This document shows, in pieces, positions 1 through 64,000 of a stretch of DNA of 64,000 nt. Positions within the stretch are counted from its first letter, which is position 1. Each line of letters starts with the position of its first letter. The translations under genes were made by a program, and so were the position numbers. The stretch comes from Candidatus Rifleibacteriota bacterium (GTDB taxonomy: Bacteria > Muiribacteriota > Ozemobacteria > Ozemobacterales > Ozemobacteraceae). The notes under the pieces were generated by a model. It was not told the DNA's origin. It saw nothing but the letters and a program-made list of their open reading frames with translations, and ran no database searches. The stretch spans positions 10,155-74,154 of the forward strand of contig JAFPZP010000010.1 in NCBI GenBank assembly GCA_017417215.1, in the 5' to 3' direction.

Positions 1-77
1 TACCAACTACAATAAAAACTCTTCTCTTTTAAGAGAAGCAATTAAAAGTCCGAAGACAGTCTCAACTCTCAATTAAT

Positions 78-205
78 TTAAAGCGGACAGTTGCTTGCTC
101 AACCTTATTCTCCTCCGCGGTCTCTGTTAATTTGTACCTACGAATAAACTTTGAGGGAACGAGCCTTGTGCGGAGAATAGAGGTCTCGCGTCTACTGTCC
201 GCTCA
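78..205 (+). repeat. Copy A of a ~128-bp intergenic repeat element; its inverted partner lies at 12661-12790. An internal stem is possible (gcggacag...ctgtccgc; ccttattctcctccg...cggagaatagagg).
   Basis: Direct alignment of 78-205 with the reverse complement of 12661-12790 gives about 90% identity. Mismatches cluster in the central ttaatttgtacctacgaataaac segment. Partly shared, rearranged motifs continue into the flanks (ctcactcaccacgcc in both). Confidence 0.7.
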
Positions 206-369
206 CTCACCACCAACCACTCACCACGCCTCTGATTGCTACGCAATCAGCCCCCTCAGTCTTTGGCTATTCGCTCTCTGTAGCCAATTAGCACAATCTG
301 TCTGCTTTTTTATTGGGTTTAGGGGGTATTTGATTTCAGGGTGGGGTATTTGCTAGAATATCTGATGTT

Positions 370-2058
370 ATGGATTATTTGACACTAAAAACTCATATTT
401 CTGGATTATCAAAAAGGATAAAGTCAAAGCCAATATTAATCAGGGCTTATGATGTTTCTGGTCGTTCTATTTTTTTGAGACTAAAATTTGATGACTCTAT
501 CCAAGACTTGTGTGTTTGCCTGGATTCTCCAAATCAAGGAATATGGTTGTCTGAGCAGTGTACAGAAGTAGAAAAAAACTCTCTTATAGTCAGAAACATT
601 AACCGGCTTATTATTAATTCCAGATTAGTTTCTGTAGAATTGGCCGGTGATGAAAAAAAAGGTGAATATGACAGGGTTGTTAAACTTCACTTTGTAGCAA
701 TAGACGATTATTTTGGTCATAGAAGTGATTATTATGTTTTTTGTGAGTTTACGGGACGAATATCTGATGTGTTTTTCTGTGATTCTGATTATAAGATATT
801 AGACAGAATTTCTAGAACTTCAAATAATCTAGTTGGTGAAAACTATCGTTTGCCTGATTCCTTTAAATTATTGAATCCAGATGTTGTTGAAGACAAAGAG
901 TTGCTTAAGGCATTTGCTTCTGATTCTGAAGAGTGGGTAAACATAATTGGCTTTCTATCTCCATTAATGGCTAAGGAAATATCTTTCAGAGTAAGTCAGC
1001 TGTTGGGTGGAGATTTGGTTGAAAATAGATTAAAGGTTTTTCGAGAAATATTATCTGAGAGTGGTTCTTTAAAGGCTTATTTATATCAGAAACAAAACAA
1101 GGTATTTGCTCTATCGGCTTATGAATTAAAGCATGTTTCAATGTTAGGAGAGTATGAGAAGAAAGAGTTTGAATCAATAAACGATGCAATGAATTTTGTA
1201 GAAAAAAGCTTGATTGAACCGAAGCGTCTTGAGCAGGGAAAAAAGTTGGCTATTTCCCGTTTAAATAGGAGCTTAAAACAGAAAAAGCAACTTTTAATCG
1301 AGCAGAAAAAACTGAAAGAAAAATATGAAGATTCAGACAAATATCAGAAGCTTGGTGATTTGATAACGGCTAATATTTATCGAATTAAGCCTGGTTCTAC
1401 TTTCCTTGAAGCAGAAGACTGGAATAGCGGAGAACTGGTTAAAATAGAACTTGATCCTTCTAAGACTGCTGCTGCAAATGCAAAAAAGTATTTCAATCTT
1501 TGCAAGAAATCTAAGCGAGGGGTTATTGAGGTTGAAAAACGAATAGAAAGTCTTATTAGTGATATAAAATGGTTTGAAGAGCAGATATGGTTGGTTGAGA
1601 ATGCTGAAATAGAAACCTGGTTACAAATAGAAGAGAATACAAAAACAAATAGAATGACTAGAAGCAAAGAACCGTCTAATAAGAACAAAAATGCTAAAAA
1701 CCCGAGGGTTATGATAAAACCAAGTTTTGAGCAGAATGGTTGCAAATATTATGTTGGTCATAATGCAAAGCAGAATGATTTAATAACTTTTAAAATTGGA
1801 AAAAAGGGTGATATATGGTTTCACGCCAACGATGTTCCTGGGGCTCATGTGGTTTTGAAGAAACCAGAGGGAGATATTAACGAAGAAGATTTATTGGCTG
1901 GGGCAAGGTTTGCTGCTTTAAATTCTTTTGCTAAAAACAGTAGCAAAGTTTTGGTTGATTATACGGATGTAAGTAATGTGAAGCGTATTCCAAACGGTGG
2001 GTTAGGGCAGGTATCATATACGAATCAGCATACTATTGTTGTAGAATTAGGGGATTGA
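370..2058 (+). CDS. rqcH: RqcH/FbpA-family protein with an NFACT-N-like N-terminus, a central coiled coil and a C-terminal NFACT-R/DUF814 domain
   Basis: The C-terminal segment NGCKYYVGHNAKQNDLITFKIGKKGDIWFHANDVPGAHVVLK matches the conserved NFACT-R (DUF814) core of RqcH/FbpA/Tae2 proteins. The protein is 562 aa with a Lys/Glu-rich coiled-coil middle. The stop is TGA at 2056-2058. Confidence 0.6.
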   Translation: MDYLTLKTHISGLSKRIKSKPILIRAYDVSGRSIFLRLKFDDSIQDLCVCLDSPNQGIWLSEQCTEVEKNSLIVRNINRLIINSRLVSVELAGDEKKGEYDRVVKLHFVAIDDYFGHRSDYYVFCEFTGRISDVFFCDSDYKILDRISRTSNNLVGENYRLPDSFKLLNPDVVEDKELLKAFASDSEEWVNIIGFLSPLMAKEISFRVSQLLGGDLVENRLKVFREILSESGSLKAYLYQKQNKVFALSAYELKHVSMLGEYEKKEFESINDAMNFVEKSLIEPKRLEQGKKLAISRLNRSLKQKKQLLIEQKKLKEKYEDSDKYQKLGDLITANIYRIKPGSTFLEAEDWNSGELVKIELDPSKTAAANAKKYFNLCKKSKRGVIEVEKRIESLISDIKWFEEQIWLVENAEIETWLQIEENTKTNRMTRSKEPSNKNKNAKNPRVMIKPSFEQNGCKYYVGHNAKQNDLITFKIGKKGDIWFHANDVPGAHVVLKKPEGDINEEDLLAGARFAALNSFAKNSSKVLVDYTDVSNVKRIPNGGLGQVSYTNQHTIVVELGD

Positions 2059-2086
2059 CTTAAAAGCTTAAGGTGTACTAATATTA

Positions 2087-3658
2087 TTGTTTCAAGCTTG
2101 GAGGTTTCCCTTGTCTAATAATTTACTTAAAACTGAACTTGTTGAATATTTAAAAGAAGTTGAACTCGATGAAGAGCGTGTTTTGGCCAATCTGGTTTTT
2201 GACCCGGGTGTAATCGGGCAGCAGTTATTGGAAAATCATTTTACCATTGAAGATTTTAAAGGCCCAGAAGCCAATCGTGTTCTTTTGGGAACAATATTAG
2301 AAATTATTGAAGATGAAGAAACCTTAAGTCTTCCAAATTTAGTTTCCAGACTGATTAACCAGAATCAGGGAAAAAGAACTAAGCTTGAAGTCGTAGGCGG
2401 CGAAAGCAGAGTTAAGGATTTGATGCTGAATCCATTTTCAAAACCTGGTGTTAAGATGATGGAAGATATCGAACCTCTTATTGAGCAGATTCGAGATAGG
2501 AATATCAGATACGATTCTCATAAGACATTTATTCAATATTCCGAAAAAATAATAGATAATGATAAAGAAGTTTTTGAAGTATTGAGTGAAGGTATACAGT
2601 CGCTTCGTTCCATATTTTTGCAGGGCAGTGCCGGGTATATCAGAGGAATAGACTCTCATATCGATGAAATGCAGGAACTAATCGCAGACAGGCGATATCG
2701 AAAGCAAAGTTATCTAGGACTGAATACTAATTTCCCGATTCTTATGGAAAAACTAAATGGTTTTCAGAAAGAATTTTATCTGATAACCGGTGGGGTAGGG
2801 ATGGGAAAATCTACCTTTGCAACTCAGTTGGCTTGGGATTTAGCAACTATGAATCCAGAACTAACTGTAATTTATTTTAGTCTTGATCTTAATCGTATAG
2901 ATGCTACCTCAAAAATTGTTTCTCAGTGTGGTGAATTACCTATTGATTACGTTAAGAATCCTTATTCTATTCGTGACGATTTGGAAGAACGCCGTTCAGA
3001 AGCTTTGAAAAAAGTTGCTTCTATGAGCAAGAGGTTCATTCTTATTGATGAATCTTCCGGTAGACTTTCCATTGATGACGTAAAAAAATATGTTAAACGA
3101 ACCCGTCTCGAAAGGGGAGGGGAAGTTGCTGTTGTAATAGACCCGCTATATAAGATTCTGATAAGAAATCAACATCATATTGGTTTCAATGAAAAATGTA
3201 ACGTGTTGGCTTCTGAATTAAAGAGTCTGGCGGCAGTAGAGGGTGTTACTGTTATAGCTACGGCAGGTTTGCCAAAAGCTATTAGTAGTCGCAGACCAGT
3301 AAAAGAAGATTTGGAAGAAATAACGGGTTTGTTATATGACCCATATGCTATTTTCTTCTTGTATTGCGATTATTTGAATAACTTTGATACTCCTTTCCTT
3401 GAATGGGAATGGGGTAAAGAAGATTCTTTCATGATTCCGATAACTGAAGCTTTTGTTGCTAAAAATAAAATGGGAACTTCTAATTCGACTATTTTTTATC
3501 GATATTTCGAAGCTTTTTCAAAATTTAAAGAATGTGCTCCGCAAGAAGTTGAAAATTATTCTGCAATGATAGACAATCTTGAACGATTTAAAGAAGTTCA
3601 GGCTAATCAGAATTCAAAACAGCAGAATAGTGGTTCTCACCGTCAGGAGGAATTTTGA
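2087..3658 (+). CDS. dnaB: DnaB-family hexameric helicase, divergent: DnaB-like N-terminal domain plus RecA-like C-terminal domain
   Basis: TTG start at 2087. Walker A is GGVGMGKSTFATQLA. Segments align to DnaB motifs: FSLDL (vs SLEM), VVIDPLYKI (vs IDYLQL), SSRRPVKEDLEE (vs KRPmlSDLRES) and YDPYAIFFLY (vs DADvvmFlyR). The N-terminus (VLANLVFDPGVIGQQLLENHFTIEDFKGPEANRVLLGTILEI) is DnaB-N-like. Confidence 0.55.
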   Translation: MFQAWRFPLSNNLLKTELVEYLKEVELDEERVLANLVFDPGVIGQQLLENHFTIEDFKGPEANRVLLGTILEIIEDEETLSLPNLVSRLINQNQGKRTKLEVVGGESRVKDLMLNPFSKPGVKMMEDIEPLIEQIRDRNIRYDSHKTFIQYSEKIIDNDKEVFEVLSEGIQSLRSIFLQGSAGYIRGIDSHIDEMQELIADRRYRKQSYLGLNTNFPILMEKLNGFQKEFYLITGGVGMGKSTFATQLAWDLATMNPELTVIYFSLDLNRIDATSKIVSQCGELPIDYVKNPYSIRDDLEERRSEALKKVASMSKRFILIDESSGRLSIDDVKKYVKRTRLERGGEVAVVIDPLYKILIRNQHHIGFNEKCNVLASELKSLAAVEGVTVIATAGLPKAISSRRPVKEDLEEITGLLYDPYAIFFLYCDYLNNFDTPFLEWEWGKEDSFMIPITEAFVAKNKMGTSNSTIFYRYFEAFSKFKECAPQEVENYSAMIDNLERFKEVQANQNSKQQNSGSHRQEEF

Positions 3659-5547
3659 TGGAAGGAGAAGTTCTTGACCTATATAATAAGGCAGTTGCCG
3701 CTTACGACAGAGGGTCTTACGAAATAGCTATTCAGGAATATGAAAAGGCCTTAGCGCTTGAACCTGAAAATGTTGATATTTTAGTTAATCTTGGTGCTGT
3801 GTGTCTGCAAAAACGAAAAGTTGATCAGGCGATAAATTATTTCAGCAGTGCTTTAACTATAGATCCCAATAATAGTATGGCTTTGTATGACATAGGAAAG
3901 GCTTATATGTATAAGCAGGATTACAGACTTGCTTATATGGCTTTTCAGCAGGCGTCTGGTCTTTTGCCTGAAGATCTGGAAATTAAGCAGCTCATGGTTT
4001 CTTGTTTGAGATCTTTGGGAAAATATAAAGATGCCGTTGCTATAATGCTGGATAATGTGGAAAAGTTTTCTGGCAATGTTGATGCTTTGATGGAGCTTGG
4101 CGGTGATTTAAAAATGCTTGCCAGATATGAAGAAGCTTTGGAAATATACAGAAAGGCTTCTGATGCTGCTTGCAATTCCATAGAACCATTAAAAGGTATT
4201 TATGACTGTCAGATTCACTTAGGACATAAAGATAAGGCTCAAACTACTTTGAAAAGAGCGATGATGATTGAGCCTTCCAATCAGGAAGTTATTCTAAGGC
4301 TAACAGATCTTTACCTTGAAGAAAATAAGGTTCAGGAAGCTGTAGAACTTATTACCAAAGGTCTTGAAACTATAGAAAGCCCGATTCAGCTTAGAGAAAA
4401 GTATAATGAAATGGTGAGAAAGCTTCCCATTTTGAAAAAGAAGACTTCTCCAAGTAAGTTTGTTCCTGGGCAAAGTTCTCATGAAACAGAAGTTTTTGAT
4501 ATTCTTGATAAGCTTTATGATGGGAAAATGCCTATCGAATCTGCTTTAAATGAACTTGGCATACTTCATAAAAGAGAGCCTCAAGATATTCTTATTGCAG
4601 ATGAATACGCTAATTTGCTTTATCAGACAAGGCAGTTTGAAAAATCTGCGGAAGTTTATTCTGAATTATATCTTGCCAGACCGAACTTCCCTGTTCATAG
4701 AGTTGATTTAGCCAAGTCTCAAGCAATGAAAGGCGATGTGGAAGCTGCTAGAACAACATTGACAGACGCTATCAGAGATCTGGGTCATCAGGCAGAGTTG
4801 GATTTGGCGTTAGTTGAATTGGATTTGCTGGAAAGAGACTTTGAAAAAGCTGGTGCCCGACTTGATATGATAGTTAAGGAATTTCCAGATGATGTTCATG
4901 CTTTATTTCTTTATGCCTATACTGCTTTCAGAATGGATAAAGTTGATATAGCTGAAAAGACTTATGAAAAGCTTTTGGAAATTGCTAGCGGTGATGAAGA
5001 AGTGGCGATGTGGTATTCTCGCTTGGCTATTATGATTGGAAAACCAGAAAAGGCTCTTAAGGTATGGGACACTTTTAATGACGGAATAGATAGCTTTGTT
5101 GAAATAATGTGCCGTATTGAACTGAATATAGCTATGGGTGATACCAGTCAGATAATGAAGCTGCTTTGCAAAATAGGTGATTATAAGCCAAGATTTATAG
5201 AAGACCATTTAATGTTTGGCAAGGCATTTTTCTATGCAGAAGAATTCCCTTCTGCTCAGAGAGAATTTGATACTGTTTTAAGGGTTGAACCTCAGAATGC
5301 AGAAGCATTAGGAATGACGGCTGTTACTTCCTTAATGAGGAATAAAACAGCTCAATTTGCAAGCGTTTGGCAGAGAGCTATTTATTTAGATTCTTTATAT
5401 GCTATTTTGCCAATGATGATATTAAAAAGCTGTATGAAGTTCATTCCAAAAGAAAAACTAAGGAATGAAACCAAAAAGCTTATGAATATTGCTTCGCTTT
5501 CGGCTCCTGATTATTCAAGACTGAAAAGATTATATGATTCTTTGTAG
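3655..5547 (+). CDS. TPR-repeat protein
   Basis: There are multiple 34-aa tetratricopeptide-like repeats (e.g. YNKAVAAYDRGSYEIAIQEYEKALALEPEN, ALYDIGKAYMYKQDYRLAYMAFQQA). It overlaps the dnaB-like stop by 4 nt. The likely ATG is at 3658. Confidence 0.6.
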   Translation: MMEGEVLDLYNKAVAAYDRGSYEIAIQEYEKALALEPENVDILVNLGAVCLQKRKVDQAINYFSSALTIDPNNSMALYDIGKAYMYKQDYRLAYMAFQQASGLLPEDLEIKQLMVSCLRSLGKYKDAVAIMLDNVEKFSGNVDALMELGGDLKMLARYEEALEIYRKASDAACNSIEPLKGIYDCQIHLGHKDKAQTTLKRAMMIEPSNQEVILRLTDLYLEENKVQEAVELITKGLETIESPIQLREKYNEMVRKLPILKKKTSPSKFVPGQSSHETEVFDILDKLYDGKMPIESALNELGILHKREPQDILIADEYANLLYQTRQFEKSAEVYSELYLARPNFPVHRVDLAKSQAMKGDVEAARTTLTDAIRDLGHQAELDLALVELDLLERDFEKAGARLDMIVKEFPDDVHALFLYAYTAFRMDKVDIAEKTYEKLLEIASGDEEVAMWYSRLAIMIGKPEKALKVWDTFNDGIDSFVEIMCRIELNIAMGDTSQIMKLLCKIGDYKPRFIEDHLMFGKAFFYAEEFPSAQREFDTVLRVEPQNAEALGMTAVTSLMRNKTAQFASVWQRAIYLDSLYAILPMMILKSCMKFIPKEKLRNETKKLMNIASLSAPDYSRLKRLYDSL

Positions 5548-5556
5548 GATTTAATT

Positions 5557-7014
5557 ATGGCTAAAAAGATAGAAAAAATAGATTCTAATGATGAAAATAC
5601 TGTTCGTCAGATGATTGCAGATCTTGAGAATATAGAAGAAAATCGATTGAATGATGCTGTCTGCGATATTATAGATATTGGCAGTAAACCAATATTAATG
5701 CTTATAGAAGCTTTACCAGATATGTCTGAAGAAGTTGGCAGCATTGTTGTTCAAAAGTTGGAAGATTTCTTCTATTTCCATCCGGAAAAGGGTGAGAAGG
5801 TTGTTGAAAGATTGAAAAAATCTGTAAGAGAAGCGCCGGAAAGATATAGAGCTGGGTTGTTGTCTGCTTTGTCTGATATTCTTGAAGCAATAGATGAATC
5901 TGGTGAAACTATCAGCACAATGGGTGAAGAAGCTATGTCTGTGCTTTGCTCTAATACTGATATAACTAGAATTGGAAAAGCTATCGAAATTTTGATAAGA
6001 GCTGAAAAGTATGATTCTATACCACATATTATCAAATTAATGACAAAATCTACTGATAAGTTAGATAAATTTGAGTATTATCAATTTATTGAAACTTCTT
6101 TGCTGGCTCTTAAGAGACTAGGTGGGGAAGCGGTTCTTAGATTACTTGTTAATCCTTTATCTGATTCTGCTATTAAACAGCTTAGAATAGAATGGAGAAC
6201 AAAAGAACAAAAACTGCTTGAAGATACATTAATTGCTCTTCAGAAGCTTGATTCTGATTTCGCCCAGGTTATGATTAAGGTAGTTGATTTGTCTGAATTT
6301 AATCTTCCATTTGCTGCTATGCTTAATGAAGGAATAAAGCACAGTGATAAATGGGTAAGACAGGCTGCTGTAGAAGCTATGAGCAAAACTAGTGAAAATA
6401 TGACTCCAGAAGCTCTTTCTAGAATGCTTTCAGATCCAGCTCCAGAAGTAAGACTTATGGCAACTACGTCATTAGGTGCTTTTGATAAAAAACAGACTGG
6501 TGATTTATTATTAGATTTGGCTGGCAGAGAAGAAGAATCGATAGATATAAGACTTAATGCTTTATATGCTTTATATGCTCAAGGAAATTTGGCTGCTTTG
6601 CAGCAATTAGCAGCTAAAAAAGAAAATGAAAAAATAACTGTAAACGCTGAAGGATTGGCGGCCTTGTTGATGCCTCACGAACAAGGTTTACATAAGATGT
6701 TAGATGTTTATATGGCTACAAAAGAAAGTTTGTTGCCAGAAGCAGCACATTATTTGTCTGAATTAACCGTTCCAGAAGACATAGGTGCTATGGTTGCTGC
6801 TCATTCTAAGGGTAATGAAGAACAGCGTGACAAAATGATTAGGTTTTTAAAAGCTTTTGTTGAAAATAATGACGGACCTAAGCTTGAGGCAGCAATGAAA
6901 GCACAGCTTAATGAGGCTGAAAGAAGCGCTTTAAAGAGAATGATTCCTGAAAAGAAGTCTCATGACGAATCGGATGAATGCGATTGCTCTTGTGGTGAGC
7001 ATCATCATCATTGA
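5557..7014 (+). CDS. HEAT/armadillo-like repeat protein with a Cys/His-rich C-terminal tail (CDCSCGEHHHH)
   Basis: Repeated helical HEAT-like units occur (e.g. KWVRQAAVEAMSK, APEVRLMATTSLGAF, IDIRLNALYALY). The protein ends ...ESDECDCSCGEHHHH followed by TGA. Confidence 0.5.
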   Translation: MAKKIEKIDSNDENTVRQMIADLENIEENRLNDAVCDIIDIGSKPILMLIEALPDMSEEVGSIVVQKLEDFFYFHPEKGEKVVERLKKSVREAPERYRAGLLSALSDILEAIDESGETISTMGEEAMSVLCSNTDITRIGKAIEILIRAEKYDSIPHIIKLMTKSTDKLDKFEYYQFIETSLLALKRLGGEAVLRLLVNPLSDSAIKQLRIEWRTKEQKLLEDTLIALQKLDSDFAQVMIKVVDLSEFNLPFAAMLNEGIKHSDKWVRQAAVEAMSKTSENMTPEALSRMLSDPAPEVRLMATTSLGAFDKKQTGDLLLDLAGREEESIDIRLNALYALYAQGNLAALQQLAAKKENEKITVNAEGLAALLMPHEQGLHKMLDVYMATKESLLPEAAHYLSELTVPEDIGAMVAAHSKGNEEQRDKMIRFLKAFVENNDGPKLEAAMKAQLNEAERSALKRMIPEKKSHDESDECDCSCGEHHHH

Positions 7015-7062
7015 GATGTAAGATGTAAGATATAAGATATAAGATAGAAGATAGAAGATAGG
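7014..7062. repeat. Tandem heptamer array: (AGATGTA)2 (AGATATA)2 (AGATAGA)2 AGATAGG
   Basis: This was read directly: seven consecutive 7-mers start on the last base of the HEAT-gene stop codon. Confidence 0.8.
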
Positions 7063-7075
7063 TAAAACTGACCTA

Positions 7076-7140
7076 AAAATAGGACTTTTTTCGTGTTCTT
7101 AGTGGAATATGATTAAGTCCTATTTTTTTTAGCTAAAAAG
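7076..7140 (+). terminator. Inverted repeat aaaataggact ... agtcctatttt followed by a T-run; a possible terminator for the HEAT-repeat gene
   Basis: The 11-bp arms sit at 7076-7086 and 7126-7136, then TTTTTTTT. The loop is long (39 nt), so this is not a canonical intrinsic terminator. Confidence 0.3.
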
Positions 7141-7361
7141 GCATATATTAATTTGTTATCATATAATAGATAATTGAAGTTTTAAAAGTCGCTTATGATC
7201 TGATTTTATTTGTTTTACGTTTCGAATAATAATTATTTAAATTTTGATAACGTTAACAAACAATTATTTATAATATGATAACTAAAACAAAATCATGATA
7301 ACAATAAGTCATATATTAATCTAAATATTGATAATAAGGCTAAAAATAGACGAAAAATGAG

Positions 7362-7512
7362 AATGATGATTAGTGGTAGGTGATTAGTGGTGAGTGTGAA
7401 TGATTTAGTGGTTGGTGGTAGGAAGTTTAGGTGTGAGTGTGAATGATTGGTGGTAGATGGTTGGTGGTGGGTGATGAGTTGGAAGAAGGAAGAAGGGAGA
7501 TGGGAGATGGTT
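7362..7512. repeat. Degenerate GT-rich (CA-rich on the minus strand) low-complexity tandem repeat region, 3' of minus-strand gene 7511-8233
   Basis: Repeated units include gtgattagtgg, gtgagtgtgaatgatt (x2) and ggttggtggt. The minus strand reads caccaccaacca-type motifs, also present at 204-232 next to repeat copy A. Confidence 0.6.
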
Positions 7513-8233
7513 AGGGTTTGATTGTTGCTGAAGATATTGAGCCAGTGCTTGAAGCTGGAGATTGTTTTTGTTCAGAAGTATTATTGTTGTTGCTAGGGGC
7601 TTTAATTTTTATTTTGCCATCTTTATCAGATGTTATTTCAACAGTATCAGAACCGTTTTCTTCGTTTTCGTCATACTCACTCCAGTCACCCCAGGGGTTA
7701 TATTCTGGGTTTGTTGGTTGAGGTGGATTCAAGGCTGCTAACTCAGCTTCTTTGTCTCTTTGTTTCTTCGCTTCAACGCTTGCTGCATATGAAGCAACAT
7801 TGCTTTTTCTTTTGGCTAATAGAGCTTTTTCTGCTTCTTCTTGCTGTTTTGAAATAGCAATATTTGCTTCTTCTTCTAATTCTTTTATTATTGTGCTTTC
7901 TTCACCAAAAGAGAAACTGTCGAAATCCATTCCACCTAGAATCTTTTCGATGTCTTCTTCTTCATCTTCTGTCTTTTGAAGTTTTGGAAAATCTATTACT
8001 CTATTGGCTTTTTCCTTCATGGATTCTGTAGGAACGGGCTCGTAGGAAAACTCTATTGGTTTATAGTTGTAGTAGCCAGAAGTATATGGTGAATTCCTTA
8101 TTTGAGAGTCGTTTTTTCTGTTTGGATAAGGAAAAATGTATCTGTTAATGGTTTGTGATTCTGCAGGAATAGAAAGCAGTAGAAAAAACAGATTTATAGA
8201 TAGAATTTGTGATAAGGAATTGTTATGCAGCAT
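7511..8233 (-). CDS. Secreted low-complexity acidic protein, hypothetical
   Basis: There is an N-terminal hydrophobic signal-like segment (LSQILSINLFFLLLSIPAES). A Glu/Lys-rich middle and an Asn/Ser-rich C-terminus follow. No recognisable catalytic motif is present. Confidence 0.4.
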   Translation of the reverse strand: MLHNNSLSQILSINLFFLLLSIPAESQTINRYIFPYPNRKNDSQIRNSPYTSGYYNYKPIEFSYEPVPTESMKEKANRVIDFPKLQKTEDEEEDIEKILGGMDFDSFSFGEESTIIKELEEEANIAISKQQEEAEKALLAKRKSNVASYAASVEAKKQRDKEAELAALNPPQPTNPEYNPWGDWSEYDENEENGSDTVEITSDKDGKIKIKAPSNNNNTSEQKQSPASSTGSISSATIKP

Positions 8234-9104
8234 ACCACACCACTAAGTTGTCTAAAATTCGGTATTTTATTGCCCCATTTTTGTGTAATGCTGATAAATA
8301 ACCGTTAACAGTGGCTCTGAAAAGGAAATACTGCCACCCATTTTTCTTCATTTCATAATGGCTTAAAAAGCTTTTTACTACCCTTTCCTGGGATTGTGGG
8401 ACTTTTAATAGTCTTCTCATAAATGCAACAGCATTATTAACATGAGTTGAATTGTTTGCCAGCAAGGTAGCGATATTGCTGGTATGGCGAAGATGACCAC
8501 CAACAAAATTTTGAGCTTGAACTTTTTTTAGATTTTCAAGAGTTTGCAGATGAACTAATGGGTCATAATTGAATGGGAGCAGATGTTTTTTAAAGAATAT
8601 GTCTGGAAAGACTGCATCAGCGATAAAAGCTGTTCCGTCAACCAAAAAGCCTTTCTGGTTGATGGAATGACCAGGAAGATCTAATACGTTTATTGTTAAA
8701 TCTTCGATTTTTAGTTCTTTTTCTGTAAATATTTCTGGCTCTGAAGGTAGAGCCATTATGAATCTGTTCATCAAATCCTGGGTTGGAGCTCCAGAAAAGA
8801 GAAGAGCAGCCTGAATAAGAGGATAGCTTATGATAGGGGCTTCAAGAGGTGCTGCAAGTATTTTGCAGTTTGTTGTTTTTTGAAGAAAGTTATTGCCACC
8901 AACATGGTCTGCATGAGAATGGGTGTTTAAAATATATGATATTTGGTATCTGTAATCTGATAGTAGTTCATAGATTTTTTTTGCGTAGTTGCTGTCTATT
9001 CCTGAATCTACTAAAATAACACGACTTTTTTCTAAGGTAATTATACCAACGTTTACAGGACCAGGAATATAGTAAGTTCTGTCTGAAAGTCTTGTTAATT
9101 CCAT
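8223..9104 (-). CDS. MBL-fold metallo-hydrolase
   Basis: The motif HSHADHVGG (HxHxDH) and downstream His/Asp ligands (LPGHS) are present. Length is 293 aa. Confidence 0.7.
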   Translation of the reverse strand: MELTRLSDRTYYIPGPVNVGIITLEKSRVILVDSGIDSNYAKKIYELLSDYRYQISYILNTHSHADHVGGNNFLQKTTNCKILAAPLEAPIISYPLIQAALLFSGAPTQDLMNRFIMALPSEPEIFTEKELKIEDLTINVLDLPGHSINQKGFLVDGTAFIADAVFPDIFFKKHLLPFNYDPLVHLQTLENLKKVQAQNFVGGHLRHTSNIATLLANNSTHVNNAVAFMRRLLKVPQSQERVVKSFLSHYEMKKNGWQYFLFRATVNGYLSALHKNGAIKYRILDNLVVWYAA

Positions 9105-9125
9105 AGATACCTCTATTTCTTCAAT

Positions 9126-9578
9126 TTATGAGGCTGTGATTCGTTTGGATTCCCCCATAACCACGTAGCCTTCATTGCAGTTACCTAAAACTGTAATTAT
9201 ACAGTCAGGAGTTCCTGTGAAGTTAATTTTAGGAGCTAATACTTCTATATAGTAAGGATTGCCTTGATATGGCGAAAACTGTGCTTTGTATATCCAGGCG
9301 TTAACTGGTTCAAAACCGTCTACTTGTAACTTAATACGTAAAAACTTGAAAACTTCTCCTCCTTTAACCATTTTAAAAGCAGGATGCCATGGTAAAGGTT
9401 CTGTTGTGAAGTCTGGAGAAAGAACAACAAGAGGTTTTTCTAGCAGAATATTGATAGTTGCGGCTTTGCAACAGGTTACTTCTGGAAAGCACTCAGCAAA
9501 AAATGGCATTTGTTCTTTTACGGTATTAGAAGATTCACCGATTCCTTTTTGTATTTTTCCTTTAATCTGTGATGCCAT
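9126..9578 (-). CDS. Hypothetical protein
   Basis: A 150-aa ORF with reasonable coding potential. No motif was recognised. Confidence 0.35.
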   Translation of the reverse strand: MASQIKGKIQKGIGESSNTVKEQMPFFAECFPEVTCCKAATINILLEKPLVVLSPDFTTEPLPWHPAFKMVKGGEVFKFLRIKLQVDGFEPVNAWIYKAQFSPYQGNPYYIEVLAPKINFTGTPDCIITVLGNCNEGYVVMGESKRITAS

Positions 9579-9678
9579 TTATTTTGCTCCTTCAATTCAT
9601 TCCTCTTTAAGCATAGAGCAAAGATTCTCTTTTGTAAACTATTATTTTATGTACCATCAGAGCAAAACTCTTTTTGTG

Positions 9679-9757
9679 CAGTCTACACATTGTCATAAAC
9701 GTATAGCTTTCAGAGCAAGCTCATACGCTATACGTTTTATGACAAATGTGTAGACTG
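9679..9757. promoter_or_regulatory. Near-perfect inverted repeat with 29- and 31-nt arms and a 19-nt spacer, in the divergent intergenic region upstream of rph
   Basis: Left arm cagtctacacattgtcataaacgtatagc at 9679-9707. Right arm gctatacgttttatgacaaatgtgtagactg at 9727-9757. Only two extra bases break perfect complementarity. No T-run follows on either strand. Confidence 0.5.
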
Positions 9758-9839
9758 TTAACTAATTCCATAAAAAAAATTGGCAATAAATTATAAAAAT
9801 GTTATTCTGCAAAGAATAAACAATATTTTGGAGGCTATT

Positions 9840-10577
9840 ATGGTTAGACATGATGGACGTGCTATTGATCAGCTTAGGGAAGTAAGTATTCAGACCGGTT
9901 ATGTAAAATATCCTCACGGTTCTGTGCTTATATGCTTTGGCGATACAAAAGTTATTTGTACTGTTCAAGTTGAAGAAAGTGTTCCTAACCATGTTAAAGC
10001 AAAAAGCGAAACTATGGGTTGGCTGACAGCTGAATATGCTCTTATGCCGGGTGCCGGCCTCAGAAGAAGCGAACGTGCTGGTTATGGCAATGCTACCGTT
10101 AAGGGAAGAGCCCATGAAATTATGCGTTTAATCGGTCGTTCTATGCGTGCTGCTGTAGATTTGAACAAGCTTGGTCCTAGAACATTAATGGTTGACTGTG
10201 ATGTTTTACAGGCCGATGGGGGAACAAGAACTGCTTCTATTACAGGTTCTATGGTAGCTCTTGAACTTGCTATAAAGAAACTTATGGCTGAAGGCAAACT
10301 TACAGAAAACCCATTAATGCATAGAATCGCTGCTGTAAGTGTTGGCGTAAACCAGGGTCAGACAATTCTTGATCTTGACTATATTGAAGATTCTCATGCT
10401 GAAACAGATTTAAATCTTGTTATGACTGAAGATGGCGGATTTGTTGAAGTTCAAGGAACAGCAGAAAATGGAGCAACATATAATCATGCTCAGTTAGAAG
10501 AAATGCTTAGACTTGGCGAAGGCGGAATCAAGAAGCTTTTTGAAATTCAGCGCAAAGCTTTGGAGTCAGCCAAGTGA
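9840..10577 (+). CDS. rph: Ribonuclease PH
   Basis: MVRHDGRAIDQLREVSIQTGYVKYPHGSVLICFGDTKVICTV is the canonical RNase PH N-terminus. A GGAGG RBS sits 6 nt upstream of the ATG at 9840. The ORF track's 9780 start is an upstream in-frame extension. Confidence 0.9.
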   Translation: MVRHDGRAIDQLREVSIQTGYVKYPHGSVLICFGDTKVICTVQVEESVPNHVKAKSETMGWLTAEYALMPGAGLRRSERAGYGNATVKGRAHEIMRLIGRSMRAAVDLNKLGPRTLMVDCDVLQADGGTRTASITGSMVALELAIKKLMAEGKLTENPLMHRIAAVSVGVNQGQTILDLDYIEDSHAETDLNLVMTEDGGFVEVQGTAENGATYNHAQLEEMLRLGEGGIKKLFEIQRKALESAK

Positions 10578-11164
10578 ATATTTGGGTAGCTACACAGAAT
10601 TCGCATAAAGTAGAAGAAATAAGCAGTATTCTTTCACCAATAACAATAAAGAGTTTTCTTGATTTAAAGAATCCTCCAGAAGTTGATGAAAATGGTTCTA
10701 CTTATTCAGAAAATGCTCTAATAAAAGCAAAAGCACTTTATGACATTGTTCATGAACCAGTATTTGCAGATGATTCGGGCTTAGAAGTCGATGCATTAGA
10801 CGGAAAGCCTGGAATTCATTCTGCAAGATTTTCTGGTCCAGATACAAATCATGCCAGAAATGTGGCTAAAATGCTGGAAGTTTTGAAGGATGTTCCTGAC
10901 GAAAAGAGAACTGCCAGATTCAGATGCGTGATTGTTTACATAGATGAGGCTGGAAAAACTCATGAATTCAGTGGCACTCTGGAAGGGAAAATTGGTTATA
11001 AACCGTTGGGAAATGGCGGTTTTGGTTACGACCCTATTTTCATGTTGCCTGAAAGAAATTGCTCTGTAGCACAGTTACCTGCTTCTGAAAAGAATGTTAT
11101 AAGCCACAGGGCTTATGCTTTAGAAAAACTCAAAGAGTATTTTAAAAGCATAAAACTGATTTAA
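10574..11164 (+). CDS. rdgB: Non-canonical purine NTP pyrophosphatase (RdgB/Ham1 family)
   Basis: IWVATQNSHKVEEI ... FADDSGLEVDALDGKPGIHSARF ... GYDPIF are Ham1/RdgB signature segments. The GTG start overlaps the rph stop. rph-rdgB is a common conserved pair. Confidence 0.85.
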   Translation: MNIWVATQNSHKVEEISSILSPITIKSFLDLKNPPEVDENGSTYSENALIKAKALYDIVHEPVFADDSGLEVDALDGKPGIHSARFSGPDTNHARNVAKMLEVLKDVPDEKRTARFRCVIVYIDEAGKTHEFSGTLEGKIGYKPLGNGGFGYDPIFMLPERNCSVAQLPASEKNVISHRAYALEKLKEYFKSIKLI

Positions 11165-11189
11165 CCAAAATTGTTGTCGAGGTATCTGT

Positions 11190-11720
11190 ATGGCTCAGAT
11201 TATTCCTTTGTTTAAACGTATGGCTCAGAAAGAGCCAGACAAAGAAAGCTGGGAAGGTCGCAAGGAAAAGTTTTTTTCTTTTTCAATGGGCGATAAAGCT
11301 TTTGTTGTTCCTGCGGTAGATGTTGCTGAAGTAGCTGCTTTTTCTTCTTTGATAGAGATTCCAACGAATTCAGAAATAGTTTCTGGTGTTGTTAATGTTC
11401 GTGGAACCGTTATTCCTATTATAAATTTAAGAAAAAGACTTGGCTTGCCAAAAGACTTTGAAATTGAATCAAAGACAAAGGCTATTTATTTTAAGCCAAA
11501 GCAGGATTTCTTTATCGGAATGATAGTTGACAACATTGATTTCCGATTGACAGAAGGTATTATTCTTCCCAAATCAGCTTCTTTAGGTGATTCTAATAAT
11601 AACGAAGAAGTAATAATGGAAGAAAAGGATACTAATTGTCGTTTTAAAGTTTTCTTAATAGATGATTTGGTTAAGCCAGATGAATTTGAAGAAGTACAAA
11701 AAGTTTTGGAAGCTTTTTAA
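11190..11720 (+). CDS. cheW: CheW-like chemotaxis coupling protein
   Basis: FVVPAVDVAEVAAFSSLIEIPTNSEIVSGVVNVRGTVIPIINLRKRLGL matches the CheW domain core. Confidence 0.75.
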   Translation: MAQIIPLFKRMAQKEPDKESWEGRKEKFFSFSMGDKAFVVPAVDVAEVAAFSSLIEIPTNSEIVSGVVNVRGTVIPIINLRKRLGLPKDFEIESKTKAIYFKPKQDFFIGMIVDNIDFRLTEGIILPKSASLGDSNNNEEVIMEEKDTNCRFKVFLIDDLVKPDEFEEVQKVLEAF

Positions 11721-11755
11721 TTAGAAGTTTCTCGTGAAACATAAAGGAAGTAAAA

Positions 11756-12553
11756 ATGTCAAAAATTCTAGAGTCAGTTAAATCAACAATTCCAGCCAAA
11801 GCTTACGATTGTAAGCTTTCTCATGCGGCAGCCTGTGTTCATATGACAATGATAAAGAGTGTAAGACTGGGTTCCTGCATGACTTTGAGCGATGAAAGAG
11901 TTTTCAATTTCAATCAGATTCAGCCAGTATCACATTTAGGCGATATTGAAAACTTTAGTTTATCCCAGATTCTTGAATGGACAGAATCTTGCCAGGGAAT
12001 AGAACGTTCATTTGGATTTGCTGCTTTAAATGGTGCTGTTGAATTAAAAGACAGATATTTCCTGGGAAATGCTCTAGACATAGCTGTTAAGCTTGGTAAG
12101 GGCAAGAATATTTCGATGGTTGGGCACTTTTCTCATGTAGAAAAGTTCAGACAGGAAGCCAAAAATTTCTGGATATTGGAAAAACGTCCACATGCAGGTG
12201 ATTTGCCTGCTGAAGAATATGTAAATGTGATACCAGAAAGCGATGTGGTTGTTGCTACTGGGGTTACTTTTTTAAATGATACTCTAGAAGGTCTTTTGAA
12301 GGTAAAGAAGCCAGGTTCTATCTTTATAGTTGTTGGTCCTTCAGTGCCTTTAAGCCCTGTTTTATTTGACTATGGTGTTGATATTGTCGGAGGGGCTTAT
12401 GCTGAAGATGAAGCAGAGGTATATAAAAAGATTTTGCAGGGTGCTTCTCCTCGACTAATAAAGGAATGTCTTAGAACTGTTTTGATGCCTAAAGATTCGT
12501 CTTTAATGACTGGGTGCGAAGAAATAACACCAATTATAAAAAAAGAGATATAG
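11756..12553 (+). CDS. DUF4213/DUF364-like Rossmann-like domain protein (putative heavy-metal-chelation family)
   Basis: The length (265 aa) and pattern ...ISMVGHFSHVEKF...ESDVVVATGVTFLNDTLEGLL...GSIFIVVGPSVPLSP... resemble DUF364 proteins. The assignment is from memory. Confidence 0.4.
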   Translation: MSKILESVKSTIPAKAYDCKLSHAAACVHMTMIKSVRLGSCMTLSDERVFNFNQIQPVSHLGDIENFSLSQILEWTESCQGIERSFGFAALNGAVELKDRYFLGNALDIAVKLGKGKNISMVGHFSHVEKFRQEAKNFWILEKRPHAGDLPAEEYVNVIPESDVVVATGVTFLNDTLEGLLKVKKPGSIFIVVGPSVPLSPVLFDYGVDIVGGAYAEDEAEVYKKILQGASPRLIKECLRTVLMPKDSSLMTGCEEITPIIKKEI

Positions 12554-12660
12554 AGTAAAGAGCCAAGCGGAGCTTGGCGTGGTGAGTGAGCTACAATGCG
12601 TCAGAACGAACAGCAGATGTAAGACCTTCACTTAGAGAGTACAGAGCAAAAGAGCGACAG

Positions 12661-12790
12661 AGCGGACAGTAGACGCGAGACCTCTATTCTCCGCACAAGG
12701 CTCGTTCCCTCAAAGATTATCCGAAGGTAGAAATTATCAGAGACCGCGGAGGAGAATAAGGTTGAGCAAGCAGACTGTCCGCCTTTAAAG
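12661..12790 (-). repeat. Copy B of the ~128-bp repeat element, inverted relative to copy A; it lies in the 3' region of the minus-strand M42 peptidase gene
   Basis: The reverse complement aligns to 78-205 at about 90% identity. See copy A for details. Confidence 0.7.
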
Positions 12791-12798
12791 GAATTGAG

Positions 12799-13842
12799 TT
12801 AGGGCTTAACTGGGCGCAAGTCTTCTTTCCCAGTCATTGACGCAAGGGTTTCGGCTATTAGTTCTACTGTTTTATCTAAGTCGCTTATCTCTGCCATTTC
12901 TGAAGGTGAATGCATATATTTTACAGGCAGCGAAACCAGTGCAACAGGAACACCTTCTCCTGAATACATAATTTTATCGGCATCTGTATGTGTACGGTCA
13001 GCAGTTATTTCTAACTGATAGGGTATTTTTTTCTTTTTTGCAGCTTTTTCAAAAATTTCATCTATTTTGCGGTTTATCGGGCTTCCAATAGATAATGTGC
13101 CACCCTTCCCAAGAGTGACTTGACCGTTTGAATCGTTAGCGCCAGGATGCTGACTATCAAATGTTACGTCACAGGCTAGGGCCATATTGGGTTTGATTCT
13201 AGCGGCAGCAGTAAAGGCACCTCTGGAATTGGTTTCTTCACCGGTTGTACTGATAGCGTAAACACCAACATTCAGTTTTCTCTTGCTAAGCTTTTTAATA
13301 ACTTCGGCTATTATATAAGCGCCAGTCTTGTTGTCTAAGGCTTTTGAAACAATTTTGTTTTCACCAATTATCTGGGGTTCACTTTCGTAAACAGCATAAT
13401 CACCGATTCTTACGAGTTTTTTTAGTTTCTTGTCGTCATTATAACCGCAGTCTATAAAGCAGTTTTCAATAGTAGCATTTGCTTCTTTTTCTGCTGTAGT
13501 CTGTATTATTCCTTTAATGGTCTTACCGCTGTAACCATAAATATCTACTTTCATTCCTGGTAGCATTTTAGGATTAAGCCAACCTGAGTTTGTAAACCAG
13601 ACATAACCTCTTTCGTCAACTTTGGTAACAATCATGGCTATTTCATCTATGTGTGCAGCAAGCATAACTTTGAAAGAAGCTTTTGGGTTTAAAATTCCAT
13701 AAGCGTTTCCGACTTCATCTGTTTTTACTTCTGCAAATTTTTTAACATAATCCAACCAGACTTTTTGGGCTCTAGATTCATCTCCAGAAGGGGATGGGGA
13801 ACGCAATAAATTGAACAAAAAATCCTTTGAAGTTTTTTCCAT
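12799..13842 (-). CDS. M42-family aminopeptidase (FrvX/glutamyl aminopeptidase-like)
   Basis: AHIDEIAMIVTKVDERGYVWF and GGTLSIGSPINRK are typical of M42 peptidases. Length is 347 aa. Confidence 0.7.
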   Translation of the reverse strand: MEKTSKDFLFNLLRSPSPSGDESRAQKVWLDYVKKFAEVKTDEVGNAYGILNPKASFKVMLAAHIDEIAMIVTKVDERGYVWFTNSGWLNPKMLPGMKVDIYGYSGKTIKGIIQTTAEKEANATIENCFIDCGYNDDKKLKKLVRIGDYAVYESEPQIIGENKIVSKALDNKTGAYIIAEVIKKLSKRKLNVGVYAISTTGEETNSRGAFTAAARIKPNMALACDVTFDSQHPGANDSNGQVTLGKGGTLSIGSPINRKIDEIFEKAAKKKKIPYQLEITADRTHTDADKIMYSGEGVPVALVSLPVKYMHSPSEMAEISDLDKTVELIAETLASMTGKEDLRPVKP

Positions 13843-13969
13843 ATTTAATTCTCTTTCTAGCTAATAATTATTTCATTATTTTTTATCGGAACAAATCTTT
13901 ATGAGTTTTATTTTTTCAGATTTTTTTATGTACCTTGTAGAAAAAAAGAAGGATTTTTATTTAAATTTG

Positions 13970-14001
13970 GGCAAAAAAGAAGCCCAGAGTGAACTCTGGG
14001 C
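13970..14001 (-). terminator. Intrinsic-terminator-like hairpin oriented on the minus strand: gcccagag-tgaa-ctctgggc followed by T-run ttcttttttgc when read on the minus strand
   Basis: A perfect 8-bp GC-rich stem sits at 13982-13989 and 13994-14001. It is flanked by an A-run on plus (a T-run on minus). No minus-strand gene lies upstream of it. Confidence 0.3.
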
Positions 14002-14147
14002 CCGAATAAATAAGGAGGCAAACAAATCCTACAAATCTTTCGTATTAATGTACCTTTTTTTTTATGATAAACTTTATATTATTTGAAACTTTTTTTGTTT
14101 TTTGTGGTATATTTTAAAATAGGTTATATAAAACAAGGAGATTTATC

Positions 14148-15143
14148 GTGAAAAAATATAGTTTGCTTTTTGTTTTTATGCTTTGTATTTTAAGCGTGTC
14201 TATAGTTTTCGGTAATGATGAAGCTAACACTGAATCAGATATAGACGATAGTTTGTCGGCTGTAGAAGTTGTAAAAGATCAAAAAGAAGATGTAACAGAT
14301 GCTGATGGTAAAACTGTAGAAGCAGATGAAAAGGCTGCAAAGGATAGTAAATCAAAAACTGAAGAAGCCAAAGAAAAAGAAGCTGAAGAAAAAAAGGCAA
14401 ATGAAGAAAAAGAAGAAGAAAACAATGGCTTAGCCAAATTACCAAATGGTAAGGCTTATGTTGGTGTTTATTCTTATTTGAATTTAAGAGATGGCGTTTG
14501 GGGTAATATTACTGCTTCTCTCTATAACAACGAAGAAGTTACTATTACCGGTCGTGATGGTGACTGGTATAAAGTCAGCACCAGTAAAGGTGATGGTTAC
14601 GCCCATGCAAGATATATTTTTGATTCTCCAGACAAGAGATATTCTGGTAATGAAGTTTATGAAAGCGATAATCCAAACGGTGGTTCATCCGGTGGCACTG
14701 TTAATGCTCCAGATGTAATTATTAACGTTGATGGCGATAGTCTCCAAGGTAAAGTTGTTAATGCTGCAAAACAGATTCATGATAAATATCAGGGATATCA
14801 AGCTTTCCCTTATGACCCATTGACTGAAGGCGGTAATCTTGGTTGTGCTCAGGTTGCAACAACTGTTCTTAAAGCCGCAGGTGTTCTTGACAGAACTTGT
14901 TTAAATTGTACTGGAACCATCAGTATGCTTGAAGCTGTCGGTTGGAGTTCTGTTTCTTGGCCACCATATCAGGCTGGTGACGTTGTTTTCTGGGAAACTT
15001 ATCAACCAGGTCCTTCTCATGTTGGTATTGTTATGAACTCTGGTAACTCTGCTCAGGCTATGAATAACTCTTCAAGCAAAAGAATGCCTCAATACAGTGA
15101 TATTACATCTATGAAGATTTGTAAAATCATGAGAAAGATCTAA
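14148..15143 (+). CDS. Secreted protein with a Lys/Glu-rich linker, an SH3b-like domain and a C-terminal CHAP/NlpC-P60-like cysteine peptidase domain; a putative cell-wall hydrolase
   Basis: GTG start with AAGGAG 8 nt upstream and a signal peptide. The SH3b-like segment is GVYSYLNLRDGVWGN...WYKVSTSKGDGYAHARYI. The Cys (LGCAQVATTV) and His (PSHVGIV) spacing is typical of CHAP domains. Confidence 0.5.
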   Translation: MKKYSLLFVFMLCILSVSIVFGNDEANTESDIDDSLSAVEVVKDQKEDVTDADGKTVEADEKAAKDSKSKTEEAKEKEAEEKKANEEKEEENNGLAKLPNGKAYVGVYSYLNLRDGVWGNITASLYNNEEVTITGRDGDWYKVSTSKGDGYAHARYIFDSPDKRYSGNEVYESDNPNGGSSGGTVNAPDVIINVDGDSLQGKVVNAAKQIHDKYQGYQAFPYDPLTEGGNLGCAQVATTVLKAAGVLDRTCLNCTGTISMLEAVGWSSVSWPPYQAGDVVFWETYQPGPSHVGIVMNSGNSAQAMNNSSSKRMPQYSDITSMKICKIMRKI

Positions 15144-15160
15144 TTGGGTGAAGTGTATTT

Positions 15161-16144
15161 ATGAAATTTAAACTATTGTTTTGTGCATGTTTAGCAATGA
15201 TTTCTTCAACTGCGCTTTTTGCTGATGTTGCGATTCCATTTGGTGAAGGAGCTGGTAAAGCAGATTTTATAAACAATAAAAAATATCCTAAACTTGATGA
15301 TCCGTTGCCTGTTGGTCCATTATCTTTCAGGCTTGTTGATAATAAAGTATGGGTTGCAGATAGCATTGGCGGAAAATTGATGCAGTTTGACAACAAGGGC
15401 AAACAAATATCTGAATTTTCTGTTTTGCCTGAAGGAACTAAGCCATATAGACTTGATGAGTATAAATTACCTATTCTTAATATTCAAATTGAAGACTTAG
15501 CTCCTGTTTTAGGTGAATATGGTGATGCCAAAGCCTTTTGGATAGTTGACGGCGTTGCAAATAAATTAGTTAAGTTTGGCGTTGATGGAAAAAAGCTTGC
15601 AGAAATAAAGCATCCTGAATTTATTCAACTGTTCAGAGTGGAAGTCGGCAGAGGCGGTCATATATTTGTTGCTGACAAAGCCAGTCGTTCTATATTTGTT
15701 TTTGATTCTGACGGTAAATTCTTGAACAAACAAAATTGGGAATGGTCTGGAATGGCTGTTTCAGGCAAAGATGATGTTCTTTATCGATTGATGTGGGATA
15801 ACGAAGCTCACAGAAACATTCTGGTATCTTCTAATGTTCAAGGTAAAGTGCTCTTTGGCAAGATTCTTGATGTTGAAATGTTTGACCCAAGACTTTGGTG
15901 GGTTGATGAATCAAAAGGTGAATGTTTGATTACTTATACTCCATTAGAAGGCTTTAAGGGCAAACTTAATGTTGTTCGTGTTGGTTTTGATGGTAAGGTT
16001 AAGGGAAGCTGCGAAATGCCAGCTCCTGCGATTATGAATCGTATAATTGACCATATGGATTATACAGATGTCTATATTGGTAAATGTAATTTCTTTGAAG
16101 CTCCAGAAGGTAAATTTGAAGTAGTTCCATTTAAAATGCCTTAA
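15161..16144 (+). CDS. Secreted hypothetical protein, probably beta-propeller-like
   Basis: Signal peptide MKFKLLFCACLAMISSTALFA. Repeated hydrophobic/aromatic beta-strand-like segments follow. No catalytic motif was recognised. Confidence 0.4.
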   Translation: MKFKLLFCACLAMISSTALFADVAIPFGEGAGKADFINNKKYPKLDDPLPVGPLSFRLVDNKVWVADSIGGKLMQFDNKGKQISEFSVLPEGTKPYRLDEYKLPILNIQIEDLAPVLGEYGDAKAFWIVDGVANKLVKFGVDGKKLAEIKHPEFIQLFRVEVGRGGHIFVADKASRSIFVFDSDGKFLNKQNWEWSGMAVSGKDDVLYRLMWDNEAHRNILVSSNVQGKVLFGKILDVEMFDPRLWWVDESKGECLITYTPLEGFKGKLNVVRVGFDGKVKGSCEMPAPAIMNRIIDHMDYTDVYIGKCNFFEAPEGKFEVVPFKMP

Positions 16145-16588
16145 TTGATTAAGAATGGAGAAAGAGATATGAAAAAGACTTTTATCTTATTTATAATGCT
16201 TTCTGTTTTATTGGTGGCAGCAGGGATTAATGCTGAAACTATTCCAACAAAAGGCTATGTAACTCCAGATATAGGTCTTAACGTAAGATCTGGTCCTAGC
16301 GAAGGTTCTACTAAGATTGGCGCTCTTGAAAAGGGTACTGTTTTAAAAATAACTTCTGTTTCTGGAAAATGGTATAAAATATCTAGTCCTATGTCTGGAT
16401 ATGTTCATGGAGATTATGTTACTGTAACAGACTCTATTGAATCTGAAGATCCAACAGATGAACAGCAACCAGGACAAGAATCAAAAGTAGATGATTCAAC
16501 TCTTCCTCAGGAAGAACAAGAAAAAATTGGCTGCGATATAGATAGAAGCTTGGCTAATGTACAAATAATTAAGACTCCCATTAAATGA
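16145..16588 (+). CDS. Secreted SH3b-domain protein
   Basis: Signal peptide, then GYVTPDIGLNVRSGPSEGSTKIGALEKGTVLKITSVSGKWYKISSPMSGYVHGDYVTV, a bacterial SH3-like pattern. Confidence 0.5.
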   Translation: MIKNGERDMKKTFILFIMLSVLLVAAGINAETIPTKGYVTPDIGLNVRSGPSEGSTKIGALEKGTVLKITSVSGKWYKISSPMSGYVHGDYVTVTDSIESEDPTDEQQPGQESKVDDSTLPQEEQEKIGCDIDRSLANVQIIKTPIK

Positions 16589-18789
16589 TATCTGTTCCTA
16601 GACACTACTCAAAAAAGGGTAGCGTAATAATAGTAGTAATATGTATATTCGTTGCTTTGCTGATATTATTGGCTTCATTTTTTAAGTCAGCTACCAGCAA
16701 AGTCTATACTACTAAAAAATTAGGTGATACAATGCTTGCCAGAGAGTTAGCTAACTCTCTGGCGATTCTGTCTAATCATTATATAAAAAGTATAGAGTTA
16801 AAAAATTCGGGAAGTGAGATAAGAAAGCTTCTTAGTAAATCAATAGACAAGATGGAATCTGGTGAGGGGAAAATAAAAGAAGAGGATTTAAAGAAATATT
16901 TTGGTGAAATTTATTCAACTTTAATAAACAAATCTGGATTAAATAAGATTGCTTTGAAAGAACTTAAATGGATAATCAATAAGAAAGATTTTATTGCATT
17001 AAAAACAGACGGCAAAGATAGTCCTTATCCTAGAGAGAAAAAGGGTTATATTCGCTACTATATGAAGATTTCTTATTTGGTTCCAGGAAATAAGTCTCCA
17101 ATAACAGAAGAATATACATTTTTTTCAGGTATAACTGTAGTTGCTAATATTATACCAGTTTTATCCAAGTTTTCTTTTTATGTTGAAAATGTGTTTAATA
17201 ATAGAAGTATAGACGACAATCTTGTTTTAAGCACTTATTTCAACGTTGTGGATTCAACTGAGGGCGGCATATTAAATGATAATAGTCCTCGCCCCTGGGT
17301 TATAAACAATGGAGGAACACAATCTTATGATAATTATAAAGATTATGTGGCCGATTCCAGAGGTTTCATTTATCTTGGAGGGGGAACTAACGATAAACCC
17401 ATAATACTAGGTATTGCTAGAGGTTTTAGCAGTGCAACTCAAGGTGATTTTGGAGAAGATTTCCATTTTTATAAGAATGGTAGAGCTGGTTATTGGAAAC
17501 TTCGAGAAGTATGGCCTAAAACAGAGTCTAATATATTAGAGTCTGAAATAGGTCTTTGTAATGATGTAACCAGTAATTATAAGAAATGGCAGGAAAAATT
17601 TGGTTCTGCCGGTTACGATAAGATTTCCAGATATAATTCTATTTTCAGGCTTTATGGCACAGATGTAGATAAGTCTCCAACTTTGGTTTATGGATATGTT
17701 AATTCTATGCATGGTTCTGTAAAGGCTTTTAAAAGTGCTACTTCTGGAAGCAACTATCTATATTATATTGAAAAAGACAATGAATTGGATTTTATAAATA
17801 GTGCTGGTTATAATGATAATCCAGATGATTTTGTAAATGTTTATGACCTAAAGGCTTTTGGTGGTAAGTATCTGGATGAGTTTGGAGATCAGGCTACATT
17901 TGAAATATATAATGAAAAATATAGTACTAAAATAACTCAAAGTAGGTATAACAAAGACTTTACTTATTATTTAGCTAAAGAAAAAGGGAAATCTGCTTCT
18001 GACCAGCAGTATCCTTTAAAATATTGTACTGATTTGTTAAAAGGTGACTTGATTAAGCTTTGTGAAGATGCAAGTGATGATAGTTTGTTCTTAGCTGTTC
18101 CAAACGCAGAAGGATCGGCTGAATTTAGAAATATTTATTCTAATTCGACCAACTTAGAAGAATTAGATAAGTTTCTTGATGGTGAAAAGTTAGGTTTTGA
18201 GAATACTTCTGAAACAAGCAGGATAGCATATTATTTTAAGCCTGATAACTCTGAAGATATTGAAAAGTATTTGATAAATAAAGGTTTGTTAAAGAAGAAA
18301 GATTTGTCTCTTGATGGATGGCTATATATTGACTGTGATGAAGGTTTTGAAGTTGTACTTAAAGATTTGAACTTGTTGAGTCATGGCGGTATTATTGTAT
18401 CTAATGGGAATGTTACTTTAAAAGGAAATATCAAGAGTGTGTCTGGTGCCCATTTGAATATAGTTGCTCTTAAGGGGAATATTACTATTGAGAGAAGTGT
18501 AGATACTGTAGATGCTTCTTTAATTGCTGGCGGTGGTCAGGTAAAATTAGATGGTAATGAAAAAGACAAAAAGTTAAATATTAAAGGTAATATTGTTATG
18601 AAGAATATACCTTGTGATAATATAAAGAATAGAGTTGATTATGAGAAAATGAAACGCGGTCTTTTCTTGAATTATAATACCGATCTTTCCGCTATTCCGT
18701 TTTCTAACAAGTATAATGTTGAAGAATCCAAGACAGAATTACCTCTGTTAATGTTCAATATAAATGAAAAGACGAAAATGTTAGATTGA
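16585..18789 (+). CDS. Large membrane-anchored hypothetical protein (734 aa) with a beta-helix-like C-terminal repeat region
   Basis: N-terminal TM SVIIVVICIFVALLILLASFF. The C-terminus has repetitive GN(I/V)xLKGNI segments. The start overlaps the previous gene by 4 nt. Confidence 0.4.
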   Translation: MISVPRHYSKKGSVIIVVICIFVALLILLASFFKSATSKVYTTKKLGDTMLARELANSLAILSNHYIKSIELKNSGSEIRKLLSKSIDKMESGEGKIKEEDLKKYFGEIYSTLINKSGLNKIALKELKWIINKKDFIALKTDGKDSPYPREKKGYIRYYMKISYLVPGNKSPITEEYTFFSGITVVANIIPVLSKFSFYVENVFNNRSIDDNLVLSTYFNVVDSTEGGILNDNSPRPWVINNGGTQSYDNYKDYVADSRGFIYLGGGTNDKPIILGIARGFSSATQGDFGEDFHFYKNGRAGYWKLREVWPKTESNILESEIGLCNDVTSNYKKWQEKFGSAGYDKISRYNSIFRLYGTDVDKSPTLVYGYVNSMHGSVKAFKSATSGSNYLYYIEKDNELDFINSAGYNDNPDDFVNVYDLKAFGGKYLDEFGDQATFEIYNEKYSTKITQSRYNKDFTYYLAKEKGKSASDQQYPLKYCTDLLKGDLIKLCEDASDDSLFLAVPNAEGSAEFRNIYSNSTNLEELDKFLDGEKLGFENTSETSRIAYYFKPDNSEDIEKYLINKGLLKKKDLSLDGWLYIDCDEGFEVVLKDLNLLSHGGIIVSNGNVTLKGNIKSVSGAHLNIVALKGNITIERSVDTVDASLIAGGGQVKLDGNEKDKKLNIKGNIVMKNIPCDNIKNRVDYEKMKRGLFLNYNTDLSAIPFSNKYNVEESKTELPLLMFNINEKTKMLD

Positions 18790-19247
18790 TGATTAATAAT
18801 AATTATAAAAAAATAAAAGGTTTTTCTTTGGTTGAAATTAGTATTGTTGGTGCAATACTTCTTATTTTCCTTATTCCTGTTATTACTTTGATGTCAAGAG
18901 GTAGTTCAGGCACTATTCGTAATAGAAATGAAATATTAGCTCAGCAATATGCTTCAAATTATATAGCTTATTCTAATCTACAAAAATTTGATAGTGAAAA
19001 ATTGCAAGAAACTACTGAAGAAAAGCTTGTAGATGAATTGAAGTTGGAAAAAAACGGTGAAACTTTTGCTTTAATAGATAAGCTTGAAGATGATTTGTTT
19101 AAAAGATATGTTTCTATTAAAGATTTCCCTGCTACAGATGAAATCCCCTACAACTATAAGGTTGTTACTGTTAGAGTTGAATGGTTGCAACCAGGTGAAA
19201 AAAACAAAAGAAACGTAACAATGTCAGGGTTGGTGAATGAACGATGA
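18786..19247 (+). CDS. Prepilin-type N-terminal cleavage/methylation-domain protein (pseudopilin/minor-pilin-like)
   Basis: The N-terminus ...KGFSLVEISIVGAILLIFLIPVI matches the G-F-(T/S)-L-(I/V)-E class III signal motif plus a hydrophobic helix. Confidence 0.55.
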   Translation: MMINNNYKKIKGFSLVEISIVGAILLIFLIPVITLMSRGSSGTIRNRNEILAQQYASNYIAYSNLQKFDSEKLQETTEEKLVDELKLEKNGETFALIDKLEDDLFKRYVSIKDFPATDEIPYNYKVVTVRVEWLQPGEKNKRNVTMSGLVNER

Positions 19248-19816
19248 ATATAAACAGAAGAAAAGCGGTCACTTTGGTTGAAGTTGTTATATGTGTCGTT
19301 CTTTTTGCAATGCTGATAGCTGGTTTAATGAGAGTATTCAGTTCCGGTATGAAGACATCTGTTAAAGGTCTTGCTCATCAGGCAAATATGGAAACAGCTT
19401 CTATTATCATGTCTCAGATTGAATATGACTTGTTGAGAGCAACCAATATTCTACAACCAGATATAAATCTCTCTGAAGATTTTGATAAAGCGATTTGGAA
19501 TTTTTATTACGGCGATTCCGAAATTAACTCACCAGCAACAGTAACTTATACAAGATTAGATAATGGAGTAGGAGTAAGCAGAGAAGTTAAACTGGCTGAT
19601 GGCAAAACTATGAGTAATATTTTTGCCAGGGATCAGAAAGTTGAATTGAGTTTTAAAAATCTAAGAGTTAATAACGGTACTTCTGATGTTCCTTTTTATA
19701 AGCATGCTATGCTTGTAAAGCTGACTGTTTCAACAAGAGATTCTAAAAAGGTAGGTACTAATCCAGAAGAAGCTTTTTCTTTAAGCAGACTAATAATTAT
19801 TCGCGGACACGAGTAA
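19244..19816 (+). CDS. Prepilin-type N-terminal domain protein (pseudopilin-like)
   Basis: RRKAVTLVEVVICVVLFAMLIAGLM is a type IV pilin-like N-terminus (TLVE). It overlaps the previous gene by 4 nt. Confidence 0.5.
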   Translation: MNINRRKAVTLVEVVICVVLFAMLIAGLMRVFSSGMKTSVKGLAHQANMETASIIMSQIEYDLLRATNILQPDINLSEDFDKAIWNFYYGDSEINSPATVTYTRLDNGVGVSREVKLADGKTMSNIFARDQKVELSFKNLRVNNGTSDVPFYKHAMLVKLTVSTRDSKKVGTNPEEAFSLSRLIIIRGHE

Positions 19817-19857
19817 TTAGTAAGTATCTTAACCTAAATTTACATTAAATAAATTGC

Positions 19858-20460
19858 ATGATAGAAATGCTGGCAGTAAAATCCGGCATCATGCTAAATT
19901 TATATCAGAAGATACAGAAGATAGAAACAATACAGGCTGAAGCTGATAAAGCAACCAAGGCTTTTAAGAATAGATACCAAATTGATTGTATTGAATACTG
20001 TGCTGAATGTTGCAAATACAATGATATTAATGCTACTCCACTAGAATTTCTTCCTTTGGCATGGCATTTTTATAAGTGTGGCAAGTTGGAAGAACTATTT
20101 GAGAGAGTTTCTAACTATAATAAACCTCAATGTATTTTTTCTGTTTTTGAAAATGGAAGATGGGGATGTTGTGTTTATCCTACTAGAGGTTTAATTTGCA
20201 GACTTTTTGGATTTGCTTCAGTTGAAGATAAACATGGAAAAGCTTGTTTTGCTGCTTGTCATAGTTTAAAAGAAAAGAATCCTGAGTTGGTTCAGCATAT
20301 TTGCCAAATGATTAATACTGGGGGAAAGACACCTGTTATTGCTGATTTTTATAGAAAACTAAATATGCTGGATTTAAATCTTGGAGATGAATTGGTTCCT
20401 ATTAATCAAGCTATTAAGGAAGCTTGTGAGATAATATATATGCACGAAGCTTATAAGTGA
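19858..20460 (+). CDS. Cysteine-cluster protein, possibly of the YkgJ/UPF0153 (CxxCxxCC) putative zinc/iron-chelating family
   Basis: CIEYCAECCKYN plus downstream CxxxxC and CxxAC clusters (GRWGCCVYPTRGLICRLFGF...ACFAACH). Confidence 0.3.
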   Translation: MIEMLAVKSGIMLNLYQKIQKIETIQAEADKATKAFKNRYQIDCIEYCAECCKYNDINATPLEFLPLAWHFYKCGKLEELFERVSNYNKPQCIFSVFENGRWGCCVYPTRGLICRLFGFASVEDKHGKACFAACHSLKEKNPELVQHICQMINTGGKTPVIADFYRKLNMLDLNLGDELVPINQAIKEACEIIYMHEAYK

Positions 20461-20473
20461 GAATAAAAGAGTT

Positions 20474-20508
20474 ATAAAAAAAGCCTGCTTAATAGCAGGC
20501 TTTTTTTT
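20474..20508. terminator. Bidirectional rho-independent terminator between convergent genes
   Basis: An A-run, then stem agcctgct with loop taat and agcaggct (20482-20501), then TTTTTTTT. Confidence 0.6.
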
Positions 20509-20797
20509 AAATCATTTCCTTGAGGGCAAGATTTATTATCTTCATACCTTCGCGGATTTCCTGTTTTCGGTATTCTTTAACCCATTCTTTGAGGTTTTCA
20601 TATTTCTTTGTTTCTGTTACTACAAAGAAAGTTGTGTTATCGCCTGGCCAGATATCGTTGCCGAATTTCTTCCCGCCACCTTCTCCAGAACCGTTAACCA
20701 ATGGAATCTGAGTGAAGTTAGTAATTTCATTCTTTTTAAACTGCTGCATTACATCAGCACCCATTGTGGTACTGCATACTATAAAGAAAAATTCCAT
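20507..20797 (-). CDS. Small hypothetical protein with a PII-like secondary-structure pattern (possibly DarA/DUF970-like)
   Basis: It is 96 aa. A beta-alpha-beta...GGGKKFGNDI...NTTFFVVTE pattern resembles PII-like c-di-AMP receptor proteins. This is a weak call. Confidence 0.25.
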   Translation of the reverse strand: MEFFFIVCSTTMGADVMQQFKKNEITNFTQIPLVNGSGEGGGKKFGNDIWPGDNTTFFVVTETKKYENLKEWVKEYRKQEIREGMKIINLALKEMI

Positions 20798-20873
20798 TAT
20801 CTATTTACTCCATTTTTATACTTTTAACAAAGTTGTATATTTTAATATAGCAATTAATGTTAAGAAACTTTTT

Positions 20874-20949
20874 AGAGATAAGAGGTTAGAGATTAGAGAG
20901 GAGAGAGATTTCTCTTACCTCTAATCTCTTACCTCTAATCTCTTATCTC
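20874..20949. repeat. Imperfect palindromic and tandem repeat built from GAGATTAGAGAG / TCTCTTACCTCTAA units
   Basis: agagataagaggttagagattagagaggagagag ... ctcttacctctaatctcttacctctaatctcttatctct. The arms are roughly reverse-complementary and the right arm holds a 14-mer twice in tandem. Confidence 0.6.
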
Positions 20950-20977
20950 TATAAATTATATACACTTTTTTCTGTAT

Positions 20978-21114
20978 CAATCTGCTTTATAACCATCACG
21001 TTGATCAGCAGGAACAAGCCATCTCTGCATCAAGCTGTAAACAACTGGCATCATAGTCATTGTCATACAGGTTGAAACAATCATACCGCCTATAACCGTC
21101 CAGGCTATAGGTAT
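20978..21114 (-). other. In-frame continuation of the RND transporter gene beyond its TAG stop, encoding the missing C-terminal transmembrane helix
   Basis: Same frame as 21115-24066. It translates IPIAWTVIGGMIVSTCMTMTMMPVVYSLMQRWLVPADQRDGYKAD*, which matches the conserved RND C-terminus (..GxxxE-x-xPlgiaVigGl..tlfvvPv.Y). Confidence 0.6.
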
Positions 21115-24066
21115 CTACATTTCAGCACCGTCACCTGTTGATATGCCCATAGGAATCATACCAAGAACAGTGGTAGTAGTGGTTGAAAGAACAGGTCTAA
21201 GTCTGCTCTTTCCTGCTTCAATCAAAGCATCTCTGGTCTTATAACCACGCGCTATCAATATATTAACGTAACTGATTAAAACGATACCATTATTAACAAC
21301 GATACCAACAAGAATCAAACCACCAAGTAGAGATACAACAGAAAGTCTGCTACCGGCAAGAATCAACATGACGATTGCACCGATAAAACCGAATGGAATA
21401 CTGAATGCGATGATAAATGGAGCAAGCAAAGATTCAAACTGTGAAGCCATAACCATGTAAACAAGCATTATTCCAAGTAAACCAGCTTCCATCAGCAATA
21501 AGAAAGATTCTTTTCTATCTTTTTCATCGCCTGTGAATTCCCAAGCAAAACCAGTTGGAACAATTGTGTTGTTGAGTATATCTGTTGCAGCATCGATAAC
21601 CGAACCAGCGTCTGTTCCATAAACAGAACCAGTAATCTGAATATATCTCTGCTGGTCATAACGTTTAACACTTGTAGGACCAAGAGCTTGCTTTATAGTA
21701 GCAAAATTACTCAAACGAATAGGTTCGCCATTTTTATTTGGAACAGTAATCTGTTCTAGGTCATCTAATTTTTCACGATCTTCAAGTCTAAGTCTAACTT
21801 CAATGTCGTATTCGTCGCCGCCTTCACGGTATTTAACAGTAGTATTACCACTGAAATACAATTCAACCAAGTTTGCTACGGTATTAACATTTATACCAAG
21901 ACTAGAAGCTTTTTCACGGTCAATATTAACAGTAAGTTCAGGGCTGGCAAGTTTCTGACTGACTTCAAGGTCTTGCAAACCTTGAATAGTTTTGAATTTT
22001 TCAACAAGAGTATTGCAGTATTGAACCCCACGTTCAAGGTCGTGACCGTAAACGTTAAGCGTAAAATCTTTACCGCTACCCATAGAACGAGTTGTTTCAA
22101 AACGAACGGTGACACCAGGTATTTTTTCTATATCTGGTCTAACAGCGTTAATAACATCACCAACGTGAATCTTTCTCACATTTCTTGAACGAAGTCTGAA
22201 CTGAACTTGACCTCTGTTAGAACCTTTACTACTATTAAAAGCGACTGATTCTGCACTTTCACCAATTCCATAAGAGTAAACATTGGCTATAACTTCGTCT
22301 TTAAATTTAGCAAGAACTATATCACGAATCTGAGCACAAATCTTACCTGTTTCTTCGTATCTGGTACCAGTTTGTAATTCTACGTTTACTGTAAAACGTC
22401 CCTGATCCTGATTAGGCATGTATTCTACACCTACTAGAGGAATCAAGGTGAAGGACAAGCACAGCAAAACTAGCATTACTGCGACCATTGTCAGTCTGAA
22501 ATTAAGTAAAACTTTCAATATGCTTACGTAGAAATTTTCAATGGCTTTCAATATTTTTTCAAATATAGCAAAAATTCCACCTTTAATTTCTGAATTAGGA
22601 GTTAGAATTTTAGACGCAAGCATTGGTGTAAGCAATAGACCAGAAATTAAAGAAGCTAACAAAGCCATAGAAACAATCGCTGCCAACTGTCCAAAGAAAA
22701 TCTTTGTTATACCTGTAGTAAACATAATTGGCAGGAAGATAACAACTGTGGTAAGAGTAGAAGCAACAACAGAAGCTGTCATTTCGTTAGCACCCCAAGC
22801 TGCGGCTTCTCTTACTTTGACACCACGTTCTATATAACGTTTGATATTGTCTATAACAACAATAGCATTGTCAACAACCATACCTATGGCTATAACCAAA
22901 CTCGAAAGCGAAATCTGGTTAATTGTATAGTCATTAAGGAACATCAACAAGAAAGTGATGATTAATGATGTAGGAATTGTAATAGCTATTATTAGGCTAG
23001 CTCTGAAATCTCTTAAGAAAAAGAGAATAACTAATAAAACACAAACGCCACCGAAAATTAACGATTCTTTCAGGTTGCTTACAGTATTTTTAATGAAAGT
23101 TGAAGTATCAATAAATTCAATCATTTCCATATCTTTAGGAAGACTGTCTTTGATACTTTGTTCAACATCTTTTACTGACTGAGCAACAGCAACAGTATTA
23201 CCTCCAGATTGTTTCTGAATCATAATACCACGAGCTGGCTTACCATCCATACGGAAGTCTTCTGTAAGTTCCTTTAAGCCATCTTCAACTTCTGCAACGT
23301 CTTTTACTTTAATAACACCATTTGAAGTGTGTCTTAAAACAACTTCACCAATCTGGTCAACAGAATTAAATTCTTCTGGAGTTCTAATCAAGAAATCCAT
23401 TTGTCCACTTTTTATATGACCACCTGGATTGGTGAGGTTTTGTGCCCTTATTGTGTTAACAATTTCCTGACCTGTTATTCCTGTAGATTCAAGACGTTCT
23501 CTGTTTAACTTAACCTTAATAACTCTCTTTGCTCCACCTTCACCAGTAACAGTAGCAACACCTGGAATACGCTTCAATCGGTCAACAACCTTGTCGTCGG
23601 TAATGGTTTCAATTTTTCTCCAGCTTTCTTTAGCCGTGATACCATAGATAACGACAGGAATCATACTCATATCTATTTTCATGAGTAATGGTGCTTCTGC
23701 TGCATCAGGGAGTCTCTTTCGTATCTGGTCTATTTTGTCACGTATGTCATTTGTGGCTGTATCCATATTGATACCCCACTTAAACTTAACATTAACCAAA
23801 GAAATACCTTCCATAGAAGTAGAAGTAACTTCGTCAACGTTTTCAACCGCAGAAACTCTCGCTTCTATAAGTTCAGTAACACGCTGTTCAACTTCCTGAG
23901 GACCAGCACCTTCATATTGTGTAACAACCATTACTACAGGCACATCGAATTTTGGCATCAAGTCGATACCGACTAATGTGTATGCGAATGCACCTAATAC
24001 AACTATGGCAACGAAAATCATTGAAGTTGTAACAGGATTTTTTACCCCAAATTCAGAAAACTTCAT
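21115..24066 (-). CDS. RND-family efflux transporter permease (AcrB/HAE1-like), prematurely terminated by an in-frame TAG
   Basis: About 983 aa with 12-TM RND topology and the typical N-terminus MKFSEFGVKNPVTTSMIFVAIVVLG. The full-length frame continues to 20978. Confidence 0.85.
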   Translation of the reverse strand: MKFSEFGVKNPVTTSMIFVAIVVLGAFAYTLVGIDLMPKFDVPVVMVVTQYEGAGPQEVEQRVTELIEARVSAVENVDEVTSTSMEGISLVNVKFKWGINMDTATNDIRDKIDQIRKRLPDAAEAPLLMKIDMSMIPVVIYGITAKESWRKIETITDDKVVDRLKRIPGVATVTGEGGAKRVIKVKLNRERLESTGITGQEIVNTIRAQNLTNPGGHIKSGQMDFLIRTPEEFNSVDQIGEVVLRHTSNGVIKVKDVAEVEDGLKELTEDFRMDGKPARGIMIQKQSGGNTVAVAQSVKDVEQSIKDSLPKDMEMIEFIDTSTFIKNTVSNLKESLIFGGVCVLLVILFFLRDFRASLIIAITIPTSLIITFLLMFLNDYTINQISLSSLVIAIGMVVDNAIVVIDNIKRYIERGVKVREAAAWGANEMTASVVASTLTTVVIFLPIMFTTGITKIFFGQLAAIVSMALLASLISGLLLTPMLASKILTPNSEIKGGIFAIFEKILKAIENFYVSILKVLLNFRLTMVAVMLVLLCLSFTLIPLVGVEYMPNQDQGRFTVNVELQTGTRYEETGKICAQIRDIVLAKFKDEVIANVYSYGIGESAESVAFNSSKGSNRGQVQFRLRSRNVRKIHVGDVINAVRPDIEKIPGVTVRFETTRSMGSGKDFTLNVYGHDLERGVQYCNTLVEKFKTIQGLQDLEVSQKLASPELTVNIDREKASSLGINVNTVANLVELYFSGNTTVKYREGGDEYDIEVRLRLEDREKLDDLEQITVPNKNGEPIRLSNFATIKQALGPTSVKRYDQQRYIQITGSVYGTDAGSVIDAATDILNNTIVPTGFAWEFTGDEKDRKESFLLLMEAGLLGIMLVYMVMASQFESLLAPFIIAFSIPFGFIGAIVMLILAGSRLSVVSLLGGLILVGIVVNNGIVLISYVNILIARGYKTRDALIEAGKSRLRPVLSTTTTTVLGMIPMGISTGDGAEM

Positions 24067-24080
24067 CTATTTATCTCCAA

Positions 24081-25427
24081 TTAATCTATGCTAACAGGTG
24101 CACCTTCACGGATAAATTCTGTACCTCTGCTGATTAAACGTTCACCAGCTTTAAGTCCAGAAAGTATTTCTGCTTTGTCATCGTCAACAATACCGACTGT
24201 AACGTCTCGTTTTGCAGCAATATAGCTATCACCCTGTTTTTCAACGATATAGGTTAAGTATTTATTATCGTATTTTACCAAGGCATCTCTAGGGATAATT
24301 ACAGCATTTTCATGAGTAGTTACTAATACGTCGATTTTTGCAAACATGCCTGTCCTTAGTTTATTGTCACTGTTATCTAAGTGAATTTCAATTTTGCCAG
24401 TTCTACTGGTGTTATCAATTGAAGGATAAATCTTTGTTACAATGCCTTTAAATTGCCCTTCAACAGAATCAACAGTTATAACAACATTTGTTTTTCCTGC
24501 AACAAGTTGGTATAAATCTTTTTCTATTATCGTTCCAATAATTTTTACAGGATTACTCTGCTGAATATCGAACAGAGCTTTAGACATATTAGCATTTGCA
24601 CCCGGATCTTCATATCTTGCGGTAATAACACCATCGAACGGAGCATCTACAATGGTTTTATCCAAATTAACTTTTACAGCATTAAGATTGGCGGTTGCTT
24701 GAGTTAATTCTGCTTTTCTCATTTCTAAAGTAACAAGTGCAGTCTGAATAGCGTCATTTGCTCTTTTTACGTTAGTCTGAGCAGAGACATGAGCGGCGTT
24801 TGCATTGTCGTATTTGGTAATAATATCGTCTACGTCTTGTCTAGAAACAGCACCTTCAGAGAACAGCTTTTCTAAACGTTTTCTAGTGACTGTAAGGTTT
24901 TTTAATTGAGATTCAGAAGCTTCTACTGCAGCTTTTGCAGAAACAAGAGAGGATCTAGCACTTTCGATTGTAACTTCCTGCATTTTTATAGAAGCATTAG
25001 CAACATTTAAAGAAGCCTTTGCTTGAGCATACTGAGCCTGTTGGGTTTCATCATTTATCTGAGCAAGCTTTTGCCCTTTTTTCACAAAATCACCAACATC
25101 AACATAGATTTCTTCAATTTTACCGGAAGCTTCTGGAATAAGGCTTACACCAAGCATTGGTTTGATTTCACCAGAAGTTTTAATTTTCTGACTGATAGTA
25201 CCGCTTTTTATCATTTCAGAATATACAGGAGTTGCCAGTTCTTTTTTAGTATTTGCATCAGATTTGGCATTAGCGGTTTGGGTTGCGGTAGTTGCTGCGG
25301 AACCCATGGAATTAATTCCAAAGAAAATACCAGCAGAAATAGCAAATACAACAATAACTTTTAATAACCAGTGCTGAGATTTAGAGTTTGTTTGTTGAGT
25401 TTTAATGGTTTTACTTTGTTTTAACAT
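24081..25427 (-). CDS. RND efflux periplasmic adaptor (membrane-fusion protein, HlyD family)
   Basis: N-terminal TM anchor, a long coiled-coil hairpin region, and a beta-barrel C-terminus. It sits directly upstream of the RND gene. Confidence 0.8.
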   Translation of the reverse strand: MLKQSKTIKTQQTNSKSQHWLLKVIVVFAISAGIFFGINSMGSAATTATQTANAKSDANTKKELATPVYSEMIKSGTISQKIKTSGEIKPMLGVSLIPEASGKIEEIYVDVGDFVKKGQKLAQINDETQQAQYAQAKASLNVANASIKMQEVTIESARSSLVSAKAAVEASESQLKNLTVTRKRLEKLFSEGAVSRQDVDDIITKYDNANAAHVSAQTNVKRANDAIQTALVTLEMRKAELTQATANLNAVKVNLDKTIVDAPFDGVITARYEDPGANANMSKALFDIQQSNPVKIIGTIIEKDLYQLVAGKTNVVITVDSVEGQFKGIVTKIYPSIDNTSRTGKIEIHLDNSDNKLRTGMFAKIDVLVTTHENAVIIPRDALVKYDNKYLTYIVEKQGDSYIAAKRDVTVGIVDDDKAEILSGLKAGERLISRGTEFIREGAPVSID

Positions 25428-25430
25428 TGA

Positions 25431-26816
25431 TTAGAACCCCTTGATATCACGTCCAAGCTTACCAACAGCTAACTGATAAGCAAGTCTTGCATTATGATGA
25501 TTAAAAATAGCCTGCAAATATATTAGTTTTGCATTAGACCAGGCATTTTCTGCATCGAACAAGTCTATCTGAGTAAAAAGACCGTTTTCATAACGAACCT
25601 TAGCCAATCTTAAAGTTTCTTCTGCCTGCTTCAAGTTTTCTTTCTGAGAAGCCAATACTTCAATTGCAGTCTGAAGACTTAAAGCAGCTCTATAAACTTC
25701 CAGTTCAGTATTTTCTAAGCTTTCATTATAGTTATTTTCAGCTTCTTTAATACCTGCTTTTGCATCTTTTACCTTACTTTTTGTAAGGCTAGCATCCATT
25801 ATAGGCATACTTAAAGCCAAGGTTGCATTCCAGGTATCATCGGCATTTCTACCACTTGCCAATCTGGAAGAAGGCTTATCATAACCCCATTGAGCACTTA
25901 AAACAACTGAAGGTTTCCCACCGCTTCTTGCTGCAACTAATGATTGATCAGCAATTTTTCTTCTAGCTCTGGAAATTTTCAAATCTTCGCGAAGATTAAC
26001 AGCATTTGCTAAATCTTCTTCTACATTTGGATTTATTTCTTCAATTTCGAGTTTTGCTGTTGTATTTAGTTCAGTGTCCATAGGAAGGGACAGAAGCTTT
26101 AACAATGAAAGTTTTGCCATTACAGCATCATTTTTATTGCTAAGATAGGAACTTTTGTATTGAGCTAATCTAACATCGGCACGAAGTAATTCATATTTAG
26201 AAGTTTGTTCTGCCTGGAATCTTTTGTTTACCAAATCGTAGTGAGCTTGAGCAAGATCCAAATCCATCTTACCTACATTTTCAACTTCACGAGCATAAAG
26301 CCAGTTGTAATAAGCTCTGCTTACAGACATTATTATGTTTTGCTTTGTTAATGTCTGAGAAGATTTTGCAATATCTCTACCAAGACGAGCAGAAGTAATA
26401 CCAGCTCTATCAGCCTGACCAAGATAAATAGGCTGAGTAAGTCTTATATGAGAACCATTCACATCATCAATTGTTGCATTCTTAACACCGCGCTGCTGAC
26501 CGTCTTCAAGTTTTGTCTGAGTAACTTCTGCTGTTACTTTAGCACTAGCAGCGGTTCTTGCCTGCCAAACAGCAGCATCAGCTTTTTCAACACTGGTAGC
26601 AGCATTTTTAATGGTCCTATTGCTGTTAAGAGCAATTTCTAATGCTGAGTCAAGATCGAAGTCCGAGAAATTATATTCTTTTTCAGCAATTTCTTTTGGA
26701 TCTTCTATAGGATTCAAATCCTTATCTAAGGCTTGAATCTTATAATCCTGAGCATATGATGGCCCTGCGACCAACAAAGCTAATAAAAACAGAGCAGATA
26801 ACTTTGATTTATACAT
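25431..26816 (-). CDS. TolC-like outer-membrane efflux protein
   Basis: Signal peptide and a two-fold repeated coiled-coil/beta architecture with the expected length (461 aa). It is first in the efflux operon after the regulator. Confidence 0.75.
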   Translation of the reverse strand: MYKSKLSALFLLALLVAGPSYAQDYKIQALDKDLNPIEDPKEIAEKEYNFSDFDLDSALEIALNSNRTIKNAATSVEKADAAVWQARTAASAKVTAEVTQTKLEDGQQRGVKNATIDDVNGSHIRLTQPIYLGQADRAGITSARLGRDIAKSSQTLTKQNIIMSVSRAYYNWLYAREVENVGKMDLDLAQAHYDLVNKRFQAEQTSKYELLRADVRLAQYKSSYLSNKNDAVMAKLSLLKLLSLPMDTELNTTAKLEIEEINPNVEEDLANAVNLREDLKISRARRKIADQSLVAARSGGKPSVVLSAQWGYDKPSSRLASGRNADDTWNATLALSMPIMDASLTKSKVKDAKAGIKEAENNYNESLENTELEVYRAALSLQTAIEVLASQKENLKQAEETLRLAKVRYENGLFTQIDLFDAENAWSNAKLIYLQAIFNHHNARLAYQLAVGKLGRDIKGF

Positions 26817-26819
26817 TGA

Positions 26820-27404
26820 TTACTCCTGTCTGAAAAAAGTCTTTTTAAAAAAATTATAACAATCTTCAGCGCTCATTTCTGGTTCGCCATAAAAGGCAAA
26901 TAAAACGTTGAAGTCAAACATTTTCTGGAAAATGATTGCAATTTGTCTTGAGGTTACAGAATTGATTAGAACCCCTTCATCTATACCTCTTTGGAAGAAT
27001 TTAGAACTTTCGTTTAAGCCATTTTGAAACATTTGTCTTGCTTTATTAATGTCTGTATCAGAAAGTTTAAGTCTGGGCATTAAAGATAAAATTCCTTGAA
27101 TCAAAGGAGATTTTGCTTTAAAGAAGGCATACATATAATTAAAAACTTCTGGCAAAATCTTTTTAAAATCTTTATCTGAATTTATGACTTCAGAAAACCC
27201 TTTTTGATGTTCTTCGACATTATGGGTTAGGCATTGAAACAGCAAATCTTCTTTACTTTTAAAGTATGTGTAAATAGTGCCTTTGCCGACTCCAGCTTTT
27301 TTAGCAATTTCTTCCATTTTTACGTCATGGAAGTCTTTTTCAGAAAACAAATTTTCCGCAGAGTCATAAATTCGGCTCATTGTTTGTTCGTTTTTCTTTT
27401 GCAT
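26820..27404 (-). CDS. TetR/AcrR-family transcriptional regulator
   Basis: N-terminal HTH EIAKKAGVGKGTIYTYFKSKEDLL. Confidence 0.8.
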   Translation of the reverse strand: MQKKNEQTMSRIYDSAENLFSEKDFHDVKMEEIAKKAGVGKGTIYTYFKSKEDLLFQCLTHNVEEHQKGFSEVINSDKDFKKILPEVFNYMYAFFKAKSPLIQGILSLMPRLKLSDTDINKARQMFQNGLNESSKFFQRGIDEGVLINSVTSRQIAIIFQKMFDFNVLFAFYGEPEMSAEDCYNFFKKTFFRQE

Positions 27405-27448
27405 TAAACTTGCCTACCTTAAAGACTTTAAATCGGTTTTTGAGTATG

Positions 27449-27490
27449 CCGACCAATGGGTCGAGAATATAAACTGACCCACGAGTCAGT
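27449..27490. promoter_or_regulatory. Two short palindromes sharing a GACCCA/TGGGTC core, immediately upstream of the TetR-efflux operon; a candidate operator
   Basis: cgaccaatgggtcg at 27450-27463 and actgacccacgagtcagt at 27473-27490. They lie 45-86 nt upstream of the tetR start. Confidence 0.35.
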
Positions 27491-27923
27491 TTTACCTTAT
27501 AATAAGCAATAAGTCAATACTAAAAATATAAAAAAATATTAAGCTAAAAAACTCATAATTAGCCTATTTTGAATTAGTCTAACTTCAAAGGTGAATGTAC
27601 ATTTTTTGGGCAATAAAATGTATAAAAATAATACAGAAGTTATTTATATAAAAACCATTTGATTTGAAGTAATTCTGCAAAAAAAACAGTAATTATAAAT
27701 ATTGGTTGAGTATATTTAGTTAACAAAAGTTTACTCTTTCTTTTGGCTATGTCTATTTGCTGGCTTGATATAAATATCAAGTTAAACAATTCTAATTCCT
27801 AACTCCTAATTCTTAATTCTAAATAATTTCCCCTCTTTATTACTAATAATAATTTGTGGTAGTATCAGAAAAAAAGTTTTAGAAGCCGAGACAATAAAAA
27901 CTATTCAAGAGGCAAAACAAATT

Positions 27924-29285
27924 ATGGATATTAAAGGGAAAAAGATAGCGATAATCGGTGCTGCAAAAAGTGGTCTTGCAGCAGCAAAAACTCTTTATGA
28001 AGGTGGTGCAAAGATTTTTATTTCAGATATTCAGTCTGAAGAAAAACTCAAAGCTACACTTATAAAAGAAAATTTACTAGATAATGTTTCATATGAATCA
28101 AACGGAAACACTGATAAAGTATTGGATTCTGATTTTATAGTATTGAGTCCAGGGGTCAGACCCGACATACCTGTATTGGTAAAAGCGACCGAAAAGCATA
28201 TTCCCATATATTCAGAAATAGAAATTGCCTACAGACTTTCAAAAGGTAGGAGGCTTGTAGTAACAGGCAGTAATGGAAAAACTACAACCACTACATTGCT
28301 TTCGTTGTTTTGTAGAGAACAATTCGACAAGGTTTTCTTAGGTGGCAACATCGGTATACCTATGATGAGCTTTGCTAGACAAACAACATATGATTCCGTT
28401 CAGGTTCTTGAAGTAAGCAGTTTCCAGCTTGAAACCATTTGTGATTTCAGACCAGATATAGGTATTATCACTAACTTCTTCGAAAATCATCTGGACAGAT
28501 ATCCTAATTATAAAGCTTATATAGATGCTAAAAAGAATATTGCTTTAAATATGGGGCCCAATCAGTGTTTGATTTTAAATGCTGACCAACAGCTTATGTT
28601 GGAGATGGAACCTGCTTTAAAGTGTAAAACAGCCTGGTTTGGTCGTGATATAAAAGATAAAAAGCCGGCGGTAACTATTAAGAACAATAATTATGTGTAT
28701 ATCAACGCTAATGGTGATGAAACCACTCTGTTTAATATAAATTCACCGAAATTAATAGGCAGCCATAATCAGGAAAACATTATGTGTGCTTCTTTAGCTG
28801 CTATTCTTGCCGGAGTCGAACCAAAACGTCTTGAAAAAGTTGTTAAAGAGTTTTCTGGTGTAGAGCATAGATTAGAATGGGTCAGGGAAGTTAGTGGAAT
28901 TAATTTTATTAATGACTCTAAGGGAACGAACTGTGCCGCTTCTATTACTGCTCTTAAAGCTTGTAAAATGCCTCTGATTCTAATTGCTGGCGGAAGAGAC
29001 AAGGGCACGGATTTAACTGAATGGGTTGAAACCATTAGACAGACTGCACGTGGAGTAATCCTGTTTGGAGAAGCTAAAGATCGCTTTAGAGTAGCATTAG
29101 AAGGGGTTGTTCCGTTAAAAACAGCTCAAAATCTAGAACAATCTGTAAATATTGCTTATCAGTGGGCAGATGCGGGAGATACTGTTCTGCTTTCTCCAGC
29201 TTGTAGTAGTTATGACCAATATCCAAATTTTGAAGTTCGTGGTCAACATTTCAAAGAATTAGTTAATAAACTTTCCAGCAAATGA
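27924..29285 (+). CDS. murD: UDP-N-acetylmuramoyl-L-alanine--D-glutamate ligase
   Basis: The N-terminal Rossmann GAAKSGLAAAKTL and the Mur ligase P-loop VTGSNGKTTTTTLL are present. It is followed by ftsW. Confidence 0.85.
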   Translation: MDIKGKKIAIIGAAKSGLAAAKTLYEGGAKIFISDIQSEEKLKATLIKENLLDNVSYESNGNTDKVLDSDFIVLSPGVRPDIPVLVKATEKHIPIYSEIEIAYRLSKGRRLVVTGSNGKTTTTTLLSLFCREQFDKVFLGGNIGIPMMSFARQTTYDSVQVLEVSSFQLETICDFRPDIGIITNFFENHLDRYPNYKAYIDAKKNIALNMGPNQCLILNADQQLMLEMEPALKCKTAWFGRDIKDKKPAVTIKNNNYVYINANGDETTLFNINSPKLIGSHNQENIMCASLAAILAGVEPKRLEKVVKEFSGVEHRLEWVREVSGINFINDSKGTNCAASITALKACKMPLILIAGGRDKGTDLTEWVETIRQTARGVILFGEAKDRFRVALEGVVPLKTAQNLEQSVNIAYQWADAGDTVLLSPACSSYDQYPNFEVRGQHFKELVNKLSSK

Positions 29286-30466
29286 TAAAAAAGCCGGCAC
29301 AATTTGATCATATTTTGCTTTTTGTAGTAGTCGCTCTTATGGGAGTTGGACTGGTAATGGTTTATTCTGCCAGTTCTATTACTTCTTTGGCTCAGATGTC
29401 TGACGGGCTCTATTATTTCAAGCGTCAGTTGATGTGGGTAATAATAGGTCTTGTGGCAATGCTTTTGACTTCAGGTATTTCGTATAACAAGCTAGAGAAA
29501 ATATCTGTTCCTCTTTTAGGAATAGCAATAGTTTTATTGGCGATTGTTTTGATTCCTGGGGTGGCAAGAGATATTGGTGGTGCAAAAAGATGGATACGTT
29601 TTGGCAGTATAGGTTTCCAGCCTTCTGAATTTGCAAAGATGTGCTTTGTATTATATATGGCACATTCTATCTCTGCACGACAAAAAGTAATTAAAAGCTT
29701 TCTATACGGGATGTTGCCAGACTTATTTGTTACAGGTATCGTTTTCTTGTTAATTTATAGCGAACCGAATCTTTCAACCGCTTCTTTGATTTTAGGAACC
29801 TACTTTACCATGTATTTTTTAGGCAATGGTTCTCTGCTTAATCTTGGCTCTTTGGCTGGATGTGGTTTGGTTTTGGTTACTTCTCTTATATTCCAGGCAA
29901 GCTATAGAATGAAACGTTTCTGGGCTTTTATTGACCCATGGGAAAATGCTAAAACAAGTGGTTATCATATTATACAATCTTTGGTAGCTATTGGCTCTGG
30001 CGGAATATGGGGCTTAGGTCTTGGTCAAAGCCGACAGAAATTCTTTATTCTTCCCGAAAGACACACTGACTTTATTTTTGCCATAACCTGCGAAGAATTA
30101 GGGTTAGTAGGTGGAATAGCTGTTTTGATTCTTTTCTTTATTCTTATATGGAGAGGATTATACATTGCATCCAGAGCACCAAATACCTTTGGTTTCCTTA
30201 CTGCAGCAGGAATTACAACTGTTATTGGCCTGCAAATTATTGTTAACATCGGTGTTGTTCTAAGTTTAATGCCAACTACAGGTGTTACTTTGCCCTTTAT
30301 AAGTTACGGTGGTTCAAGTACTTTGTTTTTGGCAATAGGTGTAGGAATACTTCTTAATATTTCACGATATGGTTCTCAAGAAAATCTTTACGAAAATTCA
30401 AGGTCTATTCCATTTTCTAGTCAGTTTAACAACCCGGAACCAGCAAACAATCTTAGGAGAAAATAA
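29282..30466 (+). CDS. ftsW: FtsW/RodA/SpoVE-family (SEDS) peptidoglycan glycosyltransferase
   Basis: A 10-TM profile with conserved SEDS segments (PSEFAKMCFVLY, LPFISYGGSS). It sits between murD and murG. Confidence 0.85.
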   Translation: MIKKPAQFDHILLFVVVALMGVGLVMVYSASSITSLAQMSDGLYYFKRQLMWVIIGLVAMLLTSGISYNKLEKISVPLLGIAIVLLAIVLIPGVARDIGGAKRWIRFGSIGFQPSEFAKMCFVLYMAHSISARQKVIKSFLYGMLPDLFVTGIVFLLIYSEPNLSTASLILGTYFTMYFLGNGSLLNLGSLAGCGLVLVTSLIFQASYRMKRFWAFIDPWENAKTSGYHIIQSLVAIGSGGIWGLGLGQSRQKFFILPERHTDFIFAITCEELGLVGGIAVLILFFILIWRGLYIASRAPNTFGFLTAAGITTVIGLQIIVNIGVVLSLMPTTGVTLPFISYGGSSTLFLAIGVGILLNISRYGSQENLYENSRSIPFSSQFNNPEPANNLRRK

Positions 30467-30471
30467 TAAAA

Positions 30472-31563
30472 ATGCGTATTATATTCAGTGGTGGTGGAAC
30501 AGGTGGTCATATATATCCAGCCTTAGCAATACGTGAAATATTACTAAAGAAATATGTTTTTGAAAGTGGCTATGTCGGCGTTATAGGCGGCATGGAAGAA
30601 AAGATTGTTTCAAGAGTAGATAATGTTAAATTTATGGGCGTTAGAGCACAAGGAATGCCTAGAACTATTTCTCCAAAATGGTTTACATTCCCATTTGTCA
30701 ATGCAATGGGAATTATAGATGCTTTAAGACATCTCAAATCATTCAAGCCAGATTTGGTTGTTGCAACAGGTGGTTTTGTTTCCTTCCCGACTTTAACTGC
30801 TGCTAAAATACTTGGAATACCTGCTGTAATTCATGAACAGAACGCTGCTATGGGCGTTACCAATAGAATTTTTGCTAAAAATGCTGCAAAAGTTCTGCTG
30901 ACATATGAAACGGCGGCAAAAACAGATGATAAAAAAGTCATTCTTACAGGGAATCCTGTTAGAAGTGCATTTTTAGAACAGAAACCTAAGGCAGACTCAA
31001 AGTTTAAGAAAAAAGACGGTGAATTCATTCTTTTATCTGTTGGCGGTTCCAGAGGCGCTTTATCTATAAACAAAGCCTGTATCGAACTTGCTAACGAATG
31101 GTTGCCTCAACATCCAGAAGTTAGACTTATACATATTTCTGGCGAAAGAGACTATGAAATGGTCGACAAATCTATTGCAAACAAGCCTGCAAACTATCAG
31201 CTTCTTCCTTATCTGCACGAAATGAAAGAAGCTTTCGATGTGGCAGATTTGTTGATATCTAGAGCAGGGGCCACAATTCTTTCAGAAATAGCTGTATGTA
31301 AAAAGCCGGCTATACTTATTCCTTACCCCTACGCAACAGATAATCATCAGGAAAAGAACGCCAGGGCACTGGAAAAATTAGGCGCTGCTAAGGTTCTTTT
31401 AGACAAGGATTTGAATAAAGACAGTCTTGTTAAGCTGATTTCTGAAGTTCAACAGGGTGATAATACTGCGAAAATGGCTGAAGCAATGGGAAAAAGTCGC
31501 CCAGAAGATGTTGAAGATAGAATTTTGAAACAGATTGAAGAGGTCATAGAGCACAGAGCATAG
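30472..31563 (+). CDS. murG: UDP-N-acetylglucosamine--N-acetylmuramyl-(pentapeptide) pyrophosphoryl-undecaprenol N-acetylglucosamine transferase
   Basis: The N-terminus IFSGGGTGGHIYPALAI and the C-terminal glycosyltransferase motif are present. Confidence 0.85.
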   Translation: MRIIFSGGGTGGHIYPALAIREILLKKYVFESGYVGVIGGMEEKIVSRVDNVKFMGVRAQGMPRTISPKWFTFPFVNAMGIIDALRHLKSFKPDLVVATGGFVSFPTLTAAKILGIPAVIHEQNAAMGVTNRIFAKNAAKVLLTYETAAKTDDKKVILTGNPVRSAFLEQKPKADSKFKKKDGEFILLSVGGSRGALSINKACIELANEWLPQHPEVRLIHISGERDYEMVDKSIANKPANYQLLPYLHEMKEAFDVADLLISRAGATILSEIAVCKKPAILIPYPYATDNHQEKNARALEKLGAAKVLLDKDLNKDSLVKLISEVQQGDNTAKMAEAMGKSRPEDVEDRILKQIEEVIEHRA

Positions 31564-31636
31564 AATATAGAGTAATAGAGCTTGGGGGAAACCTAAAAAA
31601 GGCACTTGTACTGATTACAATCTAGTGTTATTATAA

Positions 31637-32578
31637 TTGAGTATGTCTTTTTTCAATAAAAAAAAATATGATGATGAAGAGCAGGTATATTTACCTGTTA
31701 AAAGCATAAGCACTCAACTTCCAGACCAGACTCTGTCTGAAGATGTTGAGGATAAACTTCGCGCCAAAAACTATAAAAGCCGTTTTCATGAAGCTTCTAA
31801 AGTTATTGTTCCGTTAAGAGTTATAGCCTTTATACTTATATTTATATCTCTTTCATATTTAATAATAACCCAGCTAAGATATATTTTCTTTTCTACATCA
31901 TATTTTGAATTAAAAGAATTTCAAGTAACAGGCAATTCAACTCTGAGTCAGGATTATATAATAAAGAAATCAGGTATAGCTCCTGCACAGCACATCTTTT
32001 CTCTTGATTGCGAAGAAGTAAAACAAAGATTGTTGAATGAACCTCTAATAAAAGATGCTAGTGTGGAACTCCAGGGTTTGAATACACTAAAAATCAATAT
32101 CACCGAAAGACACCCTTTTATATATGCCAAATGCGGTATAGCTTTTTATGAAGTTAGCGAAGATGGCGTTATAATCAATACTGAAGGAATGGGTGAAAAA
32201 GATTTACCGATAATAACAGGTTTAAAATTAGAAGAATCAACATTAGGAACATCGATTGCACATAATGATGATTTTTATATGGCAAAAAGTTGGGTAAAAA
32301 CTTTCGATGAAAATATTTTAAAACAAATTTCTGAAATCAACTTTTCTAAATGTCAAAATCCGTATATAATAATGCTTACAGGAGAAAAAATCTTCCCTAG
32401 AAATGCGGAAGATTTTAAAAATAGATACGTTTTTTTGCGTGCACTCCTTGACAATTTACGCAAGAATAATGTAGAACCTTTTTACTTAGATATGAGGGCA
32501 CTGAATGATATAGTTATTCGTCCTCAAAAAATATCGCAAACAAATTCTGAAAATAGAGGTCTAACAACTGGTGGATGA
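31637..32578 (+). CDS. ftsQ: FtsQ/DivIB-like cell-division protein (POTRA domain)
   Basis: A single TM (VIAFILIFISLSYLIITQL) is followed by the POTRA-like segment FELKEFQVTGNSTLSQDYII. It sits directly upstream of ftsA. Confidence 0.6.
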   Translation: MSMSFFNKKKYDDEEQVYLPVKSISTQLPDQTLSEDVEDKLRAKNYKSRFHEASKVIVPLRVIAFILIFISLSYLIITQLRYIFFSTSYFELKEFQVTGNSTLSQDYIIKKSGIAPAQHIFSLDCEEVKQRLLNEPLIKDASVELQGLNTLKINITERHPFIYAKCGIAFYEVSEDGVIINTEGMGEKDLPIITGLKLEESTLGTSIAHNDDFYMAKSWVKTFDENILKQISEINFSKCQNPYIIMLTGEKIFPRNAEDFKNRYVFLRALLDNLRKNNVEPFYLDMRALNDIVIRPQKISQTNSENRGLTTGG

Positions 32579-33800
32579 TATAATTGTCGGTCTAGACATA
32601 GGCACTACTAAGGTTTGTGCTGTAATAGGTGAATTAAAAGAAGATCGCACAATCAATGTATTGGGAGCAGGTTCCTGTTCATATACAGATGGTGTCAAAA
32701 AGGGCTCTATTGTTGACATAAAATGCACTACAGAAGCTATTGTGTATGCTATAGAAGAAGCAGAAAAATCAGTTGATGTTTCTATAGATTCAGTGTATGT
32801 GGGTATTGCTGGTGCACACATTAATTCTATGAACAGCAAAGGTGCTATAGCAATTAAAGGTGCAAACAACGAAATCACTTCTGAAGACGTTGACAGAGCT
32901 GTAGATAATGCGAAAACCGCAGTTCAGATTTCAGCTACTCACGAAATAATACACATATTGCCTAGAGAATTTGTTGTTGACGAACAAAGAGAAATAAGCA
33001 ACCCTAAAGGCATGGTAGGAAGCAGATTAGAAGCTCATGTCCATATTATAACAGGTGCAGTTACATCAATAAAGAATTTGATGAAAAGCTGCGAAATGGC
33101 AAAACTTAACGTGGAAGAAGTTGTTTTGACTCAATATGCTTCAAGTCTATCTGCTTTAACAGAAGATGAACGTCGTCTTGGCGTTGTTCTTCTTGATATG
33201 GGTGGTGGAACAACAGATTTGATTGTGTATAAAAACGGGCACGTTGAATACTCTAGCAGTATTGATATAGCTGGTAGTAGCATAACTAACGACATTGCAT
33301 TTGTTTTAAAGACTTCAACAGATAAAGCTGAAGAATTAAAAATAAATGAAGGCGTTGCTCAAATTGATTTGGCTGATGAACAAGTCAATATTGATGTTCC
33401 TGTTGCTGGTGGAGAAAAAATTAAAACTATTACACAAACCTATTTGGCTGAAATAATAGAAAGTCGTATGGACGAAATTTTCAGATTGGCTAAGACCAAG
33501 ATTGAAGAAGTTGTTCCTCTAAATTCTCTTCCTGCTGGAATAGTCTTGACTGGCGGTTCTTCTCTGTTAAAAGGTTGCACAGAACTAGCTGAAGGAATAT
33601 TTGGAGTTCCTGTCAGAATAGGTAATCCAATTCAGATTAGTGGGTTAAAAGAACAGGTATGCAAACCTCAATATTCTACTGCACTGGGTTTGATTAGATA
33701 TGGTGCACAAAATTACAGGGAACCGACAAGACAATCAGGCTTTGTTGGTGGATTTTTTGAAAAAATTAAAAATTTTTTCGCTAAGTTCTTTACGGATTAA
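32571..33800 (+). CDS. ftsA: Cell-division protein FtsA
   Basis: Actin-like ATPase motifs are present (VGLDIGTTKVCAV, LLDMGGGTTDL, GIVLTGGSS). Confidence 0.85.
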   Translation: MDDIIVGLDIGTTKVCAVIGELKEDRTINVLGAGSCSYTDGVKKGSIVDIKCTTEAIVYAIEEAEKSVDVSIDSVYVGIAGAHINSMNSKGAIAIKGANNEITSEDVDRAVDNAKTAVQISATHEIIHILPREFVVDEQREISNPKGMVGSRLEAHVHIITGAVTSIKNLMKSCEMAKLNVEEVVLTQYASSLSALTEDERRLGVVLLDMGGGTTDLIVYKNGHVEYSSSIDIAGSSITNDIAFVLKTSTDKAEELKINEGVAQIDLADEQVNIDVPVAGGEKIKTITQTYLAEIIESRMDEIFRLAKTKIEEVVPLNSLPAGIVLTGGSSLLKGCTELAEGIFGVPVRIGNPIQISGLKEQVCKPQYSTALGLIRYGAQNYREPTRQSGFVGGFFEKIKNFFAKFFTD

Positions 33801-33869
33801 AAAATATATAGTAAATTAGCACACATATACATAAAGGTAAGTGTTTTATAAATTAGGAGGCAATGGATA

Positions 33870-35036
33870 GTGTTTGATAATGATTATATGGGTAGCGGAA
33901 GCGCTGAAATAAAGGTTATTGGCGTTGGCGGCGGCGGATCTAATGCCGTAAATAGAATGATCGAAGCCGATCTTTCCGGTGTAGAATTTATTGTAGCCAA
34001 TACGGATGCACAGGCTCTACAGAGTTCTAGTGCAAAATCAAAGATTCAATTGGGTGAAAAGATTACAAAAGGTCTTGGTGCTGGTGCAGATGCTGAAATA
34101 GGCAAAAAGGCAGCAGAAGAAGATCGTGATGAAATAGCCGAACAGTTAAAGGGTGCCGATATGGTATTCATTACTGCTGGTATGGGTGGTGGCACAGGTA
34201 CTGGTGCAGCACCTATTATTGCAGAAGTAGCCCGTGAACAGAATGCACTTACCATTGCCGTTGTAACAAAACCATTCAGCTTTGAAGGTAAGAAGAGAGC
34301 TAGTAGTGCAGAACTCGGTATCAAAAACCTCAGAGAACGCGTTGATGCTATTATCGTAGTTCCAAATGATAAGCTTATTGAAATAGCTAATGAAGAACTC
34401 ACAATGGAAGATGCTTATAGAGAAGCAGATGAAGTATTAAGACAGGGCGTTCAGGGTATCTCCGATCTTATTACAATTAATGGTGTTATCAACGTCGACT
34501 TCGCAGACGTTAAGACTATTATGAAGAGCTCTGGTTCTGCATTAATGGGTATTGGTATCGCTTCTGGTGAAAACCGTGCTGTTACTGCAGCTCAGCAGGC
34601 TATTGACAGCCCATTGTTGGAATCTTCAATTCAGGGTGCAAGAGGTGTTCTTGTAAGCATTTCTGCTTCACGCAGCCTTGGTATTATGGAAGTTAACAAA
34701 GCTATGAGCATTATCAGAGACGCTGCTGATGATGATGCTAACATTATTTTCGGTCACAATGTTAACGAAGAACTTGGTGAAAGCATTAAGATTACAGTAG
34801 TTGCTACTGGATTCGGTAAAGAAGAAAGAGCTTCTATCAGCAATAGCGGTGCAAGTCGCATATTGGATTCAGTTCGTTCAAATCGCCAAGCTGTTGAACC
34901 ACAGACAAGACCTGTTCAGCAGGTAGTTAACGCTGCACCTGTTGCAAATGACGACAGTGATATCCCAGCAATTCTTCGCAACAGCAACAGTGATGACCAC
35001 AATTTCCCAGCTTTCTTACGCAGAGGGAAAAAATAA
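33870..35036 (+). CDS. ftsZ: Cell-division GTPase FtsZ
   Basis: [14 protein letters not shown] plus the tubulin signature [10 protein letters not shown]. Confidence 0.95.
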
Positions 35037-35064
35037 TCTCTAAGATTTAGCTGATTAACAAAGA

Positions 35065-35097
35065 ACAGGGGCAGATATATCTTCCCCTGTTTTTTAT
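35065..35097 (+). terminator. Rho-independent terminator after ftsZ
   Basis: Stem acagggg with loop cagatatatctt and cccctgt, followed by tttttattta. Confidence 0.6.
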
Positions 35098-35123
35098 TTA
35101 TAAAAAAATAAAAGGAAAAGAAA

Positions 35124-36599
35124 TTGAGCTTAAAACATAGATTTAACTATGAATCTGTAGCAAATCAGTTAAAAAGCACAGAGCACCATTATATAGAAAG
35201 TAAATATGCTGGTGGTATTAGTATAGCTTTGGTTTATCCTAATCTTTACAGTTTAGGAATGAGTAACCTAGGTTATCTTACTGTGCACAGACTTGTAAGC
35301 TCAATTCCTAATACAGGTGTAGAACGCTTTTTCCCTGCTCTACAGCAAGAAATTCCTTTAGAAGCTCCATACTATTCATTTGAAACAGGTCGCCCACTTG
35401 GGGATTTTAATATATTAATGTTCTCTTTCAGCTTTGAAGGCGATTTTGATAAAATACCCGGTATTTTTTCGTCTTTGGGATTACCCGTTTTGGCTAAAGA
35501 TAGAAATAAGCATCACCCTCTTCTAATAGCTGGTGGTGCTGCAATCGCTTCGAATCCAAAAGCTCTTTCTCTTGTTTTTGATATAATAATTCCAGGAGAA
35601 GCAGAAACTACGATAATTCCTGTTGTGGAAGCATTACATAAAGATGGTTTTGAAAAGGAAAAAATAGCTTCGATAAAAGGTGTGTGGGTTCCCTCAATTT
35701 CAGATAAGGTTCCAGAGCTTTCTGGAGTGCACGATGTAAACCAACAGCCAGCATATTCTCATATTGTTTCTCCTTATAATTCTTTTGGTGGGGCCCATAT
35801 GATAGAAGTGATGCGAGGTTGTCCAAGAGTGTGCTCTTTTTGTCTTGCAAGATGTATTTATGCACCGCCAAGACCAGTAAAAGCTTCTGTATTTGAAAAC
35901 TGGCTTAATGCACACCCTGATTGCAAAGACTTGGGGCTTGTTGCTCCTTCGCTCTTTGATCACCCAGAAGTTGAACAGATTTTTTCTATGCTTCAAGAAA
36001 GGAATATAAAGGTTAGAAATTCTTCTGTTAAATGGGAAAAACTTTCGGCAAACATAATAAATGCTTTGCAAAAGTCTGGCATTACAGGCTTAACAGTTGC
36101 TCCGGAAACAGGCAGCGAACGACTAAGAAAAGCTATGAAAAAGCCTATGAGCGAAGATTTATTCATGGAAAGAATAAAATCATTATTCGACCACGGTTTT
36201 GAACATATAAAAATGTATTTTGTAAGTTGCTTGCCTGGCGAAGAAGATGAAGATACTGATGCAACAATAGATTTTATTAACAGAGTGATAAAAATAGCTC
36301 CTTCGATATCATCTCTATCTGCAACTTTTTCCGTCTTTGTTCCGAAGAATCATACAACTTGGCAAAATGAGCCCGCACCAGAACAATATACAATAAAAAA
36401 ACGAACTAAATATCTAAGAGAAGGCTTAAATAAACTTGGTTCTTTTAAAGCAAATTTTGAAAGCCCCCAAGAAGTTCTGCGCCAAGCCTATCTTGCAAAG
36501 GTAGGCCCTGAGTTGGGTGAAGAATACGATAGGCTAGCCAAAGAAGAAAGAGCTAACCGTCTGTTTAAGAAAGGACAGTTCACGAATATAGATTATTAG
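35124..36599 (+). CDS. Radical SAM protein (B12-binding-like N-terminal region plus a radical SAM core)
   Basis: Cys cluster CPRVCSFCLARC (CxxxCxxC). It is 491 aa with a TTG start. It ends with TAG. Confidence 0.55.
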   Translation: MSLKHRFNYESVANQLKSTEHHYIESKYAGGISIALVYPNLYSLGMSNLGYLTVHRLVSSIPNTGVERFFPALQQEIPLEAPYYSFETGRPLGDFNILMFSFSFEGDFDKIPGIFSSLGLPVLAKDRNKHHPLLIAGGAAIASNPKALSLVFDIIIPGEAETTIIPVVEALHKDGFEKEKIASIKGVWVPSISDKVPELSGVHDVNQQPAYSHIVSPYNSFGGAHMIEVMRGCPRVCSFCLARCIYAPPRPVKASVFENWLNAHPDCKDLGLVAPSLFDHPEVEQIFSMLQERNIKVRNSSVKWEKLSANIINALQKSGITGLTVAPETGSERLRKAMKKPMSEDLFMERIKSLFDHGFEHIKMYFVSCLPGEEDEDTDATIDFINRVIKIAPSISSLSATFSVFVPKNHTTWQNEPAPEQYTIKKRTKYLREGLNKLGSFKANFESPQEVLRQAYLAKVGPELGEEYDRLAKEERANRLFKKGQFTNIDY

Positions 36600-36707
36600 T
36601 TAAGATGTTTACTTTTGCCTTGTTTAATTTCAAAATACTTATTGACCAAGATAACTAAAATAGCTTATAAAATTTAGTCAGATAACAAAATAAGAGCAAA
36701 TAAATAT

Positions 36708-37517
36708 ATGGATAATCGACCTATAGGAATATTCGACTCAGGAGTTGGCGGATTAACTGTATTCAAGGAAATACGTAAACTTCTGCCTTTTGAAAACCTT
36801 ATTTACTTTGGAGATACTGCTAGAGTTCCTTATGGGAACAAATCTCCTGTTGCTGTTCAAAAATATTCTTTAGAAATTGCTAAATTTCTTGAAATGCAGA
36901 ACGTAAAAATGATTATAATTGCTTGTAATACTGCTTCTGCATTAGCTTTATCTACCCTTAGAAATGAAGTTAGAATTCCAGTGATTGGTGTTATAGAGCC
37001 AGGTGTCAGAGCCGCAATAAAGTCGGCTCATAATAATAGCATAGCTGTTATAGGCACAAAAGCTACCATAACATCTGGAGCTTATCAAAATCGTATAAAA
37101 AGATTGAGAAGCTCTATTAATGTAATCGCTGTCCCTTGTCCTCTTTTTGTTCCTATAGTTGAAGAAAATCTTATGAATACAAAAGTTGCTGCTGAAGCTA
37201 TGGAAATGTATTTATCTGATTTAAAAAAGACAGATATAAAGTCTTTAATCTTAGCTTGCACCCATTATCCATTGTTGAAAAATCAAATCAGCAAATTTTT
37301 TGATGATAAAATCAATCTTGTAGATTCGGCTTATGAAACAGCCAAAGAAGTAAAGGAAACCTTAGAAGCTAGAAGAATGTCTACTGAACAGGAAACTCCT
37401 GGAAAAGAAAGCTTTTTTGTTTCCGATAGCCCAGAAACCTTTTCCAATATAGCAGCTAATTTCTTGAATCGCCCTATAGATGGTAAATGTGTTTTTCACC
37501 CATGGGCAGAATTTTGA
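36708..37517 (+). CDS. murI: Glutamate racemase
   Basis: IGIFDSGVGGLTV, IACNTAS and ILACTHYPLL are canonical MurI motifs. Confidence 0.85.
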   Translation: MDNRPIGIFDSGVGGLTVFKEIRKLLPFENLIYFGDTARVPYGNKSPVAVQKYSLEIAKFLEMQNVKMIIIACNTASALALSTLRNEVRIPVIGVIEPGVRAAIKSAHNNSIAVIGTKATITSGAYQNRIKRLRSSINVIAVPCPLFVPIVEENLMNTKVAAEAMEMYLSDLKKTDIKSLILACTHYPLLKNQISKFFDDKINLVDSAYETAKEVKETLEARRMSTEQETPGKESFFVSDSPETFSNIAANFLNRPIDGKCVFHPWAEF

Positions 37518-37532
37518 TTAAACGGTAATAGA

Positions 37533-39794
37533 ATGGAAGAAGAAACCTCAAAACTTGGCAAAATCATATATAATCTTATTGATGCTATGTTTTGGATAGC
37601 TGATGAAACAGCTAGATGGTGGGAAATAAGCAAAATAACCATTCAGGTAAAAACCTTCCGAAGACAGAAAGCTGTTTTAAACAAATTAATCAAGGAAAAC
37701 GAAAAGAAATCAATAGGAATTAGTGTTGCGCAAACAGCGGAACTGGCATCGTTAAATGAAAGTATTTCAAAACTTGCAGCCAAAGAAGATTTCTTAAAAA
37801 GTAAATGCTGGTCCTGGACACCATTTATAGACTTTACTCTTATATTTTTATTGTTTCTTTATGGGGTAATTTCAATAAATCCAATAAAAAAGATACAAGA
37901 CAACCCTCGAACCAATATAGGGGTATTTGGTGGTCAGATCAGCAGAGTTAGAGAATTACCTTTTCAGGGGCACAGCATTATTACTGATTCAATTTGGTTT
38001 GATAACAGACTTTATGTAGCGGGTAATAATGGTGTAACAATAATAAACACAGTTACAGGGCAAACCCAGAATATTAAAGACCTTCCCCAGAATTTTTTTG
38101 CCAAAGACCTTCAGATTATCAACAACCATTTATTGATAGCTGGGTATTCTGGAGTATTTGAATACGAAAATAATGTTTTAAAAACTTTATTTGATGAAAA
38201 TAAACTTCCTAATAAGCTTGTAAACGCATTTGCTGTTGTTAATGAACGAAAAAAACAATATTTAATAGGAACTTTAGGGGATGGGCTGTTTAGAACCAAT
38301 GGAGACAGTATTATTCCTATTTCTAATACCAGCAATTACATAATTAGAAGTTTTGGTCATCAAAGACAAGAACTTTGGATTCTACATGATGAAGGTATTT
38401 TAACTGGAAATTCTGATAAGCTAACCAGCCTTGATTTGCAGGTTCTAGCTGGCAAGAAGACCAGATGTATGGTAACTACCGACAAGAATGTCTTTATTGG
38501 AACAGATCAGGGTATTGTAGCTGGTTATAGAAGTTCCAAAAACTGGGTTTGGACAATGCTTTCTTCTATAAAGCCAGGATTTATCAATGATATTATAAAT
38601 GCTGGAGAAGTCCTTTTTATTGCATCTGATGAAGGGGTGTTCAGATACTATAAAGGGAAAATGGATAGATTATCTAGTATTCCAACTTACTCTCTTAGCT
38701 TATGCGATACTTTCTTGGCTGCTATAGGCAAATCTTCTGTTATTTTCTACTATTTTAATTTTTCTGGCAATATTGGCAATAGCTCAATATTTGGCGTAGT
38801 TCCTGAGTTGGGAACTTATACCCCGACTTTACCTATTACAACTTTGCCTATGGAAGTCAGACCGAATTATAAAAGAATGCCAGATTACGGTTTAATTGAG
38901 ACTGACGGAAAAGAACCTCTGACAGAAAGTGCTCTTTCAACAGAAAGCTATCCGCCAGATCAAAAGCCGATGGTTGAACTTCCTATTGAACTTCAAAGAC
39001 CGGTATTTTCAGATATTACCAAATTTAATAACAAATATTTACTGGCTACAACCAATAGAGGTATATGGTCCTTTGATGGTGAAGTCTGGAAACAGATTGA
39101 ACATAAGGGTATAGGGAATGCCAATAAACTTTGTTGTAATGAAAAACATTGTTACGCTTATAGCAGTGAATTTGGAATATACGAAATAGTAGACGGCAAT
39201 ACAAAACTAATTATAGAGCCTAAAGAAACTAAAAATCTGAAGTATCTCAGTATTTGTGATGAAGATACTCTTTTGCTTTTGTATTCTGATGGTAAGGTTA
39301 AAACTTTTAAGAATGGTGAATTCAATCTTTTCTTTACAATACCTAATGAATTTGTAAACAATTGTCATTCTATCTGGAAAGTTATGGATCAGTATGTAGC
39401 TGTTCTGAATCAGGGTATTATGACCCATGAATCCAATGGAAAATGGAATCTTATGTTTTTCCAAGGCAATATAGATTCTGCAAGAATAGCTGATGTAATC
39501 AATCTTAATCAAAAAGTTTTATATATAGCTTTAAATGATGGCAGAATCTTTGAATATTACAACAATAGACTGCCTCTTTCTGGAATCGTAGCTGATCATC
39601 CAAATTCTATTAACTATTCTGGAAATCTTTGGGTAGCAAGTATGGATTCTCTTTATTTAAAAGAGAAAAATACTTTTATAGCAATTCCATTTAAAAGCAG
39701 AGATAGAATTCTAGGGGCTTTCCCAGATAAAGAAAACAAAAATATTTATGTTTTCACAGCTTCTGGACTTAGAATTTTAAACAAACAAAAATAA
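37533..39794 (+). CDS. Membrane-anchored hypothetical protein with beta-propeller-like repeats
   Basis: One TM (FIDFTLIFLLFLYGVISI). Repeated segments rich in G/W/F, about 45 aa each (e.g. LYVAGNNGVTIIN, LLIAGYSGVFEY, VFIGTDQGIVAGY), resemble two-component-regulator propeller repeats. Confidence 0.4.
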   Translation: MEEETSKLGKIIYNLIDAMFWIADETARWWEISKITIQVKTFRRQKAVLNKLIKENEKKSIGISVAQTAELASLNESISKLAAKEDFLKSKCWSWTPFIDFTLIFLLFLYGVISINPIKKIQDNPRTNIGVFGGQISRVRELPFQGHSIITDSIWFDNRLYVAGNNGVTIINTVTGQTQNIKDLPQNFFAKDLQIINNHLLIAGYSGVFEYENNVLKTLFDENKLPNKLVNAFAVVNERKKQYLIGTLGDGLFRTNGDSIIPISNTSNYIIRSFGHQRQELWILHDEGILTGNSDKLTSLDLQVLAGKKTRCMVTTDKNVFIGTDQGIVAGYRSSKNWVWTMLSSIKPGFINDIINAGEVLFIASDEGVFRYYKGKMDRLSSIPTYSLSLCDTFLAAIGKSSVIFYYFNFSGNIGNSSIFGVVPELGTYTPTLPITTLPMEVRPNYKRMPDYGLIETDGKEPLTESALSTESYPPDQKPMVELPIELQRPVFSDITKFNNKYLLATTNRGIWSFDGEVWKQIEHKGIGNANKLCCNEKHCYAYSSEFGIYEIVDGNTKLIIEPKETKNLKYLSICDEDTLLLLYSDGKVKTFKNGEFNLFFTIPNEFVNNCHSIWKVMDQYVAVLNQGIMTHESNGKWNLMFFQGNIDSARIADVINLNQKVLYIALNDGRIFEYYNNRLPLSGIVADHPNSINYSGNLWVASMDSLYLKEKNTFIAIPFKSRDRILGAFPDKENKNIYVFTASGLRILNKQK

Positions 39795-39861
39795 AAAATC
39801 TTAATAATACAGCGGCAAATTACCGATAAGTTTAATATATCTATAAGCAGAATTTACATCT

Positions 39862-40233
39862 ATGGCAAAAGAATATTTACCTGTATTTGCAGAAGAAATT
39901 TTCATCGTTAACCTATACGGAACAGATGAAGAAATATATGAATTCAACGAGTTAATGAAAGAAACTCATGTTGAAAAAAATCTTATGTCAATGACTCTCA
40001 TCATTGAAGAGATTAAAAGACGTAATTTTCTGAAAATTAACTGGCAATGCTGTTCTAGATGCAGATACTATGCAAATTGTAAAATTAATTGGTATAGAGG
40101 CGAACGACATATGAACAATCGCCATTGTTGCACCTATTGTCAGAATTTCTGGGATTGTCATAGTAAATTCTGCAAAGAAAACAATTTAAGTGAAAAATCA
40201 GCAGAAATCTGCAAACAAAAACATGCCCAATAG
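39862..40233 (+). CDS. Small Cys-rich hypothetical protein
   Basis: A 123-aa ORF containing WQCCSRCRYYANC and HCCTYCQNFWDCHSKFC clusters. Confidence 0.3.
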   Translation: MAKEYLPVFAEEIFIVNLYGTDEEIYEFNELMKETHVEKNLMSMTLIIEEIKRRNFLKINWQCCSRCRYYANCKINWYRGERHMNNRHCCTYCQNFWDCHSKFCKENNLSEKSAEICKQKHAQ

Positions 40234-40990
40234 ACTAGCAAAAATATATAAAAATTTATTTTCGTTCTTGTTTATATTATGTTGCTCTTATATAGCTGAA
40301 ATGCCTTGTTATGCAGGTCTTTCACTTCAAGGTCCATCTGGTTTTGTCAACGTTCCTTCTTATAAAACTGTTCATGAAAAAGAAATTGAATTATCTGTAA
40401 AAGGCAGAATGTATGAAAGCTATAAGGGAGATAGAGCAAAAGATGGTTATATGACTACTTTTTCTTTTGCATTTTCTCCGATAAAAGATGTTGAGTTTGG
40501 CATACAGGCAGATTTAGATTCTGAATTAAGTAGAAATGATGTTGAAACTGACCCTAAGCTTAATTTTAAAGTAAGGCTTCCTTCTTTTGGTGAAGGTGAG
40601 TTTTCTCAAATGGCTTTTGGTGGTGTTTTTGATACAAATCCCAATAATTATCATACACTTTATTTTAGTTTAGGTGGTTTGGGTATAGGTTGGAATTTTG
40701 GTGGTAATGAAGGGGTTGGAACAGCTTCATACGGAAAATATAAAAAAGGTAAAAGGAAACCAGAAACTCTTTGTTTGTTGTTCGGAGCTGAAGTTCCTGG
40801 TAGAAAACCTGGCGAAAGAGGTTATAAAAGCCAGTATATAGTAGATTATAATGGTGATGTAATTTCTGTAGGTTGGAGATTTTATTCCCACAGAGGTTTT
40901 TCTGTTGAAGTTCTAGGTTCAACCAAATCAAGTTACGATGATTTTTACAAATATAAACCCTTAACTGTAGGTATAGGTGCTAATTTTTAA
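40223..40990 (+). CDS. Putative outer-membrane beta-barrel protein
   Basis: A signal peptide runs from the M at 40223 (LFSFLFILCCSYIAEMPCYA). Amphipathic beta-strands alternate, Gly/aromatic-rich segments occur, and the protein ends in Phe. Confidence 0.35.
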   Translation: MPNRLAKIYKNLFSFLFILCCSYIAEMPCYAGLSLQGPSGFVNVPSYKTVHEKEIELSVKGRMYESYKGDRAKDGYMTTFSFAFSPIKDVEFGIQADLDSELSRNDVETDPKLNFKVRLPSFGEGEFSQMAFGGVFDTNPNNYHTLYFSLGGLGIGWNFGGNEGVGTASYGKYKKGKRKPETLCLLFGAEVPGRKPGERGYKSQYIVDYNGDVISVGWRFYSHRGFSVEVLGSTKSSYDDFYKYKPLTVGIGANF

Positions 40991-41063
40991 AGCAAGACTA
41001 TTGACTTTTTTTAGTTAAAAGTAGCATAATTTTCCCATACAAATAGATTTTGAAGGAAAAACT

Positions 41064-41927
41064 GTGCTGGGTATAACATTTATTGGGTCAGGCAGCAAAG
41101 GCAATTCTGCATTATTAGAACTGAATAATTCATATTATTTATTAGATGCAGGAATTTCATGCAAGAAAATCTGTGATTGCTTGTTGGAAAGAAATCTGAC
41201 CCTCAATGAAATAGAAGGTATTTTCCTTACTCATGAGCACAATGACCATATAAAAGGTCTAAATGTTCTTTTAAAAAAGGCACCGCATCTTAAAATTTAT
41301 TGCACGCCAGGTACTGCTTCAGCAATCGTAGATAGAGGTATTCCCATAGAAGAATACTATTCTATGAAATATGAAGAAGTATTTGAAATCAGCGGTTGTT
41401 TATGCACAGCTTTTCGAGTTCCCCATGATGCAGCACAGCCTATGGGACTTCATATCACAAAAGATAATTATTCAATGGTTATGGCAACAGACCTTGGCTG
41501 TGTAACTCCAGATGTTATAAAACATACCCAGGATGCTGATTTGCTATGTATTGAAAGTAATTATGATTCTGATATGCTTAAATCCTGCTCCTACCCTAGT
41601 TGGCTTAAACAGAGAATAAAAAGCAAAACTGGGCATCTTCCGAACGAAGGTGTAAGAGGTATACTTTCTAGAATGAATAAAGTTCCTCAAAGTGTAGTAT
41701 TAATGCATTTAAGCCAAGAATCCAATACTAAAGAAAAAGCTCTTGATGCATTAAATTCTTTCTTAAAATTTGATGGTTTAGAATTTAAAAATATGCATGT
41801 AACTGTTGCTAGTCAGGATTACCCTAGTGAACGAGTTACAGTTGGAAATGAATTAAATTCTAATCTCAAAGCGAAGTTATTAAATAATATTAATTTGGAA
41901 TCTTTCAGCAGAGAGGCATTAGGATGA
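41064..41927 (+). CDS. MBL-fold metallo-hydrolase (YycJ/WalJ-like)
   Basis: HEHNDHIKG (HxHxDH) and a GTG start. It sits directly upstream of rlmH, as yycJ does in Firmicutes. Confidence 0.6.
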   Translation: MLGITFIGSGSKGNSALLELNNSYYLLDAGISCKKICDCLLERNLTLNEIEGIFLTHEHNDHIKGLNVLLKKAPHLKIYCTPGTASAIVDRGIPIEEYYSMKYEEVFEISGCLCTAFRVPHDAAQPMGLHITKDNYSMVMATDLGCVTPDVIKHTQDADLLCIESNYDSDMLKSCSYPSWLKQRIKSKTGHLPNEGVRGILSRMNKVPQSVVLMHLSQESNTKEKALDALNSFLKFDGLEFKNMHVTVASQDYPSERVTVGNELNSNLKAKLLNNINLESFSREALG

Positions 41928-42349
41928 AAATAGAAATTTTAATGCCTGGAAAAATACAGGATAAGCCTTATCAAAAGTTAGTTGATTTATATTTAGAAAG
42001 ATGTTCGAAACGTCTTCCTGTAGAAATCATTAATTGTAAAACAGAAGATGAGCTTGTTAAACGAATTAATGGCAGAGAATTCATAATTGCTCTTGATGAA
42101 CATGCCAAATGCCCAGATACTAACGGGTTTGTAAAGTGGCTGGATACAAAGTTAAAGTCAGGTTGTAATCGCCTTACAATTTGCTTAGGAGCTGCTGAAG
42201 GGCATGATCCAAGAGTAAAGGCTAGCGCAAACGAATTTATTTCTCTTTCACCCTTAACCTTAAACCATCAATTAGCACTTTTAGTGCTTGCAGAACAACT
42301 TTATAGGGCAATATCTATAATGTTCGGCGAACCTTACCATAAAGCATGA
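41924..42349 (+). CDS. rlmH: 23S rRNA (pseudouridine1915-N3)-methyltransferase RlmH (SPOUT family)
   Basis: IALDEHAK ... LTICLGAAEGH ... SLSPLTLNHQLALLVLAEQLYRAISIMFGEPYHK matches RlmH end to end. Confidence 0.8.
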   Translation: MKIEILMPGKIQDKPYQKLVDLYLERCSKRLPVEIINCKTEDELVKRINGREFIIALDEHAKCPDTNGFVKWLDTKLKSGCNRLTICLGAAEGHDPRVKASANEFISLSPLTLNHQLALLVLAEQLYRAISIMFGEPYHKA

Positions 42350-43197
42350 TTATAATTGAAGACGAACACTACAGTACAATCAGCAAGGCAATAAAAGAAT
42401 ATGCAGGTATAGTCCTTGAACGTATACCGCAGAATCGTGTCGAGAAAAAAATAATAGACCAGATGAAGCAGTTGAACTGCCATAACATAAATGACTTTGT
42501 AGAATTGCTTAAAAACTGCAACAATAATTCCAAGATAATGGATAGCTTTATTAGTGAAATAACCATTAGTGAAAGCTATATTTTCCGTAATCCAAAGCAA
42601 TTTGAGTATATGATAAATCAGTTCTTCCCAGAGTTCTTTAAGAAGAATAATTTTGAATTCCCCTTGAGAATCTGGAGTGCTGGATGTTCTCACGGAGAAG
42701 AACCTTATTCAATAGCGATGATAGCCAAAGATTTCAAACAGAAAAATCCTAAGGCAAAATTTGTTATCAACGCTGGCGATATAGACAAAACTTGTCTTTT
42801 GGAAGCACAAAAAGGTGTATACAAATCTAAATCGATGCACGGCAAAATAGAATTTTTCGAACACAAACTTGGCTTCCATATTGGCAAACATGACAAAAAT
42901 GGCAACTGTTTAATTTCCCAAGATCTTAAGGAAATGGTTGATTTTCATTGGCTTAATTTAAAAAATATTTCTAAACTAAAAATTATGCAGGGTTCTGATA
43001 TTATTTTTTGTAGAAACGTGTTAATATATTTTGATGAAGTCTTAAGGAAAAAAATATTAGAAACCTTCTATGAGTATTTGAATCCAAATGGCCTTCTATT
43101 TATAGGAGAAAGTGAATGTTTCTCATTCCCAGAAAAAACATTCGAACTGCTCGATACTAAAGGAAGTTACGCATACAGGAAACCAGGAAGTAAGTAG
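42346..43197 (+). CDS. cheR: Chemotaxis protein methyltransferase CheR
   Basis: RIWSAGCSHGEEPYSIAM and IIFCRNVLIYFD are SAM-MTase CheR signatures. Confidence 0.85.
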   Translation: MIIIEDEHYSTISKAIKEYAGIVLERIPQNRVEKKIIDQMKQLNCHNINDFVELLKNCNNNSKIMDSFISEITISESYIFRNPKQFEYMINQFFPEFFKKNNFEFPLRIWSAGCSHGEEPYSIAMIAKDFKQKNPKAKFVINAGDIDKTCLLEAQKGVYKSKSMHGKIEFFEHKLGFHIGKHDKNGNCLISQDLKEMVDFHWLNLKNISKLKIMQGSDIIFCRNVLIYFDEVLRKKILETFYEYLNPNGLLFIGESECFSFPEKTFELLDTKGSYAYRKPGSK

Positions 43198-43200
43198 GAT

Positions 43201-44259
43201 ATGGAAGAAGAGAAAAAAAAGATACGTGTTGTCATAGTAGATGATTCTGCTTTTATGAGAACCGCAATAGAAAGAATGCTTAAATCCGATCCTTCTATAG
43301 AAATAGTCGGTTCAGCGGCTAATGGTATGGAAGCAATAGATAGAACAGTCAGATTAAAACCTGACGTTGTTACTATGGACGTTGAAATGCCTATTATGGA
43401 TGGATTACAAGCATTAAAAGAAATAATGCGTATTAGACCTACTCCTGTAATAATGGTTAGCTCTTTAACTCATGAAGGAGCAAAAGTTACATTAGATGCT
43501 CTTGATCTCGGTGCAGTAGACTATGTTCCGAAGCCTGGTTCTACTTTTTCTACAAATATACTTCAGTTGAAGGGTGAATTGGTTTCAAAAATTCATAATG
43601 CTGCTGGAAGCCAGCCCCATTCTATAAAATTAGAATTTGCTCCAAAAACAACAGTTAAACGATTTCCTGTAAAAGATGATAGAATAACAAAAGTTATCTT
43701 TATTGGTGCTTCAACTGGTGGTCCGCCAGCTATACAGAAAATTTTATCTTCTCTAGATCCGAATTTACCAGCTCCAATTGTAATAGCTCAGCATATGCCA
43801 AAAGCTTTTACTGCTGCTTTTGCATCAAGATTAAACATGATTTGCAGGCTAAAAGTAAAAGAAGCTTGTGATGGCGAGCAGTTACAGAATTCTATTGCTT
43901 ATATTTGTCCAGGTGACCATCAAACAACAGTTAATAGAAGTCTTGAAGGCAAATGTACTTTTTCGGTTGTTTCAAACACTGTTCAAAAAGACCAGTTTGC
44001 TCCTTGTATTAATACTCTCTTCTTCTCGGCTGCCAAAGAGTTTGCACATAATGCTGTAGGAATTATTCTTACTGGTATGGGTGAAGATGGTGTTAGAGGG
44101 CTAAAGAATATTAAGCTTATGGGTGGTTTAACCATTGCCCAAGACCGTGTTTCATCAGTCGTTTATGGTATGCCAAGAGCTGCTTTAGACCAACAGGCCG
44201 CAGTAAGAATACTTAATCTTGACGATATAGCCAACGAAATAGAATTATCTTTAAAATAG
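43201..44259 (+). CDS. cheB: Chemotaxis response regulator protein-glutamate methylesterase CheB
   Basis: N-terminal REC domain (VVIVDDSAFMR...DVVTMDVEMPIMDG) plus the methylesterase domain (VIFIGASTGGPPA, ILTGMGEDG). Confidence 0.85.
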   Translation: MEEEKKKIRVVIVDDSAFMRTAIERMLKSDPSIEIVGSAANGMEAIDRTVRLKPDVVTMDVEMPIMDGLQALKEIMRIRPTPVIMVSSLTHEGAKVTLDALDLGAVDYVPKPGSTFSTNILQLKGELVSKIHNAAGSQPHSIKLEFAPKTTVKRFPVKDDRITKVIFIGASTGGPPAIQKILSSLDPNLPAPIVIAQHMPKAFTAAFASRLNMICRLKVKEACDGEQLQNSIAYICPGDHQTTVNRSLEGKCTFSVVSNTVQKDQFAPCINTLFFSAAKEFAHNAVGIILTGMGEDGVRGLKNIKLMGGLTIAQDRVSSVVYGMPRAALDQQAAVRILNLDDIANEIELSLK

Positions 44260-44268
44260 GCTAGAAAA

Positions 44269-45654
44269 ATGTCTTTAAGCACGAAACTGAAGAGATTTAG
44301 CTTCAGACTGCCCCAAGGTGCAGAAGGAATGTTGTCGTTTTTCCTTATTATATGCGACATGTTTCTTTTGGATTATGTTTTTAGAAAAACTTTTTATCTC
44401 TGGTTATCAAGTGCTGGTCCAGTAGATCTTTATATTGCTTCTTATAATCAGGTTAAATGGTATCTATTCGCTTTTTATCTTTTCTTTGGAACAATATCCG
44501 GTCTTTTTCGTTTAAGAAGTCTTAAAGCCGCTTCAGACATAATATTTCATACCACCAGTTCTTTACTTTCTACTTTCATAGTTTTCAATCTTGTTGGCTT
44601 TATGTCTAGAAGTTTTGCTGCTTTGTCTCATAACTTCCCAAGACCAATTATGCTTATAGCTACTGCTATCAGTATTGTTGCAGTATTCTTAACAAGAATT
44701 ATTATATCTAGAATTTTCAGACCTCACCCAAATCTTGTTAAAGCAATAGTTATAGGTGATTTGGCTGAAGGAAAAAGAATCATAAACCATTTCCATCGCC
44801 GAGGTGGTGTAAGATTTCGCATTGTTCGCTCAATGAAGTCTAGTGAAATAGATGAACTGGCATCAGAAGTCATATTCAAACATGTTCACGAAGTATTCGT
44901 AACAGATACAAATTTGAATTTAGATAAGTTTTGGGCACAGATTTACTATCAGAGAAAAGAAGAACCTCACAGATTTAACGTAAGAATATCCGTAGATCCT
45001 AGTAAAACAGCGGCTTCTATAGGTTTACACAGCTTGGAAGATTTCCCTTTGATTACAATCTGTTCTCATCCTTTAACTACAGTTCAGAGAATAATAAAAA
45101 GAGTTTTCGATGTTTTGTTCTCTATTTTTGCAATTATTATTACCTCTCCTGTAATGATTCTTACTGCTATATTGGTTAAGATAGACTCACCTGGTCCTGT
45201 TTTCTATAAACAAAAAAGAGTAGGGCTTAACGGTAAGGAATACGACGTTATCAAGTTTCGTTCCATGAGAATGGGTTCTGAAGCTCAAACAGGTCCAACT
45301 GTATCTACCGCAGATGACCCTAGAGTTTCTAAACTTGGCAAGTTTATTAGAAAATTTGGTATTGATGAACTACCGCAATTCTTCTTGGTGTTAACTGGAG
45401 AAATGTCTGTGGTAGGACCACGTCCTGAACGACCTTTCTTTGTAAACGATTTTTATGAGTTTCAGGGAAGAAGGCTATCGGTTAAACCTGGTGTAACCGG
45501 TCTTGCTGCTGTAAACTCAAGATATTACCTTAAGTTGGTTGATAAAGTTACTTACGATTATTACTATCTTGATTACTACAGCATTCTTTTAGACATAAAG
45601 ATAGTTTTCCAAACCGTTTGGGTTTTGCTTTTCGAACCTAATTATTCTAAGTAA
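44269..45654 (+). CDS. Polyprenyl-phosphate sugar phosphotransferase (bacterial sugar transferase, WbaP/EpsL-like)
   Basis: N-terminal TM helices and a C-terminal catalytic domain with RVGLNGKEYDVIKFRSM and VVGPRPERP. Confidence 0.75.
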   Translation: MSLSTKLKRFSFRLPQGAEGMLSFFLIICDMFLLDYVFRKTFYLWLSSAGPVDLYIASYNQVKWYLFAFYLFFGTISGLFRLRSLKAASDIIFHTTSSLLSTFIVFNLVGFMSRSFAALSHNFPRPIMLIATAISIVAVFLTRIIISRIFRPHPNLVKAIVIGDLAEGKRIINHFHRRGGVRFRIVRSMKSSEIDELASEVIFKHVHEVFVTDTNLNLDKFWAQIYYQRKEEPHRFNVRISVDPSKTAASIGLHSLEDFPLITICSHPLTTVQRIIKRVFDVLFSIFAIIITSPVMILTAILVKIDSPGPVFYKQKRVGLNGKEYDVIKFRSMRMGSEAQTGPTVSTADDPRVSKLGKFIRKFGIDELPQFFLVLTGEMSVVGPRPERPFFVNDFYEFQGRRLSVKPGVTGLAAVNSRYYLKLVDKVTYDYYYLDYYSILLDIKIVFQTVWVLLFEPNYSK

Positions 45655-45899
45655 AGTACTTCTCTATAGTTTTATTAATGAGGTTTAACAAATAACTGTC
45701 ATTGTTTATTGTAATTATTGTTTTTGGTAGTTATTGTCTTGCTTATGCTCTATAAACTATAATTAATTAGAATCATTAGATAAATTTTTAAATTTCGATT
45801 AAACAATAAAAACAACAAAAACCAACTACAACAAGTACCAATTAAAATGGCTTGTATCTTTAAGCTAAAGGTGGTACACTTTTATATCCTTTTTTAGGA

Positions 45900-46097
45900 G
45901 TGAATAATATGGCAAAAATTAATTCAAAAATGACTATTTCAGAAGTACTTAAAGAAAAACCAGAAGCATCTGAAGTCTTACATGAATTTGGAATGCATTG
46001 TCTTGGTTGTGCTATTGCAGCAGGCGAATCTATTGAAGAAGCTGCTGAAGCTCATGGAATTAAATTAGAAGATTTATTAGCTGCTCTTAATAAATAA
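45900..46097 (+). CDS. DUF1858 (hybrid-cluster-protein-associated redox disulfide) domain protein
   Basis: MTISEVLKEKPEASEVLHEFGMHCLGCAIAAGESIEEAAEAHGI matches the DUF1858 pattern with its CxxC. Confidence 0.55.
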   Translation: MNNMAKINSKMTISEVLKEKPEASEVLHEFGMHCLGCAIAAGESIEEAAEAHGIKLEDLLAALNK

Positions 46098-46099
46098 CA

Positions 46100-47974
46100 A
46101 TGCTTCTCGAACGTATCAACGAACCTAGTGATTTAAGAAAGCTCACCATAAATGAGCTTGAAGCGTTAAGCAAAGAAATTCGCGAACGTATAATTGAAGT
46201 TGTGTCAAAAAATGGCGGCCATCTCGCCAGCAATCTAGGTATCGTTGAGCTAACTCTTGCTATTCATAGAGTTTTTAATTCTCCCACCGATCAAATAGTT
46301 TGGGATGTCGGTCATCAGTCATATACTCATAAACTTATCACTGGCAGACAGAAAGAATTTGATACTCTACGTAAATTCAACGGCTTGAGTGGTTTCCCAA
46401 AAATATCAGAAAGCATACACGATTCATTTAATACTGGGCATAGTTCTACTTCCATATCTGTTGCTCAAGGTTTGGCCTTGGCAAAAGAACAATTACAACT
46501 TCCTGGTAAAACCATAGCAGTAATAGGCGATGGAGCCATGACTGGCGGGATGTCTTTTGAAGCTCTCAACTATATAGGGCACAGAAAAAGCAACGTTGTA
46601 GTCATATTAAACGATAATGAAATGTCTATATCTCCAAATGTTGGAGCTATGGCTATGTATCTGCATCGTCTCAGATTAGAACCAGCTTATACAACTCCTA
46701 AGGATTATTTATCAAAAGTCTTGAAGAATATTCCTGGCTTTGGGACTAGACTTTATAATGTATTAAGCCGTATTGAAGGCAGCTTTAAGTATCTGCTTAC
46801 TCCGGGTATGATATTTGAAGAACTTGGCTTTAAATATATTGGTCCTGTTGACGGTTATAATTTTGAAGTTTTAGAAAGAGCCTTAGTTAGAGCAAAAGAT
46901 AGACAGGGACCTGTTTTGGTTCATGTTCTTACTCAGAAAGGCAGAGGTTATAAACCCGCTCAGGAACAAAGCAACAAGTTCCATGGTATAGGTCCTTTCG
47001 AAATAGAAACAGGAAATACCAAAAAGTCTGTAGATTCACCGCCAACTTATACAGAAATATTTGGTAATACTATTTGCAAGCTTGCAAATGACAACAAGAG
47101 CATTATTGCTATCACTGCCGCAATGAAAGAAGGAACGGGGCTTACTAAATTTGCCAACGAGTTCCCTTCAAGATTTTATGATGTTGGTATAGCTGAACAG
47201 CATGCAGTAACTATAGCGGCTGCTCTTGCTAAGTCAGGCTTGAAACCTTTTGTAGCTATTTATTCTACTTTCCTACAAAGAGCTTATGACCAGATTGTTC
47301 ATGATGTAGCTCTAACCAATCAGCCAGTAGTATTCTGCTTAGATCGTGCTGGTTTGGTCGGTGAAGATGGGCCAACTCATCATGGCTGTCTTGATATTTC
47401 ATATATGAGATCTATTCCTAATATGCAGGTTATGGCTCCGCGTGATGAAGTAGAATTGGCTTTAATGCTTGAATATGCTTCAAAACAGAATACTCCTGTT
47501 GCTATAAGATATCCAAGAGGCTATGCTACTGGAACAAAAGATGAACCTTCTTCTAGACAACCAATTCAGACTGGTAAATCAGAAGTTTTAAAAGATGGGA
47601 AGGATTTAATCTTTATCCCATTAGGTGCTTCTTGTTCTGATGCTTACAAAGTAATAGACGAGCTGGAAAAAAATAGCAATATAAGCGTTAAGCTTATTAA
47701 CCCAAGATTTGTTAAGCCTTTCGATGAAGAAATGCTTTCAGATATAATTGCTTCCAAATTACCGATAGTTACATTAGAAGACAGTGTTCTTGCAGGCGGA
47801 TTTGGTAGTATGCTTGCTGAAAAGTTGATAGATGCCCAAGCTACAAACAGACTTCTAAGATTTGGTTTGCCAGATAGTTTTGTTCCTCATGGAAGCTTAA
47901 AAGAATTGAAAACTATGCTTGGATTAAACTGCCAAAGCATTGTAAATAAAATAACTGAATGGATTAAAATCTAA
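46100..47974 (+). CDS. dxs: 1-deoxy-D-xylulose-5-phosphate synthase
   Basis: GHQSYTHKLITGR, the TPP-binding GDGAMTGGM, and transketolase-like C-terminal domains are present. Confidence 0.9.
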   Translation: MLLERINEPSDLRKLTINELEALSKEIRERIIEVVSKNGGHLASNLGIVELTLAIHRVFNSPTDQIVWDVGHQSYTHKLITGRQKEFDTLRKFNGLSGFPKISESIHDSFNTGHSSTSISVAQGLALAKEQLQLPGKTIAVIGDGAMTGGMSFEALNYIGHRKSNVVVILNDNEMSISPNVGAMAMYLHRLRLEPAYTTPKDYLSKVLKNIPGFGTRLYNVLSRIEGSFKYLLTPGMIFEELGFKYIGPVDGYNFEVLERALVRAKDRQGPVLVHVLTQKGRGYKPAQEQSNKFHGIGPFEIETGNTKKSVDSPPTYTEIFGNTICKLANDNKSIIAITAAMKEGTGLTKFANEFPSRFYDVGIAEQHAVTIAAALAKSGLKPFVAIYSTFLQRAYDQIVHDVALTNQPVVFCLDRAGLVGEDGPTHHGCLDISYMRSIPNMQVMAPRDEVELALMLEYASKQNTPVAIRYPRGYATGTKDEPSSRQPIQTGKSEVLKDGKDLIFIPLGASCSDAYKVIDELEKNSNISVKLINPRFVKPFDEEMLSDIIASKLPIVTLEDSVLAGGFGSMLAEKLIDAQATNRLLRFGLPDSFVPHGSLKELKTMLGLNCQSIVNKITEWIKI

Positions 47975-47990
47975 TATTTTCGTTTATTTT

Positions 47991-48845
47991 TTAATCATTC
48001 AAGGGTTTACCACAGTATTTGCAGTATTTGGCGTCAGCGTCATGCCCTTCTTTACAGCAAAATGGGCAAGTTTGAGTGGTTATTTTATTTTTTTGCGGAA
48101 AAATCATTTCTGAGGTTACTATTCCTGTTGGAATAGCTATGATTCCATAGCCTAAAAGCATAATAAAGAAGGAAAAAGCTTGCCCCATCGGTGTCTTGGG
48201 CGATATGTCTCCATAACCAACTGTAGTAAGTGTAACAACAGCCCAATAAACGCTAACAGGGATACTGGTAAAACCATTTTCAGCACCTTCTATAACATAC
48301 ATTACAGAGCCTAAGCAAAATACAATTATGAATACATAAAATGTGAATACAGCTATTCTTTTGATGCTTCGCTTCAGAGAATAGAGCATATTCTCAACTT
48401 CGTGTGTGAAATGAACTAATTTGAATAGCCTGAAAACTCGTATGAATCTCAATATTCTGACTACTGATAGATATTGAAAATCTTGAAGACTAGGAATAAT
48501 ACTAAAATAATTTGGCAAAATAGATATTAAATCTATTATTCCAAAAAAGCTTATAGCATAATGCAGGGGCTTAGCTACACAATATAGTCTCAAAAAATAC
48601 TCTATTGTGAAAAGTATAGTGATTGTCCATTCTACATAATTAAAAAGAGTTCCATATGCAAGACGGTATTTTTCTACGCTGTCTAAAGAAGTAACGAAAA
48701 CACTTATAAAAATACAGATTAATAAAGCAACATCGAAGGCTTTTCCCCAAAAAGTATCTGCTTCAAAAATAATTTCGTGAATCTTTTTTTGTAATGGGGA
48801 AAGAGAAGGAGTGTGTCTGATTTCAGAATAGTTTAGCTTTATCAT
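47991..48845 (-). CDS. Voltage-gated-like K+ channel (Ion_trans) with a C-terminal zinc-ribbon tail
   Basis: The K+ selectivity filter TVGYGD, an S4-like RILRFIRVFRLFKL, and the C-terminus CPFCCKEGHDADAKYCKYCGKPL. Confidence 0.7.
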   Translation of the reverse strand: MIKLNYSEIRHTPSLSPLQKKIHEIIFEADTFWGKAFDVALLICIFISVFVTSLDSVEKYRLAYGTLFNYVEWTITILFTIEYFLRLYCVAKPLHYAISFFGIIDLISILPNYFSIIPSLQDFQYLSVVRILRFIRVFRLFKLVHFTHEVENMLYSLKRSIKRIAVFTFYVFIIVFCLGSVMYVIEGAENGFTSIPVSVYWAVVTLTTVGYGDISPKTPMGQAFSFFIMLLGYGIIAIPTGIVTSEMIFPQKNKITTQTCPFCCKEGHDADAKYCKYCGKPLND

Positions 48846-48998
48846 AAGCCATATTCTACTCTTTTAAGATAATTAAAACAAGATTTTATTAGGTTCTGAA
48901 TAATGCAAGGGCAGATGTTTTTAATGATTGAATATTTTTAAACTCTGTATTTTTTTGCGTTTTTAGTTATAATGGAAAAATAGAATTCAGGAGTTAGC

Positions 48999-49130
48999 AT
49001 GTTTAATAATTACATAAACAAACCTGTAGGTGATTTAACAAAGGATGAAGGTGGTATTATTTATTGTGAATATCATGGTGATGTTGAGAAAAAATACAAG
49101 AAATCTACACCTGGATCTGAAACTGAATAA
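48999..49130 (+). CDS. Possible 43-aa small protein directly upstream of the large helicase gene (not on the ORF track)
   Basis: ATG at 48999 with AGGAG 5 nt upstream. It translates MFNNYINKPVGDLTKDEGGIIYCEYHGDVEKKYKKSTPGSETE* with a TAA stop at 49128-49130. Confidence 0.2.
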   Translation: MFNNYINKPVGDLTKDEGGIIYCEYHGDVEKKYKKSTPGSETE

Positions 49131-49190
49131 TACTTTTATAACAGGAAAACAAAGCAACTTTTCAAAATATAATAAAAAAGGTGAAAATAA

Positions 49191-52100
49191 ATGAGTGTAA
49201 CTGTTGCAACTGAAACAGCTTCGCAGACAAATTCTTCTGCAGCTCCATCTACAACTGCCGCAGCGGCTCCTGCTGCAAACAATACTGCTAATTCTTTACC
49301 GCAGCAATACCAGACCAAAAAGGCTATGTGGGAACGAAAGCTTCTAGACTTAGGTTTGAGAAACCAGCTTATCAATATGCGCAAGTCTCGCACGCTGATT
49401 CCTCTTATAACTAATACAATTAACGAACTAGAAGACGCCTTGGCTGATGGTGAAGAATTCTTAATAACTGCAAAACCGGAAAAAACAGTATTTTCAGAAG
49501 AAGAATTCAAATTTGATGATTTATTAAAAACAGAAATCAAAGATGAAGATCTACAAAAGGAATTCGCAAAACACCATTTGTTTTCATCATTAACAGAAGG
49601 CGAATTAAAGAAAGCAATAAAAGAAGTCTACCGCTCAGCCAAAAGTTCTATCGAAGAAAACGGCGCCAATACTCTTTATTTGGCTCTTGGTCTTTTAAAA
49701 TGGTTTGAATCTAAGGGGAATAATCCGCCTGCCCGTTATGCACCGATTATTCTTTACCCAATAGATATAATCAGAAAATCAGCAGCTCAAGGCTACACAA
49801 TCAGTCTTAGAGACGATGACCCACAGCTCAACATAACAATGCTAGAAAAGCTGAAACAGGATTTCAGAATTGAAGTTGAAGGTTTGGATCCTCTTCCTCT
49901 AGATGAACACGGGCTAGACACACGTAAAATTTTTGAGACAATACGTGAATATGTTAAACCTCAGGAAAACTGGGAAGTTATAGAAGTTGCTGCAGTAGGT
50001 ATATTCTCCTTTACTCAGTTTGTAATGTGGAACGACCTGACCAACCGTTCTGACGACCTAATTAAGAATAAAATAGTCAAGAGTTTGTTGGAAGGCAAAC
50101 TCACCTGGGAAGCTGAAGGCATGGAAACTGGCGACCACGTCTGCGAAGATGATGTTTTTATGGCTATGCCAACAGACGCTTCTCAGCTTTTTGCTGTCAG
50201 AAGTGCTTGCGAAAACAAGTCTTTCGTTCTTCACGGTCCTCCAGGAACAGGTAAATCTCAGACTATTACTTCTTTGATTGCAAATGCCTTAGGGCAGAAT
50301 AAAACCGTTTTATTTGTAGCAGAAAAGATGGCTGCTCTAGAAGTAGTTCAAAAACGTCTTGCTTCTATTGGCTTAGACCCATTCTGCTTAGAACTTCATT
50401 CAAATAAATCTCGCAAAAAAGCTGTTTTGGAAAAATTACAGCAGACTACAGAATTCCGCAGACCTAAAGCAAGCGATGATTATAAGCAGAAAGCAGAAGA
50501 AATATCCAAACTTCGCAAAGAACTTAATGTTTATTCCGAAGACCTTCATAAGAAGCAAAGCTATGGTTTAAGCATATATGAGCTTATAAATGAATATGAA
50601 CTAAATTCAGACTTTCCCGATATTCCTGCTTTTTCTCAAGAAGCTTTAGGGAATGTTACTAAGGAACTACTCGACAAGCAGAATCAGATTATTGAATCCT
50701 TAATTACTTCTGCTCGTGCTGTTGGTCACCCTGCTGAACATGCTCTTTCAAGAGTAGGTTGTAAAGAATACAACCAGAGTCTTAAAGACGACCTTAATTC
50801 TAAGGCTACAAAATACTTGAATAATCTAGAAAAGCTAAAAGAATTAGCTGACGAATTCAAGAATAAAGCAGAACTAACAAATTTAGATGACGACATTGAA
50901 TGGACAAAACTTTTAACAACTGCTGAACAGGTTGCCAAATGGTCATACTTACCAAAAGCCTGGGCTGACCACAAAGGCATGAATATTTGCATGACTGAAA
51001 TAGCCGAAATGGCTGACCATTTCGCAAAGTCAAAAGAATTGCGCACTGAACTTGAAAAGAACTGGAAGCCAGAATTTTTCGATCAGAATGGTAGCGAACT
51101 TTCAGCTACTCATACTCAGAAGAGTAATTCCTGGTTTATTCCTAGATTCTTCGGGTTATGGAGCTTGAAAAGCAAAGTTTCATCTTTTGCAAAATCTTCT
51201 GTTAATGCAGATACTTTAGGCAAAGATCTTTCAGACCTTTCTTTATACCAGTCTGAAAAAGCTAAGGCTGATGAATTATTTAAAAAATACACTGCTGAAC
51301 TTGATTCTCTTTATGATGGTGAAAACACCGATTGGAACAAGGTTAAAACTTATGCTGTAGATGCAAAAGAAAGCTGCGCCAAACTTAACGAACTTTATAA
51401 TGATGAAGAACTTCGAATAAAGCTTTGTAGCAATAAAGAACTGACTCAAAAAGCTCAGGAAGTTCAAAAGGCAAACGAAACAAGACTTTCTTCCCAGAAA
51501 GAATTTGCTGAAGTTGCTATGCCAAAGCCTGTTAATCAGTTTAATACGCCTGTTCTGGAAGACATAGAAATGTGTAAGAATATCAACAAGCACGTTGAAG
51601 GTATAAAAGAATGGACTCTTTGGAATAAAACCTCAAGCGAAGCAGAAGAAGCCGGTTTGGCTGTCCTTGTCGAAGCCTATCAAAAGGGTATGGATCACGA
51701 CGATATAAAGGGAGCTTATTTAAAATCTATCAGTAAAGGCCTTGCTGCTCGTGCTATAGATGCTTCTAGCACTCTTAATAACTTCTCTGGGAAGGTATTT
51801 GACCAGAAAGTAGACAAATTCATAACTCTTGATAAACAGGTCAGCGCTCTTGGAAACCGTGAAATAGTCTATCGTTTGGCTGCAAAACTTCCTGACTTTA
51901 CTAGAGAGGCTGCTCAAAGCTCTGAACTAGGCATTTTACAAAGAGCTATCAAGAGCGGGGGTAGGGGAACCTCATTAAGAAAGCTTTTTGGGCAGATTCC
52001 TAATATTCTTCCAAGACTCTGTCCCTGTATGCTCATGAGCCCTATATCTGTTGCTCAATATATCGACCCCAATAAATCACCTTTCGATCTGGTAATCTTC

Positions 52101-53963
52101 GACGAAGCTTCACAGCTTACAACCAGCAAAGCAGTTGGTGTTTTGGCTCGTGGTCAGAATGCAGTAATCGTTGGTGACCCCAAGCAGATGCCGCCGACTT
52201 CATTCTTCTCTTCTGCTGCAGTTGATGAAGATAACCTTGATTTGGAAGATATGGAAAGTATTCTCGACGACTGCTTAGCCTTGAATATGCCTCAAACTCA
52301 TTTGTTATGGCACTACAGAAGTAAACACGAAAGCTTGATAGCTTTCAGTAACCATAACTTCTACGAAAGCAAGCTTTTCACTTTCCCATCAGTAGACGAC
52401 AGAGAATCTAAGGTTAATTTCGTTCCCGTAAAAGGCACTTTTGACCACGGTTCTGGCAAGCGCTACAACAAAGAGGAAGCCGAAGCTGTTGTTAAAGAAC
52501 TGATTCGCAGAAGCAAAGACCCCAAACTTTCTAAATACAGTGTTGGTGTTGTCACTTTCAACATTCCTCAGCAGAACCTCATCGACGACCTCTTTACTGA
52601 AGCCTGTAAGACAGACTTAGAACTTGAAAGCTGGGCTTATAAGAAAGAAGATCCGTTATTCATCAAGAATCTTGAAAATGTTCAAGGTGATGAACGCGAT
52701 GTAATCATATTCTCAGTCGGTTACGGACCAGACAAAGAAGGCAAAGTCTCTATGAACTTCGGTCCGTTGAACAAAGACGGCGGTTGGCGCAGACTTAACG
52801 TTGCTGTTTCCCGTTCTAAACGCGAAATGATGGTATTCAGCTCTATGCTGCCGGAACACATAGACACCAACAAGACCAAAGCAGAAGGCGTTATCGCTCT
52901 TAGAAACTTCCTTGATTTTGCTAGGAATCCGAAAGGCTATTCTTTCTCTGCTGAAAAGAATGCTGCTCAAAACGGCATTATAAAGAGTCTTAGCAAAATT
53001 TTGAAAGAACAGGGTTATTCTGTAGATACCAACATTGGTAATTCTGAATTCAAGATTGATTTAGGCGTAATCGACCCGAGAAATGAAAACAGATATCTTC
53101 TCGGTATTTTGCTCGACGGACCTGTTTATGCAGAATGCAAGACCACCAGAGACCGTGAACTTTCACAGGCAAGTGTTCTTAGAGGCTTAGGCTGGAACAT
53201 CATTAGAATGTGGAGTATGGATTGGTGGGAAAACAAGGATATTGAAGTTGACAAGCTGTTAGATAAACTAGACAAGCTTAAAAACGACAAATCCATAGAA
53301 CCAGAAAAGAAAGAAGAACCAAAAGCAGAGCTGAAACCTGTTGAATACGAAGAACCAGGCACTGCTCCTGCCTCTGACTCTGGAATATTTGCCAAACCTT
53401 ATACTGCAACTCAATTACCTCAAACTTCATTGTCATCAGATGATTTTATGGCTAGAAAGAACGCAGCAGAGCTCAAAAAGCGTGCTATGAAAGTAATTGA
53501 AACAGAAGCTCCTATCACAGAAGGTTTGCTTACCAAACGTCTGATTCAAAGCTATGGAATAACAAGAGTTGGAACACGTGTTCAGGCATATTTAGACGAA
53601 TTCTATGCAAATCTTTCTTTAAAAACCACAACTCAGTCTGACGGTCAAAAGATTTACTGGAATCCAAAGCAGAATCCTGATGATTACAGCGATTGCAGAG
53701 CAGGCAAAACAGATGCTGACAAACGTGATTCTAAGGATATTCCAATAATAGAAGCCTCTAATGCTGTTTACAAAATCGTTTCAGATCAGATTGCACTCTC
53801 TTCTGAAGATTTAGCCAAGGAAGCGGCAAAACAGCTTGGCTTCTCACGTCTCGGCACAAATCTTACAACTCTTATGGATGCCGCCGTAGAAATGAACAAA
53901 GCCGCCGGCTACCTGACCGTCGCTGAAAACGGCAACATCACCCTGAACAAAACAGAAAACTAA
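49191..53963 (+). CDS. Large DUF4011 - SF1 (Upf1/DNA2-like, COG1112) helicase - Vsr/PD-(D/E)xK-like endonuclease - DUF3320 protein; a candidate defence helicase
   Basis: The N-terminus WERKLLDLGLRNQLINMRKS is DUF4011-like. Walker A is LHGPPGTGKSQTITSLI. VIVGDPKQMPPTSFF, VTFNIPQQ and VQGDERDVIIFSVGY are SF1 motifs. C-terminal GNSEFKIDLGVIDPRNENRYLLGILLDGPVYAECKTTRDRELSQASVLRGLGWNIIRMWSMDWW is a Vsr-like REase segment, followed by a DUF3320-like tail. Confidence 0.75.
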   Translation: MSVTVATETASQTNSSAAPSTTAAAAPAANNTANSLPQQYQTKKAMWERKLLDLGLRNQLINMRKSRTLIPLITNTINELEDALADGEEFLITAKPEKTVFSEEEFKFDDLLKTEIKDEDLQKEFAKHHLFSSLTEGELKKAIKEVYRSAKSSIEENGANTLYLALGLLKWFESKGNNPPARYAPIILYPIDIIRKSAAQGYTISLRDDDPQLNITMLEKLKQDFRIEVEGLDPLPLDEHGLDTRKIFETIREYVKPQENWEVIEVAAVGIFSFTQFVMWNDLTNRSDDLIKNKIVKSLLEGKLTWEAEGMETGDHVCEDDVFMAMPTDASQLFAVRSACENKSFVLHGPPGTGKSQTITSLIANALGQNKTVLFVAEKMAALEVVQKRLASIGLDPFCLELHSNKSRKKAVLEKLQQTTEFRRPKASDDYKQKAEEISKLRKELNVYSEDLHKKQSYGLSIYELINEYELNSDFPDIPAFSQEALGNVTKELLDKQNQIIESLITSARAVGHPAEHALSRVGCKEYNQSLKDDLNSKATKYLNNLEKLKELADEFKNKAELTNLDDDIEWTKLLTTAEQVAKWSYLPKAWADHKGMNICMTEIAEMADHFAKSKELRTELEKNWKPEFFDQNGSELSATHTQKSNSWFIPRFFGLWSLKSKVSSFAKSSVNADTLGKDLSDLSLYQSEKAKADELFKKYTAELDSLYDGENTDWNKVKTYAVDAKESCAKLNELYNDEELRIKLCSNKELTQKAQEVQKANETRLSSQKEFAEVAMPKPVNQFNTPVLEDIEMCKNINKHVEGIKEWTLWNKTSSEAEEAGLAVLVEAYQKGMDHDDIKGAYLKSISKGLAARAIDASSTLNNFSGKVFDQKVDKFITLDKQVSALGNREIVYRLAAKLPDFTREAAQSSELGILQRAIKSGGRGTSLRKLFGQIPNILPRLCPCMLMSPISVAQYIDPNKSPFDLVIFDEASQLTTSKAVGVLARGQNAVIVGDPKQMPPTSFFSSAAVDEDNLDLEDMESILDDCLALNMPQTHLLWHYRSKHESLIAFSNHNFYESKLFTFPSVDDRESKVNFVPVKGTFDHGSGKRYNKEEAEAVVKELIRRSKDPKLSKYSVGVVTFNIPQQNLIDDLFTEACKTDLELESWAYKKEDPLFIKNLENVQGDERDVIIFSVGYGPDKEGKVSMNFGPLNKDGGWRRLNVAVSRSKREMMVFSSMLPEHIDTNKTKAEGVIALRNFLDFARNPKGYSFSAEKNAAQNGIIKSLSKILKEQGYSVDTNIGNSEFKIDLGVIDPRNENRYLLGILLDGPVYAECKTTRDRELSQASVLRGLGWNIIRMWSMDWWENKDIEVDKLLDKLDKLKNDKSIEPEKKEEPKAELKPVEYEEPGTAPASDSGIFAKPYTATQLPQTSLSSDDFMARKNAAELKKRAMKVIETEAPITEGLLTKRLIQSYGITRVGTRVQAYLDEFYANLSLKTTTQSDGQKIYWNPKQNPDDYSDCRAGKTDADKRDSKDIPIIEASNAVYKIVSDQIALSSEDLAKEAAKQLGFSRLGTNLTTLMDAAVEMNKAAGYLTVAENGNITLNKTEN

Positions 53964-53981
53964 GTTTTTCTTAAACAAGAC

Positions 53982-54019
53982 AAAAAATACCCGAACCTAA
54001 TGATTCGGGTAGTTTTTAT
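53982..54019. terminator. Bidirectional rho-independent terminator between the helicase gene and glgB
   Basis: An A-run, then stem acccgaa with loop cctaatga and ttcgggt, then agttttta. Confidence 0.55.
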
Positions 54020-54033
54020 TAATCTAATTCAGC

Positions 54034-56253
54034 TTATTTGCTGAGCTTGAAACCAACTACTGCCAAAGGTGGAACTTCAATGCTGATTGAATGTTCACGG
54101 CCGTTACAGCCGTAGAGTTCGCTCCATCTTCCACCATAGTTGCCTATGTTGGAACCGAAATACATTTCTGAGTCAGAATTGAGTATTTCCTGATAGAAGC
54201 CGTCTCTTGGAACACCTACACGATAGTTGCTGTGAGGAACCGGGGTGAAGTTAGCAACGAACAGAGTTATATCATCTTCGTTTTCGCCTTTTCTTATCCA
54301 GCTAATAACGCTTTCGTCAACATTGTCAAAGCTTATCCATTCAAAGCCTGAACCATCGCAATCTTTCTGATAAAGTGAAGGTTCAGTTCTATACAAATAG
54401 TTGAGGTGACCGATAAGGTTCTTTACGCCTGCATTAGAGTCGAATTCCAACAGGTGCCAATCTATGCTCTGATTGCTGTTCCATTCATTCCACTGACCGA
54501 AGTCAGAACCCATGAATACAAGCTTCTTGCCCGGCATTGTCCACATCATACTGAACAACAAGCGCAGGTTAGCAAACTTCTGCCAGAAATCGCCCGGCAT
54601 CTTGTTGATAAGGTTGCCTTTTCCATGAACAACTTCGTCGTGAGAAAGAACATAGATGAAGTTTTCGTTGAAAGCATAAATCAACGGGAAAGTCAGGTTG
54701 TTGTGATGATATTTTCTGTAGATTGGGTCTTTCTGGAAATAGCTGAGAGTGTCGTTCATCCAACCCATGTTCCACTTGAAGGTGAAACCCAAACCGCCAT
54801 CTGCTGCTGGTCTAGAAACCATCGGGAAAGCAGTTGATTCTTCAGCAATATTCATAGTGCCGGGGTGGAGTTCCTGGCATACAGAGTTCATCTGTTTCAA
54901 GAAGTCGATTGCTTCGAGATTTTCGCGACCGCCAAATTTGTTTGGTACCCATTCATTTGCTTTTCTAGAATAGTCTAGGTAAAGCATTGAAGCAACTGCG
55001 TCAACTCTTAAGCCGTCTGCGTGATATTTATCTAACCAGAACAAAGCACTGCTGATTAGGAAGTTTCTAACTTCGTTTCTGCCGAAATTGAATATCAGAG
55101 TTCCCCAGTCTTTGTGTTCACCCTGTCTTGGGTCTGCATGTTCAAAAAGAGCAGTTCCGTCAAATTTTGCCAGACCGTGAGAATCTTTGGGGAAGTGAGC
55201 TGGAACCCAGTCTAATATTACGCCGATGCCTTCTTTATGCATATAATCTACGAAATACATAAAGTCTTTCGGATTACCGAAACGGCTTGTTGGAGCGAAA
55301 TAACCAGTTACCTGATAGCCCCAGGAAATATCTAATGGGTGTTCTGTTACAGGAAGCAGTTCAACGTGAGTGTAGCCCTGTTCCTTAACGTAATCAGCAA
55401 TAATTGGTGCTAATTCGCGATAGGTAAGGAAGCGGTTACCTTCTTCAGCATTACGCATGAATGAACCAAGATGGCATTCATAAATTGAAACTGGTTCTTT
55501 GTGCCAATCTTTTTGGGCTCTGGAAGTCATCCATTCGCCGTCTTCCCAATTATAACCACTCAAATCATAAATCTTGCTGGCGGTTTTGGGTCTAACTTCT
55601 GCATAGAATGCAAATGGGTCGGCTTTTTCCAACAAAGCACCGTCTTTGGTCTTGATTTCAAACTTGTAGTTCTGACCAGTCTGCAAACCAGGAATGAAGA
55701 TTTCCCAAACGCCTGAAGTGCCAAGACTTCTCATAACATGACGACGGCCGTCCCATCTGTTGAAATCGCCGATTACACTAACACGGCGTGCATTTGGAGC
55801 CCAAACTGCGAATGAAACACCGCCAAGTTTGTCTTTGAAATAATCAAAGTATCTTATATGAGCACCAAGCTTTTCATAAAGTTCGTGGTGATTGCCCTGG
55901 CTGAAATAGTACTGATCCATTTCACCAACAGTTGGCATAAAAGCATAAGAATCATAAAATTCTGCACTAGCACCGTTTTCATAATAGCTTTTAATGCGAT
56001 ATGGGAAAACCTGATTTCTTTCAGTGATTACAGCTTCAAAAAAGCCTGCATCATGAAGCTTTTCCATCTTAAAAGCAGTGCCTGTATTCAGATCGATAAC
56101 TTCTGCCCTGACTGCATCTGGCAAAAAGCCTCTTACAGCAACAACTTTTTTGCCTTCCTGTTCACATTCATGAGCGCCTAATACTTGGTAGGGGTCATGG
56201 TGATTGGTTCCGATAATCAAATCAATTTCGTTTTGACTAACTATTTGAGTCAT
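54034..56253 (-). CDS. glgB: 1,4-alpha-glucan branching enzyme
   Basis: GH13 catalytic segments [12 protein letters not shown] and DFGQWNEWN, the CBM48-like N-terminus, and a length of 739 aa. Confidence 0.9.
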
Positions 56254-56428
56254 TATTATCTCCCGTGAATTTTATATTCTTAATAGTGTACAGTTTACAA
56301 TAAACTTTTCAATATAACAATATTTTTATTGCTACAGATAAACTCTTTGGGTATTTAGCTCAATAATATATTAAAATAAAAAATTTTATATTATATTAAA
56401 AGTATAAAAATATTTAAAGGCAATAATA

Positions 56429-58633
56429 ATGAGAAAACTACGAAAAAAACATACTGTTTTACTATTTATATTATTAATCCTTTCCTGCTTGTTACTGATT
56501 GCAGTCGATGAAGCCTTTGCTCGTGCCGGCGGTGGTGGTGGCGGAGGCGGCGGAGGTGGCGGCGGAGGCGGCGGTCACGGTGGCCGCGGCGGTAAAGGCG
56601 AAACACTAATATTGGATCTTTTTGTTAGCAGTTGTAAAACACGTGGTATTGCAACAACTCTGTTGCTTTTTTCCCCTTTTATATTGTTTCATTTTACAAG
56701 TTGTTTTGCAGCTTCATTTTATTATAAAGAAAAGGCTTTATCCAGAGTTTTGTTCTTTCTAGGAGCCTTCTTTTTTGGTGGCATTTTTTGTTTTTCGTGT
56801 TTTGGAACTATTTTTTTAGTTTTACCTATTGAATGTGTGACATTAAAAACCATTATAGAGTCAAGAATCAAATATGGTCGTTTTATTACTTGTAACGAAG
56901 AACAATCTAAAAAATTCTCCACAGATAATACACCAAAAGAAAAATTAGCTTTAATGAAAATAAAAAAGAATAATCCTTCTTTTTCATTAACAGATTTTAA
57001 AACAAGAATAAAAAAAGCTTTTAAAATTATTCAGGATTCTTGGATGGATCAGGATTTATCAAATGCGGAAATGTTCTTAGCTGATGGAACTTATGAACAG
57101 TTTCAAATACAAATAAACGGAATGATTAAGGACAATACCGTAGATATAATGAAAGAGCTGGAAATCCAAAATGTTTTTGCAATAAAAGCAGAAAACTCTT
57201 TTGATTATGATTCTATATATGTAGCAATTCAAGCAAAAGCCATTAATTATTTAATGAATAAAAGAACAAAAGCTATCATAAAAGGAGATTCTACAGAACC
57301 TGAATTATTTGCAGAAGTTTGGTGCTTCATGCGAAGAAAAGGGGCTAAAGAATTAAACAGCAAAGGCTTAATAGAAGGATACTGTCCTAATTGCGGAACA
57401 CATATAGAAGGAGCAAGATTAATACAGTGCCCTTCTTGCAATGCTTTGCTAAAATCTGGTCAGCATGACTGGATTCTTGCCGGCATTTATCAGTCTTCTG
57501 AATGGAGAGACACTCATAATTCACATATTCCTGGATTGAAAAATTTATATAAATATGACCCTTCATTTAACATACAGAATATAGAAGATAAACTCTCAGC
57601 CATTTTCTGGCGTATGATTGAAGCTGTTAGAAACCAGAGTGCCGATTCTATTCTTAAAATATCATCAGATAAATTTGCCCAGGATTTTATAAAATCATCT
57701 TTCAAACACAAAGAAATATCAAGATATAATAAAGCTGGAACAGATTCTATTGAAATAATAGGTATTTCAGAAGAAGACGGCAAACATGTACTCTTAGGAC
57801 AAGTTATATGGAATAGTTGTATAACACGAAATGGCAAAGAAGAAACTATTCATCAAAAATCTGTCTTTATTCTTAAAAGAGATATTAATACCAAAACAGA
57901 TACAAGAAAATGCTTCTGTAGTTCACATTGTATAAATTGCGGAGCAGCAGAAACTTTTAACAGCAGTAATTACTGCGAATACTGCAATACTGCAGTTAAT
58001 GACGATAAAAAAGATTGGATTCTTACAGATATTTGTAATATATCTGATCTTTTAATAGGAAAATACCTAAATCATGCTAATATTTATGATAAAAAGGAAG
58101 TTGTTGTTAATCAGGAAAAGACTGTAGCCAAAGCTAATCAAATTATTGCAGAGCCTACAGATTACAATGATTCTACTGAAGAAGAATATGAAGACGATTC
58201 TCTGGATATCAATTTCTGGAGCCTATTAGGCAAATACTCAGTAAAAGATCTGCTTAGAATGTGCATAGCTGTAATGCTTGCAGATGGAGTAATAGACAAA
58301 AACGAATTACAAATAATCAGAAAAATCTGTGAAATAGGCTATATCCCCGAAGAAGTTCTTCAAATGAATATAAGAGAAATGCAAAACGCAGATAATCCTA
58401 TTGAACATGTTTTAGAAACATCAGCAATAGGATTAGATAAAGATTTGCTCAAATTATTAATTAAAATAGCCGTCTCAGATGGAGATGTAGCAAAATCTGA
58501 AGTTGATATAATCTTTAAGATGTCAGAAAAGATGCATGTTTCAAGAAATGAAACCATTGATTCCATAAATAATATTTATGAGAAAAGATGGAAAAAGAAA
58601 CTAGATCAGTCTATTTTTTCCCAAAGGTTTTGA
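56429..58633 (+). CDS. Membrane protein: signal/TM, (Gly)n tract, two TM helices, two Tim44-like domains each carrying an inserted CxxC...CxxC zinc ribbon, and a C-terminal TerB-like domain
   Basis: ARAGGGGGGGGGGGGGGGGHGGRGG. Repeat 1: FAEVWCFMRR...CPNCG...CPSCN...HDWILAGI. Repeat 2: VFILKRD...CINCG...CEYCN...KDWILTDI. The C-terminus LLRMCIAVMLADGVIDKNELQIIRKICEIG ... LLIKIAVSDGDVAKSEVDIIFKMSEKM is TerB-like. Confidence 0.5.
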   Translation: MRKLRKKHTVLLFILLILSCLLLIAVDEAFARAGGGGGGGGGGGGGGGGHGGRGGKGETLILDLFVSSCKTRGIATTLLLFSPFILFHFTSCFAASFYYKEKALSRVLFFLGAFFFGGIFCFSCFGTIFLVLPIECVTLKTIIESRIKYGRFITCNEEQSKKFSTDNTPKEKLALMKIKKNNPSFSLTDFKTRIKKAFKIIQDSWMDQDLSNAEMFLADGTYEQFQIQINGMIKDNTVDIMKELEIQNVFAIKAENSFDYDSIYVAIQAKAINYLMNKRTKAIIKGDSTEPELFAEVWCFMRRKGAKELNSKGLIEGYCPNCGTHIEGARLIQCPSCNALLKSGQHDWILAGIYQSSEWRDTHNSHIPGLKNLYKYDPSFNIQNIEDKLSAIFWRMIEAVRNQSADSILKISSDKFAQDFIKSSFKHKEISRYNKAGTDSIEIIGISEEDGKHVLLGQVIWNSCITRNGKEETIHQKSVFILKRDINTKTDTRKCFCSSHCINCGAAETFNSSNYCEYCNTAVNDDKKDWILTDICNISDLLIGKYLNHANIYDKKEVVVNQEKTVAKANQIIAEPTDYNDSTEEEYEDDSLDINFWSLLGKYSVKDLLRMCIAVMLADGVIDKNELQIIRKICEIGYIPEEVLQMNIREMQNADNPIEHVLETSAIGLDKDLLKLLIKIAVSDGDVAKSEVDIIFKMSEKMHVSRNETIDSINNIYEKRWKKKLDQSIFSQRF

Positions 58634-60269
58634 GAATTTCAGTTCTTAGTGTACCAGCACCTGAATTATGAATTAGGAATAAATGCTGGTTCTTGTTAAT
58701 GCAGGCTCTTACCTGGAAAAGATACAGGTGGCCTGCGTAGCTGGTCATAACAACTGCAACATCGCATCTTCCAACTATTTCGTTGGTTCTTGCCTGGCTT
58801 ATGGTGTGGAAACCTTCATACCATTCATAATCAGAATCTTCAACACCGGCTTCTTTTAATGTTGGCCAGTATTGTTCACGGCTACCACCGCCAAAAATAA
58901 CTATTCTTTTGCCCTTCATCAATCCTTCAACAGAATTAGCATTTTCATCGGGAAGAGCATTTAATTGTCTGAGTTTTGCTGTTAATTCCTGATTTTCATT
59001 ATCAAGTTTTCTGAATTCACTGCGCAGCAAAGCATCTTCTTCAAGAGTTTCTTTGAGTTCTTTGTTGGCGGCATTAACTTTAGCTTCTGCAGCAGAAAGC
59101 TGTTTCCTGACTTCTGCTGGGTCGAGTTTTGATAACTTAACTTTTATTTCTTCGTTTTCGATTTTTACTGCTCTGGCTTCGGCTTTAGCTTCATCTCTTT
59201 CTATGATAAGCTTGTTAATTTGTTCTTTAAGCTTATCTGCATCAGAGCGCATTTCACCTATCTTTTCCTGAAGTTCTTCCTTGGTTAATTCAAAATCTTT
59301 TAAGGAAATATTAGGTCTTGTTTGGTTGAAATGCTTTAAAACGAAGTGGTGATGCGTATAAACTTCGAGAATATCTTTTAAATAATCTTCGTAGGCTTCC
59401 TGTTTATCTTCGTTTGGTGGAAATTCTGTTTGAACGTCTTTTATTAAAAGCTTCAAAAGTTTTTTCCCGTCTCTGTAAGCTTTGTCGACATCATCATAAA
59501 AAGTAGGTCTTACAAGATTAAGATTTCTTGTTTTATTGAATATTTCATCAAGATACTTGAAATTATCTGCATCTAAAAGCTTCCAGAATCTGATAACATC
59601 AGCAGGTTTTATTTCGTATCGAAGTTCACTTAAAACCTTGTCTAATGCTTCTTTCCTTTGGTCTTCGCTGTTAGGTATATCTTCGTTTTCATTCTGCTTA
59701 CAGATAGTATCTATCTGTTTTACAAGCTTTTTAAAAGCTGGAAACTCATCGCTATCAAGGAATAAAGTAGCCAAAAAACTTTTTCTTTTTAGGAAATGTC
59801 TAGAGAAAACTCTTTTTTCTCCGCCGATTTCAACATCATATTTTGAACTAATTTTGCCACCGACATTATATTTTTTCTTTTTCTTGGCTGCTTCTTCTAA
59901 GGCTTCAGCTTCACGTGCCTTGCGGATTTTTGCCAGTTTTTCTTCTATCATTTCACTGACAAGACGGGCTTGAACAGGTCCGCTCAGCATAATATCCAAT
60001 AAATCGCCGATAAATAAAGCGAAAGCTCGACCATTTTTGTCGTAAGCTTCGGCAAATTTTTTATGTATATTCCAATAACGGTTTTCTTCTTCTTCTATTT
60101 TGCTTTCTGGTTTTGCTTTTGTTTCTTTCTTTTTCATCAAGTCACCAGCAAGTTGTGTGACCATATTTTTCCCTTTTGATGATGGGGAAAAACCAGCTAG
60201 TTTTTCTAATTCATCTAAGTTTTTCTTTTGACTTCTGGAAAGATTAAGACCGTCTAATGGGTTTAACAT
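58611..60269 (-). CDS. Coiled-coil protein with a C-terminal DUF2325-like Rossmann-like domain
   Basis: A long Glu/Lys heptad region (residues ~330-440) is followed by a C-terminal domain with GKRIVIFGGG and CDVAVVMTSYAGH motifs (quoted in full in the findings). The DUF2325 call is from memory of that family's hvivGG / aDlVivftdyvsH pattern. Confidence 0.4.
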   Translation of the reverse strand: MLNPLDGLNLSRSQKKNLDELEKLAGFSPSSKGKNMVTQLAGDLMKKKETKAKPESKIEEEENRYWNIHKKFAEAYDKNGRAFALFIGDLLDIMLSGPVQARLVSEMIEEKLAKIRKAREAEALEEAAKKKKKYNVGGKISSKYDVEIGGEKRVFSRHFLKRKSFLATLFLDSDEFPAFKKLVKQIDTICKQNENEDIPNSEDQRKEALDKVLSELRYEIKPADVIRFWKLLDADNFKYLDEIFNKTRNLNLVRPTFYDDVDKAYRDGKKLLKLLIKDVQTEFPPNEDKQEAYEDYLKDILEVYTHHHFVLKHFNQTRPNISLKDFELTKEELQEKIGEMRSDADKLKEQINKLIIERDEAKAEARAVKIENEEIKVKLSKLDPAEVRKQLSAAEAKVNAANKELKETLEEDALLRSEFRKLDNENQELTAKLRQLNALPDENANSVEGLMKGKRIVIFGGGSREQYWPTLKEAGVEDSDYEWYEGFHTISQARTNEIVGRCDVAVVMTSYAGHLYLFQVRACINKNQHLFLIHNSGAGTLRTEILKTFGKK

Positions 60270-60305
60270 AAGTGTGACTTCCTGATTATTTTTTAGTTTA
60301 ATAGT

Positions 60306-61748
60306 TTAAGCTATTTGATTGCCGCCGCGCTTGCGAGCAAGTTTTAATGCTTTTTCAGCCATTTTTAATAAATCGCCTGGTTTAGTTGTAGCTCCTGAGC
60401 TACTTGCCAAACCAAAGCTTCCAGTTAGCATAATGGTTTGATTGCTAGCTCTTACCTTAGTCTGACTAAGTGATTGTTTTAATTTATTGGCTGCAACTAA
60501 GGCTCCGGTATATGGTGTTTCTGGAAGAAGCATAGCAAAACTGTCTGCGCCGAATCTGGCAACCAAGTCATGTATTCTTGTTGCAGAGCGGAACATTTTT
60601 CCAACTTCTTTCAAAAGTTTGTTACCAGTGTTTTCGCCGTAGGTTTCGTTAACTGTTGAAAAATGGTCTAGATCCATGATGATTAATGAAATATCTTTTC
60701 TGTAGCGCTGTGCTCTGCAAAATTCTTCTGTAAGTCTTTGCATAAAAAGATTTTCATTGGCTATGCCTGTAATTGGGTCTGTTGTTGCAGAATAATACAT
60801 TTTTGTTCTATTTATGGCTACAGAAGCTTGAGCAGCAAATATCTTCATCATCTGATCTGTTCTTGAAGTCATAATATTGCCAGAATGCTTGGTATCAACA
60901 TAAAGTACACCAATATTGCTGGACATTTCTTTTAATGGAACTATGGCAACAGATAGTATTCCAACGTCTTCTGGGCTTTTAAACTTGGGATTTGGATTCC
61001 TGAAGTTATGGGAAGGCCCTATCAAAGATTCACCTGTGTCGAAACATTTGCTTACCAAAAATGAAGTAGCTTGCATATCTTCGGTAACTTCACTGTTATC
61101 GAAATTAATCATAGAAACTGTTTCTAATCTGCCAAGTTCTTCGTTGAAAAGCATCATTAATGCTCTTTCACCGCCGGTTACATTTATTGCCATTTCCAAA
61201 GTGAAGTCAAGAAGTCTTGGAAAGCTTTCAATTGAATTTAATGCATAACTGACTTCTAAAACTGCTGAAAGCTCTTTGATACGGGTAACCATTTCGCCTT
61301 CTGTAGCAGATAATGCAGGGTAATACTGACGCGGAATCTTTGAACGTATTGTTGCAAAACTTTTACGAACAAAGTTTTCGTTACTATTTAAGAAAAATGG
61401 GAAAAATCTGTCGCTGTCAGGGCTGACAGAAGCTTCGTTACCTTCAAGTTGCAGAGAGACAAAGACATCGTCAGACATTTCTATAAAACAACCAGGATTA
61501 ATTGTAGCAATAAAACCTGGCTGGATTTTTTCGCCATTCACGATTGTACCATATGGGCTTTGTAAATCCTGTAATGTCAGGTAACCGTCTGAATTATAGC
61601 GAAGCTGAATCTGTCGACGAGAAATGCCCATCTTATTTAACTGAATATCGCAGTCGTTACCGCTGCCTATTACAACACCGTCACCATGCAAACTGGGGCT
61701 TCCTTCGTAAAGAATCTGCCCATTTTTATCTGTAATTAAAACTTTCAT
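60306..61748 (-). CDS. FHA domain - GAF domain - degenerate GGDEF domain protein (A-site GADSF, I-site RIHD intact); a likely c-di-GMP-binding, non-catalytic signalling protein
   Basis: The N-terminus VVIGSGNDCDIQLNKMGISRRQIQLRYNSDGYLTLQDLQSPYGTIVNGEKI is FHA. The middle region, with TGGERALMML, is GAF-like. The C-terminal TTDPITGIANENLF...IIMDLDHFSTVNETYG...RIHDLVARFGADSFAMLLP is GGDEF with GGDEF replaced by GADSF. Confidence 0.7.
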   Translation of the reverse strand: MKVLITDKNGQILYEGSPSLHGDGVVIGSGNDCDIQLNKMGISRRQIQLRYNSDGYLTLQDLQSPYGTIVNGEKIQPGFIATINPGCFIEMSDDVFVSLQLEGNEASVSPDSDRFFPFFLNSNENFVRKSFATIRSKIPRQYYPALSATEGEMVTRIKELSAVLEVSYALNSIESFPRLLDFTLEMAINVTGGERALMMLFNEELGRLETVSMINFDNSEVTEDMQATSFLVSKCFDTGESLIGPSHNFRNPNPKFKSPEDVGILSVAIVPLKEMSSNIGVLYVDTKHSGNIMTSRTDQMMKIFAAQASVAINRTKMYYSATTDPITGIANENLFMQRLTEEFCRAQRYRKDISLIIMDLDHFSTVNETYGENTGNKLLKEVGKMFRSATRIHDLVARFGADSFAMLLPETPYTGALVAANKLKQSLSQTKVRASNQTIMLTGSFGLASSSGATTKPGDLLKMAEKALKLARKRGGNQIA

Positions 61749-62125
61749 TTCTTAACCTTATATCCACATTTGCAAACTTTTTTTGCCCCCAATACACGAC
61801 CACATTCAGGACAATATTTGCTTACGTGGCTGGCAATCTTTTTCTCTGCGGCTTTTAGCTTTCGCTTTTCTTCTAGCTTTTTGGCCATTTCAAGGAAAGC
61901 CAGTCCTTCTTCTTCACTAACAGCTTTATTTTTAGCAGCACCACTAATCATTTCTTCATATTTTTCAGAATAATCAGGGTTTTCTTCAAGGTAGGCTTTA
62001 AAAGCTTTTTGTGGGTCTTTGTGCTTTTTGTACAAATGTTCATAAGAATAAATAGGTTCTTCTTCGAGCTTTTCTTCGCATATTGCAATGAATTTTTCTT
62101 CCCAAATATCATAAGGGTCTTGCAT
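61745..62125 (-). CDS. Small acidic protein with a C-terminal CPxCG...CKCG zinc ribbon; first gene of the FHA-GGDEF operon
   Basis: 126 aa with a Glu/Lys-rich body. The C-terminus is YCPECGRVLGAKKVCKCGYKV. Its stop overlaps the downstream gene start by 4 nt. Confidence 0.4.
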   Translation of the reverse strand: MQDPYDIWEEKFIAICEEKLEEEPIYSYEHLYKKHKDPQKAFKAYLEENPDYSEKYEEMISGAAKNKAVSEEEGLAFLEMAKKLEEKRKLKAAEKKIASHVSKYCPECGRVLGAKKVCKCGYKVKK

Positions 62126-62157
62126 TTATTGTCACCTGCCTTTGCTACTAATGAGGA

Positions 62158-62186
62158 TTATACCTTAATAATTATTAATTATCAAT
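62158..62186 (-). promoter_or_regulatory. Candidate sigma70-type promoter for the minus-strand zinc-ribbon/FHA-GGDEF/DUF2325 operon
   Basis: On the minus strand: TTGATA, a 17-nt spacer, then TATAAT. The RBS and ATG at 62125 lie downstream. Confidence 0.4.
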
Positions 62187-62215
62187 TATGTTGTTATAAT
62201 TGTTCAAAGGGTGGT

Positions 62216-62244
62216 TTGACAGTATGGCGATATTTATGTACAAT
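62216..62244 (+). promoter_or_regulatory. Candidate consensus sigma70 promoter for the C11 peptidase gene
   Basis: TTGACA at 62216-62221, a 17-nt spacer (gtatggcgatatttatg), then TACAAT at 62239-62244. It lies about 45 nt upstream of the AGGAG RBS of the 62291 gene. Confidence 0.45.
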
Positions 62245-62290
62245 TAAAAAATCACGTCTTGATAACAATATAAAATTATAAGGAGACCAA

Positions 62291-63721
62291 ATGAAAAAGA
62301 CTTCTATATTGGCTGTAGCAGCTCTGATAGTTGGTTTATGCTCCTCTTCATATGCAGCATCTAATGCTCAGAAAAACGTAAAAAAGAATGCTGAAAAAGA
62401 ATGGACATTGGCAGTATTCCTTAATGCTGACAACAATCTCGACAGATTTGGTGTAGCAGACCAGGAAGAAATGAGCCGTGTAGGTTCTAATGAATATCTT
62501 AATATTGTTTCTTTAATTGACCGTGAAAACGGACCAGCACAAATAAACTACATTGAAAAAGACAATATTAAAAAGCTGAAAGACTTAGGCGAACTCGATA
62601 TGGGTGACTATAAAGAGTTTGTTAAATTTGTAAAATTCGTAAAAGAAAACTATCCTGCAAAACACTATTGTTTTTCTTTCTGGAACCATGGTTCAGGCTG
62701 GAAAGATAAAAACGATGCCGCTTCTGTTTTAAAGGGTATTTCTTACGACGATTCAAGCCACAACCATATTTCAACCAACGATTTAACAGTAGCTTTAGCA
62801 GAAGCCAACAAGATTCTCGGTAAAAAAATCGATATGCTCTGCTTTGACGCCTGCTTGATGCAAATGGTTGAAGTTGCATATGCAGCAAAAGATCATGTTG
62901 ATTATATGGTCGGTTCTGAAGAAACAGAACCAGGCAAAGGCGCTCCTTATGATGATATTCTTAAGACTTTGAAAAAAGGCATGAGCCCAAAAGAATTTGC
63001 AATCAGTTGGGTTAATGCTTTCGGTGATTCTTATAACGGTGGCAGCCAGGGAAAAGCAAAATCAACTCAATCTGCTCTTGAAATGAGCAAGTTGCCTCAA
63101 TTTATTGATGCAATCAATGGTTTTGCAAAAGTAGGCATGTCTAAAGATTATTCAAGATTCTTCAGACAAATGAATGTCTATACTCAGAAATATGCTTATC
63201 CAGACAACATGGATTTACTTCATTTTGTTGAATTAATGACTGAACCAACAGGTCTCAACAGTTTGGAAGAATTAAAGAAGCAGAATGTTGATGAAGCTAT
63301 GAAGACAGCCATAAAGAAGCTTCAAACAGCTGGCAAGCAGTTGATTATTGCTAACAGATTCACAACTCCAGAAGCTCAGGAATCAAAAGGTATTGCTATA
63401 TTCTTCCCAACTTCATATTATTGCCCATGGCTCTATCAAGACCTTGCTTTTGCAAAGGATACTCTTTGGGACGATATGCTTGAAGCTCAAGGCGGATATG
63501 CAGTAATGAACAGAATTTCTGAAGATGTTAAGAAGGGTGAACTTGAATCTTTGGCTAAGTTAGTAAAAGACGCCAAGAAAGACCCCAAAAACAAAGTTTA
63601 CCGCAGAGTTCTTGTTCAGCTTAACTATATTGCTGATAATGAACGCGCTGTTCCTGCTAAGTCTAAGGCAGAATTTGAAAATCTACGTGGTAAATTGAAA
63701 TCAGCCATAGCTACTAAGTAA
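62291..63721 (+). CDS. Secreted clostripain-like cysteine peptidase (MEROPS family C11)
   Basis: Signal peptide. The catalytic His is in FWNHGSGW and the catalytic Cys in CFDACLMQMVEV, with C11-typical spacing. Length is 476 aa. Confidence 0.65.
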   Translation: MKKTSILAVAALIVGLCSSSYAASNAQKNVKKNAEKEWTLAVFLNADNNLDRFGVADQEEMSRVGSNEYLNIVSLIDRENGPAQINYIEKDNIKKLKDLGELDMGDYKEFVKFVKFVKENYPAKHYCFSFWNHGSGWKDKNDAASVLKGISYDDSSHNHISTNDLTVALAEANKILGKKIDMLCFDACLMQMVEVAYAAKDHVDYMVGSEETEPGKGAPYDDILKTLKKGMSPKEFAISWVNAFGDSYNGGSQGKAKSTQSALEMSKLPQFIDAINGFAKVGMSKDYSRFFRQMNVYTQKYAYPDNMDLLHFVELMTEPTGLNSLEELKKQNVDEAMKTAIKKLQTAGKQLIIANRFTTPEAQESKGIAIFFPTSYYCPWLYQDLAFAKDTLWDDMLEAQGGYAVMNRISEDVKKGELESLAKLVKDAKKDPKNKVYRRVLVQLNYIADNERAVPAKSKAEFENLRGKLKSAIATK

Positions 63722-63724
63722 GAT

Positions 63725-63757
63725 AAAAAAGCTTGGGAAAAATCCCAAGCTTTTTTT
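63725..63757. terminator. Rho-independent, bidirectional-type terminator after the C11 peptidase gene
   Basis: AAAAAA, then gcttggga with loop aaaa and tcccaagc, then TTTTTTT. Confidence 0.65.
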
Positions 63758-63764
63758 GTATAAG

Positions 63765-63796
63765 AAAACCACGCGATAGTCGCGTGGTTTTTATTT
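63765..63796. terminator. Second hairpin terminator; it also serves the minus-strand glutaminase gene
   Basis: ccacgcga with loop tag and tcgcgtgg, followed by ttttt on plus. An A-run sits on the other side. Confidence 0.55.
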
Positions 63797-63818
63797 ATCT
63801 TAATTTACTTTCTAAGCC

Positions 63819-64000
63819 TTAAAAAATTGATATTCCTGTTTTGGTAGTGAAGAGTTCTAAGGCTTTCATTCCTACTAGTGAATTACCGTGCTTATTTAGT
63901 TCTGGTGACCAGACGCAAATAGTAAGAAGCTTTGGAATAATAGCGACAATTCCACCACCTACGCCACTTTTGCCTGGCAGACCAGTGCAGAATGCAAATT
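63819..64000 (-). CDS. glsA: Glutaminase, 3' portion (the gene continues beyond the window edge)
   Basis: Minus-strand translation gives ...[70 protein letters not shown] is the conserved glutaminase motif. Confidence 0.7.

Follow-up and report, generated by a model that had tools for sequence, protein, structure and literature searches.

The 64,000 nucleotides (nt) of Candidatus Rifleibacteriota DNA analyzed here, referred to below as the window, contain near one end two copies of a hairpin-forming repeat in inverted orientation on either side of a 12.5-kb block of genes. The arrangement raises the question of whether the pair delimits a segment that moves or inverts as a unit, or whether each copy is an independent member of a dispersed repeat family, and, in the latter case, what kind of element the family represents. 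An earlier note on this sequence proposed a repeat family that could mediate a 12.5-kb inversion in preference to a mobile island, and suggested a structured RNA or a MITE/REP-like element as its identity.

The two copies and the block between them

A repeat search over the window finds the inverted arms at 92-204 and 12660-12772, a gapless match of 113 nt with 96% complementarity and 12,455 nt between the arms. Because all remaining inverted pairs in the window are at most 54 nt long at 70-85%, this pair is far beyond chance. In a gapped alignment the identity reaches from about 80-206 versus 12658-12791 with five substitutions and one indel, all of them confined to the apical region or to the sequence immediately 3' of the outer stem, and the copies share perfect stretches of 35 and 55 nt. 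Read from the sequence, the core of copy A occupies positions 82-203 of the forward strand, a 122-nt imperfect hairpin consisting of an outer stem P1, a small P2, a 12-bp P3, P4 and an apical hairpin. The core of copy B occupies 12661-12784 of the reverse strand and forms a 124-nt hairpin that is about 95-96% identical to copy A. The two inverted copies of about 128 bp described earlier are confirmed as a pair, but the identity of about 90% given for them was too low. The scores under the covariance model R1 are 165.2 bits for copy A, which is included in the family alignments, and 163.3 bits for copy B.

Copy A lies about 165 nt upstream of rqcH (ORF 370-2058, NFACT domains), as previously noted, and a promoter-like site for rqcH is found at 330-359, downstream of the modules in the 3' flank of the copy. 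Copy B, on the other hand, had been assigned to the 3' region of the M42 peptidase gene, which is incorrect; the M42 ORF spans 12799-13842 on the reverse strand with its stop codon at 12801-12799, and the core begins 16 nt downstream of the stop, within a convergent spacer of 245 nt between M42 and DUF364 (11756-12553, forward strand).

Both copies are embedded in recurrent sequence modules. The 5' flank of copy A (45-81, forward strand) consists of the end of a recurrent module, ...TTAAAAGTCCGAAGAC (45-57), followed by the TCTCAAT-type leader CTCAACTCTCAATTAATTTAA; at least 11 other loci have the AAGTCCGAAGAC motif directly 5' of the core composite, and TCTCAATTC-type leaders are present in many family copies. 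In the 3' flank (204-312, forward strand), a CAC-rich heptamer module (204-230) is followed by the hairpin CTGATTGC-TAC-GCAATCAG (232-250), the module GGCTATTCGCTCTCTGTAGCCAATTAGCACAATCT (265-299) and a T-run, and the same module order is found in L007, L010, L016, L021, L026 and L050. Copy B has a TCTCAAT-type leader, CTCAATTCCTTTAA (12785-12798, reverse strand), between the M42 stop codon and the core, and a 3' flank (12535-12660, reverse strand) with a GCTCT-type module (12633-12660), CTCACTCACCACGCC (12576-12590), a hairpin GCCAAGC-TCC-GCTTGGC (12562-12578) and a T-rich tail that runs to the end of DUF364. This flank contains a terminator-like site and its modules recur at other loci. The claim that the flanks share rearranged modules holds, as CTCACTCACCACGCC is common to both (217-230 and, on the reverse strand, 12590-12576) and GCTCT-type motifs are also present; the larger composite element that it was taken to hint at is very improbable. 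The modules are independent members of a broader mosaic intergenic set.

The block contains rqcH, genes for DnaB-like, TPR, HEAT and MBL-fold proteins, rph, rdgB, a CheW-like gene and DUF364, the DnaB-like protein scoring below the NCBIfam cut-offs. Pfam and NCBIfam searches of all ORFs in the block find no recombinase or transposase, in agreement with the earlier description of essential-looking genes without a recombinase. That the inverted pair delimits an invertible 12.5-kb segment, or a composite element, is very improbable. The perfect stretches shared by the copies are long enough for rare exchange by RecA-dependent recombination, and relatives do carry inversions in the same neighborhood, but those inversions end at 7014-7511, 9578-9780 and about 19800-21115, none of them at the cores. 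The junction between M42 and DUF364-CheW-rdgB-rph is kept in four of four relatives (M42 amino acid identity 94, 88, 84 and 79%), which have no core there, and on the rqcH side colinearity with contig L050, which is 95% identical, extends across copy A into rqcH-DnaB-TPR-HEAT. Comparison of the junctions in L050, L162, L163, L165 and L167 finds them conserved, with neither the opposite orientation nor the segment at other sites in these related genomes; in addition, the block has no recombinase and most of its genes share their strand with the majority of genes in the window. The suggestion that the pair mediates an inversion is not supported by these comparisons. We conclude that the block is ordinary chromosome, neither a mobile nor an invertible unit, and that the two copies are a potential, unobserved substrate for homologous recombination. 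This removes a false lead, namely a mobile island or a switchable 12.5-kb segment, for which there is no evidence.

A dispersed intergenic family in rapidly changing spacers

A 23-mer of the core has 39 exact matches, confined to three rumen MAGs (29 in RUG334, 8 in Riflebacteria MAG_344 and 2 in bin.101), and many of them lie at contig ends. With a looser pattern and the covariance model the total reaches 130 copies, 124 of them full copies that represent 111 distinct sequences, and the matches beyond the 39 include covariance model matches scoring 125-169 bits on rumen metagenome contigs with JAEEG accessions. Because the scans of sequence collections required exact matches to 22-23 conserved bases, the breadth of the family is underestimated and the conservation of those columns is forced. 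The element is evidently not a simple local duplication unique to two sites. No match was found in viral contigs (pattern search) or in phages, plasmids and 5,426 complete E. coli genomes (blastn), and a phage or plasmid origin was rejected given the lack of matches in viral contigs, phages and plasmids.

About 122 of the 130 copies are intergenic, and their neighbors are housekeeping genes. Orientation relative to these neighbors is even over four classes (26, 23, 20 and 17 of the 86 fully classified sites), with 23 of the 86 sites between divergent genes; neither gene 3' ends nor convergent spacers are enriched in copies, and divergent spacers are equally frequent. Tandem clusters of copies occur in L014, L038, L090 and L122. 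The dispersed copies, together with the ordinary gene content of the block, agree with a repeat family rather than a mobile island.

The occupancy of sites differs among close relatives. The window is empty at 62186-62216 and 31564-31594, where L105, L035, L080 and L148 are filled at the corresponding sites, and at a site with 97% flank identity L036 has a copy that L054 lacks. Four relatives are empty at the copy B site, one of them with 94% amino acid identity in M42, and a decayed relic of the element is found in a relative with 72% RqcH identity. Between filled and empty sites the whole spacer is replaced and a clean insertion is never seen, which makes recombination or template switching among the mosaic arrays as compatible with the data as transposition; some of these comparisons depend on metagenome contigs assembled from short reads, in which repeats may have given rise to chimeras. 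The copies are surrounded by rapidly changing spacers, which combine 7-9-nt tandem arrays with other small hairpin repeats; the arrays lie outside the hairpin and are also found without it. At one orthologous site the core is 100% identical and the genes are 94% identical while the flanks cannot be aligned. Two further observations were set aside. In L015 and L127 the core plus 290 nt is 98-100% identical in comparison with 70-85% for the genes, which was rejected as evidence of selection because chimeric short-read assembly by way of shared repeats, or recent exchange, could produce it, and the same explanations could apply to an apparent rearrangement at the core between L148 and L080.

A covarying outer stem around an invariant interior

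The core folds as the earlier note described, with an outer stem enclosing an inner one. The outer stem has 10 bp, (A)GCGGACAG(U)/(A)CUGUCCGC(U), the inner stem has 12 bp, ACCUUAUUCUCC/GGAGAAUAGAGGU, and the minimum free energy is -45.7 kcal/mol (z = -3.9 relative to shuffles). Over the alignment 96.6% of the cells are paired, compared with 40-52% in slid controls, changes on both sides are found at 8 of the 10 pairs of the outer stem, and in four of five measures none of 500 shuffles reached the observed value; owing to subfamilies, the cells entering the covariation counts are not independent events. Variation lies in the outer stem, the apical loop and the flanks, and the entropy of the inner columns is close to zero. 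An asymmetric inner core of about 95 nt is nearly invariant, its 12-bp inner helix being constant in sequence and not covarying, and the 5' arm is invariant even in the set of copies picked solely by the 23-mer of the 3' arm. The divergent intact copy at L026:5244-5383 maintains the fold by compensatory changes in the inner helices. The pairing is asymmetric between the strands: G.U cells number 92 versus 30 A.C cells, G.U is the commonest pair at four positions, two of which have it in 112 of 112 sequences, and 88 of 112 copies fold better as the forward strand. The stability is about -45 kcal/mol on either strand. The GC content of the element is about 50%, that of the genome about 35%. A search for extra pairings or a pseudoknot by mutual information was negative; its top non-helix pairs (columns 64/77 and 27/30) do not follow Watson-Crick pairing and result from subfamilies.

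Nature and origin of the element

Several expectations for a mobile element were examined. No direct repeat that would represent a target-site duplication flanks the cores, and among the paired regions variation is greatest in the terminal stem, in contrast to the conserved terminal inverted repeats that are the hallmark of MITEs; the label MITE, used in the earlier note, is consequently dropped on both grounds. Each 3'-arm match in the three MAGs is either accompanied by a 5' arm no more than about 130 nt away or truncated at a contig end. An autonomous parent, sought as arms split by a gene and as recurrent neighboring ORFs, was not found, and the largest ORF cluster is a pilin-like paralogue family. 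No transposase is present in about 1.2 Mb of loci from incomplete MAGs, clustering of 923 ORFs from these loci yields no recurrent or transposase-like partner, no mobilizing enzyme was found near the copies among the loci examined, and no RAYT (Y1/HUH) gene adjoins the 130 copies. Another ORF cluster near the copies corresponds to an uncharacterized protein of 226 amino acids. A guide-RNA scaffold with its guide (TnpB/IscB-like) was rejected, as the flanks are repeated modules rather than unique spacers and no such gene is nearby, and so was a small peptide or type I toxin, as the sole frame of the core has 18 codons and is broken elsewhere by indels and apical variation.

On balance, we consider it probable that both copies are independent members of a lineage-restricted, non-coding and non-autonomous family of hairpin repeats in a narrow clade of rumen 'Candidatus Riflebacteria', probably propagated by way of a single-stranded form. 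The unit is a rod-like hairpin of 122-124 nt in which the asymmetric core of about 95 nt hardly varies in sequence and the outer stem need only pair. Folded as a single strand, it would be recognized, specifically on one of the two strands, by a factor whose gene lies elsewhere in the genome, and copies that keep the core and the paired outer stem would be copied into new spacers in a manner resembling REPIN/RAYT or IS200/IS605-type mobilization of single-stranded DNA (ssDNA) hairpins. The copies would land in, and reshuffle with, the fast-evolving mosaic spacers of tandem arrays and small hairpin repeats. Mobilization in trans, and an intermediate of ssDNA rather than RNA, are the parts of this scheme that we infer. 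Counting against it, variable ends around an invariant asymmetric interior look more like a functional RNA or a protein-binding site.

It is possible but unlikely that the copies are functional structured RNAs, with the conserved core acting as a protein-binding scaffold, ribozyme or other device and the outer stem as its closing helix; each copy may then be expressed, alone or within neighboring transcripts. The pattern, in which internal loops and helices are invariant and the stem that closes them covaries, is RNA-like, and this interpretation gains further from the excess of G.U over A.C on one strand with its two invariant G.U pairs, the preserved fold of the divergent L026 copy, the elevated GC content, and the orthologous site where the core is intact between unalignable flanks. 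The structured RNA of the earlier note is nevertheless weakened by the lack of an orientation bias, the sites between divergent genes, the differences in presence among close relatives, and an inner helix that is invariant instead of covarying. In a scan for sigma-70 promoters, only 1 of 87 copies has a sigma-70-like site in the 200 nt upstream and 6 of 83 have a terminator-like site in the 300 nt downstream, and terminators of the upstream genes often precede the core, so the copies do not display the own promoter, terminator and fixed orientation of a stand-alone sRNA gene. Rfam 15 gives no match at the gathering score across the window and nothing relevant at E ≤ 10 in both regions, and ARAGORN finds no tRNA or tmRNA. 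Somewhat less probable again is that core and stem, paired on one strand, are more than parasitic DNA and form the folded substrate or scaffold of an undescribed system, either a structured RNA of a new class (protein-binding or self-processing, for example) or an ssDNA hairpin with a novel type of single-strand-specific enzyme. We are still more doubtful that the GC-rich hairpin serves the host in cis as a terminator, insulator or 3'-end mRNA stabilizer, roles that have been proposed for REP/BIME and ERIC sequences. The hairpin is very stable on either strand, copy B follows a stop codon in a convergent spacer with a terminator-like hairpin after it, and 12 of 83 copies lie just downstream of the terminator of the upstream gene. 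However, copies are not enriched in convergent spacers relative to divergent ones or at gene 3' ends, many lie upstream of the promoter of the neighboring gene and outside obvious transcripts, the sites are dispensable in close relatives, and a plain barrier needs no invariant asymmetric core.

The non-autonomous repeat that we favor is, on the best reading, previously undescribed but of a familiar general kind, resembling REPINs, ERICs and BOX elements without being a member of any. In REPINs the inverted REP sequences at the ends are conserved, the spacer need only pair, and a single-stranded intermediate recognized in trans is presumed (PMC3116915). The Riflebacteria repeat resembles them in being non-coding, extragenic and short (~100 nt), in numbering tens to hundreds of copies, and in forming a long imperfect hairpin that undergoes compensatory changes and tandem clusters; like them it has no transposase of its own and no target-site duplication. 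It differs in that its outer stem is variable and its interior invariant, the reverse of conserved end REPs with a variable spacer; its arms are not symmetric in sequence, and it has neither a conserved GTAG-type end nor a RAYT gene found with it. ERIC (IRU) sequences are imperfect palindromes of about 127 bp in enterobacteria, intergenic, in both orientations, with copy numbers that vary among relatives, and are reported mainly within transcribed regions. The size of 122-128 nt, the rod-like imperfect palindrome, the intergenic location, both orientations and the variable copy number are shared with ERICs; there is, however, no sequence similarity (no blastn match in the 5,426 E. coli genomes), the host belongs to another phylum, and many Riflebacteria copies lie outside obvious transcripts. 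ERICs have also been regarded as non-autonomous elements (PMC3116915).

Pneumococcal BOX, RUP and SPRITE repeats are lineage-restricted, abundant, structured and intergenic, properties that the present family shares, and are read as parasitic; in BOX, which has a modular organization (A-Bn-C), sub-units are repeated in tandem and secondary structure is extensive (PMC3049150). The modules and sequences are different, RUP is a classical IS-derived MITE, and the tandem sub-units in Riflebacteria are the 7-9-nt arrays outside the hairpin. In the BIMEs of E. coli, the NIMEs and Correia elements of Neisseria and the STRRs of cyanobacteria, spacers combine several small repeat types and differ between strains. 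The mosaic spacers described here are similar, and their strand-asymmetric heptamer tandem arrays resemble STRRs, but the components are unrelated in sequence, and REP or dRS3 units are far shorter than the hairpin core. Neither the conserved terminal inverted repeats nor the TA duplication of Correia elements is present here.

The results document a new repeat family in an uncultured candidate phylum. Its conservation pattern, in which an asymmetric interior stays invariant, the outer stem covaries and one strand is preferred for pairing, is unusual among bacterial interspersed repeats. This unusual pattern makes the family tractable for studying how such elements are recognized and copied. 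The location of many copies at contig ends and the mosaic nature of the spacers matter for assembly, binning and strain typing of rumen MAGs. The intergenic spacers of this clade are mosaics that are wholly replaced between strains whose genes are 94-97% identical. If core and stem are a scaffold or substrate, the system would have been amplified in the rumen Riflebacteria lineage, and the core, the strand-asymmetric arrays and the hairpin modules would together make spacers turn over far faster than genes. Should there be a partner enzyme or an RNA function, its requirements could be defined with more than 100 natural variants of the family.

The inverted pair and the block between its copies

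A repeat search of the whole window bears out the inverted pair described in the earlier note: its arms (92–204 and 12660–12772) are 113 nt long, 96% complementary without gaps and 12,455 nt apart, far longer than the remaining inverted pairs in the window (at most 54 nt, 70–85%). In a gapped alignment with one indel the copies match over ~124 nt, and the five substitutions between them all fall in the hairpin's apical part. The paired core, as read from the sequence, occupies 82–203 on the plus strand (copy A) and 12661–12784 on the minus strand (copy B), and a scan with a covariance model trained on 31 copies found only these two in the window. Both copy regions have ~50% GC, compared with ~35% in the window. 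The predicted fold of copy A is a rod-like hairpin (-45.7 kcal/mol, z = -3.9), and that of its opposite strand reaches -44.8 kcal/mol (z = -4.2).

The promoter-like site of rqcH (330–359) is downstream of copy A; the encoded RqcH has a 100%-identical counterpart on an 83-kb contig of an NCBI 'Candidatus Riflebacteria' MAG. Copy B had been placed in the 3' region of the M42 peptidase gene, which was incorrect: it starts 16 nt past the stop codon of that ORF (12799–13842, minus strand; ORF and domain search), within the convergent spacer shared with the DUF364 ORF (11756–12553). In domain searches the block between the copies comprises rqcH, a DnaB-like ATPase (below NCBIfam cut-offs), a TPR protein, a HEAT protein, two unknown ORFs, an MBL-fold protein, rph, rdgB, a CheW-like protein and DUF364, with no recombinase among its ORFs.

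The pair had been interpreted as part of a repeat family that could invert this block; dispersed copies were indeed found, and relatives gave no sign of the inversion. Copies A and B could recombine because they share perfect stretches of 35 and 55 nt, lengths that suffice for rare RecA-dependent exchange. No A/B recombination or inversion is seen either in L050, which is colinear with window positions 60–9470 across copy A at 92–95% identity, or at the M42|DUF364-CheW-rdgB-rph junction, which is the same in L162, L163, L165 and L167 (L-numbers denote loci on contigs of relatives and rumen metagenomes). Two inversions do distinguish the window from relatives, one from 9772 to ~19800 in the rumen MAG SRR12081303_bin.101 and one at 7511–9640 in L167; they end in mosaic spacers (7014–7511, 9578–9780, ~19800–21115), not at cores. 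It is unlikely that the A/B pair bounds an invertible segment.

Family size, range and genomic context

The A/B pair is not a two-copy duplication. A 23-mer of the 3' arm (GGGAACGAGCCTTGTGCGGAGAA) has 39 matches in a collection of species-representative genomes, all in three rumen MAGs: RUG334 (29), 'Candidatus Riflebacteria' Rumen_Coassembly_mag_344 (8) and SRR12081303_bin.101 (2). Many of these matches sit at the ends of contigs, where a repeat that breaks short-read assemblies is expected. The covariance model gave at least 66 forward-strand matches of 125–169 bits in L039–L118 (all JAEEG* metagenome contigs) and at least 31 more among L119–L158. Regular expressions located at least 130 copies, and among the matches listed the 124 full-length ones represent 111 distinct sequences. 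A looser two-gap pattern was also run on metagenomes, where copy counts are minimum values, and had no match in viral contigs; plasmid, phage and E. coli collections contained no match to the core, and the core regions had no Rfam match. A relative with only 72% RqcH identity carries a decayed relic, in which a 5' arm and one subfamily's 3' module are left, with a small repeat inserted; the family thus predates the narrow clade holding intact copies.

Among the matches listed, ~122 of 130 copies fall in no ORF of 110 codons or more. Adjoining genes are ordinary (SpoIID, LuxC/E-like, Rnf, T2SS ATPases and aminotransferases among them), and clustering of 923 ORFs from all loci yielded no recurrent partner or transposase. 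Orientation relative to flanking genes is even (26 tandem-anti, 23 divergent, 20 tandem-co, 17 convergent). Only 1 of 87 non-redundant copies is preceded, within 200 nt and in its own orientation, by a good sigma-70 site, the promoters seen nearby being those of neighbouring genes and directed away. A terminator-like site follows within 300 nt in just 6 of 83 copies, and terminators of upstream genes often precede the core. This context, together with the even orientation and the scarcity of own promoters and terminators, speaks against both a UTR element (5' or 3') and an sRNA gene of conventional type.

Selection on the folded core

A hand-drawn structure of 39 pairs was counted on an alignment of 112 distinct copies. 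Standard pairs fill 96.6% of cells, falling to 40–52% when 3' partners are slid by 1–3 columns. Both sides change at 13 pairs, and for four of five measures 0 of 500 shuffles reach the observed value. Most covariation resides in the outer stem of 10 bp, with double changes at 8 of its 10 pairs (for example, GCGGACAGU/ACUGUCCGC, AAUGACAGU/ACUGUCAUU and GCGGUCAG/CUGACCGC). The inner helices (ACCUUAUUCUCC/GGAGAAUAGAGGU, CCGCGGUCUC/GAGCCUUGUGCGG) and small internal loops are near-invariant, with no variation at half of the 20 inner pairs; the search patterns do not fully explain this, since the 5' arm is invariant also in copies picked solely by the 3'-arm 23-mer. The sole clearly divergent intact copy (L026:5244-5383, 88.6 bits) has an unchanged fold and compensatory inner-helix changes (G-C to A-U, C-G to U-A, A-U to U-A). 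Mutual information revealed no extra Watson-Crick partners, only subfamily linkage.

Single-sided changes give G.U in 92 cells versus A.C in 30, and G.U is the commonest form at four pairs. In 88 of 112 copies the forward strand has the greater stability, the mean difference being 2.6 kcal/mol. The stabler forward strand and the G.U excess over A.C thus indicate that pairing matters on one strand. Column variability spans more than an order of magnitude across more than 100 copies, and such unevenness weighs against both a recent burst in neutral decay and simple concerted evolution. Judged from the aligned copies, the core is under selection, be it for the benefit of the host or of the element's own spread. 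In three different genomes (L011:2680-2850, L022:7606-7721, L159:19000-19135) a small hairpin repeat ('...GTCATTGCGAGCC..GGCGTGGCAATCC') is inserted at one same point, after CTCCTCCGC, and replaces the apical part, which is therefore dispensable.

Mosaic spacers and the nature of the repeat

Cores are flanked by recurrent modules in many combinations: G-poor 7–9-nt tandem arrays (e.g., TCTCAATTC, CACCNAC/CTCACTC, GCTCTNNN, CTTCYAAC, ATCTTMT), a GTCCCACAG-type module, the hairpin GCCAAGCTTCGCTTGGC, a 78-nt palindrome (GTCTACCCATTGTCATAAACGTATAGC...GTAGAC) and a module ending in AAGTCCGAAGAC. Modules also occur without a core, as at 7014–7060, 7360–7510 and 20872–20951. These three spacers and 27788–27819 hold strand-asymmetric 7-nt tandem arrays (AGATATA x6.7; a GGTGRTK type matching the CACCNAC module in reverse complement; an inverted pair formed by TTAGAGA and TCTCTTA; AATTCCT). 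Similar arrays, reminiscent of cyanobacterial STRR repeats, fill the spacers of all relatives examined. The palindrome (GTCTACCCATTGTCATAAACGTATAGC-TTTCAGGGCTAAAGCCCATAC-GCTATACTTTTTATGACAAATGTGTAGAC, ends containing GTAG) is a second repeat family that often adjoins the core composite (L072:6300-6400, L090, L116, L117, L135 and many other loci, none in the window). A module of two hairpins also recurs, GTCCTAAAGCCyCTCCTTGAGGAGrGGTG[variable hairpin]CGGrGTGGTGACCGAAC, with covariation in the second hairpin (L015:999-1044, L053, L080, L127, L148); it weakly resembles the Rfam motif whalefall-1, which has no known function (19.5 bits against a gathering score of 37, E = 0.025). Another, ending ...GGGGATTTTTGAGAACTTTGCCAAGCAGTAGAAAGTTAAGTCCGAAGACTGT, often lies directly 5' of the core composite (L005, L040, L061, L075, L076, L113, L126, L144, L157); at window 45–57 just its last 12–17 nt are present, 3' of a hairpin (21–38) resembling a minus-strand terminator. 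A GGC/GGT-rich triplet array (56523–56593, CGG x22) within ORF 56429–58633 probably encodes a Gly-rich low-complexity stretch.

Comparisons of filled and empty orthologous sites showed no clean insertion or target-site duplication; the entire spacer differs. The 34-nt spacer at 62186–62216 corresponds in L105 to 330 nt of mosaic plus core (flank identity 91–96%), and the empty site at 31564–31594 is filled in L035, L080 and L148. L036 has a core where L054 (flank identity 96–97%) has a different mosaic with a 5'-arm fragment only. The copy B site lacks the core in four relatives (M42 identity 94, 88, 84 and 79%); in three the spacer (199, 648 and 225 nt) consists of tandem arrays, and in the fourth it is only 86 nt long. 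At the site shared by L035 and L080, genes are 94% and cores 100% identical, with unalignable flanking modules. Some compared contigs are short-read metagenome assemblies, possibly chimeric across shared repeats, and for this reason L148 versus L080 and L015/L127 were left out as evidence. In the latter pair the core and 290 nt downstream (L015:1130-1529) are 92–100% identical and the flanking genes only 70–85%, which is compatible with selection, recent exchange or chimeric assembly.

The family, which has neither conserved terminal repeats nor target-site duplications, is not a MITE. It resembles ERIC, with which it shares no sequence similarity, and pneumococcal BOX/RUP/SPRITE (PMC3049150) in distribution and modularity, and REPIN/RAYT and IS200/IS605 systems (PMC3116915) in its proposed mode of working, recognition of a folded single strand in trans; the conservation pattern is reversed relative to REPINs, and no RAYT was seen beside the copies. 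It belongs to none of these groups. A functional structured RNA, with which one-strand pairing would agree, is a live though rather improbable rival, and a host function such as terminator or stabiliser is less likely. The data best support a hairpin repeat of intergenic spacers that is new, restricted to this lineage and non-autonomous. To propagate or be retained it would depend on the invariant asymmetric core and the paired outer stem of one strand, features that point to a factor, encoded elsewhere, that recognises the strand in its folded single-stranded form; recombination or template switching between tandem arrays would be an alternative way of copying compatible with the data.

Follow-up and report, generated by a model that had tools for sequence, protein, structure and literature searches.

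The stretch of DNA analysed here (64 kb in length, hereafter the window) contains an uninterrupted ATG open reading frame (ORF) at 49191..53963 on the plus strand, which encodes a complete protein of 1590 residues. PADLOC, NCBIfam and dN/dS mark it as a short-form ProA/PDC-S37-like helicase-nuclease gene. It lies between an ion-channel gene (47991..48845, minus strand) and the convergent glgB (54034..56253, minus strand), which confirms the preliminary description, where a K+ channel gene and glgB had been named as its neighbours. The flanks comprise dxs, the ion-channel gene, glgB and cheB. The ribosome-binding site AAAGGTG (49177..49183, plus strand) precedes the start codon of the large gene by 7 nt and is kept in all of the 12 close loci. 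Further upstream, a promoter-like 31-nt motif ending in TATAAT (48943..48973, plus strand) was found as an exact pattern match, which is also present in the conspecific contig L044. The distance from this motif to the ATG is 217 nt in the window versus 84 nt in L044. On the 3′ side, a bidirectional intrinsic-terminator-like hairpin of 24 nt (53988..54011), is common to the large gene and the convergent glgB; of the hairpin terminators described earlier as bounding each gene, this downstream one was confirmed. Between the promoter-like motif and the large gene there is a small ATG ORF of 43 codons (48999..49130, plus strand; GC3 0.16), and the ribosome-binding site ascribed to it was recovered as AGGAG, 6 nt before its ATG.

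The GC content of the large gene is 0.40 versus a window mean of 0.357, and its GC3 is about 2 SD high. Composition is not informative on a recent horizontal acquisition, because the codon usage of the gene is inside the range of the window and glgB is even more GC-rich. When PADLOC was run on the window, as had been proposed, the large gene matched a defence family over its full length (PDC-S37, see below), and none of the other 43 large ORFs matched any defence family. No defence signature was found in the flanks of the close relatives. The window locus is not a defence island. Two ORFs of 734 aa each in the window are not paralogues.

Domain architecture of the large protein

The large protein starts with a low-complexity stretch rich in S, T, A, Q and N (residues 1–45; 49191..49325, plus strand). 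In the alignment, this stretch occupies the place of the N-terminal module of about 330 aa in full-length ProA. It is followed by DUF4011 (residues 50–221; 49338..49853, plus strand; Pfam E 2e-43), in which the motifs WERKLLDLG.RN and EENGAN are invariant in the alignment of relatives. The AF2 model of DUF4011 has a pLDDT of 76, and Foldseek found no significant structural relative of this fold in PDB or BFVD.

The helicase is split into two parts. Lobe 1A (Pfam AAA_11, residues 328–525; 50172..50765, plus strand) carries the Walker A motif GPPGTGKS at residues 349–356 (50235-50258), which is invariant in 15 of 15 aligned sequences. It is separated from the second lobe by an insertion of about 430 residues (526–958; 50766..52064, plus strand), which has no Pfam match. 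The length of the insertion is kept across the relatives, and it is under purifying selection. Lobe 2A (residues 959–1225; 52065..52865, plus strand; Pfam AAA_12 at 1023–1218) contains the invariant Walker B FDEAS (970–974), motif III VGDPKQMPPT (994–1003) and motif VI GWRRLNVAVSR (1198–1208). In a PDB sequence search, it aligned with residues 364–609 of IGHMBP2, and the nearest solved sequences to both lobes were IGHMBP2, Sen1 and Upf1. The Upf1-like SF1 motor is complete, with every ATPase/helicase motif intact. The motor motifs are shared with the Upf1-like SF1B helicases IGHMBP2, Sen1 and Upf1, whereas these proteins are without DUF4011, the Vsr-like nuclease and the DUF3320 tail. They function in RNA and DNA metabolism rather than in immunity.

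A Vsr/DUF559-like PD-(D/E)xK nuclease domain follows the motor (REase_MTES_1575, residues 1267–1360; 52989..53270, plus strand). The C-terminal Vsr/REase-like match, which had been named beforehand as a test, is present both in sequence (Pfam E 1.4e-24; 86.4 bits, with the gathering score at 38.2) and in fold (Foldseek matches to 3hrl and 3r3p, probability 1.0, target TM 0.60–0.65). By motif comparison, its conserved acidic residues are D1290, D1309 (D1309-G1310), D1321 and E1323. Where Vsr/DUF559 nucleases classically have the glutamate of ExDG, the window protein has Leu1307 (ILLDG). Among the ProA relatives, a glutamate occurs at this position only in P. aeruginosa ProA (VECDG), and the others have Leu, Ile, Met or Cys.

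The protein ends with DUF3320 and a C-terminal tail (residues 1417–1590; 53439..53960, plus strand), identified by Pfam, AF2 and Foldseek, with DUF3320 itself at residues 1417–1465 (Pfam E 6e-11). The tail is predicted to be a tandem winged-helix module. Its AF2 pLDDT is above 90, and it gave weak Foldseek matches to YceH, JetB, ScpB, ESCRT-II and cullin WHB (E 3e-3 to 8e-2). The Pfam matches are far stronger than chance would give and bear out the four-part composition first proposed for the 1590-residue protein, namely DUF4011, Upf1-like helicase, Vsr-like nuclease and DUF3320.

Family assignment

The protein passed the NCBIfam equivalog model of ProA (NF058533.1, 'anti-phage protein ProA') with 1632.7 bits versus a cut-off of 1500. 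The match covers positions 329–1903 of the 1903-position profile, and positions 1–328 are unmatched. The PADLOC v2 profile of the single-gene phage defence candidate PDC-S37 was matched by residues 45–1577 over profile positions 11–1540 of 1550 (1198 bits, E = 0). In contrast, the NCBIfam model of Hhe (NF042953.1) gave 770.5 bits, which is below its equivalog cut-off of 2000. The match to Hhe was not end to end; the best stretch in NCBIfam was residues 748–1441 against profile positions 1058–1742 of 1797, and the PADLOC Hhe profile (PDLC02194) aligned only with residues 845–1365, against profile positions 1258–1785 of 1911. Relatives of the protein scored 755–865 bits against the Hhe model, and none of those tested reached 2000. 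On these sequence comparisons, the gene product is a short form of ProA/PDC-S37, which is a sister family of Hhe. The Hhe-type identity suggested in the preliminary description holds as a relationship and not as membership.

As in ProA (profile positions 329–1903), DUF4011 is followed by the split Upf1-like helicase with its long insertion, then by the MTES_1575 nuclease and last by the DUF3320 tail, and full-length ProA members are its nearest relatives outside its own clade. The long relatives cover positions 1–1903 of the profile. Full-length ProA scores of 1769–2372 bits were obtained for the closest long relatives, a Bacteroides record, Acinetobacter plasmids and a conjugative P. aeruginosa plasmid. 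The N-terminal module of these long forms is conserved, belongs to no Pfam family and is sometimes preceded by DUF4145. The window protein differs in being without the N-terminal 330 or so profile positions, and its gene in being chromosomal, solitary and conserved within the clade. With PDC-S37 it shares the full-length profile match and the single-gene organization, but that candidate was defined by its neighbourhoods and the window locus is outside any defence island. In a literature search, no experimental description of an anti-phage protein under the name ProA was found, and no mention of PDC-S37 was found.

In Hhe, too, DUF4011 is joined to an SF1 helicase and a Vsr-like nuclease within a single chain, as Pfam finds in the window protein, but only the C-terminal helicase-nuclease part of the window protein aligns well with it. 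Hhe protects against lambda, T3, T7 and PhiV-1, and its activity is abolished by the nuclease mutation E1731A. Hhe originates from the defence-island prediction study of Gao et al. 2020 and not, as the preliminary description had it, from E. coli functional selections.

A different context is known from P. aeruginosa, in which a large DUF4011 gene flanking the defence hotspot cDHS1 is a core gene in every isolate (PMC10250203). It resembles the window gene in its stable place on the chromosome throughout a whole lineage. The cDHS1 gene reportedly has a small conserved hypothetical gene upstream (PMC10250203), whereas the small ORF of the window is not conserved; the likeness is at the level of DUF4011.

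Absence of the N-terminal module

The module missing from the window protein could have been encoded by a separate gene. Five N-terminal modules were searched by tblastn against the window and all loci, and only the DUF4011 part was found, so a split gene was rejected. Neither the window nor any close relative encodes the module, which makes the protein a true short form. About one tenth of the full-length relatives are likewise short forms; the representative search was queried with the DUF4011 region only.

Conservation and distribution

The large gene is under strong purifying selection, with a whole-gene dN/dS of 0.05–0.08 against nine relatives. In every structured domain, the nuclease and the tail included, dN/dS was 0.02–0.15. 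The N-terminal low-complexity stretch evolves fastest (0.15–0.32), and only this stretch and a linker of 50 residues reach 0.16–0.35. No frameshift and no stop was observed in ten orthologues.

No informative close locus has lost the gene, which is mostly linked to dxs. The two stay together in the window, L044, L045, L046/L007/L010, L001 and L008, and the gene has resided beside dxs in its own clade for a long time. The large protein diverges at the rate of its housekeeping neighbours; in L001, for instance, identity is 80% for Dxs and 78% for the large protein. A core gene in a housekeeping neighbourhood had been named at the outset as the situation that speaks against a defence system, and it is partly approached here, in that the gene is a stable dxs-adjacent resident within the clade. 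The flanks are wholly different in the close relatives L012, L009, L003 and L004.

Outside the clade, the nearest relatives are proteins of about 50% identity in unrelated gut Clostridia. Matches to the family were found in 636 plasmid records, 19 of them near full length. When the neighbours of distant relatives were scanned (16 loci, 123 proteins), they included type I restriction enzymes, a type IIG enzyme and a JetB/C/D Wadjet set.

Proposed function

The best explanation, which we hold to be fairly probable, is that the product of the gene, a single polypeptide, acts in defence as an ATP-dependent helicase-nuclease and is an N-terminally short member of the ProA/PDC-S37 family. Judging from the named families, the motor would load on nucleic acid that is foreign or aberrant, for example phage DNA or a replication intermediate, and the winged-helix tail and DUF4011 would probably aid binding. 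The motor could then translocate and deliver the nuclease, by which the invader would be cut and the propagation of phage or plasmid limited. The loss of the N-terminal module of about 330 residues suggests sensing or regulation unlike that of full-length ProA. As the gene is a stable dxs-adjacent resident among housekeeping genes in its clade, the putative defence role rests on homology. If it is correct, a ProA/Hhe-type single-gene system would be added to the lineage of the host. It would further mean that a protein kept by selection can do without the module, a clue to where the sensing and regulatory parts of the family lie.

The retention beside dxs, the housekeeping-like rate and the very low dN/dS are at least as typical of core maintenance as of a defence gene. 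The short form might instead be a domesticated housekeeping enzyme that serves the DNA or RNA maintenance of its own cell, in repair, at replication intermediates or in RNA surveillance in the manner of eukaryotic Upf1-like helicases, with the immune role gone. Consistent with this are the dxs linkage across the window and close loci, the divergence equal to that of neighbouring housekeeping proteins and the dN/dS of 0.05–0.08, together with a 64-kb window free of other defence genes, a codon usage in its range and the loss of a module that may have been a sensor. On the other side, the protein passes a curated anti-phage equivalog model, its relatives of about 50% identity in unrelated gut Clostridia have the patchiness typical of transferred accessory genes, L012, L009, L003 and L004 have entirely different flanks, and the wider family occurs on plasmids and beside restriction-modification and Wadjet genes. 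We also know of no bacterial housekeeping pathway with such an architecture. The DUF4011 gene that is core in every P. aeruginosa isolate (PMC10250203) adds a precedent in favour of domestication. Weighing both sides, we consider domestication unlikely. The more specific course of events, that an immune helicase-nuclease of the ProA type lost the N-terminal module and became a core, dxs-linked enzyme of genome or RNA maintenance in its own clade, appears slightly more doubtful still. It would have turned a defence gene to a housekeeping use. Domestication would make the gene a case in which an immune helicase-nuclease became fixed in the core genome.

A third reading, that the protein is a truncated ProA which is decaying or catalytically dead after the loss of the module, is very improbable. 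The missing profile positions 1–328 and the Leu at the position of the ExDG glutamate could be taken as signs of inactivation. However, the frame is intact in ten orthologues, each structured domain is constrained (dN/dS 0.02–0.15), the helicase motifs are all invariant, full-length ProA relatives above the curated cut-off have Leu, Ile or Met at the same site, and short forms recur in about one tenth of the full-length relatives. An inactive relic is therefore strongly disfavoured.

Because both family and architecture are in the catalogues already, the gain is incremental whether the gene acts in defence or has been domesticated, and the finding is an ordinary one with a modest architectural twist.

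The small upstream ORF

The 43-aa ORF had been put forward as a possible co-transcribed partner of the large gene. It lies between the promoter-like motif and the large gene and so may be co-transcribed in the window strain. No family match was found for it in Pfam, PADLOC or NCBIfam, and no Rfam element was found. Its conservation was assessed by tblastn and blastn against 13 close loci, and tblastn found no such ORF upstream of the orthologue in any of 12 close loci. The only tblastn matches at E <= 1 were to gene tails in L009 and to a chance 8-residue match elsewhere in L012. In L044, the large protein is 99.6% identical and the ORF is absent. It corresponds to a strain-specific indel of 133 nt in the 5′ leader, by which the promoter-like motif is 133 nt closer to the large gene in L044. 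An ORF that even a conspecific contig lacks is not a partner, and a role as a conserved partner is refuted.

A two-gene system, with the 43-aa ORF as a co-transcribed antitoxin, regulator or leader peptide, can be dismissed as the least credible reading, since the AGGAG site and the location behind the promoter-like motif are outweighed by its absence upstream in 12 of 12 close loci and in L044, by the lack of a family or Rfam match and by a sole similarity to the tails of unrelated genes. With no conserved neighbour and no conserved small ORF in the close loci, the large gene has single-gene status. The 43-aa ORF weakly resembles two L009 genes for unrelated exported proteins at their C-terminal tails (E 0.003 and 0.03), and the ORF is probably the 3′ remnant of a lost gene.

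Domain architecture and family assignment

The large gene is an uninterrupted ORF of 1590 codons on the plus strand (49191–53963). Pfam assigned five domains to its product: DUF4011 (residues 50–221, E 2e-43), the helicase lobes AAA_11 (residues 328–525) and AAA_12 (residues 1023–1218), REase_MTES_1575 (residues 1267–1360, E 1.4e-24) and DUF3320 (residues 1417–1465). An insertion of about 430 residues, without a Pfam family, separates the two lobes. The large gene is flanked by dxs, a minus-strand ion-channel gene and glgB, which is convergent with it, and is followed by a bidirectional hairpin (53988–54011). The preliminary description of the locus was therefore accurate in its domain order (DUF4011, helicase, Vsr-like nuclease, DUF3320), in the setting between the ion-channel gene and glgB and in the terminator, which was verified for the downstream hairpin only.

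The name Hhe, given in that description, did not hold at curated thresholds. The large protein scored 770 bits against the NCBIfam Hhe model (NF042953.1, cut-off 2000) and the PADLOC Hhe profile covers only residues 845–1365, so that this identity was rejected. The PADLOC single-gene candidate PDC-S37 matched end to end (1198 bits), and the NCBIfam model "anti-phage protein ProA" (NF058533.1) gave 1633 bits versus a cut-off of 1500, with the alignment starting at profile position 329 of 1903. In relatives of about 50% identity from gut Clostridia, the match to the ProA profile starts at position 1 or 2. The same holds for the proteins of a Bacteroides finegoldii record, of Acinetobacter plasmids and of a conjugative plasmid from P. 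aeruginosa. These long relatives score 1769–2372 bits (the Acinetobacter protein stops at profile position 1710), and none of them reaches the Hhe cut-off. The large protein is a short variant of an already catalogued family. A literature search turned up no publication on either ProA or PDC-S37. Hhe itself was predicted from defence islands by Gao et al. 2020 and was not, as the preliminary description had it, recovered by functional selection; it is reportedly active against lambda, T3, T7 and PhiV-1, and reportedly inactivated by the nuclease mutation E1731A.

The short N-terminus

Eight close clusters share 71–93% identity with the window protein and are 1562–1642 aa long. In the alignment, it and they have about 45 low-complexity residues in place of the 330–500 N-terminal residues of the long forms, a module without a Pfam family save an occasional weak DUF4145. 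When five such modules were searched by tblastn against the 64-kb window and all close loci, only the DUF4011 part was matched; the gene is therefore not split, and a module encoded elsewhere was rejected. Short forms were also found in a few Clostridia (loci L021, L029, L030, L033 and L035). Searched exhaustively, the DUF4011 region matched 6282 representative clusters at E ≤ 1e-3, a number that falls to 909 at E ≤ 1e-30; among the full-length proteins in the best 150 matches, short forms make up about a tenth as read by eye. With the module absent from the window and from all close loci, the large protein is a true short form of the ProA-like family, presumably sensing or regulated differently from the long forms. 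The proteins of L030 (a Saccharofermentans MAG) and L035 (Ruminococcaceae bacterium KHP2) are short, ProA-like and about 1480 aa, with DUF4011 from residue ~5; KHP2 might serve as an experimental model of the short architecture.

Conserved motifs, selection and predicted structure

In the alignment, the helicase motifs are invariant: Walker A GPPGTGKS (349–356), Walker B FDEAS (970–974), motif III (994–1003) and motif VI (1198–1208). Among solved structures, IGHMBP2, Sen1 and Upf1 come closest in sequence. Against nine orthologues, dN/dS was 0.05–0.08 over the whole protein and 0.02–0.15 per structured domain, nuclease and tail included; higher values (0.16–0.35) were confined to the N-terminal low-complexity stretch and a 50-residue linker. 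The nuclease domain conserves D1290, D1309-G1310, D1321 and E1323. The position of the classic ExDG glutamate is Leu1307, and it is non-Glu in most ProA relatives too, with Glu only in the Pseudomonas protein among those compared. The AF2 model of residues 1225–1590 (pLDDT 82) matched endonucleases of Vsr/DUF559-like fold (3hrl and 3r3p, probability 1.0), and the Vsr-like nuclease proposed earlier for the C-terminal region is thus present in both the Pfam and the fold matches. The DUF3320 tail in this model weakly resembles the tandem winged-helix proteins YceH, JetB, ScpB, ESCRT-II and cullin WHB, and the model of the DUF4011 region (pLDDT 76) had no significant match in the PDB and BFVD libraries. 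These results indicate an intact, selectively maintained, single-gene protein in which a Upf1-like motor is joined to a nuclease of the Vsr type and to a tail predicted to be winged-helix.

Genomic context and probable role

By homology to ProA and Hhe, the large protein would load on foreign nucleic acid, translocate along it driven by ATP and then cut it. By this analogy a role in defence is the favoured reading, and a reasonably probable one. The main rival is that the protein has been domesticated as a core maintenance enzyme. In several lineages the large gene is found downstream of dxs with one gene or none in between, and the gap is a variable slot (window 47975–49190; L046 2131–4628; L045 8143–8211). 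The slot holds the ion-channel gene in the window and the conspecific contig L044, holds a 763-aa ORF with no function assigned in loci L046, L007 and L010, and is empty in L045, L001 and L008. The large protein has diverged as much as the adjoining housekeeping proteins; the composition of its gene is only mildly elevated and the codon usage is typical of the window. Close relatives at L012, L009, L003, L004 and L002 have other flanks, in which no defence signature was found. Of the other 43 large ORFs in the window, not one matches a PADLOC model. Domestication would fit the steady linkage to dxs, the setting among housekeeping genes, the low dN/dS and an earlier case in P. aeruginosa, where a DUF4011 gene is core (PMC10250203). 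The patchy taxonomic distribution and the ties of the family to plasmids and defence islands speak against this reading, which is the unlikely one of the two. Explanations other than defence and domestication are marginal.

In contrast to the window's clade, the wider family is mobile and defence-associated: matches occur in 636 plasmid records, and the neighbours of 16 distant loci include type I restriction enzymes, one type IIG enzyme and one JetB/C/D set. The type I enzyme adjoining the ProA homologue at L015 (1800–4841) was identified directly, and the complete JetB/C/D (Wadjet) set was placed in the Gemmiger MAG L018 (1549–6804) by ORF sizes. The B. finegoldii record L040 (NZ_OY725931.1, "plasmid 29"), typed as a plasmid, looks like a chromosomal fragment because rpsA, glutamine synthetase III and trxB are among its genes; a convergent gene of the reverse-transcriptase family comes immediately after its full-length ProA gene.

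The closest genome matches come from MAGs of gut and rumen, which bear the label Candidatus Avigastranaerophilus (Gastranaerophilales, Melainabacteria) or "Candidatus Riflebacteria". Orthologues 83–92% identical to the window protein come from MAGs with the latter label (L012, L013 and L007; NCBI titles), and a 73% orthologue carries the former; one of the two labels is probably wrong. Downstream, glgB (54034–56253) is more atypical in composition than the large gene, with the second-highest GC among the window's large ORFs (0.425) and a GC3 of 0.415 versus a window mean of 0.260. It is followed by a 734-aa protein with Tim44-like and TerB domains (56429–58633), which is not a paralogue of the 734-aa ORF at 16585–18789.

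The upstream 43-codon ORF

The small ORF (48999–49130, plus strand) does have the ribosome-binding site described earlier (AGGAG). Its proposed role as a co-transcribed partner was rejected, since none of the 12 close loci has a counterpart upstream of the orthologue and it is absent from L044. The large gene's own site, AAAGGTG, is kept in all 12. The ORF has no family match in Pfam, PADLOC or NCBIfam, and no Rfam element is present. L044 and the window are 94–98% identical in flanking DNA and 99.6% in the large protein, and share on the upstream side a 31-nt promoter-like motif ending TATAAT, located 84 nt from the ATG in L044 versus 217 nt in the window. The difference is a 133-nt indel in the 5' leader (window 48943–49190 versus L044 5934–6048), and the window's extra segment is the 43-codon ORF. 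Residues 11–34 of its product weakly resemble (E 0.003 and 0.03) the C-terminal tails ("GDL.EDG.I.C..HG") of two tandem genes for signal-peptide/exported proteins upstream of the orthologue in L009 (128–193 and 1415–1474). This resemblance suggests that the ORF may be the 3' remnant of a lost gene.

Follow-up and report, generated by a model that had tools for sequence, protein, structure and literature searches.

A gene pair essentially confined to Riflebacteria may encode a c-di-GMP receptor and its coiled-coil adaptor

Three closely packed minus-strand genes, encoding a zinc-ribbon protein, an FHA-GAF-GGDEF protein and a coiled-coil/DUF2325-like protein, lie in a 64,000-nucleotide stretch of DNA from a Candidatus Rifleibacteriota bacterium (hereafter the window), which is core chromosome carrying the dcw cluster and AcrAB-TolC. 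We propose tentatively, with slightly less than even confidence, that the functional unit is not a three-gene effector system, but a Riflebacteria-specific two-gene pair consisting of a c-di-GMP receptor and an adaptor. The FHA-GAF-GGDEF protein would be a cytoplasmic sensor and the coiled-coil protein its fixed partner, probably a dimeric coiled-coil adaptor.

All three genes are real ORFs and, judged from their sequences, probably co-transcribed (Table 1). The close packing described by a sequence-only reading of this DNA can be read directly: the zinc-ribbon and FHA genes share a 4-nt overlap (ATGA), and a gap of 36 nt, within which a caggaag ribosome-binding site is found, separates the FHA gene from the coiled-coil gene. 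The promoter proposed by the same reading is kept as TTG[A/C]TA-17-TATAAT in four sister species (L011, L012, L013 and L034), with diverging sequence farther 5'; region-wide, promoter-like sites are not in excess (14 versus 11.8 +/- 2.5 in shuffled sequence). Both the operon junctions and the promoter-like site are kept within the window's clade. That the genes match no described system was borne out by the lack of a PADLOC match, an NCBIfam equivalog or a solved-structure relative.

Table 1 Features of the three-gene locus (positions in the window).
Feature	Position	Strand	Remarks
Promoter-like site, sigma-70 type, TTGATA-17-TATAAT	62157-62185	minus	5' of zinc-ribbon gene; 11/12 positions (scan)
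Ribosome-binding region AAAGGCAGGTG	62133-62143	minus	before zinc-ribbon ORF; invariant in 5/5 aligned species
Zinc-ribbon ORF, 126 aa	61745-62125	minus	ORF list; first gene of transcription unit
FHA-GAF-GGDEF ORF, 480 aa	60306-61748	minus	first member of conserved pair
FHA domain, residues 25-90	61479-61676	minus	PF00498, E 4e-13; non-canonical
GAF domain, residues 175-312	60813-61226	minus	weak: GAF_2 28.1, GAF 24.4, GAF_3 22.2 bits
GGDEF domain, residues 321-478	60315-60788	minus	PF00990, 120.8 bits, E 6e-35; degenerate active site
RIHDLVARFGADSF, residues 391-404	60537-60578	minus	RxxD I-site motif, then degenerate A-site
Coiled-coil/DUF2325-like ORF, 552 aa	58611-60269	minus	second member of conserved pair
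Helical N-terminal domain, residues 55-317	59319-60107	minus	ends in invariant YTHHHFVxK (304-312)
Coiled-coil hairpin, residues 323-435	58965-59303	minus	helices 323-381 and 384-435; AlphaFold2 and alignment
DUF2325-like four-stranded alpha/beta domain, residues 456-549	58623-58904	minus	

Of 45 informative species-level loci, 44 have the FHA-GAF-GGDEF gene directly 5' of the coiled-coil gene, the two being 17-197 nt apart; in L047 the coiled-coil gene is present without the FHA-GGDEF gene. The 47 genome loci represent one per species genome, the exception being bin STD2_83 with two contigs, and the pair is syntenic with a core chromosomal neighbourhood of trx, glgB and dxs. Divergence of both proteins parallels that of the housekeeping protein GlgB, identities to the window (coiled-coil protein/FHA protein/GlgB) being 93/92/99% in L012, 78/85/88% in L008, 66/69/77% in L006 and 48/46/71% in L001. 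By sequence comparison, the pair is single-copy and vertically inherited throughout the uncultured phylum Riflebacteria, to which the family is essentially confined. A search with the coiled-coil protein returned 124 homologues; the best 120 of these share 44-100% identity, and all source-named entries among these 120 are Riflebacteria, Rifleibacteriota or Ozemobacteraceae. Just 20 matches (E<=1e-3) were found among 1.84 billion representative proteins.

The zinc-ribbon gene does not share this distribution: it accompanies the pair in no more than 5 of the 47 loci, those of the window and of its closest clade (L011-L013 and L034); co-occurrence with the other two genes, on which a three-gene module would depend, thus stands for the pair and fails for the first gene. 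As had been read from the sequence, this gene encodes a small acidic CPxCG protein: it is helical and carries at its C-terminus a C4 zinc ribbon (CPECG-x9-CKCG), the four cysteines of which (C105, C108, C118 and C120) are invariant in 24 homologues. It belongs to no Pfam or NCBIfam family, and its AlphaFold2 model (pLDDT 67; helices followed by the ribbon) gave no fold match in a structure search. The 33 homologues returned by a search are 54-96% identical, the few source-named ones coming from Riflebacteria-type bins, one of them labelled Erysipelotrichia. Elsewhere the gene keeps other company. In L008 it runs on the opposite strand and overlaps a DEAD-box helicase gene at that gene's start; in L014 a DEAD-box helicase gene stands between it and the pair (order Zn, DEAD-box helicase, FHA, coiled-coil); and in L009 and L010 its convergent neighbour is a Tim44/TerB gene, neither a GGDEF nor a DUF2325 gene being close by. 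The window has the pair exactly between the zinc-ribbon and Tim44/TerB genes. Such placements speak for an operon of convenience, in which the genes are mere neighbours and the zinc-ribbon protein has an unrelated function (connected, for example, with the DEAD-box helicase or Tim44/TerB), its gene having supplied no more than a promoter following a local rearrangement. The only counterpoint for the zinc-ribbon gene is the 4-nt overlap kept in five species; for the pair, however, convenience is contradicted by adjacency in nearly all loci over 44-93% protein identity, and we hold this explanation of the locus to be rather unlikely. The zinc-ribbon gene is a clade-specific addition, outside the phylum-wide unit.

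The pair appears to serve housekeeping signalling rather than defence against phages. The sequence-only reading had envisaged an effector module gated by second messengers, possibly a conflict or stress system, in a region with a defence-type helicase and TerB; as a rival explanation, the three genes would be an anti-phage or stress module and part of a defence island with these two. A PDC-S37/Hhe-type helicase-nuclease is indeed detected by PADLOC near the three genes (49191-53963, 1198 bits), and the convergent neighbour of the operon encodes a TerB-domain protein. Defence systems commonly use nucleotide second messengers and coiled-coil proteins. However, the helicase is absent at the equivalent position in all relatives, even in the 93%-identical L012, and is an independent, strain-specific insertion, with GlgB and the Tim44/TerB gene lying between it and the pair. 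PADLOC yields no significant match for any of the three proteins (best E ~0.005, 12-14 bits), and domain and structure searches with them detected no nuclease, protease, pore or NADase effector domain. G+C content is unremarkable, and neither patchy presence among strains nor a mobile-island location of the pair was seen. Set against the single-copy, phylum-wide, syntenic occurrence of the pair and its GlgB-like divergence, the defence interpretation is extremely improbable.

The three domains attributed to the second gene were recovered by Pfam/NCBIfam matches. The FHA region also matches Yop-YscD_cpl (35.6 bits). In an alignment to Mycobacterium tuberculosis FhaA (2lc1/3po8), the GR, SRRH and STNGT motifs of FhaA are GS, SRRQ and SPYGT in the window protein, so that one of the four canonical pThr-contact residues is kept and three are absent. 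Only 4 of the 46 orthologs retain GR, and F, Y, M or L takes the place of the Asn in all those that cover the region. The role of phospho-Thr reader, proposed earlier for this domain, is therefore doubtful on sequence grounds.

The combination of a degenerate A-site with an intact I-site, also proposed earlier, holds for the window protein, in which RxxD lies five residues before GADSF, the replacement of GGDEF. The I-site R[IV][HN]D is invariant (46/46 orthologs), while at the A-site 8 of the orthologs have GGDEF, 2 have SGEEF and 31 a G[AP]D[ST]F-like sequence. In the window protein, Asn takes the place of the base-binding Asp of GxxGD (TGNKLL), whereas AGDQVL is found in L001, an ortholog that bears GGDEF; secondary catalytic residues of the domain decay alongside the A-site. 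The degeneracy is not a family trait: orthologs of the Ozemobacter clade retain GGDEF, and, as these alignments indicate, it arose within one lineage as a derived state. In such basal lineages, the complete active site would probably make the protein a product-inhibited diguanylate cyclase. Because in the window's lineage the A-site has decayed (GADSF for GGDEF; base-binding Asp to Asn) and the RxxD I-site is retained, the window protein is most likely a c-di-GMP-binding receptor or scaffold; from these motifs we infer a mode similar to that of PelD, PopA or CdgA.

The third gene encodes, as the earlier reading had it, a 552-aa coiled-coil protein with a C-terminal Rossmann-like domain, which is DUF2325-like by a sub-threshold Pfam match (residues 456-545, 27.6 bits, under the cut-off of 33.6). 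In an AlphaFold2 model (pLDDT 76.9) a helical domain and a two-helix hairpin precede a four-stranded alpha/beta domain; the whole layout runs from a disordered N-terminus through the helical domain and the coiled-coil hairpin to the DUF2325-like domain, which is divergent and contains no Cys. The LDPxEV turn of the hairpin is invariant and a patch formed by R416-R420-D423-E425-N426-Q427 is conserved; invariant residues outside heptad positions are present in the coiled coil, and others in loops of the DUF2325-like domain. We infer that this polar patch, together with the glycine-rich loops FGG, TSYAGH and HNSGAG of the flavodoxin-fold domain, forms a putative ligand- or protein-binding site. 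Since a structure search returned only generic neighbours for the DUF2325-like domain, ligand binding by this domain is a conjecture. Five publications mentioning DUF2325 give no function for it.

Downstream of the pair, 28 of 44 loci have an ECF sigma gene within 500 nt, usually at a distance of 37-86 nt. It is followed by a gene for a zinc-binding anti-sigma factor with an N-terminal HxxxCxxC and a hydrophobic, probably membrane-spanning segment, and often next by a thioredoxin gene. This ancestral sigma/anti-sigma link had not been noted in the sequence-only reading. Ancestrally, the pair would have been followed by, and probably co-transcribed with, these genes, and therefore its original output was probably sigma-factor-dependent transcription, which the gene order suggests to be of an envelope or thiol-stress type. 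Since 13 of the 44 loci, the window included, have no ECF sigma gene, the sigma factor is not an obligatory output of the pair. The window's clade, in which the sigma/anti-sigma pair is absent at the locus, would have lost it from there and put the small, phylum-restricted zinc-ribbon gene with its promoter before the pair.

The same neighbourhood can be read as a metal or redox module, in which the coiled-coil protein, like its Cys-rich relatives, acts as the sensor by way of either its DUF2325-like site or its invariant His motif, and the FHA-GAF-GGDEF protein and the anti-sigma/ECF/thioredoxin genes relay thiol-oxidative or metal stress. The HxxxCxxC anti-sigma gene and the frequent thioredoxin agree with this, and so do two features of canonical coiled-coil DUF2325 proteins (PF10087): the His-motif helix is common to both families, and in Desulfobacterota their genes adjoin FeoB (24), FeoA (20) and DtxR-type repressor (22) genes among 82 loci. 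In Campylobacter jejuni, reactive-oxygen stress induces no gene more strongly than that of the DUF2325 protein Cj1384c (PMC9426514), which earlier reports cited in that paper put under PerR and RacRS control; this also favours a metal/redox role. However, all Riflebacteria orthologs lack the Cys cluster by which the canonical domain is defined, no Feo or DtxR gene was called close to the pair in the loci that were inspected, the thioredoxin adjacency may be mere conserved core synteny, and the window locus has neither the sigma/anti-sigma pair nor a thioredoxin at the pair. We regard a metal/redox module as quite unlikely. Overall, the domains, packing, promoter and novelty described in the sequence-only reading stand; the three-gene unit and the defence role are not supported, and the phospho-Thr reader is doubtful.

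The c-di-GMP receptor and adaptor pair that we favour can be compared with several known systems. PelD of Pseudomonas aeruginosa and PopA of Caulobacter crescentus are degenerate-GGDEF receptors whose RxxD I-site binds c-di-GMP, and in PelD a GAF domain directly precedes the degenerate GGDEF domain. The window protein shares the degenerate A-site and the retained RxxD with both, from which c-di-GMP binding is predicted, and the GAF-GGDEF order with PelD. Unlike them, it has neither the membrane segment of PelD nor the receiver domains of PopA, carries an N-terminal FHA domain, is found in one phylum only and has orthologs that still bear GGDEF; its partner is the coiled-coil DUF2325-like protein, in contrast to the Pel synthase (PelD) or RcdA/CtrA (PopA).

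In Bdellovibrio DgcB, the FHA domain reportedly governs activation of the cyclase by way of a phosphorylated peptide. DgcB (Bd0742), an FHA-GGDEF diguanylate cyclase (PMC6733907), likewise has an N-terminal FHA before GGDEF. It is, however, catalytically active and without GAF, whereas the window protein has a GAF domain, a degenerate A-site and an FHA domain with only one of four pThr-contact residues left.

Canonical coiled-coil DUF2325 proteins, such as Desulfonema magnum P0181 and the small Cj1384c, have a homologous His-motif helix, coiled coil and DUF2325 domain (hhalign 97.3%; HMM alignments), with the positions GG, [YH]xG[YF], RxD, xxH and S in common. They are 300-440 aa long with a CPxNCNSHxAC Cys cluster, whereas the Riflebacteria proteins are 540-565 aa long, lack this cluster and have a different, larger N-terminal domain. 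The Riflebacteria gene is tied to the FHA-GAF-GGDEF gene, in contrast to the FeoAB and DtxR neighbours of the canonical genes; because a GGDEF gene is linked to only 1 of 82 canonical loci, a c-di-GMP role is not transferable from the wider DUF2325 family.

In Streptomyces, RsiG is a coiled-coil anti-sigma factor that binds c-di-GMP and acts with sigma WhiG. The Riflebacteria coiled-coil protein lacks the E(X)3S(X)2R(X)3Q(X)3D motif of RsiG and any sequence similarity to it, and the Riflebacteria sigma factor, unlike WhiG, is of the ECF type with its own zinc-binding anti-sigma factor. An antiparallel coiled-coil hairpin encoded beside c-di-GMP and sigma-factor genes is nevertheless common to both, and RsiG offers a conceptual precedent only.

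The three minus-strand ORFs of the sequence-only reading lie exactly where it had placed them, with the junctions and the promoter-like site that it described. The zinc-ribbon and FHA-GAF-GGDEF genes overlap by 4 nt in an ATGA, while a 36-nt spacer carrying caggaag separates the latter from the coiled-coil/DUF2325-like gene. Promoter-like sites are not enriched in the region (14 vs 11.8 +/- 2.5 in shuffled sequence). The TTGATA-17-TATAAT site and the ribosome-binding sequence AAAGGCAGGTG are kept in four other species, and we regard this block, set against the diverged DNA farther upstream, as a small phylogenetic footprint. A sequence scan found no minus-strand terminator-like site between the three genes; the sole minus-strand match falls within the coiled-coil gene, the last of the unit, whose 3' end overlaps the convergent plus-strand gene for a Tim44-like/zinc-ribbon/TerB protein by 23 nt. 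On the other side, a clostripain-family (C11) peptidase gene, encoding an N-terminal signal-like sequence, diverges from the putative operon and shares a 165-nt intergenic region with it. A second strong promoter-like site, TTGACA-17-TACAAT, faces this gene, and the same neighbour is present in L012 (a sister species) and L008.

Positions of the three-gene unit and of the other window features discussed in the text
Feature	Position	Strand
Zinc-ribbon ORF, 126 aa	61745-62125	minus
FHA-GAF-GGDEF ORF, 480 aa	60306-61748	minus
Coiled-coil/DUF2325-like ORF, 552 aa	58611-60269	minus
Promoter-like site TTGATA-17-TATAAT	62185-62157	minus
Terminator-like match within the coiled-coil gene	58736-58724	minus
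Promoter-like site TTGACA-17-TACAAT	62216-62244	
C11 peptidase gene	62291-63721	plus
Tim44/TerB gene, 734 aa	56429-58633	plus
DUF4011/AAA_11/AAA_12/MTES_1575 nuclease/DUF3320 helicase gene, 1590 aa	49191-53963	plus
Ion-channel gene	47991-48845	
Block of SH3_3-domain and unannotated protein genes	14148-19816	plus

The domain composition proposed for the 480-aa protein holds: Pfam and NCBIfam place an FHA domain at residues 25-90, a GAF domain (weak match) at 175-312 and a GGDEF domain at 321-478, the last covering the full PF00990 profile (1-161; 120.8 bits, E 6e-35) and scoring 127.7 bits on TIGR00254. The degenerate active-site motif (A-site) and intact inhibitory motif (I-site) claimed for it are likewise present, GADSF standing in place of GG[D/E]EF and the RxxD motif RIHD lying at canonical spacing five residues upstream (RIHD-LVARF-GADSF, in the region RIHDLVARFGADSF). 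The metal Asp and the Asn are retained (MDLDHFSTVN) and the base-binding Asp of GxxGD is replaced by Asn (TGNKLL; the GGDEF-bearing Ozemobacter sibiricus ortholog, L001 6441-7997, retains AGDQVL), so that the set of substrate and metal residues (DxD metal Asp, Asn, base-binding Asp), whose roles we take to be those of PleD, is incomplete in the window protein. The I-site keeps the form R[IV][HN]D in all of 46 orthologs. The A-site reads GGDEF in eight (the Ozemobacter clade), SGEEF in two, GSDEF, GNDEF, ASDEF or GRDEF in four (some also without the metal Asp and Asn), G[AP]D[ST]F, GAETF or GSDSF in 31, and RNDLM in one. Because the I-site is invariant while the A-site varies, the family looks like an I-site-regulated cyclase in which catalysis has been lost repeatedly and a putative c-di-GMP-binding site kept.

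The FHA domain (PF00498, 50 bits, E 4e-13; Yop-YscD_cpl also matches, at 35.6 bits) had been taken for a phospho-Thr reader, a claim made doubtful by alignment to M. tuberculosis FhaA, where GS stands for GR, SRRQ for SRRH and SPYG for STNG. Among the canonical pThr contacts, which we take to be the Arg of GR, the Ser and His of SxxH and the Asn of NG, the window domain retains the Ser alone; the Asn is substituted in every ortholog covering the region and GR is retained in only four. Judged by these residues, the window FHA domain is non-canonical. In the Rifleibacterium clade the FHA-GGDEF gene is immediately preceded by a tandem array encoding HAMP-SpoIIE (PP2C-type phosphatase) proteins of ~970-990 aa (L006, 525-6432 and 14634-17635; L007, 432-6351), and L006, from Rifleibacterium amylolyticum, has such genes once more after glgB; they may be relevant to FHA/phospho-signalling input or may reflect the mere abundance of the gene family.

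In the AlphaFold2 model of the 552-aa protein (30-sequence alignment, pLDDT 76.9), a disordered N-terminus leads into a helical domain (55-317); a hairpin of two helices (323-381 and 384-435) comes next, and residues 456-549 form an alpha/beta domain with four strands. The protein's relation to DUF2325, suggested from the sequence together with the C-terminal alpha/beta domain, is upheld despite a PF10087 score of 27.6 bits, under the Pfam gathering cut-off of 33.6: most orthologs have precomputed PF10087 matches, and hhalign detected homology between the Riflebacteria alignment and that of the canonical members, which carry precomputed PF10087 matches themselves (97.3% probability, E 2.7e-11, 208 columns). 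Five related coiled-coil DUF2325 proteins, including P0167, score 77-98 bits on PF10087, and in the HMM alignment the His-motif helices of the Riflebacteria and canonical proteins match up as well. Outside the heptads, the Riflebacteria alignment conserves YTHHHFVxK (304-312), an LDPxEV turn and a patch of R416, R420, D423, E425, N426 and Q427; in the C-terminal domain, FGG (459-461), EAG, DxxWYxG, RT, VVxTxYAGHL and IHxSGxGxL are conserved. At the positions of the Cys cluster CPxNCxSHxAC the window protein has VVMTSYAGHL, with no Cys there in any of 30 orthologs. Solved-structure relatives sought by sequence amounted to coiled-coil noise (E>=0.012). A regular-expression scan found the RsiG-type motif E(X)3S(X)2R(X)3Q(X)3D in neither the window protein nor two orthologs, and an RsiG-type c-di-GMP-binding coiled coil was rejected, its defining motif being absent. 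A conserved N-terminal Thr as target of the FHA domain was dropped too, since the alignment conserves no Thr in the disordered N-terminus.

A Candidatus Riflebacteria MAG encodes a protein 100% identical to the 552-aa protein. A search with the latter gave 124 homologues, the best 120 of which span 44-100% identity, most at full length; those named by source among these 120 are all labelled Riflebacteria, Rifleibacteriota or Ozemobacteraceae. A profile search of 1.84 billion representative proteins returned only 20 matches at E<=1e-3, the full-length ones being the Riflebacteria family. One genome per GTDB species was scanned, giving 47 loci, all of Riflebacteria type (a few bins are mislabelled), with one locus per species genome except for bin STD2_83, which has two contigs. 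Synteny across the 47 loci was assessed by tblastn. In 44 of the 45 informative loci the next gene upstream of the coiled-coil gene, in the same orientation and across a gap of 17-197 nt, is the FHA-GAF-GGDEF gene, an arrangement that bears out the association of these two genes; the sole exception, L047, has unrelated genes at the FHA-GAF-GGDEF position.

An ECF sigma gene starts less than 500 nt downstream of the pair, typically at 37-86 nt, in 28 of 44 informative loci; it is 0.6-3 kb off in three and absent in 13. The gene after it encodes an N-terminal HxxxCxxC, a hydrophobic, probably membrane-spanning segment and a low-complexity Pro/Ala-rich region. Where the two genes stand together (L001, L003, L004, L006, L007 and 23 further loci), the ECF sigma factor is of ~190 aa and the protein that follows of 344-505 aa; the latter, which has no Pfam family, looks by its motif like a zinc-binding anti-sigma factor. 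The sigma/anti-sigma pair is missing at the locus in the window clade. Thioredoxin, glgB and dxs commonly come next after this region, and the identity of both pair proteins to those of the window drops in parallel with that of GlgB. The rest of the window, of even G+C, carries the dcw cluster (MurD-FtsW-MurG-FtsQ-FtsA-FtsZ), AcrAB-TolC, CheB, Dxs and GlgB. The pair locus belongs to the core chromosome and is inherited vertically. Riflebacteria are known for many phylum-specific gene families of no assigned function (PMC10849945). A literature search by phylum name gave metagenomic and genome surveys, and PMC10849945 makes no mention of the gene pair.

The 126-aa protein ends in CPECG-x9-CKCG, with C105, C108, C118 and C120 invariant in 24 sequences; two CxxC-type knuckles with four conserved Cys make it a C4 zinc ribbon of putative metal binding. 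Pfam/NCBIfam profile search gave no family match, nor did a fold search with its model (pLDDT 67), and the label "DksA" given by JGI to one homologue was discarded, no profile match supporting it. Adjacency of the zinc-ribbon and FHA genes is confined to the window and its sister species L011, L012, L013 and L034, whose coiled-coil proteins are at least 86% identical to that of the window. In L014 the order is zinc ribbon, DEAD-box helicase, FHA-GGDEF and coiled-coil gene, and L008 carries the zinc-ribbon gene on the other strand, with an overlap into the start of the helicase gene. In the distant genomes of L009 and L010 it is convergent with a Tim44/TerB gene, and no GGDEF or DUF2325 gene is near it; these convergent orthologs argue that the adjacency of zinc-ribbon and Tim44/TerB genes is older than that of zinc-ribbon and GGDEF genes. 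In the window the zinc-ribbon and Tim44/TerB genes flank the pair directly on either side, which points to a local rearrangement. On this comparison of gene orders, the zinc-ribbon gene is a late arrival beside the pair. The three-gene unit, real in the window and probably an operon, is clade-specific, because the zinc-ribbon gene abuts the FHA gene in the window clade only; the module conserved across relatives has two genes, ancestrally with the sigma/anti-sigma pair.

The Tim44/TerB protein itself has a run of ~17 Gly at its start, hydrophobic segments, a Tim44-like domain, CxxC zinc-ribbon pairs and two TerB-like repeats. Elsewhere in the window, a block of genes whose products either carry an SH3_3 domain or are unannotated (331, 327, 147, 734, 153 and 190 aa), mostly without Pfam family, resembles in size and order a block (L010, 1-4716) adjoining the zinc-ribbon gene of that distant genome.

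The weak matches of the 1.84-billion search are proteins of 290-440 aa that combine a coiled coil with a bona fide DUF2325 domain (77-98 bits). Of 82 loci of such canonical coiled-coil DUF2325 genes (L059-L140, Desulfobacterota metagenomes), only one, that of Desulfonema magnum (L059), has a neighbour detected by the GGDEF HMM, and a family-wide link of DUF2325 to GGDEF proteins or c-di-GMP was abandoned for that reason. The D. magnum cluster (CP061800.1; L059, 4441-8805), the only one of the 82 with c-di-GMP genes, comprises, in this order, a GGDEF gene, a 129-aa gene, the coiled-coil DUF2325 gene, two small ORFs and an HD_5-type HD-domain gene (probably HD-GYP), and adjoins a P-type ATPase and a FeoA gene. 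Unbiased clustering of the neighbours at the 82 loci gave FeoB at 24, FeoA at 20, a DtxR-type repressor with a FeoA domain at 22, and a small Cys-rich protein (~123 aa) at 32. The papers found to mention DUF2325 assign it no function and do not note the link to ferrous-iron uptake and regulation. This neighbourhood fits what is reported of the small Cys-rich Cj1384c: reactive-oxygen stress induces its gene more strongly than any other in C. jejuni, and earlier reports to which the same paper refers put it under the control of PerR and RacRS (PMC9426514). The Riflebacteria protein is thus a larger, Cys-less branch of a family associated with metals or redox, and has gained a new fixed partner. 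A further Cys-less DUF2325 variant with a coiled coil, P0164 (VVFFLTDVAGHKHF), occurs outside Riflebacteria; its 6.7-kb context at L141 (DUF4097, a cold-shock protein, FolD and PurD) is uninformative and was set aside as a clue to function.

The sequence-only reading had also raised a conflict or defence role, pointing to a helicase and a TerB protein nearby. The helicase indeed scores 1198 bits on PDC-S37, a PADLOC candidate single-gene defence system, and also matches Hhe. Its gene and an ion-channel gene occupy the interval between glgB and dxs, and two genes, glgB and Tim44/TerB, stand between the helicase gene and the putative operon. No related locus, not even the 93%-identical L012, has the helicase gene at the equivalent position, so it is an independent, strain-specific single-gene insertion, which is not evidence for the operon as a conflict system. 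PADLOC-DB 2.0 gave nothing significant for the three proteins (best E 0.005-0.009, 12-14.5 bits, mostly in the coiled-coil region), nor for the neighbours except the distant helicase. A patchy, island-like distribution of the pair was not seen over the 47 species-level loci, where core synteny is conserved. The defence interpretation was rejected on the lack of a significant PADLOC match and the strain-specific nature of the helicase insertion. The gene arrangement noticed from the sequence stands as an observation, and its interpretation is borne out in part only.

Gene order, motif states, fold class and phylum-wide coupling are shown by the analysis. Beyond these, we propose that the window FHA-GAF-GGDEF protein is catalytically inactive and would bind c-di-GMP at its I-site, like PelD and PopA, that it and the coiled-coil protein may act as a receptor-adaptor pair, that the GAF and atypical FHA domains would supply the inputs, and that the ancestral output would have been the adjacent ECF sigma/anti-sigma system. 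The pair looks like an uncharacterised, phylum-specific variant of c-di-GMP signalling, made up of a putative degenerate-GGDEF receptor and a novel fixed partner. A bolder reading, which we consider improbable, makes the coiled-coil/DUF2325-like proteins a new class of c-di-GMP effector. The FHA-GAF-GGDEF protein would make c-di-GMP in basal lineages, or capture and present the nucleotide in the window lineage; this would be read by the Arg/Asp/Gln patch of the hairpin or by a glycine-rich pocket of the Cys-less DUF2325-like domain, and the complex would gate the ECF sigma/anti-sigma switch. If true, DUF2325 would gain a first biochemical function and Riflebacteria a second-messenger-to-sigma-factor pathway of their own.

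The enzymes of c-di-GMP signalling are well understood, its receptors and outputs much less so. In this case a sensor with an invariant I-site, its catalytic site decaying in some lineages, is tied throughout a phylum to one partner with a divergent DUF2325 domain; the fixed pairing offers a concrete candidate receptor-adaptor pair, possibly a second-messenger input into an ECF sigma factor, and within a single orthologous group there is a natural gradation between cyclases that look active and receptors with the I-site only. In practice the importance is modest. These are uncultured bacteria of the rumen, gut and subsurface, and there is no hint of unusual enzymatic or defence activity. The window FHA-GAF-GGDEF protein has in common with the degenerate-GGDEF receptors of the PelD/PopA type an RxxD upstream of a degenerate A-site. 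Its coiled-coil partner departs from the canonical coiled-coil DUF2325 proteins of Desulfobacterota in having VV[VM]TSYAGHL where these carry the Cys cluster CPVNCNSHGAC.
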